Virus record (IMG/VR): IMGVR_UViG_3300048852_000117
Coordinates: 1 to 52,312 of that record
Origin: a virus
Lineage: Duplodnaviria; Caudoviricetes
Strand: one strand, 5' to 3'
Length of the DNA stretch: 52,312 bases
Each line of letters opens with the position of its first letter. Positions within the stretch are counted from its first letter, which is position 1. The translations under genes and the position numbers were made by a program. Under the pieces are notes generated by a model. The model made no database searches. It was not told the origin of the DNA and worked only from the letters and a program-made list of their open reading frames with translations. Of this stretch, positions 1 through 52,312 are shown one piece after another.

Positions 1-1107
1 ATGGGCACCATTACCGTTCGCAAGCGCCAGGACGGATCGTCGGCGTATACCGCGCAGATCCGCATCACTCGAAAAGGCGCGACAGTTTATCAGGAAAGCC
101 AGACCTTCGACCGCAAGACAGCCGCGCAGAACTGGATCAAGAAGCGGGAGGCCGAAATGGCAACCCCCGGCGCTATCGATAAGGTCACGCGCGGTGGAGT
201 AACGGTCAAGGCAATGATCGAGCGCTACCTGAAGGAGTACGAGAAGCTGCGACCGCTCGGCAAAACCAAGCGCGCAACACTGACGGCCATCGGCGAGACC
301 TGGCTCGGCGCACTGGAAGACCGCGACGTCACCAGCCAGAAGCTTGTCGAGTACGCCCTGCACCGGATGGAGTCGGACGGCATTCAGCCGCAGACAGTCG
401 GCAACGATTTGGCGCACCTCGGGGCCGTGCTGGCAGTGGCGCGCCCCGCCTGGGGATATGATATTGACCCGATGGCGATGCCGGACGCTCGGAAGGTGCT
501 CAAGAAAATGGGCGCGGTCACCCGGAGCCGTGAGCGCGAGCGCCGCCCCACCCTCCATGAACTGGACAAGATACTGAGCTACTTCGAGGAAATGAGGGCG
601 CGCCGCAAGCAGCAGATCGATATGGTCCGGGTCACGCTGTTCGCGCTGTTCTCGACTCGGCGGCAAGAGGAGATCACCCGCATCCACTGGGACTCGCTGG
701 ATGAGAGCCGGCAAGCGGCACTGATCACCGACATGAAGAATCCAGGCCAGAAGATTGGCAATGACATCTGGTGCCACATGCCCGATGAGGCGTGGCGCAT
801 TCTTCAGTCCATGCCAAAAGTAGAAGGCGAGTCGAGAGTCTTCCCCTACAACTCGAGATCTATCTCGGCATCATTTACCAGGGCGTGCCTGTTCCTTGAG
901 ATCGAAGACCTGCACTTTCACGACCTGCGCCATGACGGAGTGAGTCGGCTATTTGAAATGGGGTGGGATATCCCGAAAGTGGCCTCTGTATCCGGACATC
1001 GGGATTGGAACTCGATGAGGCGCTACACTCACCTGAGGGGACACGGCGACCCTTATACAGGATGGCCGTGGGTGGAAAGGGTTATCAATGGACCTGTGAT
1101 TCGCTGA
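1..1107 (+). CDS. int: Tyrosine recombinase (dusA-associated integrase type)
   Basis: Catalytic motifs STRRQEEI, HFHDLRHDG, SGHRDW..MRRYT; N-terminal arm-binding region. Confidence 0.95.
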   Translation: MGTITVRKRQDGSSAYTAQIRITRKGATVYQESQTFDRKTAAQNWIKKREAEMATPGAIDKVTRGGVTVKAMIERYLKEYEKLRPLGKTKRATLTAIGETWLGALEDRDVTSQKLVEYALHRMESDGIQPQTVGNDLAHLGAVLAVARPAWGYDIDPMAMPDARKVLKKMGAVTRSRERERRPTLHELDKILSYFEEMRARRKQQIDMVRVTLFALFSTRRQEEITRIHWDSLDESRQAALITDMKNPGQKIGNDIWCHMPDEAWRILQSMPKVEGESRVFPYNSRSISASFTRACLFLEIEDLHFHDLRHDGVSRLFEMGWDIPKVASVSGHRDWNSMRRYTHLRGHGDPYTGWPWVERVINGPVIR

Positions 1108-1636
1108 TCGACCGACCAGTGCTGCGGTCTGCGCTCAATGACTCGTAGGCTTTCTCGCAAGCCAGCCCCGCTATTCGGTTTTCATCAGCAATTCTTGCCA
1201 GCTCTCCCGCTCTCTCGTCAGCCCGGCGGCGCAGGTCGGCGAGCACATTGGTGAGGTCGTCGATTGCCTGGCTTCCCTGGGCAACTCGGGTATTGCAGCT
1301 GGCTCGACTGGCAAGCAGCTTGTCGACTTGCTGCTGCAGGCTGTCAGCAGCAGAAGCGGCGACAGCAGCATCATCCGCCGCAGCCTTGATCTGGTGTTGG
1401 GCATCATTTCGTACCTGGTCAATTTCACGTTGGCGGCGTTGCTCTTCGGCGCGGGCCGCATCACTCGCCTCTTTGGCTGCTTTGTCGACACCGGCCACGT
1501 AATCGGCGTGTTCCGTCCGGGCACTGGCCAACGCCAGGGTCTGGTAAACCAGCGCCCCGGCCAGCAGCGCGATCAGCAGCGCGATCAGCAGCACGACCGC
1601 CCACACCCACAGCGGAACCGCCTTGAGCAGCGCCAT
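1085..1636 (-). CDS. Rz-like i-spanin
   Basis: ATG 1636 overlaps the endolysin stop; one N-terminal TM helix then coiled coil; embedded lipoprotein gene. Confidence 0.85.
   Translation of the reverse strand: MALLKAVPLWVWAVVLLIALLIALLAGALVYQTLALASARTEHADYVAGVDKAAKEASDAARAEEQRRQREIDQVRNDAQHQIKAAADDAAVAASAADSLQQQVDKLLASRASCNTRVAQGSQAIDDLTNVLADLRRRADERAGELARIADENRIAGLACEKAYESLSADRSTGRSISESQVH
1171..1407 (-). CDS. Rz1-like o-spanin lipoprotein embedded in Rz
   Basis: Basic N-terminus, lipobox LLLLTAC, Pro-rich mature part, alternative frame inside Rz. Confidence 0.8.
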   Translation of the reverse strand: MMPNTRSRLRRMMLLSPLLLLTACSSKSTSCLPVEPAAIPELPREARQSTTSPMCSPTCAAGLTRERESWQELLMKTE

Positions 1637-2124
1637 CACGCGAAGGTCCCGCCGGCCTTGTCGAAGAACGCCAGCAGCTTCTCCGCCTTGTGCGGGTTCT
1701 GGCCGTAGTCGTTGCCAGGGAAGCTGGCCCAGATGTTCGAACACTTCTGGATCGCTTCGACGATCCGGCCGGCTTTGATATCGTCCAGCGCCCGGCGCTC
1801 GCGGATCTGCTGCAACGCGATGCGATCCTGGTTCTCTGGCGTGAAGCCACCCTTGAGCATCATGCTCACCCGGTAGGCATCCCAGTAGCGCTCGAGCAGC
1901 TGATACCGGCCTGCCGCCGAACTGGTCACGGGCTTACCGTTGATGGGGAAGGTCAGCCGCTTGCGCGGATGATCCCGGTAGCCCTGAAACAGGCCGCGGC
2001 CGTAGAGGACGTTATAGCCGTCGTCGCTGCCCTTCACGGTCGACGTGCCTTCTGAAAAGGCGATCATGTCCAGAAAGACGAGCACGTTCTCGCCGCCGGC
2101 CATCTGTGCGGAAATTCTTGGCAT
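1636..2124 (-). CDS. Endolysin, lambda R-like lytic transglycosylase
   Basis: FLDMIAFSEGT, YNVLYG, SSAAGRYQLL, FTPENQD, WASFPG motifs. Confidence 0.92.
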   Translation of the reverse strand: MPRISAQMAGGENVLVFLDMIAFSEGTSTVKGSDDGYNVLYGRGLFQGYRDHPRKRLTFPINGKPVTSSAAGRYQLLERYWDAYRVSMMLKGGFTPENQDRIALQQIRERRALDDIKAGRIVEAIQKCSNIWASFPGNDYGQNPHKAEKLLAFFDKAGGTFA

Positions 2125-2141
2125 TGCTTTTCTCCAGGCGT

Positions 2142-2166
2142 AAAAAAACCCGCACTTGGCGGGGTT
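2142..2166 (-). terminator. Intrinsic terminator upstream of endolysin
   Basis: GC hairpin CCGC-ACTTG-GCGG with an A-run on + (U-run on -). Confidence 0.7.
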
Positions 2167-2284
2167 CGATGTCTTCGATGCAAGACGACTGTTTATGCGT
2201 CACCGCTTGCGGTGATGCTCTTTTAGCGTCTATCGTTCAGCGTCAGTTGCCCTGAACGAGCAAGAATTATCCGAGGAATACACG

Positions 2285-3150
2285 ATGGATCGCGTAGACA
2301 TATATAACTCGCTTGCGAAACACATTAACAACAAGGACGCTTTTTTAGACAGCTCAGATCTCTGCCAATTGATGTAGTTGGGGATCTTATGCTCGGCATA
2401 CCGGACGAATTCGATGCTGTTCGATCCATGCTTCCTGAAATGCCCCCTGAGCAAATCCAGAAAAACTGGAACGGCTCGTCAGGCTACGACCTTTTGTTGC
2501 AGAGTTGCGCTTTTATGCGGACTCTTGAGTGTGGAATAAATCGCTTTACAGGGCGCTCCCTCGACGGCTCTAAGATTCTCGACTTCGGCTGTGGGTGGGG
2601 AAGGCTCTTGCGCCTTCTGTACAAATTCACACCGCCGGAGAACATCTATGGATGCGACCCCTGGGCACAGTCTTTGGAGATATGCGACGAAAGTGGCATC
2701 ACCGCAAACTTGGCGCTGTCAGATTACCTTCCAACCGAGTTGCCGTTCCCTAATGCAAAGTTCGATTTCATCTATTCGTACTCCGTGTTCACCCATCTGT
2801 CAGAAAAAGCCGCACTGGCTGCAGTCACGGCCTGCCGCAAGCACATTGCCGATGATGGCTGTCTGGTGATTACCGTTCGGCCACGCTCCTACTGGGATGT
2901 CCATCCGGACTCCCAGAATTCGCTCGTTGATAAAGCTGAGATGATTGCATCCCACGATAGAAACGGTTTTGCTTTCACGCCTCATGCGGTCGGAACACCC
3001 GCAACCGTGGATGGAGAGATAACGTACGGTGATACGTCGATAACCCTTAATTATATGGCTCAAAACTGGAAGGACTGGGACGTTATAGGCACCGATCACT
3101 TCCTACAGGATCAATATCAAATGCTGGTGTTCCTACGACCCCGCCATTGA
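2285..3150 (+). CDS. Class I SAM-dependent methyltransferase moron; N-terminus out of frame at T6 (2341-2346), in-frame ORF 2389-3150
   Basis: ILDFGCGWGRLL and FDFIYSYSVFTHL motifs; RBS GAGGA before ATG 2285; antisense to the late operon, AT-richer. Confidence 0.8.
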
Positions 3151-3272
3151 TATGGTCGCTGGCTGATGTGGGTTCACACGTCACCGATACGCAACGCCTG
3201 ATCAACGATCAGGCGCCCCTAGCTTAAGTCCTCGGCAGCTGTAAGCCATCCGATATCGTATATTTTGGAGGC

Positions 3273-4739
3273 TCAAACGCTGCCCTCCAGTGCGGCGAGT
3301 CGCGCCTCAAATCCTGCGGCAATGAAGGACAGCAGACCGTCCGATCGGAACGAATACCGGTCACCCTCCTCAACGAGAATTTCGGTCCAGGCTTCGGACT
3401 TCAGGTCGCCTTGTACATAGGTGGTCTCGCCCGTTTCAGGATCCACCAACGCAATCTGCTCATACTCTGCAGCGTGATCCCTTGTTTCAGGACCCCATGA
3501 GTCGTGACAGATGAACGAATAATTCATCGGCTCCAGCCCGTGGGACGCCATGACCTCCATCGCGCGCTGAACCGTCATGCCGCAGTGCTCACGCGCTGCG
3601 TCTTCTTTTGCCTCTATCGAACTCAGGAACCGGTAAAACCCGATTTCCTTCGCCAACTCTTTGGCTGCTGAGATTTCGTTCTCAGTCATGCCTCGAACAG
3701 GGGTCTTCTCCCGCGCGTCCGAGGTGCTGATAGCGCCCGACGAGAGGAAGGCCGTCGTATACCGGAGTGCCGCGCTGCCGACTGAGTAAGCAGCGTCCTG
3801 GCCAGGCTGAGTTACGCCGCCGGCGCCGATGAAGAACCGGCGAGTTCCGCCCGTCCAGAACTCCAGGGACCCGCCGCCGTCGTTTCGCATGACGGCCAGC
3901 CCGGTCGAGTCCAGATAGGTGATCAGATTTGCGCCACCTGGCAGTTGGGTATTGGACAGGTCGAACCGTGCCCAGCTACCAACGATCGGGGCGCCACGAA
4001 CGACCAACGATGCGTTGAACGTTGAGCTGTTGCTGGCTGTAGGCGAAACAGTGAGCGGGCTTGTGGATACCGTAAGGTTGTCGATCCGCGGTACTGATAG
4101 CGAAGTTGGAACACTCAGCGCGCCCGCATAGCTGTATGACATGACCGGGCCTTGCTGAGTGTTGTCAGCGTTGACCGATTGCCAGGTGAAGCCACCATTG
4201 CCAGCCCCGCGGTTGCAGATGAAGTTCATTGCGCCGCTGATTGGCGAGCCGCCCGTGTTCCACCCGATGAACGCACCTTGCAGGTTGTATCCGCCAGCCT
4301 GAGCTTTCAGCGCCAGTCCGCCGAACTGTGGATACATCGTGCCAGCCATGAAGCCCAGATTGTTGACGGCATTATCCGCGTTCTCTCCACCAGTCCCGCC
4401 CTTGGAAATCGGCAAGGTGTCATAGTTGCCAGTTGTGCCCAGCGCCGCCAGCTTCGAGCCGAACTGATTGACCAGCGCACGCAGCGCGTCGGCCGAATCC
4501 TTGACGTAGCCCTGCATCGGGGCAAGCGCGTAGGTGCCAGCGGACGTGTTCGAGCCGAGGTAATTGGGCGAGATCGATATCGCAGTGTTGCTGGCGATGT
4601 TGGTGACTTCATACCAGCGCCCATCAGGGCCGAGGAAGGCGTCACCTACCCGGCTGTTTGCGATGAAGGCGGTGTTCGTGCCAATGACAGCGTTCGAATT
4701 TTGGACGACAGAAACCGTCCCGGCTTTATACCAGGGCAT
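3273..4739 (-). CDS. Tail fibre with C-terminal intramolecular chaperone (peptidase S74-like)
   Basis: N-terminal WYKAGTVSV anchor; STSDAREKT autocleavage motif; position after tail tip genes. Confidence 0.88.
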   Translation of the reverse strand: MPWYKAGTVSVVQNSNAVIGTNTAFIANSRVGDAFLGPDGRWYEVTNIASNTAISISPNYLGSNTSAGTYALAPMQGYVKDSADALRALVNQFGSKLAALGTTGNYDTLPISKGGTGGENADNAVNNLGFMAGTMYPQFGGLALKAQAGGYNLQGAFIGWNTGGSPISGAMNFICNRGAGNGGFTWQSVNADNTQQGPVMSYSYAGALSVPTSLSVPRIDNLTVSTSPLTVSPTASNSSTFNASLVVRGAPIVGSWARFDLSNTQLPGGANLITYLDSTGLAVMRNDGGGSLEFWTGGTRRFFIGAGGVTQPGQDAAYSVGSAALRYTTAFLSSGAISTSDAREKTPVRGMTENEISAAKELAKEIGFYRFLSSIEAKEDAAREHCGMTVQRAMEVMASHGLEPMNYSFICHDSWGPETRDHAAEYEQIALVDPETGETTYVQGDLKSEAWTEILVEEGDRYSFRSDGLLSFIAAGFEARLAALEGSV

Positions 4740-4751
4740 ATGTACTCCGAG

Positions 4752-5477
4752 TCAGTTGTAATATCTGGTGAGAGGAAACTTGCAAACAGGTATGCAGAAG
4801 TTGGTGCCGTTGACGCCTTGGTAGTACCAGTATCCCCCGCCGCTCACGGTCGCCGTAATCTTCAGCACCGGCAGGTTATTTTCCAGAAGGGTCATGCCCA
4901 CGAATCCCGCGCCGCCAGCAAACCACATTACGCCGCGATCAATAGACGACACGGACACAAAGTCGTCCCCGTCGATGCTCAGATCGCTGGTAAATACGTA
5001 CACAGTGCTGCCCTGCGCTCTCGTCCAGTTTTTGGCGAACTTGCTATAGGTGACTACGCGATCATCCGAGGCGAAGATCGGCTGTGCTGCCCCGTCGTAC
5101 AGTTCAAGCCCATACATGTCCTTGCTGGTCTGATTGGAGTACTTGCAAGCTACGAACTCCATATCGTAATCCTGAAGAGAGCTTCCATTTCTCACCGCCG
5201 ACGTAACAGCAAAGCCGGTCCAGTTTCCTGGGCCGCCCGCGAGCGTGATGTAGACCCCAAGCGAGCTATGCACGCCCCTCACATGGCGGAGGAATATTTG
5301 CGGGGCTTCTGAGGTTTGGATCGGCCGTGCGAACACGACCGACCCTGCCCCTTCTCGATCCGTGTAACGTGAGGTGATATTGAAATTTCCCCTCTCTGAA
5401 AAGACGAGCATTCGGTAGTCATTGCTGATTAGAACCGAGCCGCTGTTGTTTGTGACGGATAATCCATACTCGTCCAT
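4752..5477 (-). CDS. Putative tail tip protein
   Basis: Repeated YGL-x-x-x-N/D-x-x-G motif typical of genes after J; operon context. Confidence 0.65.
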   Translation of the reverse strand: MDEYGLSVTNNSGSVLISNDYRMLVFSERGNFNITSRYTDREGAGSVVFARPIQTSEAPQIFLRHVRGVHSSLGVYITLAGGPGNWTGFAVTSAVRNGSSLQDYDMEFVACKYSNQTSKDMYGLELYDGAAQPIFASDDRVVTYSKFAKNWTRAQGSTVYVFTSDLSIDGDDFVSVSSIDRGVMWFAGGAGFVGMTLLENNLPVLKITATVSGGGYWYYQGVNGTNFCIPVCKFPLTRYYN

Positions 5478-5869
5478 CAGATCACCCTAACCACTTCGAC
5501 GACACACTCGACGCTGCTTTCAACCCACTCGTCCGAGTAGTTGCCACCGACGCCCGTTGGCCTGCGCCGGTTTACATACGTGTAGATCGCGATCTGTGTA
5601 CCTCCCAAGTCGCGGTAAACAGGGACATAACCCCAAGTATCGGGGTACCCAGGCTGCGCATACGGTGCGTAGGACCGCGGGGTGATTGTCACGAAGCACC
5701 GGGCCGGGTCATAGCCGGGCACATCCATCAGAATGTAATCAGTGCGTACGCCGGTGCCGTTAGCTCGCTTGGCAGGGATCAGCAATTCTGCAAGCTTTTG
5801 AATCGTGAAATCCGCCATGCCCAGCGTGAGCGCTCCGTTGCCGTCATGAATTTCTATTCCATATTCCAT
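5477..5869 (-). CDS. Putative tail tip protein
   Basis: MEYGIEIHDGNG start; directly after the J-like gene. Confidence 0.65.
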   Translation of the reverse strand: MEYGIEIHDGNGALTLGMADFTIQKLAELLIPAKRANGTGVRTDYILMDVPGYDPARCFVTITPRSYAPYAQPGYPDTWGYVPVYRDLGGTQIAIYTYVNRRRPTGVGGNYSDEWVESSVECVVEVVRVI

Positions 5870-5878
5870 AGCGATCGG

Positions 5879-8800
5879 TTACCTCAACTTGCCCATGCGA
5901 ACCCGCACAACGTTGTTGGCGTCGTACACCGAAACGTTCTGTGATGTGATGACCAACCGGCCTTGGCCCGGGATCGCCCCGTTGATTTCCAGAGTCCCGT
6001 CCTTGTTGAGGATCCACCCGGACTGGCCTGCCACATAGTTCGTCGAACTGATGTAGCTTCCGATCTTGGCGTTGGTGATGGTGCCATCCATGATAAAGGC
6101 AGAGTTCATGAACACCTGGCCGCCCTGCACTGCGAACGGAACAGACACGGGGCCGCCAGCCATGGAGTTGACGATGGCGAAGCGGTCAGCGCTTACGAGG
6201 AATTGGCTTTGCAGTCCGGCCCCGGTGTTTTCGATACCAAGGCCAACCCCCGCAGCAACATACCGGCCGTCCTGGGTGACCTGCATCTTCACTGACCACA
6301 TGGTGTTCAGCTTGCCTTCAGTTGTCGCTTGAGCAGAACTGAGCGTCTGCACAGATGAACTGGCGCCGTTCGCCGTCGCCTGAACGGTATCGATACGGGA
6401 TGACAGGGCGCCGTCGGCGTCAGATCGGGCCTTCGCCTCGGACTGGGTCGCCGCTTGGTTCGCGCCAACTGCAGCATTAAGCGCTGTGAACTGCTGGGCA
6501 GTGGCCTGCTTATCGGTCGCCATCGTCGTCTCGACGGTGGTTATCTTGGACTCATTGGTGCCCACGCGGGCGTCCAGCGTGGTTACTCGCTGAGCCTGGG
6601 CAAAGTCCTGTTCAGCCCTGACCCTGACTTCCTGCGCATAACTCGCCGTGCTGTCCCAGCCTTTGAGCGCATCGGCCAGCTCACCCTCACCACTGTCATC
6701 ACGGCTCGACGCTTGCAGTGCCTGCAACTGGCTGGCACTGGTCACCGTCCGACCGTCGATGGTTTCGATATCGGCGGTGTTTTTGGTGACCTGCGATGCG
6801 AGGCCGTTCGCCGCGCGGATGGTCTGACCCGAGTTCACCCAGTACAGCGGGTTCGGCGGGCCGTTCGATCCATCGGCGGCGGCAGGCACATCTGCGATTG
6901 CCGTCCACAGGTTTTCGCCCACCCGTACGGTGTTGTCGCGCAAGTAGGCATCCGTTGGCACGTACACCAGGGCATCGACAATGTCACCGATCTCGTCCTT
7001 GAGCTGGTCCAGGCGGTCGTTTACCGAGCCTGGGCCATTCCCGTCGATCAGGTCGATACGGTCCGCCAGATGCTGGCCGAGTTCGGTTTCGCCGATTTTT
7101 CCGGCCATCGCCGCAAGATACGCCGACACGTCATTCGATGTCGCTGCAGGCACGTACAGGAACGAACTCTTTCCGTAGGCGTTGGACGATCGGATGAAGT
7201 AGTAATAGTTGGTGTAAAACGCCAGTCCCGCATGGGTGAAGGACAGGCCCTGCCCCAGGTAGTCGGCAGTGGCGCCAGTAGCGTTCGGCGAGGTGCTGAA
7301 GAAATACTCATAGGTGCCGCCGTTCAGCCCGCCGGAGTTCTGCGGGATCAGCACGATGCTGTCGATCGAGGCCTGCACCACGCAGGACTCAGGGATTAGC
7401 GGCCCGTCAATGCTGACCGAGATTGTCGCTTCTCCCGATCGCGCCATCGGACCCACAGCCGCCACACTCATTGTGTAGTTGCCGGACGGCAGGCCATTGA
7501 TGGCAATCTGCGAAGCCGTCTCGGGCACAGAGTGCGATTGCACCGGTGTTGCGCCCTGGCGCACCGTGACCAGATACGACGAGACGATACCCGCCGGCCG
7601 CGCCCATGACAGCACGCCCTGCACGACTTCCGCCGTCTCGTCGAAGGTCCACACCAGCCCTGTCGGCGACCCCAGGCCACCAGTCGGCAGGCTGATGAAG
7701 CCGATCGGGTCATAGGGCTGCCCTACCGCATCATCAAAGATCGCGGGATCGCACTGCGCCAACTGGACATTGCAGCCCTCGTTGTCGCCCATTGACCAGT
7801 TGGTCACAATGAATTCACCGAGGATGTTGAGCGACGGCAGGTTTACGCGAACGACGCGGCCCGGCCGGCAGTTGTAGCCAGCAAAATGCATCGGAATGCT
7901 GATGGATCCGCCTGCACGCCGGCGGCGCAGTTCGATGTTGGCCAGGCGCTGGGCCTGATAGGGATCGGTCACATAGGAGAAGGTCAGTGTTTCCGCCGCC
8001 TCGCCGCCATCCTCGATGATCCATTCTTCAATGCTGACTTCCGGATAATCCGTTTCTGTCCAAGACTGGGTCGGATCAATGAACGTCCCGCGCACGGTGT
8101 TGATGGCGTTGTCGTTGGTCGGCTCGGTGCCGCCGGTGACGGTGCCGATCACCATGTCTTCGGTGATCTGGAAGTCATAAGGACCGTAATAAGCGCCCGC
8201 TTGCATCATCCAGCGGCCACCCACGCGGATCAGCTTGCCCGCGCACGCCGCTTCAAGCTTTTGCAGAACGCCAGGGCGCTGCTCATCTGCGCCGATCACG
8301 CAGGATGTGCGATAGCGCGCGCTGGTCGACCCGTCGGCATTGGTCAGCGTCTCGTCACAGACGTTGGCGGCGCTGGCGAAGGTTTCGAATACGATCTCAT
8401 CGTCAGGCACGCCACAGCGATTGCGCAGGAACCACAGGATGTGCAGCGCCGTGTTTTCGGTGTAAATGGTGGAGCCGGTGCGTGGATCGTAGATGTCGTT
8501 CCGGCCGCGGACCACGAAGCGGGTGTCCGGGATGCCCGACGGAAACTTCTCGGCGCTGTACTTGAGGGACACGCGGACGAACGACAGCCCGCGGCCGATC
8601 TGGCTATCTTTCCAGTCCGGGCAGTTGGCCTTCAGGAAGGCATTCACTTCGGCCGGATTGACGACCAGCTCATATGAGGCGAACTCGCCGTAGCTGCCGA
8701 TTTCCTCCTCGCCGAGATAGATATTCTCCAGCGCATCTACTGCACCTTCGCAGAGCACGTAGACCATATGCAGCCATTCGCCATTGGTCTGCGCGCCTGC

Positions 8801-9058
8801 CTGTTCCTGCGCCCATACCAGCACGCCCCCCGTGGAAACGCGACCGAGGATGAAGCGGACGGGTGCCTTTGACGAGCGGACGGTTTGCGCGGATGGCTCG
8901 TTGTCCCTGAGCGGGGACTTGGTGTTCAGCTTTTCCTGCTGCTCGGCTGCGTAGAACGCAAGGCCAGCTCCGATGGCCGCCCCAACCGGGCCGCCCTGAA
9001 CGAAGCCAATCACGGCGCCGAGGGCGACCTGAGCAATCTTCTTTACACCGCTACTCAT
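5879..9058 (-). CDS. Central tail fibre / host-specificity protein (J-like)
   Basis: 1059 aa; FN3-like region, coiled coil, C-terminal SQFLVSADRFAI...GQVFMNSAFI..GTITNAKIG. Confidence 0.92.
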   Translation of the reverse strand: MSSGVKKIAQVALGAVIGFVQGGPVGAAIGAGLAFYAAEQQEKLNTKSPLRDNEPSAQTVRSSKAPVRFILGRVSTGGVLVWAQEQAGAQTNGEWLHMVYVLCEGAVDALENIYLGEEEIGSYGEFASYELVVNPAEVNAFLKANCPDWKDSQIGRGLSFVRVSLKYSAEKFPSGIPDTRFVVRGRNDIYDPRTGSTIYTENTALHILWFLRNRCGVPDDEIVFETFASAANVCDETLTNADGSTSARYRTSCVIGADEQRPGVLQKLEAACAGKLIRVGGRWMMQAGAYYGPYDFQITEDMVIGTVTGGTEPTNDNAINTVRGTFIDPTQSWTETDYPEVSIEEWIIEDGGEAAETLTFSYVTDPYQAQRLANIELRRRRAGGSISIPMHFAGYNCRPGRVVRVNLPSLNILGEFIVTNWSMGDNEGCNVQLAQCDPAIFDDAVGQPYDPIGFISLPTGGLGSPTGLVWTFDETAEVVQGVLSWARPAGIVSSYLVTVRQGATPVQSHSVPETASQIAINGLPSGNYTMSVAAVGPMARSGEATISVSIDGPLIPESCVVQASIDSIVLIPQNSGGLNGGTYEYFFSTSPNATGATADYLGQGLSFTHAGLAFYTNYYYFIRSSNAYGKSSFLYVPAATSNDVSAYLAAMAGKIGETELGQHLADRIDLIDGNGPGSVNDRLDQLKDEIGDIVDALVYVPTDAYLRDNTVRVGENLWTAIADVPAAADGSNGPPNPLYWVNSGQTIRAANGLASQVTKNTADIETIDGRTVTSASQLQALQASSRDDSGEGELADALKGWDSTASYAQEVRVRAEQDFAQAQRVTTLDARVGTNESKITTVETTMATDKQATAQQFTALNAAVGANQAATQSEAKARSDADGALSSRIDTVQATANGASSSVQTLSSAQATTEGKLNTMWSVKMQVTQDGRYVAAGVGLGIENTGAGLQSQFLVSADRFAIVNSMAGGPVSVPFAVQGGQVFMNSAFIMDGTITNAKIGSYISSTNYVAGQSGWILNKDGTLEINGAIPGQGRLVITSQNVSVYDANNVVRVRMGKLR

Positions 9059-9456
9059 TGCTCAACTCTCCAGGCCGCCAGCGGCACACACTCGACGCGG
9101 GATACGCCGTCGTCAGTCGTTGACCAGTAATCACCAGCCCAGAACACGGCCATGCTTCGGCCCCTGGGAGCGTCGTACAACACCACGTCGCCACGCTGGA
9201 TGAAGGGCAAGGCCACTCGCTTGAAACAGGCGTCCCAGGCGGCTTCGAGGCTGCCGTGGATCTTCTTCAGCTGCCGCTTGGCGCCAGCCTCGGTCTTGTA
9301 CTTGCCACGGTATTGCTCGGCGGGATCGACCCCGCAGACCGCGAAGGAGCAGTCCGCCGCGAACAGGCAGCAGTCAAATTCGCCCCATAAAAAAGGCCGC
9401 TCTTGGGCGGCCTTGATGGTGTCGTTTAATCGCGTGGTCCAGTCTCGGTGACGCAT
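9055..9456 (-). CDS. Tail assembly protein, NlpC/P60-like
   Basis: PFLWGEFDCCLFAAD and QRGDVV motifs. Confidence 0.8.
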   Translation of the reverse strand: MRHRDWTTRLNDTIKAAQERPFLWGEFDCCLFAADCSFAVCGVDPAEQYRGKYKTEAGAKRQLKKIHGSLEAAWDACFKRVALPFIQRGDVVLYDAPRGRSMAVFWAGDYWSTTDDGVSRVECVPLAAWRVEQ

Positions 9457-9458
9457 GA

Positions 9459-10061
9459 CTAGCTCCCATAGGTAAACGTCGGCGCATCCTTGCTGGAGCC
9501 CCAGTAGATGGGCCATTCGGACATTTGCGCGATTGCGTAGAAGAAGCGATCGCCCTGGTGGCGCGCTCGGTGGTTTTCATCGGTGAATCGCTCGGTACCG
9601 GTGCGGCTCCACTCGGCCATCCGGTCAACTACGGGAACCGTGATGCTGTTGCCGTCTTCGCCATTCCCAGCAAACGAGAAGCTCGCCGCGTCCATGCGGC
9701 CTGAGAACAGGATGTCGGCGGCGTAGTTGCCGAGTTCGTCGAACACCACGAACAGCACCTTGGCGGCGCGCCCGCGGCATCCACGGATATTGGTTTCAGA
9801 CAGGATGTAGGAGTCCAGGCCGCTCAATGTCAGATCGACCGACATCGGCGAGTTCGAGTTGTCGCTTTCCTGCGACTGGCTCACCTGGCCGAAGTTACCG
9901 ACACCCAGGTAGGTAATGCCATTGATGACCAAGTCGCCAGTGCCGGTATGCGCGTAAACCATGCCGTCGACGAAATCGAGCTGCACCGCGTAGACGATCA
10001 TGCACCGCCCGGTCGCGAGGATATCTACCACGCGCTGGCTGAAAGGGAATGCTGATGGCAT
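9459..10061 (-). CDS. Minor tail protein
   Basis: TGTGDLVINGITYLGVG, LFSGRMD, GDRFF motifs; context. Confidence 0.78.
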   Translation of the reverse strand: MPSAFPFSQRVVDILATGRCMIVYAVQLDFVDGMVYAHTGTGDLVINGITYLGVGNFGQVSQSQESDNSNSPMSVDLTLSGLDSYILSETNIRGCRGRAAKVLFVVFDELGNYAADILFSGRMDAASFSFAGNGEDGNSITVPVVDRMAEWSRTGTERFTDENHRARHQGDRFFYAIAQMSEWPIYWGSSKDAPTFTYGS

Positions 10062-10645
10062 CAGAAGGCCTCTCTGAATTGGTAGCTGCCATTGGCAACA
10101 AACGGGCGCATCGACATGGCCCAAGTGTCCGAGGTCATGCGCATTTCTGAATAAGGGTTGAGGTATTCCACGGCAGCACCGGCTATCAGCGTCTTGCGGA
10201 TGCGTTTGTTGAGCGCCACGACCGCCCTGCCCTGCGCGTCAGCCGACGCGTCGTCCGTGACTTCAAACATCTCACCGCTGATGGTGATGTAGTCGCCGGC
10301 GCGGAAGGCTGCAGCACCGGCAGGCGCGCCGCCGATGACCATGCTTCGAGACTGGGCGTTGCCGGTCACGACGCTGAGTGCGCCGATGCTGACTCTCCGG
10401 GTTCGCGTGAAGGCTGGCAGATTGAACGTGCCAAACATGCCATCCAGTCTGCCGAGGAACGCCGACAGCTGGCGTTGTTGATCGCGATCCAGTACATCGA
10501 ATGCCAGCGTGCACTGCCAGTACGCGCCCGGGTAGCCAACAATCTGCTGGGCGTTCGACAGCGTGGAAGTGAACGCCCGGCTGTTGTTGACGATGCCCCA
10601 CGTCATTTCTGACGGGCGCAGCGAAGCAGGCCACGTGAGAGCCAT
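10061..10645 (-). CDS. Distal tail protein
   Basis: Immediately after tape measure; AFLGRLDG motif. Confidence 0.75.
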   Translation of the reverse strand: MALTWPASLRPSEMTWGIVNNSRAFTSTLSNAQQIVGYPGAYWQCTLAFDVLDRDQQRQLSAFLGRLDGMFGTFNLPAFTRTRRVSIGALSVVTGNAQSRSMVIGGAPAGAAAFRAGDYITISGEMFEVTDDASADAQGRAVVALNKRIRKTLIAGAAVEYLNPYSEMRMTSDTWAMSMRPFVANGSYQFREAF

Positions 10646-10662
10646 GCGTTACTCCTTTTTGC

Positions 10663-13600
10663 TTAACCCCGACGTATGAGCTGGCGGGCTGGACCGTTAG
10701 TTTTTAGGTCGCGAAGGACCATGTTGTAGCCGTCACGCGCGCCCTTTTCCGCGGCCTGCTGGATACGGCTAAGGGTGGCGTCGTCGGTGCCGCCCTCAAA
10801 CGTGAACGACTGGTGAATCGCGGGCATGTTGGCTGCCGGGGTGGCACGGGTTGCCGCCGACACTGTAGAGACCTTGCTTACTGCCGAGCTGACGTAGCCG
10901 CCGTCGGCATACCCTTTGCGATTGGCGTTCATGCGTTCCAGGAACTCACGCGCGCCGGGCTGGCTGACGACCTCTTTCTTCACGACAAACTCACCGCCGT
11001 GCACCACGCCCATCGGCTGATACTTGCCGCCATTGCCGGTGTAGCCGCCATCCGAGAACCCGTATTGCGACGAGTAACCGGCAGCGGATGCACCGAGACT
11101 CGACGACTTCGCAGCAGCAGAGCCGGCAGCAAGGCCAGATCCACCGCCACCGAAGCCAGCAAACGCACCGATGGCGCTGCCGAGGAAGCCGACAGCTGCC
11201 TGACGCACCTGAATACGGATCAGGTCGGCGATGATGCCGTCTGCCAGGTCCTTGAAGGACAGTTTCCCGGTCCGGACGAAGTTGATGATCCCGTCTTCCA
11301 TGCTGCTGAACGCATTGGTGAACAGCTGTTGCGTTTGCCCGGACACGTCGCGGGCTTGCTCCAGGTAAGTCTGCATTGCAGACGATGCCCCGATGCGCCA
11401 GTCGCTCTGCGCCTTATCGACGTCGGCGTAGTACTGCGTCTGCATGGTGAGGCGGGTTTGCAGTGCCGATTGCAGCGCGGCCGTCTCCTTGGCGTACAGC
11501 TCGGGGCTGATACGCCCCTCGTTGCGCTGCTGGAGCAGGTTGTCCATCTGCGACTGGTACTGCTGCTGGATACTCAGCTGTTCCTGCAACCTGGCGCGCT
11601 GCTGCTCGCCCATGCCCAGGCCGGCCAGGTTGTTGCTGAGGCCGGTCTGGTCCTTGGCAAGCTGGCTTTGCAGGTTGGTCTGGAAGGCGGCAAGCTTCTG
11701 CGCCTCCTCTGTCGCCTTCTTGCGCAGCTCGGTATCCCGCTCTAGCTGGGCATTCTGTTTCTGCTGGGCGAGGTTCAAATCGGCCATCGCCAGAATCTGC
11801 TTCTGCGCGGCTGTCAGCGTTTTCTTTTCTTTCAGTTGCGCGATCTGAGCCTCCAGGTCGACGAGCTTCTTCTGCTCGGCGCCCATCGTCCTGATGGTGC
11901 CGTCCTGGGCCACCAGTTCCTTGCTCTGCTGCATCAGCACTGCATACCGCTGCCGAGCATCGTCCAGCAGCTTTTGGCCGGCGTCCTCCTGTGACCCTTG
12001 GGTCTTGCCGGAGCTCTTGTTGACGGTGGTGGATTCGTTGATCTGCGCGAGCGCCGCGTCGAGCCGCTGCTGCGGCGTCAGCGCAGGCCTCACGCCAGCC
12101 TTTGAAGGAGTGCCGCCCATCAGTCCGCCCGCCGGAGCCTGCTGAGGCGCGAGAAGCATGTTTCGCCCGGTCAGGAAGCTGGAGCCTTTGGAAATGTTGG
12201 CAGCGACCTCGATGACGCGGCGCATTTCCCGGATCTGCTTCGTGGCGCTCTCTTCGGCTGCTTTCGCGGCTTCTGCGTGCGACTTTTTGACCGCGTCCGT
12301 TGCATCTTTCGCCGCCTGCTCCTGGGTGTACAGTGCCAGCAGCTGCTTCTTCAGGGCCTCCTGTTGGACCTTGTCGCCCTCCTTGACCGCATCCTGGTAC
12401 TTCTTGAGCAAGTCAGTTTGCTCGGCAACGATCAACGCCTGGCTTCGCTGCGTGGCGGTCAGCCCCATCTTGGTCGAGTTGTAGGCGGCCTCGGTTCGCT
12501 CGTTCGCGCCAAGCAGATCGCGGGCCTCGGTGAGTTTCGCGATGTACTTTTCCCACTCGGCCAGCTGGGCTTTGGTCTGCGTACCCGACTGCGCCTGTGT
12601 TGCGTTCAGCGCATCCGAGCTTGCCTTCGCAGCCTTGCTCGCAGAATCGAGCCCGCTGAGCTTTTCCCCAAGATCAGCCGCATTCTTGCTGCTGGCCTGC
12701 TGGGTGGCGGCCAGTTCGGCGAGAGCCTTGCGGTACTCAGGGGTCAGCTTGGCATTGGTATCGATCCACTGCGTTACATTGTCCAGCGGGATTTTACCGG
12801 CCTTGACCTCAGCAATCATGCTGCGGAATTGGCCGGTGAACTCGCCAAGGCTGATACCGGTTTCCACTTTGTAGGCGAAGTCATCGAGCGCGGTACTGGC
12901 CTTCTCGAGTTCTTTGGCTTGCTGCTCAGCCCAGTTGATTTTTTGGAGGCGCTGCTGCTCGGCGCTCAAGGTCTTGAACTTGTCGATCGATTCGCTAACC
13001 GCAAGGCCCTGGTCAATAAGCGACTTGGTTGCCTCGTCGGAACTGTCCCGCATCAGAAACATGCTGGCAGCAACGGCGCCAGCCGCGACAGCTATCCCGC
13101 CCGGCCCACCCATAAAAGCCAGCAAGCCACGCTGAGCCGTCGCGAGCCCCGCTGCCGCTACTCTCGCTCGATCATCCGCCGCCGCCGCGATCAGTCGTGC
13201 TTCTGCGTATCGCCCTGCAGCCACGGTTTGGAGGACTGTGCCACGGTAGAGGACCATTTCCTGCTGTGCTAATGCTGCGGCAGACCTGGCCTTGATGGCG
13301 TCCGCATTAGCGGCGTTTAAGGTCGCTGAGGCATCGGCAATCGCAGCTGAGCGTGTCGCGATGTAGGCGTAAGCCACCTTTCCAAGCCTGTTTACCAGCA
13401 GCACTGCACTTGCTGCGGCCACACCCGACATTGCAGCGCCCACCACGTTAATAGTAGTGCTCAGCGACTCGGAATCCGCGGATAGCGCATCCATGGATTT
13501 GGATAGCGCTATGACCTTACTGGATATTGCGGCGCTCGCACCGCTTGCTTGATCAAGCCTGCCTACCAGTTGCGTGAAAGAGTTCCCCGCAGTAGTCAGG

Positions 13601-14643
13601 CTGTTGCCGATGGTCACGGAGGTCTTGTTGAAAAGAGCCTCTACAGCCTGCTCTTGCGCCTGTAGCGCCTTGACTACTGCATCTGCAGTGAGCAAGCCAG
13701 CGGCACCCAGGGCTCTGAGCTCGCCGACCGTTTTGCCCATGCCTGCCGCGATGGCTTGCGCCAGAGCGGGGGCCTGCTCCATGACGGAGTTGAGTTCTTC
13801 ACCGCGCAGCGTACCTGAGGCAAATGCTTGTCCGAGCTGAACAAGCGCTGCGCTTGCAGCTGAAGCAGACGCTCCGGATATCGCGAGGGTTTTGCTGATC
13901 GTTCCAACGACGCCGGCCACTCCCTTGCCCGTCAGGTTCAGCTCGCTCTGGTTCGTGGCGATCCGTTGATAAAGCTCGGCGGTAGCATTGAGTGGCTGAT
14001 AAGAGCTTTGCGCAATCGAGAACACAGCCCTCTGAGCAGCCGCCAACTCTTCTGCCCCTCCGGTTACGAGCTTCATCCGGTTGGTGAGCGTGCTATAGGC
14101 CTCGGCTGCATCATAGAATGCCTTGACGCTGAATGCGGCAGCCAGCGGCCCTGCAAGGCCAGCAGCCTGGGCCGCCAGAGATTTCACTTGGCGCTCAAGC
14201 CCCTGAACCTGTGTGGTGGCGTTGCGGGCATTTTGACCTGTAGTGTTGATCGAGCCTCCAGCTGCGGAAAGCGCTGCTGTCGATTTGCTGCCTGCTTGGT
14301 TCAAAGCCTCCAGCGCCTTACGGGCAGCCGCAAGCTTTGCTTCGGCGGCTGCTGCGTTGCTACCCATGGTTGAAACGCTTCCGGCAGCTCCGGCGATAGA
14401 CCCGCCGGCTTTCTTGCCAGCATCCCCTACCCCGTTCAAAGCGGTCCGCGCCGAGTTCAGTCCGGAAGCGGCGGAGTTTGCGGTCTTGGCGGCGTTCGCG
14501 AGACTGGCGGTCAGACCTGACATAACCGGCCCCACCCGCAGCCCTACCTCAGTCAAAGCTTCGAGCGCCTTGCGTACGGCCGCTACCTGCTGTTCCGCGC
14601 TGCGTCCATCAACCTCCAAGGCGAGTCGGGATGTGAGAGCCAT
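10663..14643 (-). CDS. Tail tape measure protein
   Basis: 1326 aa Ala-rich helical; QAFASGTLRGEELNSVMEQAP; lambda-type C-terminal GGYTGNGGKYQPMGVVHGGEFV. Confidence 0.96.
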   Translation of the reverse strand: MALTSRLALEVDGRSAEQQVAAVRKALEALTEVGLRVGPVMSGLTASLANAAKTANSAASGLNSARTALNGVGDAGKKAGGSIAGAAGSVSTMGSNAAAAEAKLAAARKALEALNQAGSKSTAALSAAGGSINTTGQNARNATTQVQGLERQVKSLAAQAAGLAGPLAAAFSVKAFYDAAEAYSTLTNRMKLVTGGAEELAAAQRAVFSIAQSSYQPLNATAELYQRIATNQSELNLTGKGVAGVVGTISKTLAISGASASAASAALVQLGQAFASGTLRGEELNSVMEQAPALAQAIAAGMGKTVGELRALGAAGLLTADAVVKALQAQEQAVEALFNKTSVTIGNSLTTAGNSFTQLVGRLDQASGASAAISSKVIALSKSMDALSADSESLSTTINVVGAAMSGVAAASAVLLVNRLGKVAYAYIATRSAAIADASATLNAANADAIKARSAAALAQQEMVLYRGTVLQTVAAGRYAEARLIAAAADDRARVAAAGLATAQRGLLAFMGGPGGIAVAAGAVAASMFLMRDSSDEATKSLIDQGLAVSESIDKFKTLSAEQQRLQKINWAEQQAKELEKASTALDDFAYKVETGISLGEFTGQFRSMIAEVKAGKIPLDNVTQWIDTNAKLTPEYRKALAELAATQQASSKNAADLGEKLSGLDSASKAAKASSDALNATQAQSGTQTKAQLAEWEKYIAKLTEARDLLGANERTEAAYNSTKMGLTATQRSQALIVAEQTDLLKKYQDAVKEGDKVQQEALKKQLLALYTQEQAAKDATDAVKKSHAEAAKAAEESATKQIREMRRVIEVAANISKGSSFLTGRNMLLAPQQAPAGGLMGGTPSKAGVRPALTPQQRLDAALAQINESTTVNKSSGKTQGSQEDAGQKLLDDARQRYAVLMQQSKELVAQDGTIRTMGAEQKKLVDLEAQIAQLKEKKTLTAAQKQILAMADLNLAQQKQNAQLERDTELRKKATEEAQKLAAFQTNLQSQLAKDQTGLSNNLAGLGMGEQQRARLQEQLSIQQQYQSQMDNLLQQRNEGRISPELYAKETAALQSALQTRLTMQTQYYADVDKAQSDWRIGASSAMQTYLEQARDVSGQTQQLFTNAFSSMEDGIINFVRTGKLSFKDLADGIIADLIRIQVRQAAVGFLGSAIGAFAGFGGGGSGLAAGSAAAKSSSLGASAAGYSSQYGFSDGGYTGNGGKYQPMGVVHGGEFVVKKEVVSQPGAREFLERMNANRKGYADGGYVSSAVSKVSTVSAATRATPAANMPAIHQSFTFEGGTDDATLSRIQQAAEKGARDGYNMVLRDLKTNGPARQLIRRG

Positions 14644-14660
14644 GCTTTTCTCCAGGCACG

Positions 14661-14685
14661 AAAAAGCCCGCTCAGTGGCGGGCTT
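14661..14685 (-). terminator. Intrinsic terminator of the small membrane moron
   Basis: AAGCCCGC..GCGGGCTT hairpin with U-run on -. Confidence 0.75.
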
Positions 14686-14712
14686 GGGAATGATTCTGCC
14701 TGTAGAAGGCGT

Positions 14713-14976
14713 TTAGGTTTGCTGTTCGCGTTTCTGGCGCTCTTTCTCACGGATGATGCGATTTCCCTCGGCGATCTGAGCCTCGACCCGGCTCTTTGAT
14801 CGGAAGCCCTTGAACGCTCCGTAGGCTGCCGCTGCAACCAGTGCTACAACGACCAGCGCGGCGACCAGGATAAGCCAAACACCGTAAAGCGCAGCGGCCG
14901 CGACAATGACGCCTATGAGCCAGGGCGCGATCAGGACCGCTATGAGGATGAGGACGAGCAGGATTGCCAGCTGCAT
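14713..14976 (-). CDS. Small inner-membrane protein (moron)
   Basis: RBS AGGGAG; about 50 hydrophobic residues then a basic tail; own terminator. Confidence 0.75.
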   Translation of the reverse strand: MQLAILLVLILIAVLIAPWLIGVIVAAAALYGVWLILVAALVVVALVAAAAYGAFKGFRSKSRVEAQIAEGNRIIREKERQKREQQT

Positions 14977-15035
14977 GGTTACTTCTCCCTGTTGATGGCA
15001 GCAATCTACCATCAACACGGCAACCAACGAAGGCC

Positions 15036-15359
15036 CTATTCGTCCTTGTCGCTGAGCACCAAATCGTCCAGGGCGTACACCGCCTCATCGATCATCTCGC
15101 GTGGTAGGGCCGAAGGGTGACCCACCAGCCAGTCATTGATCTGGCTGGCTGAAATCGGCAGCGGGAAGGCGCCGGCCATCGTGGTCATGTACTGCCGGGC
15201 GCGGCAGACATTGCGGAAGAGGTGCAGCAGGTAGGCGGTGATCGAGTCGACCTCAGGCTCTTCCGGGATGGGCTGCTTCAAGCGGGCGTAGATTGCGCGC
15301 CTTTTCTCGACGTTGCCCGCCCACTCCTTTTCCCACTCGAAGCGGGCGATGGCTTTCCC
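15036..15359 (-). CDS. Tail assembly chaperone T portion (expressed as G-T by -1 frameshift)
   Basis: -1 frame is open from GGGAAAG (15353-15359) through to 15036. Confidence 0.85.
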   Translation of the reverse strand, partial: GKAIARFEWEKEWAGNVEKRRAIYARLKQPIPEEPEVDSITAYLLHLFRNVCRARQYMTTMAGAFPLPISASQINDWLVGHPSALPREMIDEAVYALDDLVLSDKDE

Positions 15360-15763
15360 ACTGCCTCGTCTTTTTCTTTCTTGAGGTCAGCGGCGACTTC
15401 GGAAGCCTTGGCGAGCACGAACAGGAAGAAATCGACATCGCCCTTGAGCATGTCGCGGCCGACCTGAGGACTGTACTTGAGCGGGTTGCCCTGCTCGTCC
15501 TCTGCGCCGGACCAATCCTTGAGCAGGAAGGTCGCGATCAGCATGCACTGGTTGTCATGCTCGGTCTTCTCGCCCTCGATGATGCCGATGTCGCCCTCTG
15601 CGAACTGTGCGTCGTTCCGGTTCAGCCGGCGGCGCATGCGCTCAAGCGCAATCTGATATTCCTCGTTATCGAGGCCTACCAGTTGAATTTTGGTGTCTTC
15701 GTCGTAATTGAACCAGCGCGCTTCGCTGAGCGGGGCCGGCTCCTTCTTCAATTTCAGGGCCAC
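15278..15763 (-). CDS. Tail assembly chaperone G
   Basis: Between major tail and tape measure genes; ends near slippery G-GGA-AAG. Confidence 0.85.
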   Translation of the reverse strand: MALKLKKEPAPLSEARWFNYDEDTKIQLVGLDNEEYQIALERMRRRLNRNDAQFAEGDIGIIEGEKTEHDNQCMLIATFLLKDWSGAEDEQGNPLKYSPQVGRDMLKGDVDFFLFVLAKASEVAADLKKEKDEAVGKPSPASSGKRSGRATSRKGAQSTPA

Positions 15764-15838
15764 GATAAATCCTCACGCCACGCCATAAAAAGACCGCCCT
15801 GGCCGGCGTTACTGCCAAGGCGGTCAACGGGAAATCGC

Positions 15839-16768
15839 TTATGGGGTGACCGGATCGGTCTCGGCTGCACTGCGCGTGATGGTCGGCGCCACCTTTGCAA
15901 CAGTGTAGTTAAGCGTGACTTCGATCAGGTCGCGTTTGCCGCCGTTCGGCAGTTCACCGTCCACTTCCAGCGCTGGGAAGTCGAACGTGTACGAGTTGCC
16001 CAGGCTGTCAGTGATCGGGAACTCCACGGAGATCGGCAGGCGGGTGAAGCTGTTCTTCCAGAGCTGCCACGCGCGTTGGGACCAGGCCAGCGTGATACTG
16101 CCGGTGATGGCTGCTTCGGTGGCAATGTGTGCACCAGGCCCGAGACGCTCGGAGCCGAGGCACCGCTGCGTCTGCATGCCGTTGTCGAGGTTGATGGTCA
16201 TCGCCGATACGCAAGCGATGCCTTCCAGAGATTCGCCGTTGACGCTCACGGTACCCACGTTGACGTTCGACATGAACGGGGTGCTGGTCGGCGGGTTGAT
16301 GCCGGCTACGGTGTTCACGGAGCCGTCGGCGTAATCCAGACCTACCATGCCGAAGGTCGCGGTGATCTTGCCGTCAGCCGGGATCTCCAGCGCGAAGGTG
16401 GAGACGTGCATGCCCTTGAACAGGGTGAACACGCTCACGTCCGCGTAGTTCTTCGCGATGGTGAAGGTGCGGCGGGTGTCGCCCACGGTCAGCACATCGT
16501 TGTTCCAGGTGCCGTAGAAGGCAGCTTCGAACAGGCGGTCAAAGGTCCCGTAGGACAGTTCGGCAGTCAGATCGCCCTGAATGTCGGTGCTGGTGGCCAC
16601 CGAACCCTGGCTGACGCGAGAGTCGGTGATCTCGTCGCTGACTTCAGTGTTCACGGTGGGCGACAGGGTGTTGCCGGTCAGTCGCAGGGTGTCGAAGCTG
16701 CCCACCGGCGTGACGCCGGGGGTGACTTCTGGAATCAGGTAACTCGTTACTTTTGCGCCCGAACTCAT
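15839..16768 (-). CDS. Major tail tube protein
   Basis: MSSGAKV..Y..E.TPG start; size and position. Confidence 0.9.
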   Translation of the reverse strand: MSSGAKVTSYLIPEVTPGVTPVGSFDTLRLTGNTLSPTVNTEVSDEITDSRVSQGSVATSTDIQGDLTAELSYGTFDRLFEAAFYGTWNNDVLTVGDTRRTFTIAKNYADVSVFTLFKGMHVSTFALEIPADGKITATFGMVGLDYADGSVNTVAGINPPTSTPFMSNVNVGTVSVNGESLEGIACVSAMTINLDNGMQTQRCLGSERLGPGAHIATEAAITGSITLAWSQRAWQLWKNSFTRLPISVEFPITDSLGNSYTFDFPALEVDGELPNGGKRDLIEVTLNYTVAKVAPTITRSAAETDPVTP

Positions 16769-16864
16769 CGGATGCCTCCTTAGATCGTAGTGATCCGGGG
16801 AGGCGTGATGAGCAGAGAGGCCTTACGGCGGGTCTGGTCAGCGGGCCCGGTAGTGCGGGTGTGT

Positions 16865-17074
16865 TTAGATGTTCAGTTCGATTTCGACGCCGGTCAGAAC
16901 CTGACGGCCTACTTCGCCAACAGTATTAATATCGACGTTGGTCAGCTGGACGTACTCAACGGTGAGCCCCGTCTTTTCGTTGAAGGCCTTGATTGCATCG
17001 AAAACCTGTTGAGCCAACAGCCGGCGCTCTTCGCGAACCTGCTCAATAGTCATGCTTTGGGTATCACTCATCAC
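16865..17074 (-). CDS. Hypothetical 69-aa protein
   Basis: RBS GGAG; co-oriented in the tail operon. Confidence 0.6.
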   Translation of the reverse strand: MMSDTQSMTIEQVREERRLLAQQVFDAIKAFNEKTGLTVEYVQLTNVDINTVGEVGRQVLTGVEIELNI

Positions 17075-17171
17075 CCTTCTCCTTTGCGGTCAGCCAGCGC
17101 TCCCATGCGGCAAGCGCTCCCTTCGCGGCCCGGATGAGGCTGCGATGTAGTTCTTTCGTTACTTCGCTCAT
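17064..17171 (-). CDS. 35-aa amphipathic peptide MSEVTKELHRSLIRAAKGALAAWERWLTAKEKGDE
   Basis: Manual translation; GAGAG upstream; fills the gap and overlaps the next start. Confidence 0.5.
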   Translation of the reverse strand: MSEVTKELHRSLIRAAKGALAAWERWLTAKEKGDE

Positions 17172-17179
17172 GTGCTCTC

Positions 17180-17575
17180 TCAGCCGGCGCGGAACCGGGT
17201 CACAACGTTGATTTGGTAGAAGCCTTCGGATTCGCCGGCGTCGATCTGGCCGGTCTCAATGCATTCGAGTTCGCCCGAACTCCAGTAGGAAAAATGACTT
17301 TCCAAGGCGTCGGCCAACTCGTTCAGAGCTTTGATGCCGGTGCGGACCTGGGCGAAGCACTGAACAACGATCTGACCAGGCTTCCGCGTGTAAGGACGGT
17401 CAGCCATACCTGCCATGAAGGCGCTTGCGTGCTGGATGTTGAGACGGCACCACAGGCCGGTATCCGGCGGCTCGAACACCGCGGGCTGGTTCGGATACTG
17501 GATACGCGCCTGATCAATGGCCGAGAACGACGCCATGCGGGCAGTGATCGTCTGGCGAATATCTTCGTAGGTCAT
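17180..17575 (-). CDS. Tail terminator-like protein
   Basis: IQYPN..F.PP..GLW motif; context. Confidence 0.75.
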   Translation of the reverse strand: MTYEDIRQTITARMASFSAIDQARIQYPNQPAVFEPPDTGLWCRLNIQHASAFMAGMADRPYTRKPGQIVVQCFAQVRTGIKALNELADALESHFSYWSSGELECIETGQIDAGESEGFYQINVVTRFRAG

Positions 17576-17952
17576 CTGAATCTCTCGGCAGCCGCGGTGA
17601 ATGTGATGCCGTAGACGCCCATGGGTGCCTGTTTGGAATAACCATTTTCCAGCTTTTCGGCATAGTGCAGGTTGTTCTGGATGTAGATCACGGTGTAGGG
17701 CTTGAGCGTCGACAGAGCGGCCTGTCCCGCTGCTTTTGTCGCCGCCCCCTCCTTGTCCACGTCAATTGTGCTGGTGGTGATCGGCGCGCCGATGCTCACG
17801 ATGTTATTGGCCCGAAATCGCCCGGTATCGACCGGCGAGCGCAGCACGATCTCCCCGAGCATGGCCTGCGCAATCTTGCGCATGTGATCAACCATGTCCG
17901 TCTCGATCTGTGAAATAAAGGCTGTCGGCGGGACGCTCCATGAACTCGCCAT
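17572..17952 (-). CDS. HK97 gp10-like tail completion protein
   Basis: SPVDTGRFRAN and NNLHYAEKLENGYSKQAP motifs. Confidence 0.85.
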   Translation of the reverse strand: MASSWSVPPTAFISQIETDMVDHMRKIAQAMLGEIVLRSPVDTGRFRANNIVSIGAPITTSTIDVDKEGAATKAAGQAALSTLKPYTVIYIQNNLHYAEKLENGYSKQAPMGVYGITFTAAAERFR

Positions 17953-18335
17953 CAGATGACCCTCAGCTGTATCTGGTAGTGGACCCCAACCGGGTCAGTC
18001 ACTGCCTCCATGACGCGGTACAGTCGCTGCTGTCCGGTTATAAGGTCGCTGGCTTCCACGTTATGCCCAGGCATTGGCCGGTCGGTGACCTCGTTGACGA
18101 GCGCAATCAGACGGACATCGGTCGCCCGGATACGCTCGTCGTCGATCTGATCCTTTTTATACCGGGTCAGCACGCCGCGGCCGGTATAAAGCACGGGTTC
18201 GGCGGTGGTTTGCTCAGTAACCGGATCGTAAGCGCCGGGCCCCAGGTATGTGCCAGTGAATGGCCTGACAGCCTCAGCAAGCGCGGTATCGAACAGCCGC
18301 CCGAACGACGCCTGCATGGTTGACTTGATCGGCAT
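17952..18335 (-). CDS. Head closure / head-tail joining protein
   Basis: GAYDPVT motif; context. Confidence 0.7.
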   Translation of the reverse strand: MPIKSTMQASFGRLFDTALAEAVRPFTGTYLGPGAYDPVTEQTTAEPVLYTGRGVLTRYKKDQIDDERIRATDVRLIALVNEVTDRPMPGHNVEASDLITGQQRLYRVMEAVTDPVGVHYQIQLRVI

Positions 18336-18337
18336 GG

Positions 18338-19339
18338 CTAAACCACCAGAGTGACTTTTTTAAGCGAGTATTCGGCCACACAGCGGCAGCGGATGCGCTC
18401 GGAGAGAGGTGCGCCGAGCGAGGTATCGCACGGAAACATCAGCATCGCGCCGCTTGGGGAGGTGAATGCCTGGCCGGCCTCAGTCGTCTGCCCGTTCAGT
18501 GCACCGTGGGTGCGACGCTCGCGGCCATCCATTCGAGTGCGCCACTTCTTCACATAGGTGTACTGCCCACCACTGCGAGCCGTGAGCTGCTTCCAGCCTT
18601 CCTCTCGGCCTTTGTTGTAGGCTTCGGCTATGTTGGTCTGAGCCAAGGCTTCGGCATGCAGATCCCGCAGCCGCTGCGCATAGGCAGACGCTGCTCGCTC
18701 AAGCGTTTCCTTCGGAAGCGGCTTGCCCGCATCGATAGCGGCGCTCACTACGGAGTCGAAACGCGGATCGCGTCGCTTGCGGGTAAGGTACTCACGAAGT
18801 TGGCCGGGGTCACCGCTACTGAGCTGGTCGCGGGCGCGCTCTACTGCCTCGGTCGCATTGCCAGTCAGCCCAAGGACGCCTCCCGAACGGCGGCCGGTCT
18901 GCTTGCTCCTGCGCCCGACCATATTGAGGGCAATTGTCCGAGAACTATCGCCTCGCAGTCGGCCCTGGGTAATCGCAATGCGTGCGGCGTCCATCTGGTC
19001 GCGCGCAGCCTGCTCCCGGATGTCGCGAGCCTGGCTGGACAAGAATGCATTGACGCTTTCCGCGCTCATGTCCAGCTCTCGGCGCACGCCCGGCATACGG
19101 ATGCCTGCCAATTCCCGAGCAGCGCCGGAGGCGAAGGCTGACCGCAGTCGATCCAGAAACAGTGCCAACAGGCCAAGGGCAATGATCTCTTCCAGTCTGG
19201 ACTCATCCCCATCTTCGATGGCCTGCTCGATCTCCGTGACGCTGACCGACTTGGCCACCATAGCGATTTGGTCCAGATATGCCTGCTGCGCCGCTGGCTC
19301 AAGCTTCTCTACCTCGGCCTGGACCTCGGAAGCCTTCAT
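18338..19339 (-). CDS. Head morphogenesis protein (Mu gpF / SPP1 gp7 family)
   Basis: C-terminal KKWRTRMDGRERRTH..LNG...FP......IRCRC. Confidence 0.85.
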   Translation of the reverse strand: MKASEVQAEVEKLEPAAQQAYLDQIAMVAKSVSVTEIEQAIEDGDESRLEEIIALGLLALFLDRLRSAFASGAARELAGIRMPGVRRELDMSAESVNAFLSSQARDIREQAARDQMDAARIAITQGRLRGDSSRTIALNMVGRRSKQTGRRSGGVLGLTGNATEAVERARDQLSSGDPGQLREYLTRKRRDPRFDSVVSAAIDAGKPLPKETLERAASAYAQRLRDLHAEALAQTNIAEAYNKGREEGWKQLTARSGGQYTYVKKWRTRMDGRERRTHGALNGQTTEAGQAFTSPSGAMLMFPCDTSLGAPLSERIRCRCVAEYSLKKVTLVV

Positions 19340-19860
19340 ACGACGAACACCGCGATACTGCCGGTCCGGGTGCTGCGGAAGAGAGGAGCCACAAGCTCAT
19401 CGACCACGGTCAGCACAGGGCGAGTCGGTACTCCGCCAGACGTATCAGCAGCAGCCTGATACTCGATCTCCAGCACGTCGACCTTCTGCCGCTTGATCGC
19501 GGTGGCAGCAATGTAGTCGGGGCTCAGGCTGCCGGGCTCGGCCAGCTCACGCAGCGCCGCTTCGTAGGTGGCCTGCTCGATCTCAGCGGGCACTTGATCA
19601 CTTGGCAGCGGATGATCTTCGTAGTCCGTCGCGCCAGTGCGCGGCCACTCCCTGGCTTGCCCTCGACCCTCGGTCTTCACTCCGGGGAACAGGGACTGCC
19701 ACACACCGGAAGGCATAAGCTTCCGGTAGCGGCCATCAATGTAAGCCGATGCCCGGATCAGCGCAGCCTGCTTCGCCTCGTCGTCACCGGCCCATGCGGT
19801 ATTCGCGCGCGCAGCGTGATAGGCGTCGGCGGCTGCGACGGTTCCGTAGAAATCTGGCAT
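19336..19860 (-). CDS. Head-tail adaptor (DnaT-like family)
   Basis: YGTVAAADAYH, ALIRASAYID, EWPR motifs. Confidence 0.8.
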   Translation of the reverse strand: MPDFYGTVAAADAYHAARANTAWAGDDEAKQAALIRASAYIDGRYRKLMPSGVWQSLFPGVKTEGRGQAREWPRTGATDYEDHPLPSDQVPAEIEQATYEAALRELAEPGSLSPDYIAATAIKRQKVDVLEIEYQAAADTSGGVPTRPVLTVVDELVAPLFRSTRTGSIAVFVV

Positions 19861-19902
19861 CGGGATGTCTCGAATAGGTGGGCGGCGAACCGCCCGGGGT
19901 TT

Positions 19903-20289
19903 TTACTGGTGCCTCGCCAGCTCGGCCTGCAGCTCTTCCAGGGTGACGTCGTCGCCGACTTCGATCCCCTTTTCCTTGAGCTGGGCGGTGACGTCCTCTT
20001 TGGCTTTGGCCTCGGCCTCCGCCAGACGCCTCTGCAGCGTCTCGAGGCCAGAGTTCTTACCGGCTTCGATACCCAGCGCTTTCAGCTTGGCGAGCAGAGC
20101 GTCCTTCTCGGACTCTCCACCTTGGGCCATCGGCGCAGCGCCGGCGACTGACAGGAACTTCAGCCGGGATGCCTGCTTGTGGCCGTCGGCGGAGAGCTCA
20201 ACATCGCGCGACTCGCCCGGGCGAATGAAGACCACGCCGGCACCAGTGCGAACGCCCTGAGGGGCCTTCGAGTTGTTGGTCACTTTCAT
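19903..20289 (-). CDS. Hypothetical head-associated protein with two HeH/LEM-like repeats
   Basis: LLAKLKALGIE..LETLQRRL and VTAQLKEKGIE..LEELQAEL repeats. Confidence 0.65.
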   Translation of the reverse strand: MKVTNNSKAPQGVRTGAGVVFIRPGESRDVELSADGHKQASRLKFLSVAGAAPMAQGGESEKDALLAKLKALGIEAGKNSGLETLQRRLAEAEAKAKEDVTAQLKEKGIEVGDDVTLEELQAELARHQ

Positions 20290-20301
20290 GACGCTCTCCT
20301 A

Positions 20302-21255
20302 TCAGGCCGCTGGTGCGGTGATTTCATCGAGGTAGAAGAACGCACCCGGCAGACGGATCTCGGTGCCGCCGGTACGCGCGATGATGCCGGTTTCGAAGCC
20401 CATGATGGACTTCTGGCGGGCAGCCAAGACGCGACGAGGCATCGGCAGGTGGAAGCGAACCACCTCCGGGTCCTTACGGTAGGCGACCAAGCGACCGCCG
20501 CCATCAGCAGAAGTGTTGCGCGCCTCGCGCAGCGGCTGAATGTCCAGCGGCTGGCCGGTTTCGGCGGTGTAGATGTTGTTGCGGCGGATGTACTCGAGCA
20601 CGGTCATGAAGCCGTCGCCAGCACCCATGCGTCGGGTAGCCACGTCACGGAACGCTTCGGGAGGCATACGCAGGGTGTCAGCCCATTCGACTTCCTCGGA
20701 GTTCTCGCGAACACCGCCAAGAGCGAAGTTCACGTCGGCCATGATCTGGTCAACGGTCTTATTGGCCCAGAAGATGCCGGTACCGGCACCCGATGCGTCC
20801 GCGCGCTGCACTTGGCCGTTATTCAGCAGGCCGGTCCAGCCCTTCTCGGCCGAACCGATCATGGCGATGTCGTTGAGCAAGCGCTCTACCTTGTCCGAGG
20901 CGCTGACGGCCTTGGTGTCGTTCAGGTTCACGCCGTAGATCGCAGCCTGATTCACTTCTTCGAGGTTCCACTCCCAACCGGAGCCGATCATGGCGAAGTC
21001 GTGCGAGGCTTGATCGCGGGTCACCTGGTTGAACGGCATGTCGGTACCGGCGCCGCTCAGGAACTTGGCTTCGCCCGCCGCATCGACGGTGAAGAACGTG
21101 GTGCCGATTGCCCATGGCTGACCTTCGGTTACTACAGGCACGTGAGCGCCATAGTTGAAGGTTGGGTAACGGCGCTGGTAGACGCGTGTCTCGATATTCC
21201 GGCCTTGGGCCAGAACGAACGGAAGCGCAGCCTGTGCGTCTTCGAATTGTTTCAT
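20302..21255 (-). CDS. Major capsid protein (DUF2184-like)
   Basis: 317 aa; GWTGLLN and ARTGGTEIRLP motifs; after decoration gene. Confidence 0.9.
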   Translation of the reverse strand: MKQFEDAQAALPFVLAQGRNIETRVYQRRYPTFNYGAHVPVVTEGQPWAIGTTFFTVDAAGEAKFLSGAGTDMPFNQVTRDQASHDFAMIGSGWEWNLEEVNQAAIYGVNLNDTKAVSASDKVERLLNDIAMIGSAEKGWTGLLNNGQVQRADASGAGTGIFWANKTVDQIMADVNFALGGVRENSEEVEWADTLRMPPEAFRDVATRRMGAGDGFMTVLEYIRRNNIYTAETGQPLDIQPLREARNTSADGGGRLVAYRKDPEVVRFHLPMPRRVLAARQKSIMGFETGIIARTGGTEIRLPGAFFYLDEITAPAA

Positions 21256-21274
21256 TTTTGTGAGTCCTCAGCCT

Positions 21275-21760
21275 TTAAGCGGCAGCGATCGGGCGCAGGC
21301 CCATGGAAATTTCGACGATGTCGCCATCGACGCCCGACGTGTCGAATACAACGTCAGCCAATGGGCCGACGATGCCCGCGCCAGCAGCGCCGACGTAGCG
21401 GTTGGTGGTCGGGTTGTAGAAGACGGCCCCGCCGTCAGCGACCGCGCCGCCAGCCTGGACCTTCATCGGGCCCATGGTCATGAACGCGCCGGTGAAGTGC
21501 TGCGGGTAGCCGTCGACCAGAGTGGAACCGACCGCAACCGGTGGCACGGCCGGGTTAAGGACTGCCAAGCCCATGAACGCGCCAGCAGACAGCGGCACAA
21601 CGCCGTGGTCACTGGTGCCGCGCTGCACAGGAGCGCCGAATCGGATGCCCTCGGCGTTCTCGACGGTGCGTGAGACCTTGTTGCACTTCTCCTCGCTCGC
21701 GATCTGGCCGACGAGGCCTTTGGCCGGGCGTGCGCCGTAAGTGGTTTGCAAAGTAGCCAT
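21275..21760 (-). CDS. Capsid decoration/cement protein
   Basis: Gly/Ala-rich, IRFGAPVQRG; between scaffold and capsid genes. Confidence 0.75.
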   Translation of the reverse strand: MATLQTTYGARPAKGLVGQIASEEKCNKVSRTVENAEGIRFGAPVQRGTSDHGVVPLSAGAFMGLAVLNPAVPPVAVGSTLVDGYPQHFTGAFMTMGPMKVQAGGAVADGGAVFYNPTTNRYVGAAGAGIVGPLADVVFDTSGVDGDIVEISMGLRPIAAA

Positions 21761-21772
21761 GTCGGGTTCTCC

Positions 21773-22906
21773 TTAGGCCTGGGCTGGGCGGTGAGCGGTC
21801 TGCATGTCAGTGATCATCTGCAGGCGGGCCTTTTCGGATTCGTCGCCGACAGTCTTGCTGTCCTGCTGAATCATGTGCTGGCGGAACGGGTCGTTGCCCG
21901 GAGCCTTGGCGGCGTCCTCGACCAGAATTTCGAAGCGCGCATCGATGTAGGCGTCCGGCTTGCCAGCGATTGCCGCATCACCCAGCTTGGCTACGACAAC
22001 AGCCTTGCGGATGTCTGCGTCGGTCTTACCGGTGTAGTCGGCGTCTGCGATGGCTTTGGCCTTGCTGATCAAGTCGGCCCGCGCGGTCACGCGCTTGTCG
22101 ATGTCGGCGTCGCTCAACTGCTTGGCCTTCAAGCTGTCGATCTCGGCGTCTTTCTTTGCCAGGTCAGCATCCTTGGCAGCCAGCGCAACGGCGTGCGCAT
22201 CGGTCAGGGTTTTGATGTTCACCCCGGCGTCGGCCAGCTGCTTGGTCAGCTTGTCGATTGCCTGGGCACCTTGGTCAGTGGTCTGGACGGACAGGCCATC
22301 AACAATGACCGTACGCAGTGAATCAGCCATGTCATGGCCTCCTTTGGGGGTTAGTTGCTTGTTGTCACCGATGCGAAGTTGTTCGCCGCCCCGAGCGCGA
22401 TGCTCCAGGCTGAGGTGATTCATCTTCATGGGGCCGAGATAGCAGTCGTAATGCTCGCCGTCGTCGGTTGTGCCGTCCTGGAAGACCACTTCGGCGCCAT
22501 AGCCCATGGAGAGCTCGCGCTTGCCAGCATCGAAGTCGGCGATGGCCTTGGCATCCATCAGTACCAGCGGCACCTTCACGAACTGGCCGTCCCGCACCAC
22601 GTCGCCGCCGGTCTGGCCGATGGCGAGGTCTTTCCAGTTCTGCGAGTTGACGCCGTCGCCGCCTGGGTGGCCGTTGGTCATCGGGCGGTAGGCGTAGGAC
22701 TGCATGGCGTCCTTGTGGAAGACCGAGCTTTCAGGGCGGTACACCTTCACAATCGGCTTGTCGCGCAGTCCGTGCTGGTTGTCTGGGTCAACCTCGGTGC
22801 CCAGATAGTCCTGGATGCCCGTGCGAGCCACCCGGGCTTCGGCCACAAGGTATCCGTCCGCGGTGCGCCGAACGCCCGAGACTGGTACGGAATCTGTGAG
22901 AATCAT
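21773..22906 (-). CDS. Prohead protease-scaffold (DUF2213-like)
   Basis: DGYL..ARVARTGIQDY, TNGHP, GKRELSMGY, NHLS...RARGG; coiled-coil C-terminus. Confidence 0.9.
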   Translation of the reverse strand: MILTDSVPVSGVRRTADGYLVAEARVARTGIQDYLGTEVDPDNQHGLRDKPIVKVYRPESSVFHKDAMQSYAYRPMTNGHPGGDGVNSQNWKDLAIGQTGGDVVRDGQFVKVPLVLMDAKAIADFDAGKRELSMGYGAEVVFQDGTTDDGEHYDCYLGPMKMNHLSLEHRARGGEQLRIGDNKQLTPKGGHDMADSLRTVIVDGLSVQTTDQGAQAIDKLTKQLADAGVNIKTLTDAHAVALAAKDADLAKKDAEIDSLKAKQLSDADIDKRVTARADLISKAKAIADADYTGKTDADIRKAVVVAKLGDAAIAGKPDAYIDARFEILVEDAAKAPGNDPFRQHMIQQDSKTVGDESEKARLQMITDMQTAHRPAQA

Positions 22907-22908
22907 TA

Positions 22909-24726
22909 CTACTCCTTGAGCTTGTCCTGCCAGTTCTCGACGACTTCCGCGAAGATCTCAGGACCCAGCTCGATCACGCCCCGATATGGCTCAACCTTGC
23001 TCAGGTCAACCGTTCCAGGCTCGTAGGTGAAGGTGATGTGCGGCTGATACTCCGGCCAGTCCCATGACGCGCCGGCCTCAATGATCGAGACATGACGCCA
23101 AGCTAGTTCGGAGCTGTTGAACAGCAGCACGACCGCGCCCTCGCCGAACCGCTCGATCAGGCGGGCGCCGCCAGGCGCGATTGACAACTTCCCGTCTCGG
23201 TCGCCGGACCAGGAATCACCGACCTTCATCCAGTTGACGGCCCTGCGGCTGTAGGCCACCGTCACGTGCAGGTCATCTGCCGGCAGCGTGGTCTCGAAGC
23301 CTTGAGACTTGGCCCAAGCGATGATGTCGGCAGCGTTGGTGACCGTCCGGGAGACGTAAAGGGTGCGTGGCGCGGCGTCGGTGATCCGAGTTGCGCCTGC
23401 CTGCTGGACGCCTGACTGCGGCACATCATCCCCGTCCTCCTCGTCAGGCAGCTCGCTGCCGAACTCAGAGATGGCCGACTCAAGGCCGGGCACTACACCG
23501 TTCTCGACCAGCAGCGTGACAGCCGCCTTGCTCAGGGCGTCTTCAGGGAACAGGCCGGAGTCCTTCAACACCTTGATGGTGTCGGCGGTCGTCTTGCCGA
23601 TGTCCGATTTCTCCTTCGCGGTGGACTGCCACAGAGGCGCCCAGGCGTAGTGAATCTCCGATGGGCGACTGCCCAGGGCAGACCGGATCAGACATTCGTC
23701 GAACAAGTACAGCGCTGGTGCCGTCTCCAGCTCCTGCATGGCCTGCACGCGGTCGTAGTAGTTGCGAAGGTCAGACTCGCCCGTGGCACTCATCCCAGCC
23801 GGCGCCTGACTCAACAGGCGGGTGGCTGGAATGTCGGCAGCACCTGAAACAACCTGCAGGAAGCGGTCGAGGATGTCAGGCAGCGTGCCGAAGCTCGCCG
23901 ACTTGCTCTCGTACTCCTCTTCCTTGTCGAGGATCAGGGTGCCGTTGATGCCCTTTGCCATCGCGGCCAGGCGCAGTCGCTCAAGAATCTGCTTCTCGTA
24001 CGCCTTGTCCTGCATGTTCTGCATGAAGTCGGGGATACGGATCACGTCGACCTTCGCCTCGAAGATGAGGCTGGCGATATTCGCCATGGTTGAGTCAGCG
24101 TGTTTGACCGCTTCCATCACGGCGAGCAGCACCGAGTCGCCCCATCCCTGTTCGACACCCATGGCCAGGTCAGAGTCAGGATGGCGCGCGCCGATGAACT
24201 CGATCAGGCGTGATGGGTGAATCTGGATTGATCCGCCGGCCAGGGTGTAAGCCTTGGGCCTACCATAGCGTTCGGACTGCGGGTCTTGCTCGATCTCGGT
24301 CGGATGCAGATTGCGACGGGTCATCACCGTGAGGTACTTGATGCCGCCCGCCCTGATGCGGGTGAAGTCCAGAGGCTGCGACGGATCGCGCTCGCCTGTG
24401 CCGATGAAGACCGCAGCCCCGCCGAACAGACGAGCCTTGATCATGGCTTCGAGAACCTTGGCCTTGATGCCAAGACGCTTCTCTTCCGCTTCGATCCTCT
24501 CGATCTGTTTCTTGTCAGCCTGCCAGTTGCGCCACTTGCGGCAAGAGTCCATCGCGGGGATATCCACGATCTTGCGTGGCAACCAGGCCCCTCGGTAGGC
24601 GTTTACGAGCTCTTCGTCGGTCATGAGTGCGGGGGCGTAGGTCGACCCGACGGACTTGTCTCGCTCAGTGCCGAGATTCGCCACCAGGTTGACGAGCTTG
24701 TCGCTCAGGAATCGGATAGCGCCCAT
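22909..24726 (-). CDS. Portal protein (DUF1073-like) fused to a C-terminal Acb1-like 2H phosphoesterase
   Basis: Portal motifs ARLFGGA and ADIPATRLL..APAGMSATGESDLRNYYD; last 155 aa hold two HxT motifs (LHVTVAYS, PHITFTY). Confidence 0.88.
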   Translation of the reverse strand: MGAIRFLSDKLVNLVANLGTERDKSVGSTYAPALMTDEELVNAYRGAWLPRKIVDIPAMDSCRKWRNWQADKKQIERIEAEEKRLGIKAKVLEAMIKARLFGGAAVFIGTGERDPSQPLDFTRIRAGGIKYLTVMTRRNLHPTEIEQDPQSERYGRPKAYTLAGGSIQIHPSRLIEFIGARHPDSDLAMGVEQGWGDSVLLAVMEAVKHADSTMANIASLIFEAKVDVIRIPDFMQNMQDKAYEKQILERLRLAAMAKGINGTLILDKEEEYESKSASFGTLPDILDRFLQVVSGAADIPATRLLSQAPAGMSATGESDLRNYYDRVQAMQELETAPALYLFDECLIRSALGSRPSEIHYAWAPLWQSTAKEKSDIGKTTADTIKVLKDSGLFPEDALSKAAVTLLVENGVVPGLESAISEFGSELPDEEDGDDVPQSGVQQAGATRITDAAPRTLYVSRTVTNAADIIAWAKSQGFETTLPADDLHVTVAYSRRAVNWMKVGDSWSGDRDGKLSIAPGGARLIERFGEGAVVLLFNSSELAWRHVSIIEAGASWDWPEYQPHITFTYEPGTVDLSKVEPYRGVIELGPEIFAEVVENWQDKLKE

Positions 24727-26012
24727 TAGGAAACACCTGCGAGGGAGTACTTGTTGATTGGGTACTCTTTGTGAATGAAGTAGCCACCAGCGTCAGGCCG
24801 GTGGTCGTTGCCCTGCTTCTTGTCGGGCTCGCCGTTGGTGCCCCAGATCTGCTGCTCAAGGTCGTCGGCATAGGTCGGGCACTTGTCTGCGTTCACGCGG
24901 TACCGGCGCTGCCCTGCTGCGTTGCAGAACATCGCGTTCATCGAGTTGATGCGATCCTTCACCGGCGGGTTGCTAGCCGGGGCGGCGACGATGAAGCCAG
25001 CCTGCTTGAGCAGGGAAATGTCTGTCTCACTAGCGCGCACTGACTTGCGGGAATCACCAGAGGCGTCCGGATAGACCCGAATCTGGCGCGTGTTGCGGTA
25101 GTCGTTGCCGTCGTACAGCCAGTAGCGCTCTTTGATCTGCTTGATCATGTCGGGCGTGTCGTAGCCGTTGATGATCTCGTCCACCGCATGAGGCAGGCCC
25201 AGGCGCTTGACGTGGACCACGGCCGACATCTTGCCGACGTTGAAGTCCATGCCGATGAACAGCGGTTCAGCAGGCTGAATTGCCTCTTGGCTACCGTTCA
25301 GCTTGCGGTCATAAGCGGTGTAGATCGTCCCGGACGTCAGGTTCACGAACTGGCCGTTCAGGTAGGCCATGATCAGTTGCTCGGGATACGAGTCCATCAG
25401 CGACGGGATATAGTCAGGCGGCAGGTTCAGCTCGTTGTCGAACGTGCTCGCCTGCACTAGGCCATACATGCCGTTGAGCGCCGGCTTCTCGCGCAGCTGC
25501 TTGACGAACTGCTGGAAGACGAACTTGAACCCTTCCGGAGTCGTGGTGACGTCTACGCCGTTCTTGAGCCCAGCCACGTTGTAGCGCATCCGGGCAATGA
25601 TCTTGCGCCAAGCATGCTCAGCCTTCAGCTTGGGCAGAACGTCCAGCTCGTCGACCAGAGCGTGACCGATCTTGAAGCCCACGATGGTTTGTGGCTTTTC
25701 CATCGACCGACAGATCGCTGTGCTTCGATACTGTCCGCCACTGTAGAACTCGACCTCTTTGTCGCTCTCCTTCGTCTTGACCTTCAGGCCCCAATCGAAC
25801 GCCACTTCCTCGATCGTCGGAAAGAAGATGTCCCGAATCTGCGGGTAGGTCGGAGCGAAGTAGCCGGAGTTGATGCGGGGCCATTCCCATACGTGCTTGC
25901 AGATGCCAGCGCAGCCCACCCACGTCTTGCCAGAGCCAAAGCCTGCAACGAAGCCGCGGAACTTGTGCTGCATCTGGAGGAATCGAGCCTGCGGGACGTT
26001 AAGCGTCGGCAT
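24726..26012 (-). CDS. terL: Terminase large subunit
   Basis: Walker A GFGSGKT, Walker B LVDELD, nuclease IGMDFN and DHRPDA. Confidence 0.95.
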   Translation of the reverse strand: MPTLNVPQARFLQMQHKFRGFVAGFGSGKTWVGCAGICKHVWEWPRINSGYFAPTYPQIRDIFFPTIEEVAFDWGLKVKTKESDKEVEFYSGGQYRSTAICRSMEKPQTIVGFKIGHALVDELDVLPKLKAEHAWRKIIARMRYNVAGLKNGVDVTTTPEGFKFVFQQFVKQLREKPALNGMYGLVQASTFDNELNLPPDYIPSLMDSYPEQLIMAYLNGQFVNLTSGTIYTAYDRKLNGSQEAIQPAEPLFIGMDFNVGKMSAVVHVKRLGLPHAVDEIINGYDTPDMIKQIKERYWLYDGNDYRNTRQIRVYPDASGDSRKSVRASETDISLLKQAGFIVAAPASNPPVKDRINSMNAMFCNAAGQRRYRVNADKCPTYADDLEQQIWGTNGEPDKKQGNDHRPDAGGYFIHKEYPINKYSLAGVS

Positions 26013-26460
26013 CAGGCTTCCTCGCGTCCACCACGTCGACCTGCACGCGGGTGGGCGGCACGTTGTCGTGAGGGTTCTCGTTCTTGGTCTGGCGGTTGAC
26101 GTAGATGTCGCCAACCTCCTTGGCCGCCTGCTCCAGCAGTTGGGCAGTGAGAGCCATGTTCTTCATGCTCTCAGCCTTCTCGGCCATCCGCCCCAAAGCA
26201 CGAAGCCGGTAAGCGCGGTGCGCGATAGGGATGCTCGCAGTTTCAGCTGTGAAGCGCTCTCGGCAGACATGGAACAGGTCAGCCCAGCGCTTTGCCAGGC
26301 CACGACCTGCGTACTTCGTAGGGTCATGGCCCTCGCAGGTCTGACGACTCACGTCTATGCCGAATTCTTTCTTGACAGCCTCCACCACCTGGGAAGGTGT
26401 ATCGAAGCAGGCCAGAGCCTGAACAATGAAGGCTTTGACCTCGCTTCGTAGTGCTGCCAT
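25999..26460 (-). CDS. terS: Terminase small subunit (DUF2280-like)
   Basis: VKAFIVQALACFDTPSQV motif; overlaps terL start. Confidence 0.85.
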   Translation of the reverse strand: MAALRSEVKAFIVQALACFDTPSQVVEAVKKEFGIDVSRQTCEGHDPTKYAGRGLAKRWADLFHVCRERFTAETASIPIAHRAYRLRALGRMAEKAESMKNMALTAQLLEQAAKEVGDIYVNRQTKNENPHDNVPPTRVQVDVVDARKPDADA

Positions 26461-26491
26461 GTAATTGCCATCCGTCAGGGCCGGTCAGGAC

Positions 26492-27115
26492 TCAGGCCGA
26501 CTTGAGCAGGCAGGTTCCGCAGGCCCTCGAAATGTTGATCTTGCCCACCTCGGCAGGCTTGTTTGCTGCATCCACCAGGGCTTGAACGTCTTCGCTCGCC
26601 CCATAGCGACGGACGACACCGACGAACTCTTCCACGTCGTGGCCTTGAAGCTTGAGCTTGGGCATGCCGTCCTGGGTGAACTTGGGTGCGCCATATTGAT
26701 CGGTCGCTTGGGCGATGTGATACAGCTCATGCTCGACCAGCGCGCAGAATTCAGCGTCGGAGCACTGAGCGCAGTAGTCAGCAGCGAGCGTGATGATGAA
26801 TTCGGGTACAGAGCCGAACCAGTCGAACATCTGTTGTTCCATCCGGGCTTTCTGCCAGCCGCCGGCGCGGAACGCTACCTGCTCTGCCTGACCCAGCACT
26901 GTGCGGCCCTGCTTGTTGAAGCTGGACGACGCCCACATTACGCGAACGTCTGCATCGAGCAGATGAGCATGATCCGGGTTGTGGATGCTTCCGGTATCCG
27001 CGAGCACTTCGACCTTGAGCCATTCCCACACCTCAGGCGCCGGAGTAAGCCGTATACCGAAGTCAGACAGGTCCGACAGCTCAAGCAGCGACGCTGGAGG
27101 TGCTGGGCGGGTCAT
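26492..27115 (-). CDS. Putative phage metallopeptidase
   Basis: LVEHELYH (HExxH) and GHDVEEF motifs. Confidence 0.8.
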   Translation of the reverse strand: MTRPAPPASLLELSDLSDFGIRLTPAPEVWEWLKVEVLADTGSIHNPDHAHLLDADVRVMWASSSFNKQGRTVLGQAEQVAFRAGGWQKARMEQQMFDWFGSVPEFIITLAADYCAQCSDAEFCALVEHELYHIAQATDQYGAPKFTQDGMPKLKLQGHDVEEFVGVVRRYGASEDVQALVDAANKPAEVGKINISRACGTCLLKSA

Positions 27116-27278
27116 GGGCTTATTTCGCTCCGCAGTTCGGACAGATCGGCCCGGTATCAGTTTGATCCTGGACATGTCTAGCTCCATTGCCCGGCCAACG
27201 TCTTGGGCAAATTGATTGCTTATGATCATGTTGCTCAGCACCTAGAAGCCTCCAGCGATCCAGCTGGAGGCCAGTAGC

Positions 27279-28130
27279 TTAGTAGAAAGTGTGTACAACC
27301 TGATCGAAGGTCTTCCATTCTCCATTATTAGGATAGAAAACCTTGACTGGCTTGATATTTGGTTTGAAACCAAACCGTGCCCACACTACCTTCTGAGTGA
27401 CGATAGAAAAACTACCGTTTTCCTGTATACGAGCATACGAACCTGGGTAGCCGTCCGTCTGCGTATGCCAGACCGCAACACCGGCTTGGTTGTATACAAC
27501 AAAGTTGCCATCCGCTTGCATGGCTGCAAACGCACCACCCTTTTCATGCGTATAACTAGCCCACAGTACAACCCCATTTTCCCCATAGAGCACAAGGTTG
27601 CCGTCGCCTTGGAATACCAGATTGGAATTTCCTACGGTAAACGAGTCCCCCGGGTAGATCATGGTGCCGGGCGGGATCATCACAGCTGGGAGGTCAGGGG
27701 TAACAGGAATTGATTTCTTGCTAGCCCAAACTGGAATTGCATCAATGATTACGATATTTCCATCATCTTGTAGTTGAAGAAACGTACGCAACATCGCTGC
27801 GGTTGTGTCTTTGTCCGGTGGGGTACTGTTATCAGTAGACCACAGGCGGGACCGCTGGTTATCTGAAACACAAAGAGCATAGTTGAGGTAAGCAATTGAT
27901 ACCTTAGCTGTCATGCCTCGCTTCGGATATACCTCCCCCGAATATGGTACGTCGGCATTACCTGCCCAAACTGGATCGGTTCCATCCCACAAAACCAAAT
28001 TGCTATCTTCCTGAAAAATCAGTCGGAAACGCTTATTAGGCGAATCCAAATACTGATTGAACACCATTTCGGTCTTTGGATTTAAGATTGACAGTCCATT
28101 TTCCGACATTGAGTTTAGGAAATATCCCAT
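27279..28130 (-). CDS. llpA: Lectin-like bacteriocin (LlpA / putidacin L1 family)
   Basis: Tandem MMBL motifs QEDSNLVLW, QDDGNIVI, QGDGNLVLY, QADGNFVVY, QENGSFSI; C-terminal WARFG; no signal peptide; AT-richer. Confidence 0.9.
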   Translation of the reverse strand: MGYFLNSMSENGLSILNPKTEMVFNQYLDSPNKRFRLIFQEDSNLVLWDGTDPVWAGNADVPYSGEVYPKRGMTAKVSIAYLNYALCVSDNQRSRLWSTDNSTPPDKDTTAAMLRTFLQLQDDGNIVIIDAIPVWASKKSIPVTPDLPAVMIPPGTMIYPGDSFTVGNSNLVFQGDGNLVLYGENGVVLWASYTHEKGGAFAAMQADGNFVVYNQAGVAVWHTQTDGYPGSYARIQENGSFSIVTQKVVWARFGFKPNIKPVKVFYPNNGEWKTFDQVVHTFY

Positions 28131-28139
28131 TGAGGTTAC

Positions 28140-28325
28140 CTATTGAGTTTGATGATTTGTCGCGGAGGATTCCGCTGTCATGTCGCTCAAAGGCGATAGC
28201 TCGAGGCTCGGGGCCTTCACATGATTCAACGTCCCGCACCGGGAACATTTGATCTGGAGCTCGGCGTTCTCGCCGATACGGGCAAGAAGTCTTTTGCACT
28301 GTCCACATCTGAAGTCTTTCAACAT
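28140..28325 (-). CDS. com: Mu Com-family zinc-finger regulator
   Basis: RCGQCKRLLAR...IKCSRCGTLN. Confidence 0.88.
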   Translation of the reverse strand: MLKDFRCGQCKRLLARIGENAELQIKCSRCGTLNHVKAPSLELSPLSDMTAESSATNHQTQ

Positions 28326-28361
28326 CTGCAAAGCCTTATCGTTTTCTGCTAGGCTCCGCCC

Positions 28362-28464
28362 CGCTCGCGCGAGCAGTGAGGGCCTTGGCTGGCTTGCAGG
28401 CTACATCTGCGATCTGGCGGCTCTGTCGGGTGTTCCCGCACCCGCTGGAGTCGCCCTCTCTTTT
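28362..28464 (+). ncRNA. Candidate structured antisense RNA upstream of com
   Basis: Extended -10 TGcTAGGCT (28347-28355), nested stems, U-run at the 3' end. Confidence 0.45.
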
Positions 28465-28473
28465 CCGTGCAAC

Positions 28474-28503
28474 AAAAAAGCCCCGATCTATGTCGGGGCT
28501 TTG
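28474..28503. terminator. Intrinsic terminator between holin-like genes and com
   Basis: AAAGCCCCGA..TCGGGGCTTT hairpin with A-run. Confidence 0.8.
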
Positions 28504-28549
28504 GTTTCTTATCCGTAACGTGGCCAGCATGGTGCCGTTTGCAGGTGCG

Positions 28550-28888
28550 CTACGGAGCTTTCCGCTCTACCGCCTCGGTCACCTTGTCGGCGGCTTTGCT
28601 GGCAGTGTCGGCTGCCTGGGTAGCGGTTGCTGATGCTGCCTCAACCTTTGCAGCCGCATCGGTGGTCTTGGCTGCCAGGCTGCTCAAGCGTGCGTCTCGC
28701 TGCTTGGTGGCCTCGTCATACCCTCGGCGCACCTCAGCAACTTGATCGGTGTACCAGCTGGCAAGCTTCCACTGTGCGGCCTGGAAGCCAAGCACAGCGC
28801 CGCCGAGGACCAGCAGGACGGCGATCACCCACACCTCAACCCGACGCCACCAGCGGCGGGCTATGAATTGCATCGCGCATGAGTCCAT
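28550..28888 (-). CDS. Single-TM lysis-region membrane protein
   Basis: RRWWRR followed by a TM helix and coiled coil; coupled to the upstream gene. Confidence 0.65.
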   Translation of the reverse strand: MDSCAMQFIARRWWRRVEVWVIAVLLVLGGAVLGFQAAQWKLASWYTDQVAEVRRGYDEATKQRDARLSSLAAKTTDAAAKVEAASATATQAADTASKAADKVTEAVERKAP

Positions 28889-29259
28889 CAGTTCAGTACT
28901 CCCAACTTTGTGCGAAGGTGAGTGATCTCGTCGCTCTGCTGGGTTACGCGCTGAGTAAGTTGTGCGACGTGGCTGGTAAGGGCTTCAATCTTCCCCTCCA
29001 TCCGGCCTACCGCAGCGGCGAGTTCATTGCGCTCTTTGGCGAACTGGTCTGCACGGGCCTCCGCTTCTTTGCGGGCCTCACGCTCAGAGTCGAGCAGTTC
29101 ATTCAGCCGGCGGACGGTGCCGATATCGGCGTTGTCCATGGCGCGGTCCGCAGCATCCTTCGACAGAAACTTGCGAAGCCAAAGGAAAGCGCCCAGCAAT
29201 ACAGTGCCCGTGCCGCCCAGCCAGGTGGCTGTGCCTGGGCCGAGGTCGGTAGGGTCCAT
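28888..29259 (-). CDS. Putative holin-like protein
   Basis: N-terminal TM plus coiled coil; first conserved late gene after pR'. Confidence 0.6.
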   Translation of the reverse strand: MDPTDLGPGTATWLGGTGTVLLGAFLWLRKFLSKDAADRAMDNADIGTVRRLNELLDSEREARKEAEARADQFAKERNELAAAVGRMEGKIEALTSHVAQLTQRVTQQSDEITHLRTKLGVLN

Positions 29260-29274
29260 CTAAAAACTCCAAAC

Positions 29275-29318
29275 TAATACTACAAATTTGTTGTATTAAG
29301 ACATTTATGTTGTATACT
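29275..29318 (+). promoter_or_regulatory. hicAB promoter and palindromic operator
   Basis: TAATACTACAAATTTGTTGTATTA near-perfect palindrome; TTGTAT-16-TATACT. Confidence 0.7.
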
Positions 29319-29343
29319 TGAGTCATCCAAACAACGAGGCGAG

Positions 29344-29526
29344 GTGATGAAGTTCAGCGAGTTCAGACGATGGTTGAAGGCCCAAGGGGTGACCTTCGAA
29401 GCAGGCAAAGGAAGCCACTTCAAAGTCACCGCCCCAAACGGCAACAGGACCACCTTCGCGGATCACGGAAGCAAGGAAATGCCGGAACCGACCCGCAAGG
29501 CGATCATTAAACAACTGGGGCTCTGA
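29344..29526 (+). CDS. hicA: HicA toxin (mRNA interferase)
   Basis: GKGSHFKV motif, 60 aa, basic. Confidence 0.92.
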   Translation: MMKFSEFRRWLKAQGVTFEAGKGSHFKVTAPNGNRTTFADHGSKEMPEPTRKAIIKQLGL

Positions 29527-29576
29527 GAGCCCCTTCACCGCATCTGATGCTGAACGATCACCTCCAAGGAGTGACC

Positions 29577-30002
29577 ATGTACAACTACGCAATCTGTTTC
29601 GAGCAGGACAACACGCCAGGTCTCGCCGTTTTCTGCCGCGACCTGCCGCAGCTGAACAGCTATGGCGATGACCGTGAGCACGCGATCCGTGAGGCTGTAG
29701 ACGCCATCGAGACAACTTTGTCGATCTACGTTGACGACCGCTTGCCAATCCCTGAAGCGACGCCGCCGCAGGATGGCGAGGAAGTCATCTATTTGCCAGC
29801 GGTGACCGTGGCCAAGATCGTGCTATGGAACACCATGATGGAGCGCGGCATGCGCAAGGCTGATCTGCGCCGCTTGCTCGGCGTGCACCAGGCGCAAGGC
29901 GACCGGCTGGTCGACTTCCTTCACACATCCAAGATGGAACAGATCGAAGCAGCCCTCTCCGCTCTCGGTAAGCGACTGACTGTTTCGGTTGCGGCGGCGT
30001 GA
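29577..30002 (+). CDS. hicB: HicB antitoxin with C-terminal HTH
   Basis: VFCRDLP..SYGDD.E.A..EA.DA and IPEAT motifs; follows hicA. Confidence 0.92.
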   Translation: MYNYAICFEQDNTPGLAVFCRDLPQLNSYGDDREHAIREAVDAIETTLSIYVDDRLPIPEATPPQDGEEVIYLPAVTVAKIVLWNTMMERGMRKADLRRLLGVHQAQGDRLVDFLHTSKMEQIEAALSALGKRLTVSVAAA

Positions 30003-30079
30003 TCGAAGGCGTGATGAGTCCCTCGCGTTTGTGCATTGCAGGCAAGAGGCATGGAGGGCATTTGGGAAATCGTGGGCAC

Positions 30080-30109
30080 AAAAAAACCCCGCCTGGGGAC
30101 GGGGTTTTT
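30080..30109. terminator. Bidirectional terminator
   Basis: AAAAACCCCG..CGGGGTTTTT. Confidence 0.85.
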
Positions 30110-30119
30110 CGTTCGCTAA

Positions 30120-30272
30120 CTACATTTCAACGGCGGACAGTATCTGGGCGCGCGCGTCTTTGGCCTTCACCTTTTCCTTTGCTTGCGAAGCGCTGGACGC
30201 CATCACCTGCGTATGCATTACGCTGGAATTTGGTCCGGTAATCCACCTCACGTTATATCTCTTCTCTGCCAT
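30120..30272 (-). CDS. 50-aa hypothetical protein MAEKRYNVRWITGPNSSVMHTQVMASSASQAKEKVKAKDARAQILSAVEM
   Basis: Manual translation; RBS AGGGAG; flanked by two terminators. Confidence 0.7.
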   Translation of the reverse strand: MAEKRYNVRWITGPNSSVMHTQVMASSASQAKEKVKAKDARAQILSAVEM

Positions 30273-30331
30273 AGCACGCTCCCTGAGTTGTGTAGCACTA
30301 GGCTACCAGAGCATGGGCAATCGTCCCAAAC

Positions 30332-30354
30332 AAAAAACCCGCTCGGAGGCGGGT
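30332..30354 (-). terminator. tR'-like terminator after the late promoter
   Basis: ACCCGC..GCGGGT hairpin with U-run on -. Confidence 0.8.
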
Positions 30355-30398
30355 CTTCTGGAGCAAGTTGCCGCAGGCAAAATACTCAATGTGGCGAA

Positions 30399-30427
30399 AT
30401 GATGCCGCCAGCCGTGCGGGAAGTCAA
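30399..30427 (-). promoter_or_regulatory. Late promoter pR'-like
   Basis: TTGACT-17-CATCAT downstream of the Q-like gene, followed closely by a terminator. Confidence 0.7.
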
Positions 30428-30593
30428 CTGCCTGAATTAACTCTTTCTATTTTCGCGGAAAGCAGGCTTACCGCGAGGAACATTATTGAGAGCAAGACCC
30501 ATAGCATTGGCTTATCGTTACCCTCAAAAATACAGACCAGGCAAAGAGCGGAGATGAGGAGCCATCGCTTCTTCATGCCTGAAATCTTCCACT

Positions 30594-31175
30594 TCATGCT
30601 GCTTCCTTCATCTGGTAGATCACTGCCCCAATTGGGCTCAATGCCATCCTATCAAGGTCCTCGCAGCACTCAAACGAAAGCGTGATCACCGGCTCCCAAT
30701 CCCGAGCCCAGGCGCATGATTCCAGCCGGCACCCGAACTCACCCCACAGCCACGCGCGAAACGCCTCAGGCTTGATCAGCGGATCCTCGTTGGCCGACTG
30801 CCCGCCCTGATGCATGTAGCGGTACCGGCGCATCACGCCCTTCACCACATACTCCAGTTTTTCCCGCTTGGCCGCGGTCATGCGCTTGGACTTCGAAACG
30901 ACCATGCCGAACACGACTTCTTCCGCAGCCTCACGGATGTCGTCGTCGCGGTTGGCCGCATACATGTACTCGCCGAATACACGAACCTGCGGGTGAAGCC
31001 GGGCGATTGCCGACTGGATGTGACCGGCCAGCGCACTGTGCATCGCATGGTTGGCGGTCGGGCCGCGCTCAGTGGTCTGGACCACCACGCCTAGCTGCAC
31101 GACATCAGAGGTCTGTCCCGGCGCTGGGTTGTAGGTGCAGTCATGCCATGCCTGACGTGCCGAGAAAATCTTCAT
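30594..31175 (-). CDS. Putative late antiterminator (Q-like)
   Basis: Last gene of the nin region, before a pR'/tR' arrangement. Confidence 0.7.
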   Translation of the reverse strand: MKIFSARQAWHDCTYNPAPGQTSDVVQLGVVVQTTERGPTANHAMHSALAGHIQSAIARLHPQVRVFGEYMYAANRDDDIREAAEEVVFGMVVSKSKRMTAAKREKLEYVVKGVMRRYRYMHQGGQSANEDPLIKPEAFRAWLWGEFGCRLESCAWARDWEPVITLSFECCEDLDRMALSPIGAVIYQMKEAA

Positions 31176-31774
31176 GCTGCCGCCCTCTTGAGTTCTCGGG
31201 TCTTCGCCCTGTAATGCGCCGTGATGGCCTTGAGTTCTTCCACGGTGTACTTCTTCACGGACTGATCAGCCTCCAGCGCCTCGACCGCCTCCAGTCCGAT
31301 ACGAGCGATTAGGCCGACCCGGTAGTCCACGGCATTGCCAGACAAGAAGCGGTTGTCCTGCTTGCTCTGCGCGTGGCAGTTGCGTTCATCGAACCTGAGG
31401 TGCGGTGCTGCCCCGACGCTGCGGTAATGCCCCGCATCCGTCTGGTTGCCGGTCCAGTCCAAAGGGCGGCCGCTGGAAATGCACGGATGGCCGGCGGCCT
31501 GGTCGCGAGCGCGGATGTAGGCGTTGAAAGCCTGCTGCGCGTCACGCAGATGCTCTCCCCTGCTCTTCAGCCTCTCCTTGCGCACCTTGATCTCGCGTCG
31601 CTCCACCTGGGCCAGCGCCTTGCGTGCCCGCTCCTGATTCAGCGGGGCCAGCACCAGCGCGCAGGCCGGGCTGCAGGCTTTCTGCGTGGTCTTAAACGGC
31701 ACGAACTCCTGGCCGCACGCGTCGTTTTTGCACTTCTTCAACTTTGGCTTCGCTGCCTTCAACGCTGTTCGCAT
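31172..31774 (-). CDS. ninG: NinG/Rap recombination endonuclease
   Basis: AFNAYIRARD..PCIS, DAGHYRSVGAAPHLRFDERNCHAQ. Confidence 0.92.
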   Translation of the reverse strand: MRTALKAAKPKLKKCKNDACGQEFVPFKTTQKACSPACALVLAPLNQERARKALAQVERREIKVRKERLKSRGEHLRDAQQAFNAYIRARDQAAGHPCISSGRPLDWTGNQTDAGHYRSVGAAPHLRFDERNCHAQSKQDNRFLSGNAVDYRVGLIARIGLEAVEALEADQSVKKYTVEELKAITAHYRAKTRELKRAAA

Positions 31775-31874
31775 CACATCTGCCCCCATTGGAATTGGAG
31801 GCAGAGAGCCGGTTGCTGGTAGGCCCTGGTCATGAACGTGGTGAAGCGGGCGGAGTACCGAATGAGGGCCTGCA

Positions 31875-32273
31875 TTAGAACTGCCCTCCCCAGCGATCCG
31901 TCTGCGTCCAGCGCACGCCCTTCTCCGCACCGAACGCATGCATGACCTCGAACAGATCGCTGAACCATTTCTTGGATTGCTTACGAGTCGAGACGCCCAG
32001 CACGACGAATCCGCCGTCAATTCCTGGCACCGCGTCCTGCTTCTCCACCGCGGCCGAGAAAACGTGCTTCCAGTCTTCATCGCTCAGCTTGCGGCCGTAC
32101 CACTCAACCTGCTGGGAGACGTCCCGCAGCATTGCCCACATCTTGCGGTTGAGAACGTCAGGGCGCTTTTCATCTCGGATGACGACAACCTTTGGCTTGG
32201 TCAGGTCCGTGCCGTGCAGGAAGCCCATGACGCGGGCGATGTCGCCGGTTGAACGTAGGGCGAACTCAGTCAT
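31875..32273 (-). CDS. ninB: NinB/Orf recombination mediator
   Basis: NRKMWAMLRDVSQQVEW, EDWK, VPGIDGGFVVLGVST. Confidence 0.92.
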   Translation of the reverse strand: MTEFALRSTGDIARVMGFLHGTDLTKPKVVVIRDEKRPDVLNRKMWAMLRDVSQQVEWYGRKLSDEDWKHVFSAAVEKQDAVPGIDGGFVVLGVSTRKQSKKWFSDLFEVMHAFGAEKGVRWTQTDRWGGQF

Positions 32274-32817
32274 GGCTGGCCTCCCGCTTCATCGCCCCAT
32301 CAACCTGCTCGTCCAAGCGATCACCGCTTGGGCAGTCATAACCAAGCTTGACCGATACCTTCGGGTTGACCACTACAGCGAGATAGGCGACCGGCCAGTG
32401 CTGATTGCGCAGGAAGCGATAGCGCCTGGCATCCTTGCGCAGCGACTCATTCTCGGCCTTGAGCTGGTCGCGCTCTTGCTGAACATCAAGAAACTGGTCC
32501 TCTGCCTTTTTGCAGTGTGAGACCCACACTTTCCGGCGCGCCCGCATGCTCACATTTAGCCGAAGGTGCATCAGACGCTGGGCATTCACCATATCAATCT
32601 CCGCAAGCAGGGCCAGCACCGTGGCGGGGTTGGCGGCGGCAGCGAACGCTGCGTTCTTCAGAGCGTCGGGCCCATGCGATTCGAAGATTGCGTAACCGGC
32701 GTTGATCTGGTCACTCTCGGCCGACATGACTGTCTTGTGACCGTCGGTTGTCCACTTGCTCGGACTTGCAGCCTCGGCCAGCGCCCGGAGCTGTGCTTTG
32801 TCGATGCTCATTGGCAC
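32266..32817 (-). CDS. Ead/Ea22-like protein
   Basis: LRALAEAA, AAANPATVLALLAEI, DARRYRFLR motifs. Confidence 0.75.
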   Translation of the reverse strand: MPMSIDKAQLRALAEAASPSKWTTDGHKTVMSAESDQINAGYAIFESHGPDALKNAAFAAAANPATVLALLAEIDMVNAQRLMHLRLNVSMRARRKVWVSHCKKAEDQFLDVQQERDQLKAENESLRKDARRYRFLRNQHWPVAYLAVVVNPKVSVKLGYDCPSGDRLDEQVDGAMKREASHD

Positions 32818-33197
32818 AGCCCCTTCGGCACTTGAACGGTTTCGCCAAGCACAGCGGCGACGATTGCGCGACAGGCGGCGATGAGGTGGGTGGGGCCATT
32901 CTCGGCGCCCGAACGATCGTTCAGGCCGATAACCGCAAAATAGGCGTCGGAGTAAACGCCGAAACCGATCATGTACTTCTCGATCAGCGGACCGCCCTGG
33001 CTCCAGTCGGTGGATGGACTGAATTTGCCGGTGGTTGCTTTGCAGGGAATCTCACCCGGAAATATCCAGGCCTTATCCATCGGTCCGCTTTCGGAAAACT
33101 GATAATTCCCGCGGTAGGCACCGATGGCTCTCGCAACAGCCGAATCCAGAGCCGCGCCTTCCAGCTCGGCAGTTTTTACTTCCACGAATTCGCTCAT
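32808..33197 (-). CDS. DUF2591/NinX-like protein
   Basis: FSPSTDWSQGGPLIEK and GPTHLIAACRAIV motifs. Confidence 0.8.
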   Translation of the reverse strand: MSEFVEVKTAELEGAALDSAVARAIGAYRGNYQFSESGPMDKAWIFPGEIPCKATTGKFSPSTDWSQGGPLIEKYMIGFGVYSDAYFAVIGLNDRSGAENGPTHLIAACRAIVAAVLGETVQVPKGLCQ

Positions 33198-33315
33198 TGC
33201 GCAGCTCCCTGACTCTTGTTCCTGCCAAACTTGGAAAGCAGCAGCGCCCGGGCCGACTGGCCGTCTGCGGGTATGCCCTGCTCGATGATTCGCGCCTGAT
33301 TGATGAACTCGCGCA

Positions 33316-34128
33316 TCAGAAACCCTCCTTGCCGCGCTGAGATTCCCAGTCGAACGGGACAACCACTCCGCCACCTTCACGAAGTCGGTCGACGCACCGC
33401 TCACCCATCGCCATCGGCAGCTGCGCGGCGTCCAGGTTGGAGATCACGACCGTGGGCCGGACCTGCTCATAGCGGCCATTGATGATTGCGAACAGGGTGT
33501 TCAGCTCGAAATCGCTCGGCTGCTCTTTGCTCACCCCGACTTCATCGAGGACCAGCAGCGATGGCTCGATCAGGCTCGCCAAGATGTCGGCTTCGTTCTG
33601 CTCGCTGTGGCGGTCGAAGGTGGCGCGGATTGCCTGCAGGACAGAACCCACGGTGCGGTAGACGGCCGTTGCAGTGGTGTTGAGCATCAGGTCGTTCGCC
33701 ATGGCCGCGCCAAGGTGAGTTTTCCCGGTGCCGGGCTGGCCCAGCAGCATCAGGCAGCGACCGTCACGCTCAATCTCGTCGAATATCTCCACGTAGCGCT
33801 TGCAGATCCTGAGCGCCTTGGCTTGGCCTGGGTTGCCAGCTCGGTATCCGGCCAAAGTCTTGTCAGCAAAGCGCTTCGGGATCAGCGCTGAACCCAGCTT
33901 GCGAGAAATGGCGATCCTGGCTTCACGCGATTCGTCAGCTTTGCGGGCGGCTTCCCGCTCCTCGGAGGCGATACGCTGGCACTCAGGGCAAGCGCTCTTG
34001 AACTCGCGGCTCATCAGCACGGTGATCTTCTGGTCAAACGGTCCGTGTTTCTCGCATTCAGCAGGCTGAACTCGCGGGGCGACTTGCGGGGTATGGGTAG
34101 TCATCATCACGACGTTCTCAGAGCGCAT
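33316..34128 (-). CDS. DnaC/IstB-like AAA+ helicase loader
   Basis: GQPGTGKTHL, LLVLDEVG, VISNL, DRLRE. Confidence 0.92.
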   Translation of the reverse strand: MRSENVVMMTTHTPQVAPRVQPAECEKHGPFDQKITVLMSREFKSACPECQRIASEEREAARKADESREARIAISRKLGSALIPKRFADKTLAGYRAGNPGQAKALRICKRYVEIFDEIERDGRCLMLLGQPGTGKTHLGAAMANDLMLNTTATAVYRTVGSVLQAIRATFDRHSEQNEADILASLIEPSLLVLDEVGVSKEQPSDFELNTLFAIINGRYEQVRPTVVISNLDAAQLPMAMGERCVDRLREGGGVVVPFDWESQRGKEGF

Positions 34129-34942
34129 AGGTGCCGTCCTCCCGCATGGTCAGGCCGACTGTGTAGTCTCGGTCGGCGAATCCGTGGTGGCGGCTTGTTG
34201 CCGGGGCTGGCGACCGAGTGGAGACGCGATTTGCGATCCAGTCAGCCTTGAATCCGTGCCATCCGGCGCTCAGAGCTTCGGTCATCGCGTCTACCGCGGT
34301 GATACCCAGGTCGGCGCACTTTTTCAGCTCGGCGTTCAGGGAGGACCAGACGGTTTGGGTAACCGGGGCGCGCTTGGTCTTGCGCAGGGACAGCCAGTCA
34401 ATCAGGAGTTGATCAGGAATCTGGTGGGGGTTGTCGGCCAGCATCTGGCTCATGCCGAACGCTGGTTTGCGTTCACGTTTCGGCTTCACCTGAGCGGGTG
34501 TGCCTACTACTTCGTCAGAAGTAGTATTTGTATTTCTTTCTTTATAGTGTGCCGAAAACGGCACTAAGGACGTGCCGAATACGGCACACTGAGCCTTTTC
34601 TGGCACTTTGGATTTCGGGTTGTCTTTTGGGTCGATTTTCCATTCCGACGATGGCGAAATCCCCAGCGCTCCTTTGCTGCCTCCAACGCGATACAGGACG
34701 CGCTGGCGCAGCAGTTCGCTCACCATGCGGGAAACGTGCTCACGGCGGATGCCGGTCATGTCAGCGATGACTGAGGCGGCTATGCGTGCGCTGTCGACGT
34801 TGTAGCCCGAGGTCTGCCGATGAACAGCCAGAGCCACACGAAGCTCGCGCCCGGACAGGTCGGCTCCGATCAGAGCCTCGTACAGATCGTTGTCCATTCG
34901 GGTAAACCCCTGGGACTTGTGCAATTGGATGATGTTTGTCAT
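34118..34942 (-). CDS. Replication initiator (lambda O-like)
   Basis: GFTRMDNDLYEAL N-terminus; upstream of loader; internal iterons. Confidence 0.88.
   Translation of the reverse strand: MTNIIQLHKSQGFTRMDNDLYEALIGADLSGRELRVALAVHRQTSGYNVDSARIAASVIADMTGIRREHVSRMVSELLRQRVLYRVGGSKGALGISPSSEWKIDPKDNPKSKVPEKAQCAVFGTSLVPFSAHYKERNTNTTSDEVVGTPAQVKPKRERKPAFGMSQMLADNPHQIPDQLLIDWLSLRKTKRAPVTQTVWSSLNAELKKCADLGITAVDAMTEALSAGWHGFKADWIANRVSTRSPAPATSRHHGFADRDYTVGLTMREDGTYAL
34525..34606. repeat. Replication origin: palindromic iterons plus AT-rich tract
   Basis: GTGCCGAAAACGGCAC (34549), GTGCCGAATACGGCAC (34572), degenerate copy (34591) next to a T-rich stretch inside the initiator gene. Confidence 0.75.
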
Positions 34943-35027
34943 GATTCCGCTCGTTGAATTGCTGTTGAAGAAGCCGGTCTAGCCACCGGCTTTTTTGTGC
35001 CCGTCATTCGGGCTTATCAGGGCCTGC

Positions 35028-35207
35028 TCAGGCCCTACGGTGAAACGGTGCAACCGTCCCCCGCGGGTTCCGGGGTTTGGTGCGGTTGGCCAGTTCACTT
35101 CGAATCAACTCCGCCGCCAGCGCTTCAGGGGTCATCCCCCTGCGTTCCGCCTCCTGCTCCAGCTGATCCATAAACGCCTGGTCCAAACCGAACTGCTCAG
35201 TCGGCAT
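35028..35207 (-). CDS. 59-aa RHH-like protein MPTEQFGLDQAFMDQLEQEAERRGMTPEALAAELIRSEL...
   Basis: Manual translation; strong RBS GAGGAGG; below the ORF-track cutoff. Confidence 0.75.
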   Translation of the reverse strand: MPTEQFGLDQAFMDQLEQEAERRGMTPEALAAELIRSELANRTKPRNPRGTVAPFHRRA

Positions 35208-35225
35208 AGGGCCTCCTCTAGGCCT

Positions 35226-35414
35226 TCAGGCCGCGTGCTGATCGCCGCTATTCTCCGAAGCCAGGGCAGCCAGCTGCGCTTCCAGCAACTCACGGCACAG
35301 AACGGCTCGCTGTGTGCGATGAAAATTCGCCAGAGCCTGAATCAGGTTGAAGGTGTCCTCATCGACCCTGACCTTGATCTCGCGGTCGTGAAGATGCTTG
35401 GGGTTGGCGTACAT
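35226..35414 (-). CDS. RHH-like regulator in the cII position
   Basis: IKVRVDEDTFNLIQALA..TQRAVLCRELL beta-helix-helix pattern. Confidence 0.7.
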   Translation of the reverse strand: MYANPKHLHDREIKVRVDEDTFNLIQALANFHRTQRAVLCRELLEAQLAALASENSGDQHAA

Positions 35415-35446
35415 GCGGCTTTGCTCCTCGAGCGGTTGAAGTGGAT

Positions 35447-35644
35447 TTAGGCAGCGTGCTTGCGTGCCGGGATTGGGCGAATCTCATTTGCCAAGATGGA
35501 GCCGTCGTCCATCAACGTGATGGTGATCGCACGATTCGAACGATGCATTTGAGATACGGCGCTTTGCTGGATACCCAGAGCCTTGGCGAGATCGCTCTGG
35601 GTTCCATGCGATGCCAGATATTCCCCAAGGGAAATGGTCTTCAT
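35447..35644 (-). CDS. cro: Cro-like repressor
   Basis: TQSDLAKALGIQQSAVSQM HTH; divergent from cI. Confidence 0.88.
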   Translation of the reverse strand: MKTISLGEYLASHGTQSDLAKALGIQQSAVSQMHRSNRAITITLMDDGSILANEIRPIPARKHAA

Positions 35645-35676
35645 CTTCTGGGTCTCCGGTTGATTTGGCCTTATAT

Positions 35677-35747
35677 TAGCACTGCTGTTTTACACAAAAC
35701 AAGGAGTTTGATTAGCAGTGCTGTTTGCGGAAATATCAGCGCTGCTA
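35677..35747. promoter_or_regulatory. OR: three repressor operators
   Basis: TAGCACTGCTG (35677), TAGCAGTGCTG (35713), CAGCGCTGCTA (35737); same motif recurs at OL. Confidence 0.85.
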
Positions 35748-35760
35748 CTTAATCGCGCAC

Positions 35761-36564
35761 ATGAAGAAACCCACTCGAACTCCCCTCACCCAATCCCAGC
35801 TGGATGATGCTGAGCGGCTGCGCAACATCTACCTCAAGCGCGTCCAGGAATCCCGGGCGAGAAACGACCATCCTGTCCTAAATCAAGCCGAGGTCGGTGA
35901 GCGCTGTGAATGGAAGTCCCCGCAAAGTGCGGTGAGCCAGTACCTGAATGGCAAGGTGGCATTGAATCTCGACGCATTGGTACGCCTGGCAAAAGCCCTG
36001 GACTTCGAACCGGCGGATGTCAGCCCCGTCTTGGCTGCAGGAATCTCGCGTGCGGCCGATGAACCATTAACTGCTCCAAGTCATCACTCGCCTGCCGCCA
36101 ACACCCCTCTTCCGGACGGCGCGGACACGGATCTCGAACACCAGTACGCTTTTGTCCCTCAGCTAACGGCCAAGGCCGCCGCCGGCCTGGGCCATGACAA
36201 TCCCCATGTCGAGAGCAGATCAACCCTGGCGTTCAAACGGGAGTGGCTACGGTATCGCGGGGCGAACCCAAAGAACCTGATGGTCATTTACGCAGCTGGC
36301 GACAGCATGTGGCCGACGATCAACGATGGCGACGTTCTGCTGGTGGACAAATCCAAGGTTGAGCCCATGGATCGGCAGGTGTTCGTCCTGACGAGCGCTG
36401 AAGGGGCAATTGTGAAGCGGATGGTTCAGGCGCCGCTGGGTGACTGGATCATTCGCAGTGACAACGAGGACAAGACAGAGCACCCGGATCGCTTGCTACT
36501 GCGTAGCGATGTGAACGAGCACCGCATCATCGGCCAGGTCATCTGGCGGGGCGGGGATTTGTGA
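35761..36564 (+). CDS. cI: CI-like repressor with S24 autopeptidase
   Basis: HTH with QSAVSQYLNG; AAAG cleavage site, GDSMWPTI (Ser) and IVKR (Lys). Confidence 0.95.
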   Translation: MKKPTRTPLTQSQLDDAERLRNIYLKRVQESRARNDHPVLNQAEVGERCEWKSPQSAVSQYLNGKVALNLDALVRLAKALDFEPADVSPVLAAGISRAADEPLTAPSHHSPAANTPLPDGADTDLEHQYAFVPQLTAKAAAGLGHDNPHVESRSTLAFKREWLRYRGANPKNLMVIYAAGDSMWPTINDGDVLLVDKSKVEPMDRQVFVLTSAEGAIVKRMVQAPLGDWIIRSDNEDKTEHPDRLLLRSDVNEHRIIGQVIWRGGDL

Positions 36565-36699
36565 TAGCTATTCACCACCAAGCCTTAATTTGATTCGGTG
36601 TGAGGATATCGAGCAATAGCTCGACACCCTGCGTACAGAAATAAGCTTCAATAAAGGGGTGTCGAGCCTGACCTCGACACCCCCACAGGATTACTAGAA

Positions 36700-38247
36700 A
36701 TGGCGTACGAACAGATCAGCTTTGATTTCGATAGCAGCCCCGTTTTCGAGGGGCTTGCTTTGTGGACCCCGAGAGAAATTTGGGTTCACCTAAATCAACG
36801 ACTTCTGGAAAGTCTTCGGGAGGATCGCCGGTTTGAGCGGAAAAATCATAAAAGTCCAAGCTTGGATGACTTGGCGAAATACTACAGCACGTTTTCGAAT
36901 ACTCCTGACGGAGGTATGTTGATCTACGGTGTAGCTGATAACGGTGATATTCATGGTTGTGGGTTTAGTGACGACCAGATAAACAGCGTTGAGAGATGCC
37001 ACGTAACCCATTGCCCAATGTCGAAACCAGAGTTTAAAAGGATTCCTGTAGTCGTTAATGGAATAGCAAAATTTTGCATTGCTATTTTCATACCTTACAT
37101 TGGCAGGCTTGTAGAGACAAGCAAGGGTGAGGCATGGGTGCGCTACGGCTCCAGCAAGCATCTGATGAGCGAAGAGGAAAAGCAGGATTTCCGAGCCACT
37201 AGACAGGAGTTATCTTTCGAATTATCGGACGCGTACGCCTTCAAATATCCGGATGATTTCGATCTTCGAATCATACAAGACTACTGTGATAATTTCCGCG
37301 AGCGCGAACTGCAACCTAACTGGACTAATGAGGATGTATTGACCGACAGGCATCTTCTAAAACAAACAAATGACGGTTTTAAGCCACTAAATAGCTTGGT
37401 TCTACTTGCCGCCAAAGACCCTTCTCTAACAATACCGGGATGCCGCATGCGAGTTCAGCGATTCGGCTCTCTGAAAGAGGGATCCGGCGTTTCTTACTCG
37501 CCCATGCGAGACATTACAATCGAAGGAAACCTGGTTCAAATAATTCAGAAAGCGCAAGAACGAATATCTGCTGAAATTTACGATGTCACTTGGCTAAATA
37601 AGGACGGTAAATTTGTAACCACGCCAGAATATCCCCAGTATGCGTGGCTTGAAGCGATTGTAAATGCCTGCGTTCATAGGTCTTATAGTTTTAGCGGAAC
37701 AGAAATTACTGTCAAGTTTTTCCCTGATCGAATGGAAGTGGAAAGCCCAGGCGGCTTTGTACCACCAGTAAATGAAAAAACCATATATCACACCCGGTCC
37801 AGTAGAAATCATCACTTGATGGATGCCATGCGTTATTTGGGATACGTGCGAATGGCCAGGGAGGGCACCCGCCGAATCAGAGATAGTATGAGTGAGTACC
37901 AGCTACCAGAACCGATATTCCAGCAAGAAAACATCCACGGGGTGGTTGTAAAGGTAACTTTGAAAAATGATCAAGAAACACGAAGTAGGGCATCCGACAA
38001 AGATGTTGCTATGTACTTCGGGGTAGAGGTTTGGAGAAAGCTTGAAGAACACGAGATAAAAATTGCGGCATATGCATATAGAAACGGAACCATGCAAGTA
38101 TCGGAGGCCCAGAGGGTAACCGGAAGGACTTGGCAGACCAGCAAGAAAGACCTGGAACGACTAGCTGTTAAAGGGGTGCTGGTTTTTGAGCCAGGCAGCT
38201 ATGTGCGAGATCCAAAAGCAAAGTATCGCGTAATTCAGAGAGAATAG
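36700..38247 (+). CDS. Schlafen/AlbA_2 + GHKL-like (HATPase_c_4) + wHTH protein
   Basis: REDRRFERK..FSNTPDGGMLIYGVADNG; LEAIVNACVHRSY..ESPGG..SRN; C-terminal wHTH; AT-richer. Confidence 0.85.
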   Translation: MAYEQISFDFDSSPVFEGLALWTPREIWVHLNQRLLESLREDRRFERKNHKSPSLDDLAKYYSTFSNTPDGGMLIYGVADNGDIHGCGFSDDQINSVERCHVTHCPMSKPEFKRIPVVVNGIAKFCIAIFIPYIGRLVETSKGEAWVRYGSSKHLMSEEEKQDFRATRQELSFELSDAYAFKYPDDFDLRIIQDYCDNFRERELQPNWTNEDVLTDRHLLKQTNDGFKPLNSLVLLAAKDPSLTIPGCRMRVQRFGSLKEGSGVSYSPMRDITIEGNLVQIIQKAQERISAEIYDVTWLNKDGKFVTTPEYPQYAWLEAIVNACVHRSYSFSGTEITVKFFPDRMEVESPGGFVPPVNEKTIYHTRSSRNHHLMDAMRYLGYVRMAREGTRRIRDSMSEYQLPEPIFQQENIHGVVVKVTLKNDQETRSRASDKDVAMYFGVEVWRKLEEHEIKIAAYAYRNGTMQVSEAQRVTGRTWQTSKKDLERLAVKGVLVFEPGSYVRDPKAKYRVIQRE

Positions 38248-38256
38248 TAAATAATG

Positions 38257-38280
38257 AGCCCGGCCCAGCGCCGGGCTTTT
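38257..38280 (+). terminator. Intrinsic terminator
   Basis: AGCCCGGC..GCCGGGCT followed by TTT. Confidence 0.8.
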
Positions 38281-38394
38281 CGTATCTGGGGGATCAGCAG
38301 CCTGGTCCACAGGACGCTTGTCAGACGACTGTCACAAAAGCCGGAACCTATCAGCGCCGCTCCGCTCCACAGGCAATATGCTTGGAGAGCGCGT

Positions 38395-38640
38395 ATGTTC
38401 GTCGAGGAAAACCTGAGTCTTGTCCAGTCTCTGCTTCACCAGATCTCCGTGGACCAGGCGGCTGAACTGTCCGACTTCTCACATTCGCAAGCGGACGCAT
38501 TGTTCGGGCTTCGAGAGCTAATCAGATTAGGGCTGATCGAGGGAGATTTTACGTATGGCGACGACTCGGACCCTTGCGGCCCGCTTCTGAAATCGGCGTC
38601 TAAAATCCGCCTTACCAAACTAGGTCGAAACTTCGTGTGA
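38395..38640 (+). CDS. Hypothetical small wHTH-like protein
   Basis: RBS GGAGA; LRELIRLGLIEG...IRLTKLGR wing pattern. Confidence 0.6.
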   Translation: MFVEENLSLVQSLLHQISVDQAAELSDFSHSQADALFGLRELIRLGLIEGDFTYGDDSDPCGPLLKSASKIRLTKLGRNFV

Positions 38641-38706
38641 GATTCAGGTGCTGGGCAGGTCCTCGCAGCTCAGGTATGCTCCCGCTTTCGTAAAAAGAGC
38701 GCATAC

Positions 38707-38961
38707 GTGGACACTCTCGACCCGCGGGAAATCGAACGAGTTCTGGCTTTCATGCTGCCTGGATGGAAGGTGCAATGCCGTTGCCATCCAAACGGAACGG
38801 CCTCGTTGGACATTGAAGGACCAAATAAGGAGCTGTTTGCTGTAACCGGTCTAGTCCGGAGTCAGTACCACGGCCTCAAGGGCATCCAAAACCTCGCCAG
38901 CCTGCTGTTAGAAGAGCTGGCCATCGTCCGTACCGCAGCCGAACGACAAACGCGCGCCTGA
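38707..38961 (+). CDS. DUF1652-like protein
   Basis: Resembles the small Pseudomonas family (C.C...GT..L; LA..LLEEL). Confidence 0.6.
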   Translation: MDTLDPREIERVLAFMLPGWKVQCRCHPNGTASLDIEGPNKELFAVTGLVRSQYHGLKGIQNLASLLLEELAIVRTAAERQTRA

Positions 38962-39081
38962 AACGGGCCAAGCGTCTTCCTCCGTATAAATTCCCGCAAG
39001 CGTGCGCGCTTACTCCCGGCTAAGCCCGTTTTCAACGAATTATCTCACGCGCTCCAAAGAGCACATTTGTACTCCTGCGCC

Positions 39082-39122
39082 TTGCCATTACTGAGCCACC
39101 TCCGTACTGTATACACATACAG
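39082..39122 (+). promoter_or_regulatory. SOS promoter with LexA box
   Basis: TTGCCA-17-TACTGT overlapped by CTGT-ATACACAT-ACAG (39107-39122). Confidence 0.85.
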
Positions 39123-39141
39123 TGGTAGAATGGAGAGCATC

Positions 39142-39393
39142 ATGGCAAGGCAGAAGTCCCAGGCGGCGAAGGAACCCTCTTCCTACGAGCTGCTTGGCAT
39201 CCGCATCCAGCGGAGCATCAACAGTCCCAAGGCCCAGGCATCGAAATCGGCCGTCCTCGAACGAAGCCCGAGCGACTCGCCAGAGGACTGGGATCGCTTA
39301 CTGGAAGAACTGGCAGAGAACGACAACGTGACCATTGCCCATCGAGACGACGGGCATGTGCAGCTCTCCTGGAAGGTCCCCAAGCTCGACTGA
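39142..39393 (+). CDS. DUF1654-like protein, LexA-regulated
   Basis: SYELLGIRIQRSINSPKAQ..DWDRLLEELAE motif; RBS GGAGA. Confidence 0.75.
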   Translation: MARQKSQAAKEPSSYELLGIRIQRSINSPKAQASKSAVLERSPSDSPEDWDRLLEELAENDNVTIAHRDDGHVQLSWKVPKLD

Positions 39394-39406
39394 CCCCCTC
39401 CACACG

Positions 39407-39430
39407 AACCCGCCGCTGAGCGGGTTTTTA
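39407..39430 (+). terminator. Intrinsic terminator
   Basis: AACCCGC..GCGGGTT followed by TTT. Confidence 0.8.
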
Positions 39431-39450
39431 TTGTCCGGACGAAAACATAT

Positions 39451-39490
39451 TAGCACTGCTGTTGACGGGGAATATCAGCAGTGCTAATTT
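39451..39490 (+). promoter_or_regulatory. pL/OL early promoter with two operators
   Basis: TTGACG-17-TAATTT with TAGCACTGCTG (39451) and CAGCAGTGCTA (39476). Confidence 0.85.
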
Positions 39491-39621
39491 TCACCCATCG
39501 AAACGAAACAGCCCCTCAACAGGGCCTCCGGATCGAAACACGACTGGTGAAGCCGCCAGATAGCCAGGGATCAGCGACAGTGATCTCCCAGCCCCCGATA
39601 AGGGGACCGACTGGAACCAAC

Positions 39622-39633
39622 AGCTCTTTAACA
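39622..39633 (+). promoter_or_regulatory. boxA antitermination element
   Basis: AGCTCTTTAACA matches consensus boxA GCTCTTTAACA in the pL leader. Confidence 0.75.
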
Positions 39634-39738
39634 GATGAAGCAGGCCAGCGACCGACGCCAGTAGCGGGTCGCGGCGCAAGAACAGTTATTTTCGCGTCAG
39701 CGCCCGCATCGGGCGCTTTCGGAAGGTGGCTGGAATGA

Positions 39739-40197
39739 TTATCGGCGCTTGCCTGATCCTGGAGCGCCGCCGCTGACAAAGTGGACCTTGGAGAACGGTG
39801 TTGAATGATCTGGGCCTGACGGCAAATAGGTCTCGTCCAGATCCTTTGTGCATGGGCGACACAGGCTTGGGGGCTTATCCCATTTGGTGTGAACCGAGAA
39901 TTTTGATTTGCATCGCCAGCAAAATTTATTCACCCATTCGCCGCCGGGCGCTATCGCCTTGGGTGGCGATTTTGGCGGGGCTTTGATCGTATTTGATGGA
40001 GTTTTTTTCGAAGCTTTCTTTGCTTCCTTGATGGCCGCCCTTGCAGCTTTGCGATTCAGCTTTTTCTTGCTGGCATCTTTGGAAATCTCGCGAAGCTCCA
40101 GGATTTTGTTCAGCAGCGCAAATTCATTCCTGAGCTCTACCGTCAAAGCATCCTCGTCGGATGTCGGCTTCGGGTGCTTCGACTCTTTCAATTCCAT
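39739..40197 (-). CDS. Lys-rich zinc-ribbon hypothetical protein (antisense moron)
   Basis: CWRC...CRPC; RBS GAGG; opposite to the pL operon. Confidence 0.7.
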   Translation of the reverse strand: MELKESKHPKPTSDEDALTVELRNEFALLNKILELREISKDASKKKLNRKAARAAIKEAKKASKKTPSNTIKAPPKSPPKAIAPGGEWVNKFCWRCKSKFSVHTKWDKPPSLCRPCTKDLDETYLPSGPDHSTPFSKVHFVSGGAPGSGKRR

Positions 40198-40389
40198 GGC
40201 ATGCGCCTCTTGATTGATTAGCCGAGATTATCAGCGGCCGGACGCCATGAATAGCCGCGCAATGCGGCCCCCTGCATTCAATTCAATAGGTGGCCACTGC
40301 CTGCCCAGTGAGCGAGCCATAGGAGACACAGCCATGTAGATACGACAGCGCGCCGGGGCCTTCCAACAGCGGCAACGACTCTGAGATTC

Positions 40390-40420
40390 AAAAAAGCCCG
40401 GCTTGTGTCGGGCTTTTCTT
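40390..40420. terminator. Bidirectional terminator (tL-like)
   Basis: AAAAGCCCG..CGGGCTTTT. Confidence 0.8.
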
Positions 40421-40525
40421 TACCTAAATCACGACCGCATCGGCAGGTGCCAGGCCAGCGCTATTCACGCTGGGTCTGGTCACCCGCGCCTGGCATCTGG
40501 CCAATGCGGTCCAGAGGACACAGCA

Positions 40526-40768
40526 ATGAGCGAATGGATTAAGTGCAGCGACAGGCTGCCAGACCTGGACACCCCAGTTTGGCTGCGGATGCCGGAAAAC
40601 ATCATGATCCTAGGCGAGCGAGGCTCAAGCACTGACGGATGGATGTGGTCGGCATGCTACGGCGTTTACTTCAACTCGGACGGTGAGTGGGACGCCTGCG
40701 AAAGCGATGCAAGCGATGAGCATGAGCCTACCCACTGGCAACCACTTCCCGCCCCGCCCACTGCATAA
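40526..40768 (+). CDS. DUF551-like protein
   Basis: MSEWIKCSDRLP...PTHWQPLPAPP. Confidence 0.88.
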   Translation: MSEWIKCSDRLPDLDTPVWLRMPENIMILGERGSSTDGWMWSACYGVYFNSDGEWDACESDASDEHEPTHWQPLPAPPTA

Positions 40769-40788
40769 CCCAGCCTCTGGAGGCGACC

Positions 40789-41208
40789 ATGAACGCAGCA
40801 CTACGCATTGCCCAGTATGAGTATGACAACCGCCTCCCGGTCGACCTGTGCGACGCGGCGGAACAGCAGTGGATCGAGAATGGCGTTTACACGCTTATCG
40901 AGCTGCGCTCCGACGTGAGCTTCAAGCGCCGCCTGCACCCTAAGCAGGGCGTCACCTTCGAGCAGTTCGCACAAGCAGTGGACGAGTACGTCATGCAGCA
41001 GCTCAGCGGCTCAGGTATCAGCGCGTCTGTGCTGGGCCGGCTGATCATGGCCGCAAAGTTCGGCTCACCCTCTGAGGTCGCTACTGCGGCAGATGAGGCC
41101 CTGAACAGTCCTGATCCAGACGAGGCGCTGCGCCAGATCGCGGTGCGCCTGCTCAAGCCGCTGGCCCGCGACGGGCTGATTGCGCAGGCAGAGGACGCGG
41201 AGCTGTGA
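40789..41208 (+). CDS. Hypothetical phage protein
   Basis: RBS GGAGG; early operon. Confidence 0.7.
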   Translation: MNAALRIAQYEYDNRLPVDLCDAAEQQWIENGVYTLIELRSDVSFKRRLHPKQGVTFEQFAQAVDEYVMQQLSGSGISASVLGRLIMAAKFGSPSEVATAADEALNSPDPDEALRQIAVRLLKPLARDGLIAQAEDAEL

Positions 41209-41417
41209 CCTTCGACCCCGCCATCGCTTTTATCGAACTGGAGATCGCCAAGATTGGGCGCTCTCCTACCCCCGGCCCTGACATGAGCTTTGTCATGGGC
41301 ATGATCGAAATTGCCCAGTTTGTTGAGCTGTTTGACAAGCCCGCAGCGGATCGCTACCGGGATGAGGTTGAGCGCAAGCACGCGGACAGGGTTGAACAGT
41401 TGAGGAAAGCAGCATGA
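41205..41417 (+). CDS. Hypothetical phage protein
   Basis: GTGA/ATGA translational coupling on both sides. Confidence 0.65.
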   Translation: MTFDPAIAFIELEIAKIGRSPTPGPDMSFVMGMIEIAQFVELFDKPAADRYRDEVERKHADRVEQLRKAA

Positions 41418-41959
41418 GTATCGATTGGAGCAAGGCGCCGAAACTTTCGACTGGCGCGATGGTTGCTAACTTCAGCGGCGGGAGTGTCAAGATCGGGGAC
41501 GTCGAGTTCATAGGTGCGCCCGGGCAAGACGGCCGGGACATTTATCATGAAAGCCCAGATGCGTGGACCTTTCACGCCCGCCCCGAACTCGCAAGCGCTT
41601 GGAATGGCGAAGGCCTGCCGCCTGTTGGGACGGTGTGTGAATTTGTTGGCCTCGACTCGTCCGACTGGCATCGTGAGCTCAGGAATGGCGCGGAAGTGCG
41701 AGTCATTGCCCACTTCGATGGGCCAACCTCCAAGCTGGCAGCCTTCACCTTTGAGTGCGATGGCGGCGTTCAGGTAGAGCAAGGCATAGAGGTGTGCTTC
41801 CGCCCCCTCCGCACCGCCGAGCAGATCGCGGCGGAAGAGCGGGAAGCGGCATGCAGGCAGCTTTGCATTGATGCTGGTTCTACTGAGCAGACTTACCGGC
41901 AAATGGAGACTGCATACAGGCTGTATGACGCAGGCTACCGCAAGCAGGTGCAGCCATGA
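41414..41959 (+). CDS. Hypothetical phage protein
   Basis: IDWSKAP, WNGEGLPPVGTVCE, LYDAGYRK motifs common in Pseudomonas phages. Confidence 0.75.
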   Translation: MSIDWSKAPKLSTGAMVANFSGGSVKIGDVEFIGAPGQDGRDIYHESPDAWTFHARPELASAWNGEGLPPVGTVCEFVGLDSSDWHRELRNGAEVRVIAHFDGPTSKLAAFTFECDGGVQVEQGIEVCFRPLRTAEQIAAEEREAACRQLCIDAGSTEQTYRQMETAYRLYDAGYRKQVQP

Positions 41960-42153
41960 CAAGCCCAATCGTGAAATCCCTGGTTGATGAGCAGCTGGAA
42001 GAAGTCAGTGCTCACGATCTGCGCGAGGCCTATCGCCTTGCCGAGCTGCGCGGCTTCTACGGTCCGCCGGTCGAGCAGTACGCCGAGCCTGGCTATCGCG
42101 GCCGTGTTCTGCAGGTTCTCCGCTTCCGCGTTCAGCAGCAAGCCCAGCAGTAA
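41956..42153 (+). CDS. Hypothetical phage protein
   Basis: ATGA coupling. Confidence 0.6.
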   Translation: MTSPIVKSLVDEQLEEVSAHDLREAYRLAELRGFYGPPVEQYAEPGYRGRVLQVLRFRVQQQAQQ

Positions 42154-42208
42154 CCCCTTCCCTATTCACTCGCAGCGCCCCGGCAACGGCATGGCGCGGG
42201 AGACAGTC

Positions 42209-42940
42209 ATGTCTGACAAAAACCTTTCGATCTGGAACCAGGTCGAGAAGACCGACACCCGCTACACCAAAGACGCCAAGGTCGGCGGCCAGCAAATCAC
42301 AAGCCTGAACGGCACGGCCATGGTCATGAAGGCCACCGAGGTATTCGGGCCGGTCGGCATTGGCTTCGGCTGGTCGGTCACCGAGGAGCGCTTCGACAAG
42401 GGCGCGGAAATGTTCAGCGGCGAAGGCGACAAGCGTGTCAGCCTGGGTTTCGAGCTGAACCACACGGTCAAAATCCTGTTCTGGTACAAGCACGACGGCC
42501 AGCGCGGCGAGCTGGAGCAGTACGGCTGCACGCCCTACCTCTACAAGTCGAAGTTCGGCACGACCACCGACGGCGAGGCACCGAAGAAGTCGCTGACGGA
42601 CGCCATCAAGAAATCCCTGTCGATGCTCGGTTTCAGCGCTGACGTGTTCCTGGGCATGTTTGATGACCGCGAGTACGTGCAACAGCTGCAAGCCGAACAG
42701 GCGATTGAGTTGGCGGAGGATCGCGAGGCCGAGATCGAGCGCCAGAAGCAGGAGCGCCTGGAGTACATCAAGTCGGTCGTCGAGACGATGCAGGGCGCTC
42801 AGTCGATGCAGGAGCTGAAAAAGCTGCATGACCATGCGGTTCGCCGCCTCACGGCGCGCCAGGATGAGACCGCCATCAAGCGAATAGCCAAAGAGTTGCG
42901 TGACCTCACTCCGAAATTCAGCCAGGAGAGCGCAGCATGA
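42209..42940 (+). CDS. Rad52/Sak-like single-strand annealing protein
   Basis: ATEVFGPVGIGFGW and KKSLTDAIKKSLSMLGFSADVF motifs. Confidence 0.75.
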   Translation: MSDKNLSIWNQVEKTDTRYTKDAKVGGQQITSLNGTAMVMKATEVFGPVGIGFGWSVTEERFDKGAEMFSGEGDKRVSLGFELNHTVKILFWYKHDGQRGELEQYGCTPYLYKSKFGTTTDGEAPKKSLTDAIKKSLSMLGFSADVFLGMFDDREYVQQLQAEQAIELAEDREAEIERQKQERLEYIKSVVETMQGAQSMQELKKLHDHAVRRLTARQDETAIKRIAKELRDLTPKFSQESAA

Positions 42941-43500
42941 CCCAGCTCTACGCCCTGACCGGGAAACTGGCCGAACTCCAGGCCATGGCCGACACCGACG
43001 ACGCAGGGCTGAAAGAAGCCCTGCAGCACGCCATGGACGAGATTCAAGGCGACTTCGACGTAAAAGCGGACAACATCGTCATGCTGCGCCGGAACATCGA
43101 AACCGATGTGTTGGCCATCGACTCGGAGATCGAGCGACTGACCGAGCTCAAGCGCATCAAGAAAAACAGCGTCGGCCAGATCACCGACTACCTGCGCCGC
43201 AACATGGAGGCAGCGAACATCAAGTCGATCAAGCGCCCGCTGTTCACCATCACCCTGGCTGCTGCGCCAGAAAAGGTGATCGTCGACCAGCTTGATGCGC
43301 TACCGGATGACCTGATGGACCTCAAAGTCGTGCAGAACCCCGACAAGAAAGCCATCGCCGTTCACCTCAAGCAGATCCGCGAGCACAACGCCGAGGTGCG
43401 CCTGCGCATGGATGCGGGCGAGGACGCCGAGCACGAACTCCTGCCAGAACCCGCCTGGGCTCACCTCGAGCGCGGCGAAAGCTCAATCCGTATCAAGTGA
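42937..43500 (+). CDS. Siphovirus Gp157-family protein
   Basis: LYAL.., KADNI..EIERL..K, GAHL-like AHLERGESSIRIK end. Confidence 0.85.
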   Translation: MTQLYALTGKLAELQAMADTDDAGLKEALQHAMDEIQGDFDVKADNIVMLRRNIETDVLAIDSEIERLTELKRIKKNSVGQITDYLRRNMEAANIKSIKRPLFTITLAAAPEKVIVDQLDALPDDLMDLKVVQNPDKKAIAVHLKQIREHNAEVRLRMDAGEDAEHELLPEPAWAHLERGESSIRIK

Positions 43501-43507
43501 GGTGATC

Positions 43508-43747
43508 ATGGTCACTACCGAACTCAGCGCCATCCAGCGCAATGCCGCCGAATCGCAGCGCCTGGCCCAGGCCATGGCCGAATTCCAGAACCGAGGCGGC
43601 AAGATCGCCCAGGTTGCCGGCTTCACGCCCTCCCCAGCGCCGCGTCGCACCGATTGGGTCGATCCTGAGACCGTCCTCCGCCGCAAGCCTTCGGGTTTGC
43701 GCCGAGCTGAACGGGTCATGCTTCGGCAGATGGCGGGTGCGCTATGA
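43508..43747 (+). CDS. Hypothetical phage protein
   Basis: RBS GAGGTG; AMAEF..RGGKI motif. Confidence 0.7.
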   Translation: MVTTELSAIQRNAAESQRLAQAMAEFQNRGGKIAQVAGFTPSPAPRRTDWVDPETVLRRKPSGLRRAERVMLRQMAGAL

Positions 43748-44025
43748 CCGAAGACAAGATGCGTGAAGAGTTTGAGGCATGGGCAGTGAGCATCTGTCGC
43801 GACGTGACGCGCTATGACGACGGGGCTTGCGAATACGCATGCATGGACACGGAATCTGATTGGCTTTGCTGGCAGGCTTCCCGCGAGGCGCTGGTGATTG
43901 AGCTTCCACCTTTGCCAAAGGCTCAGAGATCAGACGAAGAAGCGACGTTCTCTGCTGGGGGCTGCGACATGCTTCGGAAATGCGCGAAAGCCATCGAAGC
44001 AGCCGGCATAAAGGTGCAGCCATGA
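43744..44025 (+). CDS. Hypothetical phage protein
   Basis: MREEFEAW, WQASREALVIELP motifs. Confidence 0.7.
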   Translation: MTEDKMREEFEAWAVSICRDVTRYDDGACEYACMDTESDWLCWQASREALVIELPPLPKAQRSDEEATFSAGGCDMLRKCAKAIEAAGIKVQP

Positions 44026-44393
44026 CCGATCGTGAATTACTTGAGCTGGCGGCGAAGGCGGCGGGCGCGAAACCCTACGACTGGGAAAACTCCTATGATG
44101 GATTATTCATTCATAGCGACGGAGAGATCGTTCCCTATGAGCGTGGCGAGCCTGGCTTTGCCTGGGATCCGCTAACCGACGACGGCGATGCGCTGCGGCT
44201 GGCAATGTCCCTTGAACTTGGCGTTGTATGCAAGCGGGAGTCTGACCCCTACGAAAAAAACAGGTCAGTTGTGACTGATCCTTATCGCGTTGGCCAGCTT
44301 CGTATTGTTGAGCCGCACAAATATGGTCCTGAAGCGGCTACCCGCCGCGCTATCGTCCGAGCCGCCGCCGAGATCGGGAGGACGATGCCATGA
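44022..44393 (+). CDS. Hypothetical phage protein
   Basis: LLELAAKAAG, WDPLTDDGDALRLA, ATRRAIVRAAAEIG motifs. Confidence 0.75.
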   Translation: MTDRELLELAAKAAGAKPYDWENSYDGLFIHSDGEIVPYERGEPGFAWDPLTDDGDALRLAMSLELGVVCKRESDPYEKNRSVVTDPYRVGQLRIVEPHKYGPEAATRRAIVRAAAEIGRTMP

Positions 44394-44851
44394 GCAAGCG
44401 CAAAGCCAACAACTGCTTCGCCCGCGCCGAGCGCAACTGCCGCGCTCTGGTGCGTAGCAATCATGTCGCCGTGATCAACATCGAGCCGGGTGACTACCAG
44501 TGGATGATCAACTGGAAGAACAGGAAGATTATCCGCAGCAAGGGAATCGTCGACGCGCTGCTGCATGTCACCCACCGCTGGACGATCTTCGCGGCGGTCC
44601 TGTGTGAGAAGCCTGACGGCGAGCGGTACATGAAGGCCAAGGAGTTCACCACCGAGCATTTGCATCTGGTCACAAACCTTGAGGACCTGATCCAGGAGTC
44701 CATCGAAGACCTTCAGGCCACCGCCAACCTCGCGCACCTGCGGAACCGCGCGTGGATTGCTATTCCTGACGCGGTATCCCTCACCGAGGCGCAGGCCGCT
44801 CAGCTGTTTTCGGCAGTTGAAGGATGGGCGCCGCGAGTCGAGGCAGCATGA
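44390..44851 (+). CDS. Hypothetical phage protein
   Basis: ATGA coupling; early operon. Confidence 0.7.
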   Translation: MSKRKANNCFARAERNCRALVRSNHVAVINIEPGDYQWMINWKNRKIIRSKGIVDALLHVTHRWTIFAAVLCEKPDGERYMKAKEFTTEHLHLVTNLEDLIQESIEDLQATANLAHLRNRAWIAIPDAVSLTEAQAAQLFSAVEGWAPRVEAA

Positions 44852-44923
44852 AGCGCATCAGCACAAAGGTGCGGTCCAGACGACGGATCGCACAATTCCA
44901 CCATTCCCCAAGCGGTACATCAC

Positions 44924-45340
44924 ATGACTCCAATATGGCGTTACCTCACCCAGGCCAGCGGCATGACAGCCCAGATGCTGGCCGATGCAACCGGCATGAC
45001 CATTAAGGCAGTACGCGCGGACCTCGTTGAGCTTGAGGCCAAGGGCAAAGTCAGTCGTGAGCGCGGGCCGATCGGCAAGCCTCACCTCTGGTGGCGCGCC
45101 GAAAAACGCCCGCTTGATGGGCTCGACGTGCTGCTGGTCATGGCGCTGGCTGCCGAGATTCATCCTTCCCCGGCCAAGCTGAAGGAAGTGCTGGCTGACG
45201 TGGGCAGCCGGGCCAAGCATGCAGGATTGCGCAAGATCGTGGCGATGTGCGCCATGTCGAAGGCACCGCATGAGATCGTCAGGATGTCGGTTCGGGAGTA
45301 TGACGCCGAAGCCTTCGCTGAAGCATTGAGGGCGGCGTGA
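44924..45340 (+). CDS. wHTH DNA-binding protein
   Basis: MTAQMLADATGMTIKAVRADLVELEAKGKV. Confidence 0.7.
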   Translation: MTPIWRYLTQASGMTAQMLADATGMTIKAVRADLVELEAKGKVSRERGPIGKPHLWWRAEKRPLDGLDVLLVMALAAEIHPSPAKLKEVLADVGSRAKHAGLRKIVAMCAMSKAPHEIVRMSVREYDAEAFAEALRAA

Positions 45341-45672
45341 TGGCCCTCAGTCAGAGACAGCGGGACGAGCGGACAGCTCTCAAACGGCAGAAGGCAGGCG
45401 AGGAAGAGCTGAGGCTACGGGTTCGCCCAGGCACGAAGCAGGCGCTGGCCGAACTGATGCAGTGGGCGGACATTGAGGAACAGGGCGAGGCGCTGACGCT
45501 GATGATTCATCATCTGCATGGCCTGGGGCCGGGCGGCGCGCTGCCGATGCTTGAGGTTCCGCGCCACGAATATCGACCTTCGAAGATCGTGGCGCTGGCG
45601 TTTCATCGCAGGAGCATGCTGATGATTCAGCAGGATCCGGGTGATGAAGTGGTCGCGCCGTTACTCGAATAA
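45337..45672 (+). CDS. Hypothetical phage protein
   Basis: Coupled to the upstream gene. Confidence 0.65.
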   Translation: MMALSQRQRDERTALKRQKAGEEELRLRVRPGTKQALAELMQWADIEEQGEALTLMIHHLHGLGPGGALPMLEVPRHEYRPSKIVALAFHRRSMLMIQQDPGDEVVAPLLE

Positions 45673-46161
45673 ACAACCAGGAAAGCGGTTGCGCGATACG
45701 ATCATTTCCTTCCCTGCGACAACTCCTCTTCTGCCGGAGGCGTTGGTGTAAGCCCGCAAACTCTTTCCTTCCGGCACAGTTATGAGCACTTGATAACTTT
45801 CCTCGGTCGAACCATGGGAAGCCGTCCGGGCAGAAAGAAGCTCGTTGAACTGCTGAAGATCAATGCAGCAGATTTCCTGATCCTCAATGCACATCAAGCC
45901 GATGAAAATCTTTGGCTTCACCTCGGCCGCGTGGCGTATGGCTGCCACATGATCGGCCGTAAATGTGAACTGGTATTCACCGGTGTTTCTCTTGGGCTCC
46001 TGCCCATATTTCAGGAACAAGCAGGTGTCGGTGTTGATCAAGAAAGCGTTGTTGATTTTGGCATTTCCGATCTTCAACGGATTTATCGCTGTGAAGCTGT
46101 CGTGCTCAGCAATCTGCATGAGTGCAGCACCAAGATTTTGATGTTCCGTACGGATTTTCAT
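45661..46161 (-). CDS. Hypothetical 166-aa protein (antisense moron)
   Basis: RBS AAGGAG; AT-richer; opposite to the early operon. Confidence 0.75.
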   Translation of the reverse strand: MKIRTEHQNLGAALMQIAEHDSFTAINPLKIGNAKINNAFLINTDTCLFLKYGQEPKRNTGEYQFTFTADHVAAIRHAAEVKPKIFIGLMCIEDQEICCIDLQQFNELLSARTASHGSTEESYQVLITVPEGKSLRAYTNASGRRGVVAGKEMIVSRNRFPGCLFE

Positions 46162-46260
46162 TACTACTCCTTTGATCCGGCTCCATGCCGGTCACCCGTA
46201 ATACCCCATCCCAACGAATCACGCCAGCCCGGCAGCGACCGCGGCTGCCTGGAGCTCTTC

Positions 46261-46524
46261 ATGTTCAAGAAAGTATTCGATCAGTCCGGCACCTTCCAAG
46301 CCTATTACGCGGCAGTTCGCTGGCTTGAACAGAGTGGATACAGCTGCGGATCTACCTGCGTCGACCGCCCCTGCGGAATCCTAAAGGGCAGTTTCAGCAT
46401 CGCCAAGTGGCGGAACCTTACCAAGAAGGAAGTCGCTGAACTGGACGGCAAGCTGGATGGAGATTTCCGAGAAGGACCTATGACTGTGTACCTGAAAAAA
46501 GCACCAGACTCGGAGGCCGTATGA
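46261..46524 (+). CDS. Hypothetical phage protein
   Basis: RBS GGAG; IAKWRNL..LDG..GDFREGP motif. Confidence 0.7.
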   Translation: MFKKVFDQSGTFQAYYAAVRWLEQSGYSCGSTCVDRPCGILKGSFSIAKWRNLTKKEVAELDGKLDGDFREGPMTVYLKKAPDSEAV

Positions 46525-47444
46525 CCACCGCAATCGACCTGTTCGCCGGCCTCGGCGGATGGAGCACCGGCGCGCGCGCCGCAGGCGTCCAGGTTCTCTG
46601 GGCAGCCAACCACTGGCCTGTCGCCGTTGAATGGCACAGCGCCAATCACCCCGACACTCAGCACATTTGCCAAGACCTGCACCAGGCTCGCTGGGAAGAC
46701 GTGCCCGCGCACGACCTACTGCTGGCCTCGCCTTGCTGCCAAGGACATTCGAAGGCGCGCGGCAAGGCATCGGGCAACCCGCAGCATGACTCCAGCCGGT
46801 CCACGGCCTGGGCTGTCGTGTCGGCGCTGGAGTTTCACCGCCCCGAGGCGGCATTGGTCGAGAACGTTCCGGAATTCACGGAATGGGCGCTCTACCCTGC
46901 ATGGGTCGCAGCAGTCCAGGCGCTGGGCTACCAGGTCGCACCGCACGTCGTGGACTGCGCCGACCTTGGCGTGCCGCAGCACCGGGTCCGGTTGTTCCTC
47001 GTCGTCACCCGCAGTTGCGCACCTCTCATGCTGGAACTGCACAAGCACCAGCATGTACCGGCCGCCAGCTTCCTGGACTTCGGCGCTGGCAAGTGGTCGC
47101 CCATTGAGAAGCCTGGCCGCGCGCAAGCGACTCTGGACCGGGTTCGGAATGGCCGCGAGCGCTTCGGCGATCAATTCATCATGCCCTACTACGGCAAAGG
47201 ATCGGGCCTCACCGGCCGGGACATGAACCGCCCGATCGGCACCATCACGACGCTGGACCGCTGGGCTTTGGTGCGCGGCAGTGAAATGCGGATGCTCAGC
47301 GCGAACGAAGCGCTGGCGGCACAGACGTTCCCGCTCGACACGCTGCGTCCGGACAACCATCGACAGACGATGCACATGGCCGGCAACGCGGTCCCTCCCC
47401 TGGCCGGGCAGCGAATCATCGAAGCATTGAAGGCGGCCGCATGA
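46521..47444 (+). CDS. Orphan C5-cytosine DNA methyltransferase
   Basis: IDLFAGLGG, SPCCQGHS, ENV, GVPQHRVRLF, AGNAVPP. Confidence 0.93.
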   Translation: MTTAIDLFAGLGGWSTGARAAGVQVLWAANHWPVAVEWHSANHPDTQHICQDLHQARWEDVPAHDLLLASPCCQGHSKARGKASGNPQHDSSRSTAWAVVSALEFHRPEAALVENVPEFTEWALYPAWVAAVQALGYQVAPHVVDCADLGVPQHRVRLFLVVTRSCAPLMLELHKHQHVPAASFLDFGAGKWSPIEKPGRAQATLDRVRNGRERFGDQFIMPYYGKGSGLTGRDMNRPIGTITTLDRWALVRGSEMRMLSANEALAAQTFPLDTLRPDNHRQTMHMAGNAVPPLAGQRIIEALKAAA

Positions 47445-47531
47445 CCGCCTGTCACCGCTCCCACGGAAACCACCGGGCCTGCTCGAAGAAGCGTCAGGCC
47501 CTCTATGCGCAGTGCGCGAAGGAATTGTGAA

Positions 47532-48149
47532 ATGAGACAGGAATGCCAACAACCGCAAGCGCATCCAGCCCGTTGTGGGTGTGAACAGCTTGAGCGCAAC
47601 GCAGCCCCTCAACCGCCATCGCTCGGCGGTGAGCCGGAGGTGGTGGGTCGCCAGTGCTTTCCATCCGTTGCAATGGATAATCAGCCTGAATATTTCAAAG
47701 GGCCCTGGGTTGACGGAGGGGTCGGTCGGGAACCGCCGGATACGAGGCTATACCGAGTAGAGCCGCTGATTCGCCTGTCTGACCACAGCGCCAGCCTCGC
47801 CCCGTATCAGGCTGAGATCGAGCGGCTTCAATCTGAAAACGATCGACTTCTGGATGGGTTCTATCAGAAAGTTACCGACGAAGACCTCAAGCGTATTTCC
47901 GATTTCGTCGGAAATCCTGACCTGCCGAAAGCCTCATTCTTCATGAGGCCCGACGCAGCCAATCTCGCCAATACGACCATGCACATGGTCCGTGACGTTC
48001 AGGCTACCCGCGCTCGGGTTGCTGAGCTGGAAGGTTTGCTGCGTGATCTTGATGATGCGTGGAACAGCCATGACGGCAAAGAGCGTTTTGGCAAACTTAT
48101 GCAGAAAGTTGAAGCCCTATCCAAGCCAACTGAGGGCGCGCAGTCATGA
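47532..48149 (+). CDS. Hypothetical phage protein
   Basis: Co-oriented, coupled to the next gene; start uncertain. Confidence 0.6.
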   Translation: MRQECQQPQAHPARCGCEQLERNAAPQPPSLGGEPEVVGRQCFPSVAMDNQPEYFKGPWVDGGVGREPPDTRLYRVEPLIRLSDHSASLAPYQAEIERLQSENDRLLDGFYQKVTDEDLKRISDFVGNPDLPKASFFMRPDAANLANTTMHMVRDVQATRARVAELEGLLRDLDDAWNSHDGKERFGKLMQKVEALSKPTEGAQS

Positions 48150-48415
48150 GCCTATTCCAGTGCGAAGAGTGCGGATGCCGAGACAATACCTCTACCAGTG
48201 GCTACTGGTTCCGCAATGATGAGGGGAATCCGTGTCAGGGCCGCAAACTGTGCGCCGCCTGTGACCCCACCATCGGAAAATGGCATGGCGTGTTCAAGCG
48301 GAAATATCTGTCAAAAGGCGAGTTCTTCACCAATGCCCAAGGAAACCTTGAGCGCAAGAGCACTGGCCAGCTCTGCCACGAATACTTAGCAGAGGAGCAG
48401 AACAATGATCAATAA
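48146..48415 (+). CDS. Cys-rich zinc-binding hypothetical protein
   Basis: CEECGCRDNT..LCAAC..GKWHG. Confidence 0.7.
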   Translation: MSLFQCEECGCRDNTSTSGYWFRNDEGNPCQGRKLCAACDPTIGKWHGVFKRKYLSKGEFFTNAQGNLERKSTGQLCHEYLAEEQNNDQ

Positions 48416-48830
48416 ACCGAACAGCGGCGTGTATGTGTCGCGGGAGCTGCTGGAACGCATCGTCAATGCTATGCGTCCATACCCTGATGACTTTGATGGT
48501 GAGTTGGAGCTTATAGATCTGCTCGCCCAGCCAGCCGATCAGCAGGGCGAGCCCATAGGGTACATCGCAAAGGCCGTGCTCGAAGAACTACGCAACGGTT
48601 TTCACGTACCCGCAACGATCTGCTCGGGCACCAAGAGCCGTACCAATCGGCACCCTGGACCCGACGCGAGCTGGGACGTCCCAATCTACGCCCAGCCCGC
48701 CACGGCGAAGGCGGTGCTGCCTGAGCGAAAGCCTAAATCGTATTCAACGTCTGTTGGACTGATACCTTACCATGAAGGCTGGAACGCCTGCCTTGATGAA
48801 GTCGCCAAGCTGAACGGTGGCGAGCGATGA
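48405..48830 (+). CDS. Hypothetical phage protein
   Basis: VSRELLER, EGWNACLDEVAKLN motifs. Confidence 0.7.
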   Translation: MINKPNSGVYVSRELLERIVNAMRPYPDDFDGELELIDLLAQPADQQGEPIGYIAKAVLEELRNGFHVPATICSGTKSRTNRHPGPDASWDVPIYAQPATAKAVLPERKPKSYSTSVGLIPYHEGWNACLDEVAKLNGGER

Positions 48831-49015
48831 TTCCGCGAAAAGGCCGGCTGAGGCGGATGCTTGAGGTCTGGTTGATTCGGCTAGCTGCCGCGATTCTCAT
48901 GGGGCGCAACGTCCCGAGATCGATGGTTGTATCCCGCCGAGATAACAACGACATGTGGTACATGGCCGAGAAGCTCGAAGACATCGCCGACCGAATTTCC
49001 CGCCAGTACGAATAA
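48827..49015 (+). CDS. Hypothetical phage protein
   Basis: ATGA coupling. Confidence 0.6.
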   Translation: MIPRKGRLRRMLEVWLIRLAAAILMGRNVPRSMVVSRRDNNDMWYMAEKLEDIADRISRQYE

Positions 49016-49067
49016 CCCCTTCCCTACTTTTGAGCCTGCCGGTGATCGGCGGGCGGAGCGTATGCGC

Positions 49068-49619
49068 ATGATTATCGACGACGTTATAAGCGACAAGATC
49101 ACCCTGCACGGCCTTGGGTTCGTGCAAGTCCAATTGGAAGGCAGTCAGCGGCTGCACGTTTGGCATCCCGAGCTACCGCGCCGCGCCTGCTTCGAAGACT
49201 CCGCGATCCATGATCACAGGTTCGACTTTGTGTCCCGAGTGCTGGTCGGCACGCAGATCAACCACTGCTATGACATGCAGCGTGACGAGCAAGGCGACTA
49301 CATGCTCTATCTGCATGAGGGAAAGCGAACCGCAAACGGAGGCCGGCCATGGACTCCTGATGGTCGGGCGTTCTTGAATCATGCCCACACGTTCAGCGTT
49401 CGCGCTGGGAATGACTACAACACCGTTGCCTACGACTATCACCGCACAGAGCCAGGCGGCGACGGTCGAGTGGCAACCATCATGCAGAAGCGCGGCGAGT
49501 TTCCGCAGGGCGCTCATTCAACGTGTCGTCTCGGCATTCAGCCTGACACCGACTTCGATCGTTTCCAGTGGACGCCCGCCCAGCTGTGGGAAGTCGTGCG
49601 CAGCGTCCTGATCGGATAA
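49068..49619 (+). CDS. Cupin-like hypothetical protein
   Basis: RLHVWHP, IHDHRFDFVSRVLVG, YHRT His pattern. Confidence 0.7.
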   Translation: MIIDDVISDKITLHGLGFVQVQLEGSQRLHVWHPELPRRACFEDSAIHDHRFDFVSRVLVGTQINHCYDMQRDEQGDYMLYLHEGKRTANGGRPWTPDGRAFLNHAHTFSVRAGNDYNTVAYDYHRTEPGGDGRVATIMQKRGEFPQGAHSTCRLGIQPDTDFDRFQWTPAQLWEVVRSVLIG

Positions 49620-49655
49620 CCCCTTCTGCCGCCCAGCGCGGCCCGGAGCATCAAC

Positions 49656-49937
49656 ATGAATACAGCTTTTCTGCTGATGGCCCAATACAACGGCGCGGCC
49701 ATCATTCCTCTGGAGCGGGTGTGCCTGGATTATTTCAGCCACTTGACGCCGGAGAAGATGAAGATGAAAGTTGCGGCTGGCGAGATTGATCTGCCGCTGG
49801 TCAGGATGGAGAGCAGCCAGAAGGCAGCTCGCGGCGTTCACCTGAATGACCTGGCGCAATATTTGGATGCCCAGCATGCGAAAGCGCGGGCAGAACACGG
49901 CAAGCTGATGGGTCGAAATCTGCGCCGCGTTTCCTGA
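49656..49937 (+). CDS. PrtN-family protein, probable excisionase
   Basis: MNTAFLLMAQY..IPLERVC.DYF..SQKAARGVHL.DLA.YLD; last gene before attR. Confidence 0.85.
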   Translation: MNTAFLLMAQYNGAAIIPLERVCLDYFSHLTPEKMKMKVAAGEIDLPLVRMESSQKAARGVHLNDLAQYLDAQHAKARAEHGKLMGRNLRRVS

Positions 49938-50042
49938 GCAAACCCCCCTCGAAATACCCCCTTCTGCAACCTCTCCGCTTAATTCTTGCTAAAGCAAGGC
50001 TACCGAAACGGCTAACCTACTGACTTATATAAGCTTTTTTCG

Positions 50043-50135
50043 TCAGTCGGCCCGATCCATCATCGGCGCAACGGAAAATCTCCGAATTACCGGGTTCATT
50101 GGAGAAGCGAGATTTTCTGCGTGTTCCGCGTGCAT
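50043..50135 (-). pseudogene. dusA: Displaced 5' fragment of dusA containing attR
   Basis: Translates MHAEHAENLASPMNPVIRRFSVAPMMDRAD*; FSVAPMMD is the conserved DusA N-terminal motif. Confidence 0.85.
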
Positions 50136-50232
50136 TTACAAATCACCCATTAACTACTGTTTACCCTGGTGTTTACCTACTCTTTGTCGATCATTGCTGA
50201 AATTAAGCAACTCGTTCGCGAGAGTTAGCAAA

Positions 50233-50403
50233 ATGGGTGCTATCTCTATCCGCAAGCGCCACGGACGGCAGCACGGCGCACCATGTCCAGATCAGGATCA
50301 TGCGGAAGGGCAAAACAGTTTATCAGGAAACCCAAACCTTCGACCGCAAGACCGCTGGCAGAACAGGATCAAGAAGCGTGAAATCGACATTTTGGAACGG
50401 TGA
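50233..50403 (+). pseudogene. Decayed N-terminal fragment of a related integrase
   Basis: With frameshifts reads MGAISIRKR/TDGSTAHHVQIRIMRKGKTVYQETQTFDRKTA/QNRIKKRE, aligning to aa 1-50 of the integrase at 1..1107. Confidence 0.9.
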
Positions 50404-51403
50404 CCAACAGTGACCTACCAGCCCGAAGGCGACACCCGCGCCACCTGTACTTTCGCCCCGCGCACGTGCAATGAGCTGTCCTCAGCCCGCCCGCCGCTTA
50501 CGCAAAGCGCCAATGATGAGCAACGCCGCGTCAGGCACTAGCAGCCCAGCGACTGCCCACCTAAACCCCTTTCGACCTGACGCGTCAATTGCAGCAAAAG
50601 CACAACCCATTGCCAATAGAGGTGCGCCAGCACCGTAGAACGGGTTATCGACACTTGCCCATCACTGATCCTCCTGATGTTCCTCAACTAAACCCTACCA
50701 GTCCGCCAGTGATCGGCGGGCGGAGCTATGCACATGACTTACATCCTTTCCAGGGCAAACTTCGCCAGGCTCATTAGGCGGCACATCACTGCGCTGGTTA
50801 CCTTGTATAGCTGCGTCGCCCCCCTATATATCGGCCTATAAAGCGATACCCCTGAGAAGTGTTTGTCACGACCTGACAACAGCAATACAACAGCGGTTAT
50901 ATAAGCAAATCCTGACCAAATATTTTCTCCGCCGGAATGGCCAAAGCGTCTTGGACGCACTCGCAAGCAGAGCTGCGAACGAAATTGGTAAACCAGTGAA
51001 AACTGGCGCCAGTAAAGTGACGTGCACGCATACCGGCGCAACCCTCAAAAGCCGATCTCGATCTGCGTTTTTCGCTGCCGCCTGTCAGGAAAGCATCTGG
51101 CTCGCGGTTTTCAGACGCGCATATAGATTAGCTTATCAGTATCAATATGATATCATGCAGGCGCTTGACGATGCAGTGACATTCCTATAGTAGCCTCCTG
51201 TTCACACAGAGGTAGGAAATTTGTCAGATCGAGCGAGCATACTTGTAAATGCTCCAGCATATCGAATCGCCGATACAGCTTGCTTCTGTGCTTTGCCAGA
51301 TTCATGACAAACCAAAGTCCGGCATATATCGAATGCTCCATTCCAGTTAACGTCGAGAAATGGTTCGGTCGCCGATACGAAACACCTCGTCAAGGACAGC
51401 CTA

Positions 51404-51772
51404 ATGGCCAGAATTATGGACGAACTTGCAGTATCCCTTGGCAATAACGTTGAACATAGTAAAAAACTGACCCAGCTGATGCGCACCCCAGTGTCGCTTC
51501 AATCGAAACCGCAGTCTAAGGCTGACTGGTCGCAGGCGCCTCAGGGTGCCACGCATAGCTGGGTGTCGCCATCGGGACGACGGGTGTGGTTCAAACTAAG
51601 GAACCCTCACGATCTAGCGAGCCTGTTCCATGCCGGGAGATGGGTTGCAGACGTAAATTACTGCGTGTACTGGATGCAGCACCCTGACGCTGAAGCCAAG
51701 CCTGGAGACGACCCGTTCTTGGAACATGTATCCAATCATCCTGAGCGGTCTACCCGACTTCGGCGGTCGTAA
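51404..51772 (+). CDS. Phage-derived hypothetical protein or remnant
   Basis: ADWSQAPQGATH motif resembles the phage DWSKAP family. Confidence 0.45.
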   Translation: MARIMDELAVSLGNNVEHSKKLTQLMRTPVSLQSKPQSKADWSQAPQGATHSWVSPSGRRVWFKLRNPHDLASLFHAGRWVADVNYCVYWMQHPDAEAKPGDDPFLEHVSNHPERSTRLRRS

Positions 51773-52102
51773 CCTGCTGCATCCCACGCCTCTGGCGGGA
51801 CGCGCTGAAGGCATTATGCCGCTCACAAATCGTCAATCATCTGGCCTGATGCATGAGCTGGTTTATGTCCACTGGCCAGTTGCCTTGTGGCGGTATCTTT
51901 CTTTCGGATCGATACACGATTATTCCCTGTGGCGGTGTCCGAAAAGCCCCGGCAGATTTCTCTAACGAGGCTGGTTAGGTGATATGACAGCGCTTCCGGC
52001 ATCACTGATGATCAAGAAACCAGTCCGGTAGCATGATGCTCTCTGCTGCACGGAGCGCCATCATGCGCCAGACTCGCAGTGGACGAGCGGATACCCGGGT
52101 GC

Positions 52103-52312
52103 TCAGGCACTGCTACCGGGCGACGGCTCTTCCGCTTCATCCACCGGCGGATTGACCGGCATGTCCGGGTCGTCGGTCAGGTCGCCACGGGACAAGTCAC
52201 CTGCGTCGTCATCGTTGCGTTCCGCATCGGAATCTGGATAAACATCCTTGCCGCTCCCAGGCTCTGCAGGGCCTGGATAAGGACTTTCCGGCCCGTTGTT
52301 GTCGATTGCCAT
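52103..52312 (-). CDS. Small acidic Pro-rich hypothetical protein (probably host)
   Basis: High-GC codon usage; low-complexity 69 aa. Confidence 0.55.
   Translation of the reverse strand: MAIDNNGPESPYPGPAEPGSGKDVYPDSDAERNDDDAGDLSRGDLTDDPDMPVNPPVDEAEEPSPGSSA

Follow-up and report, generated by a model that had tools for sequence, protein, structure and literature searches.

The portal protein of this complete lambda-like Pseudomonas prophage carries, on a disordered acidic tether of ~27 amino acids, an Acb1 domain with an intact HxT/HxT tetrad that, on balance, would probably hydrolyse CBASS signals, mainly late. The gene lies at positions 22909..24726 of the window (the whole 52,312-nt stretch of DNA analysed) on the minus strand, as do all features described below, and according to the ORF list and its translation it encodes 605 aa followed by a TAG stop. 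The first-pass annotation had proposed a portal joined in one frame, through an acidic linker, to a 2H phosphoesterase that resembles Acb1 and bears two HxT motifs. This architecture is borne out by sequence, profile and predicted fold, and every string quoted for it is found in the 605-aa translation: ELPDEEDGDDVPQSG at aa 427–441, LHVTVAYS at aa 486–493, PHITFTY at aa 562–568 and IFAEVVENW at aa 591–599. The phosphoesterase had been placed at 22909–23376, which is the 155-aa C-terminal domain together with the stop codon; past IFAEVVENW the protein continues to ...QDKLKE (aa 605).

The portal part spans aa 1–422 (23461..24726) and comprises clip, stem, wing, crown and C-terminal helices, as delimited by PF06381, the AF2 model and VIA. 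In Pfam, PF06381 (Phage_portal_3, DUF1073) matches aa 39–385 with an E-value of 9e-109. The profile phrog_146, labelled 'portal protein', extends across almost the entire fusion (aa 4–601 against profile positions 20–586 of 587, E 1.6e-159). The pLDDT of the AF2 model is mostly >90 up to approximately aa 420, and the final helices occupy aa 395–409 and 415–422. By VIA, the portal model (10..428) is closest to the Pam3 portal (8hds_A, Z 30.1, 414 aligned residues), followed by many other portals with Z values of 15–25. The PF06381 profile, the portal fold and the position of the gene directly after that of the large terminase all identify this part as a portal. By analogy with the Pam3 homologue, which was solved as a dodecamer, it would form a dodecameric ring at a single vertex of the capsid.

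The linker (aa 423–449, GSELPDEEDGDDVPQSGVQQAGATRIT, 23380..23460) was delimited from pLDDT, the alignment of relatives and the translation. It is acidic and disordered, with pLDDT <50 at aa 435–449 of the AF2 model. The segment that separates the PGLE motif from DAAPR varies, in 82 aligned relatives, from 12 to 103 aa, with a median length of 41 and a median net charge of -7, and it is the least conserved portion of the protein (majority-residue fraction of 0.26, compared with 0.51 in the portal and 0.66 in the Acb1 domain). A conserved protease site was sought in the linker and rejected: the motif [SAG]xE falls within the first 20 linker residues in 51 of the 82 relatives, a number that rises to 61 when the whole linker is counted, and both counts are uninformative because the linkers are acid-rich.

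The C-terminal domain (aa 450–605, 22912..23379) is assigned as an Acb1-type 2H phosphoesterase from PF23474, AF2, Foldseek and VIA. The Acb1 profile PF23474 matches aa 454–602 over its full length (positions 1–144 of 144) with an E-value of 1e-43 and 149 bits, against a cut-off of 27 bits. A phmmer comparison with FBB1 Acb1 (7t26) gives an E-value of 3.1e-12 with both HxT motifs aligned. The AF2 model of the domain alone has a pLDDT of 89.5, and its best Foldseek matches are the Acb1 structures 7t26/7t27 (E 2.3e-8, TM 0.69/0.77), followed by a phosphodiesterase of phage BCSR5 (9q2y/9q2g, for which no paper was found by title or abstract) and, below both, LigT. The 2H fold expected of the domain was also recovered by VIA, in which the model (454..603) matches FBB1 Acb1 7t27 with Z 16.7 and an rmsd of 1.9 Å over 134/140 residues, and 7t26 with Z 15.8.

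Acb1 is reported to act through an HxT/HxT tetrad (H44, T46, H113 and T115 in T4), nucleobase-stacking aromatics, an adenine-reading Glu (E141) and a C-terminal lid, the further residues named being Y12, W74, F107 and W147 (PMC9117128). The first HxT of the fused domain, H487-V-T489 (23260..23268), was located by translation and by alignment to FBB1 Acb1 and P0272, a T4-like 57B homologue in which it corresponds to H43/T45. The second, H563-I-T565 (23032..23040), aligns with PHITLSY of both 7t26 and P0272. Of the corresponding positions, Y457 (of the LYV motif), W557 (aligned to F106 of P0272) and W599 (aligned to the lid Trp, W146) are present. The stacking residue equivalent to T4 W74 has no placement, as the alignments conflict, and the adenine-reading Glu is either E590 or E597, on which the HMMER and BLAST alignments disagree. 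The C-terminal lid is ~4 residues shorter here.

Conservation was assessed in 151 sequences, consisting of the query and the 150 best representatives at 50% identity. The catalytic positions are almost without exception (H487 in 151/151, T489 in 150/151, H563 in 150/151, and T or S at 565 in 149/151), and R522, R544, E590 and N464 are each present in all 151. Y457 is retained in 149/151 and an aromatic residue or His at 557 in 150/151; the column of the lid Trp is gapped in 14/151 relatives. In a full-length alignment of 82 sequences, all 12 invariant columns fall in the Acb1 part. Judged by its sequence conservation, the Acb1 domain is under purifying selection.

The 2H fold, the HxT/HxT arrangement and the size of ~150 aa are shared with FBB1 and T4 Acb1, and so, by alignment, are the LYV tyrosine, the aromatic residue at the F107 position and the Trp lid. 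Those enzymes are free-standing, whereas the domain here hangs by a tether from the C-terminal end of a portal and is a product of a late head operon, and the fused clade has invariant residues of its own (R522, N464 and G519-G520). Identity to the characterised enzymes is 26–30%. Neither an enzyme assay nor virion proteomics of a portal-fused Acb1 was found in the literature searched, so that the substrate range is drawn from these homologues. On that basis the domain would hydrolyse CBASS-type cyclic di- and trinucleotides, as T4 and FBB1 Acb1 do.

The same architecture, portal–linker–Acb1, is found in gp3 of Pam3 (PDB 8HDS; PMC9942802), with motifs HVT and HIS, although Pam3 is a cyanobacterial myophage whereas the sequence here is a lambda-like Pseudomonas prophage. 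The Pam3 portal 8hds matches aa 8–604 with an E-value of 4.3e-171, and the Acb1 domain by itself matches the 8hds sequence with an E-value of 7e-35. The Pam3 virion model, however, includes only 442/621 residues; its alignment to the model of the present protein stops at residue 431, the Acb1 domain is missing, and the domain-only model has no Foldseek match to 8hds among the matches listed of 144. The word 'phosphoesterase' appears nowhere in the text of the Pam3 paper (PMC9942802), the supplementary information of which may give the gp3 residues that were built. The fused domain of Pam3 was thus neither seen nor discussed in that work. Its absence from the virion model means that in mature heads it either moves freely or is missing.

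The genes on either side are those of head assembly. Upstream of the portal, the large terminase gene (24726..26114) matches phrog_10250 and phrog_2, both 'terminase large subunit' (E 1.5e-56 and 1.3e-55), and its stop codon overlaps the portal ATG (TAATG). Downstream, a DUF2213 gene (21773..22906) with a scaffold-like C-terminal half begins with an ATG 2 nt past the portal stop, and its AAGGAG ribosome-binding site is made up of the two final Acb1 codons. This gene matches phrog_530, 'head maturation protease' (E 2.8e-102), and PF09979, DUF2213 (E 1.5e-46); the protease label comes from PHROG only, the Pfam family being uncharacterised, and the sole PDB sequence match of the protein is a scaffolding protein (E 0.0015). 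The genes for terminase, portal-Acb1 and the putative head protease or scaffold DUF2213 are in tight translational coupling in that order. All 75 of the related loci encode a DUF2213 homologue downstream in the same orientation, at a distance of ≤30 nt in 43. T4 acb1 (57B), by comparison, does not adjoin the prohead protease gene; its neighbours in a T4-like phage are a tail-fibre chaperone and a dNMP kinase.

The portal-Acb1 architecture is far beyond chance. At least 2083 protein clusters, of 332–1059 aa, match the Acb1 domain, and the fusion recurs in thousands of phages, on three unrelated portal families. Among 39 atypical relatives, PF06381 is present in 24, PF04860 in one (P0187) and PF06074 (Portal_Mu) in one (P0249). 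In 7 of the 39 an ADP-ribosyltransferase domain comes after portal-Acb1, and in 2 a Zeta_toxin domain does; P0200 represents an eighth ADP-ribosyltransferase case, lacking a portal domain. One relative joins a portal fragment, Acb1 and PBECR3, and another NUDIX, Acb1 and DUF2213. Direct fusions of Acb1 to DUF2213 (P0246, P0259 and P0193) and to Peptidase_S78_2 (P0200 and P0224) also occur in this set.

The fusion is not new: it is common, annotated in public databases and discussed in print. The suspicion that automated annotation already displays it proved correct, as many of the clusters are named "anti-CBASS protein Acb1 family protein". Fusions of 2H domains to MuF and portal proteins have been described, and their packaging in the head and injection for the degradation of host immune nucleotides predicted (Iyer et al. 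2017, PMC5512222; 2022, PMC9503650). The model of packaging and delivery advanced in the first-pass annotation is therefore not original to it, being set out in the available text of both papers. The protein here shares with the effectors described there an effector domain on a head-internal carrier (portal or MuF) within a virion gene cluster, and represents the minimal two-domain form of that polyvalent class, to which some relatives add ADP-ribosyltransferase, Zeta-toxin, PBECR3 or NUDIX domains. As far as the accessible text of those papers goes, they offer prediction without experiment, predate the finding of the prohead-protease trigger and leave Acb1-protease fusions unmentioned. Among the listed publications pairing Acb1 with a portal, judged mostly by title, no description of a fusion was found. 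Literature searches for a fusion of anti-CBASS and portal proteins returned nothing relevant, and those for Acb1 together with DUF1073 returned nothing. The text of Hobbs 2022 does not contain 'portal', and its supplementary lists may include fused homologues.

In the favoured reading, the main work of the tethered enzyme would be done late, in the producing cell, since it would be made from the late head operon, along with the neighbouring DUF2213 protein, as the head-maturation machinery appears; the constant downstream position of the DUF2213 gene and its fusion to Acb1 in some relatives speak for this. Up to 12 copies may also lie inside each prohead or capsid, because the portal C-termini point inward. 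Prohead proteases are reported to activate CD-NTases, with signalling starting ≥14 min after T4 infection (PMC12991175), and CBASS escape mutations are reported to map to virion assembly genes (10.1101/2023.05.21.541620). The protease-trigger evidence was obtained with T4 gp21 and E. coli CBASS, and thus outside the present phage group. Late co-expression does not account for the fusion itself, because a free-standing gene in the operon would have the same timing, and recurrent joining to head-internal proteins is more in keeping with packaging than with late co-expression.

A tentative extension, for which we see perhaps some chance, is that Acb1 is retained where portal and protease genes meet in head operons, for the reason that CBASS is triggered by the head-maturation protease itself. 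Fusion to the portal or the protease would then make Acb1 whenever and wherever the trigger is made, hold Acb1 and protease together through mosaic recombination, and co-assemble the two into the prohead. In a bolder form of this proposal, the protease would free the Acb1 domain inside the head and so carry it to the next cell as well. In the accessible text of the protease-trigger papers 'portal' is absent and Acb1 figures only as the T4 gene or its knock-out; searches by title or abstract for a linkage between Acb1 and the prohead protease found nothing in the literature.

An alternative reading, which appears unlikely, holds that the portal serves as a capsid-targeting carrier, so that 12 copies of Acb1 per head exit with the DNA by way of portal and tail and degrade CBASS signals at the next infection, possibly after the head protease has cut Acb1 free in the linker. 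Such cleavage would be needed, because the portal itself stays in the capsid. In favour of delivery, portal C-termini face the head interior; in the Pam3 portal the barrel is innermost, followed outwards by crown, wing, stem and clip (PMC9942802). The occurrence of the fusion on three unrelated portal families is also in favour of delivery. So is the presence of the same Acb1 clade in multi-effector architectures, which match the polyvalent head-packaged pattern outlined in PMC5512222 and PMC9503650. The linker is disordered and Glu-rich, and T4 gp21 is reported to cut after Glu in I/LxE motifs (PMC12991175); the occurrence of [SAG]xE in 51/82 relatives adds weak evidence. A precedent is provided by Gp15 of ICP3, a virion ejection protein reported to block CBASS (10.1101/2025.07.23.666291), and this preprint was the only relevant literature found on the packaging of Acb1 in virions. 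Gp15 resembles the present protein as a virion structural protein with an anti-CBASS role, but according to the available text it is a stoichiometric inhibitor of CapV that does not degrade cGAMP, is ejected and not a portal, and belongs to an unrelated sequence family. Against delivery, the sole solved virion with the fusion (Pam3, 8hds) was modelled without the Acb1 domain, and the channel of that portal, at 24–64 Å (PMC9942802), is by our estimate probably too narrow for a folded domain. CBASS signalling is reported to begin late, at a time when the portal-Acb1 produced in the infected cell should far exceed 12 delivered copies, and print sources again yielded neither virion proteomics nor an assay of the fused form. 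Delivery before phage gene expression is less compelling because the Pam3 model lacks the domain and CBASS is reported to be late. Early delivery agrees less well with the data than the other option raised in the first-pass annotation, in which the enzyme is positioned at proheads under assembly.

Two further explanations concern the activity of the domain and the form in which it is made. It is quite improbable that the domain heals RNA ends as a LigT/CPDase-like 2',3'-cyclic phosphodiesterase, acting on tRNA or mRNA after cleavage by host anticodon nucleases, which is the role implied by the older 'RNA ligase' label of phrog_755 and of T4 57B annotations. The match to phrog_755, 'RNA ligase' (E 6.5e-21), points in that direction, as do the labels 'RNA ligase' or '2',3'-cyclic phosphodiesterase' on many T4-like homologues and the LigT structures among the fold matches (E ~3e-5), and an RNase-type role was also considered by Iyer et al. 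in 2017, in the text available (PMC5512222). However, the fit to Acb1 (rmsd 1.9 Å, Z 16.7) is far closer than that to LigT (TM ~0.5, rmsd >6 Å), the Pfam families LigT_PEase and 2_5_RNA_ligase2 remain below cut-off (16 bits against 23–27), and no RNA ligase or polynucleotide kinase was noticed in a non-exhaustive scan of the window genes with PHROGs and Pfam. T4 57B itself is reported to have been demonstrated to be Acb1 (PMC9117128). It is still harder to credit that a nested gene, starting at a GTG in the linker (V441, 23404–23406), gives a free Acb1 of 165 aa that does the work while the fusion is incidental. The GTG is in frame and preceded at 11 nt by GAGGAGG, and pairing of the 15 nt before it with the anti-Shine-Dalgarno sequence amounts to -11.7 kcal/mol. 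Of 78 loci, however, only 15 have a linker start in frame behind a ribosome-binding site of similar strength, compared with 26 in the +1 frame and 2 in the +2 frame. A conserved internal translation start was rejected on these counts, and since they show no conservation, the start signal in the linker is a chance product of acidic GAG/GAC/GGx codons.

The provirus record has no match to PF18144 (SMODS), and none of the 6 Pseudomonas genomes with a strong Acb1 match contains a CD-NTase (PF18144) above cut-off. Over 301 Pseudomonas genomes, PF18144 is above cut-off in 20 and Acb1 in 6; the former rate predicts ~0.4 positives in six genomes, so the 0/6 result is without statistical power. A single sub-threshold PF18144 match (E 4.1e-5) was seen in genome G187; it is not listed in the 301-genome scan.

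If the enzyme is active, a large group of temperate phages that infect Pseudomonas, rhizobia and further Proteobacteria has an anti-CBASS function built into an essential structural gene, where it would be hard to lose and easy to overlook. Portal-borne Acb1 offers a clean system in which to ask whether the counter-defence enzymes of phages already work on arrival with the particle or have to await late gene expression. It likewise lends itself to a test for genetic coupling between a counter-defence and the phage protein that sets off the alarm.

The portal gene (22909..24726, minus strand) encodes, by translation of the ORF, a single 605-aa product in which a portal, an acidic linker and an Acb1 domain follow one another. 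In Pfam searches PF06381 (Phage_portal_3) covers aa 39-385 (E 9e-109), and PF23474 (Acb1) covers aa 454-602 with all 144 profile positions (E 1e-43, 149 bits against a 27-bit cut-off). The PHROG family phrog_146, 'portal protein' (a profile of 587 positions), aligns to aa 4-601, which indicates that the fused form is the norm in that phage family. The first-pass annotation had described this protein as a portal fused to an Acb1-like 2H phosphoesterase, and both the observation and the domain assignment are borne out by Pfam, phmmer and the AF2 fold. All of the sequence strings it quoted occur in the translation, and its coordinates, 22909-23376, correspond to the final 155 aa plus the stop codon.

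The identity of the C-terminal domain is supported by several comparisons. A phmmer search of PDB sequences recovers the Acb1 of Erwinia phage FBB1 (7t26, E 3.1e-12), and the alignment brings both HxT motifs into register. When the domain is modelled by itself with AF2 (pLDDT 89.5), Foldseek ranks 7t26 and a second FBB1 Acb1 structure, 7t27, highest (E 2.3e-8, TM 0.69/0.77). In the full-length model (pLDDT 88.8), aa 454-603 superimpose on 7t27 with Z 16.7 and an rmsd of 1.9 A over 134/140 residues (VIA). Hobbs et al. 2022 (PMC9117128) define Acb1 by its 2H fold and its HxT/HxT tetrad, together with stacking aromatics and a lid at the C-terminus. Alignment to a T4-like 57B (T4 acb1) homologue places the catalytic tetrad at H487/T489 and H563/T565, the F107 equivalent at W557 and the lid tryptophan at W599, while the equivalents of W74 and E141 are ambiguous. 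In a set of 151 sequences, the query and its 150 best representatives at 50% identity, the tetrad residues are conserved in 149-151, and R522, R544, E590 and N464 do not vary. A full-length alignment of 82 sequences has 12 invariant columns, all within the Acb1 domain, a count biased towards the domain by the choice of sequences for similarity to it. From sequence and model we conclude that the domain is a predicted catalytically competent Acb1-family enzyme with a presumed substrate range. An alternative role in RNA-end healing is very improbable: the Acb1 structures match far better than LigT, which appears in the Foldseek order only after Acb1 and the phage BCSR5 phosphodiesterase, and the LigT profile matches fall below threshold.

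The window, a 52,312-base IMG/VR provirus record rated complete by CheckV, is a lambda-like siphovirus prophage. It carries an integrase (1..1107), tail fibre and tip protein J, a tape measure (10663..14643), a tail terminator, a MuF-like head morphogenesis protein (18338..19339), an adaptor, a major head protein (20302..21255), a DUF2213 protein with the PHROG name 'head maturation protease' (21773..22906), the large terminase TerL (24726..26114), and NinG, a replication module and a CI-like repressor. The closest isolated phages, the Pseudomonas syringae phiPSA1/psageB2/MR15 group, show ~76% nucleotide identity over parts of the head module; the C-terminal domain of psageB2 is 83% identical in amino acids to the Acb1 domain here. 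Close coupling joins the TerL, portal fusion and DUF2213 genes: the stop codon of TerL and the portal ATG share bases (TAATG), and 2 nt separate the portal stop from the DUF2213 ATG. At 22904-22917 (minus strand) the AAGGAG ribosome-binding site of the DUF2213 gene consists of the last two Acb1 codons (K604, E605), followed by TAG, TA and ATG, so that the C-terminus of the enzyme is constrained by translational coupling.

Other genes of the prophage include possible cargo. A 515-aa protein (36700-38247, plus strand) beside the CI-like repressor (35725-36564) has Schlafen AlbA_2 and HATPase_c_4 domains, a partial match to the PADLOC 'pAgo' model (E 4.6e-37, profile 54-448 of 1121) and a match to phrog_12156, 'DNA helicase'. 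The GC content around this gene is the lowest in the window (0.498 at 36-38 kb), and the protein is probably a moron carried by the prophage for defence or regulation. Just upstream of the terminase region, an unusual place for such cargo, are a bulb-type lectin (B_lectin) protein of phrog_19296 (unknown function) and a match to phrog_513, 'transposase' (27279-28130 and 26492-27241, minus strand). A SAM-dependent methyltransferase with a weak PADLOC mad2 match (E 1.8e-9) adjoins the integrase, and elsewhere the prophage encodes a C-5 cytosine DNA methylase; these two genes (2389-3150 and 46521-47444, plus strand) may be anti-restriction or epigenetic morons.

The fusion is widespread. At E <= 0.001 the Acb1 domain is matched by at least 2083 of 3064 candidate 90%-identity clusters of 332-1059 aa, and among the matches listed all 120 clusters carry both PF06381 and PF23474. 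The named ones are mostly 'anti-CBASS protein Acb1 family protein', 'phage portal protein' or 'phage-related protein (TIGR01555 family)', in line with the first-pass suggestion that the fusion may already appear in automated annotation. An exhaustive representative search gives 2048 50%-identity clusters at E <= 0.001 (607 at E <= 1e-30), and at least 548 of 600 candidate IMG/VR stretches were confirmed. The best 150 representatives include 79 plain portal-Acb1 proteins, 21 extended by at least 100 aa beyond that layout, 11 near free-standing Acb1 proteins and 11 in which Acb1 comes first and more sequence follows. Partner domains were taken from Pfam scans of 39 atypical representatives, exclusive of the extended P0230, P0240 and P0251. 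Three different portal families carry the same Acb1 clade, PF06381 (24 of 39), PF04860 (P0187) and PF06074 Portal_Mu (P0249). Other partners are ADP-ribosyltransferase (8), Zeta_toxin (2), DUF2213 (P0246, P0259 and P0193, the last also with NUDIX), Peptidase_S78_2 (P0200 and P0224), ChaB (3), PBECR3 (1) and Pyr_redox_2 (1), and several long C-terminal extensions (100-450 aa) of the scanned relatives have no Pfam match. P0213, P0223 and P0244 were also noted for partner domains; the head-protease fusions are of the DUF2213 or XkdF type. One portal-Acb1 gene, 44% identical to the query, is on a 2300-base contig (L092) of a MAG labelled Candidatus Woesearchaeota, more likely a mis-binned bacterial phage fragment than an archaeal virus.

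The fusion, its annotation and a delivery model are all already public. Iyer et al. 2017 (PMC5512222) mention 2H domains fused to MuF or portal that could degrade nucleotides of host counter-invader systems, and Iyer et al. 2022 (PMC9503650) take such fusions to suggest head packaging and injection against SMODS and other nucleotide signalling. No experiment on a portal-fused Acb1 was found in the literature on Acb1 with portals, virion packaging or prohead protease. Injection of head-enclosed Acb1 into the next cell is consistent with the recurrent fusion to head-internal carriers and further effector domains, the expected look of a cargo system, and has a precedent in ICP3 Gp15, described as an ejected virion protein that counters CBASS (10.1101/2025.07.23.666291). 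However, the solved virion portal of cyanophage Pam3 (8hds), which is homologous over the full length (E 4.3e-171), is modelled for 442 residues, and its match to the full-length AF2 model stops at chain residue 431. Despite a sequence match at E 7e-35, 8hds is absent among the Foldseek ranks shown (of 144 matches) for the domain-only model. In mature Pam3 heads, then, the domain has either been lost or is mobile enough to be averaged out. The Pam3 channel measures 24-64 A (PMC9942802), and exit of a tethered or folded domain is unlikely without cleavage and unfolding. According to Hobbs and Kranzusch 2026 (PMC12991175), CD-NTases are activated by prohead proteases cutting an activation loop, with signalling in T4 starting at least 14 min after infection. 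If CBASS fires this late, 12 imported enzymes would add little to portal-Acb1 made in bulk. The delivery step is somewhat weakened by these observations, and we consider it unlikely.

The tether allows one further alternative, a free Acb1 from a nested start. AF2 confidence is <50 at aa 435-449, and across relatives the linker varies from 12 to 103 aa (median 41, median net charge -7) and is poorly conserved (0.26; portal 0.51, Acb1 domain 0.66). At 23404-23430 (minus strand) GAGGAGG is followed 11 nt on by an in-frame GTG (V441), resembling the start of a free 165-aa Acb1. However, a conserved internal start was rejected, as such sites are rarer in frame (15/78 loci) than in the +1 frame (26/78). 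The signal is probably a by-product of acidic codons, and a nested product seems scarcely credible.

A late role in the producing cell is the reading that we favour, by a modest degree. The Acb1-type phosphodiesterase would be co-translated with the head-maturation machinery and act there, with up to 12 copies also enclosed per prohead. The link to the putative protease is striking. Every one of the 75 loci with enough sequence has a same-strand DUF2213 homologue downstream, which starts at most 30 nt away in 43 of them, 31-300 nt away in 15 and at a greater distance in 17, and in some relatives Acb1 and the putative protease form one polypeptide. The protease status of DUF2213 comes solely from its PHROG label, and the prohead-protease trigger was shown for T4 and E. 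coli, systems other than this prophage; T4 acb1, unlike the Acb1 domain here, does not adjoin the gene for the prohead protease, gp21. The constant downstream DUF2213 and the single-polypeptide relatives suggest, tentatively, that Acb1 may be kept beside a CBASS trigger, the putative head protease, as a linked antidote.
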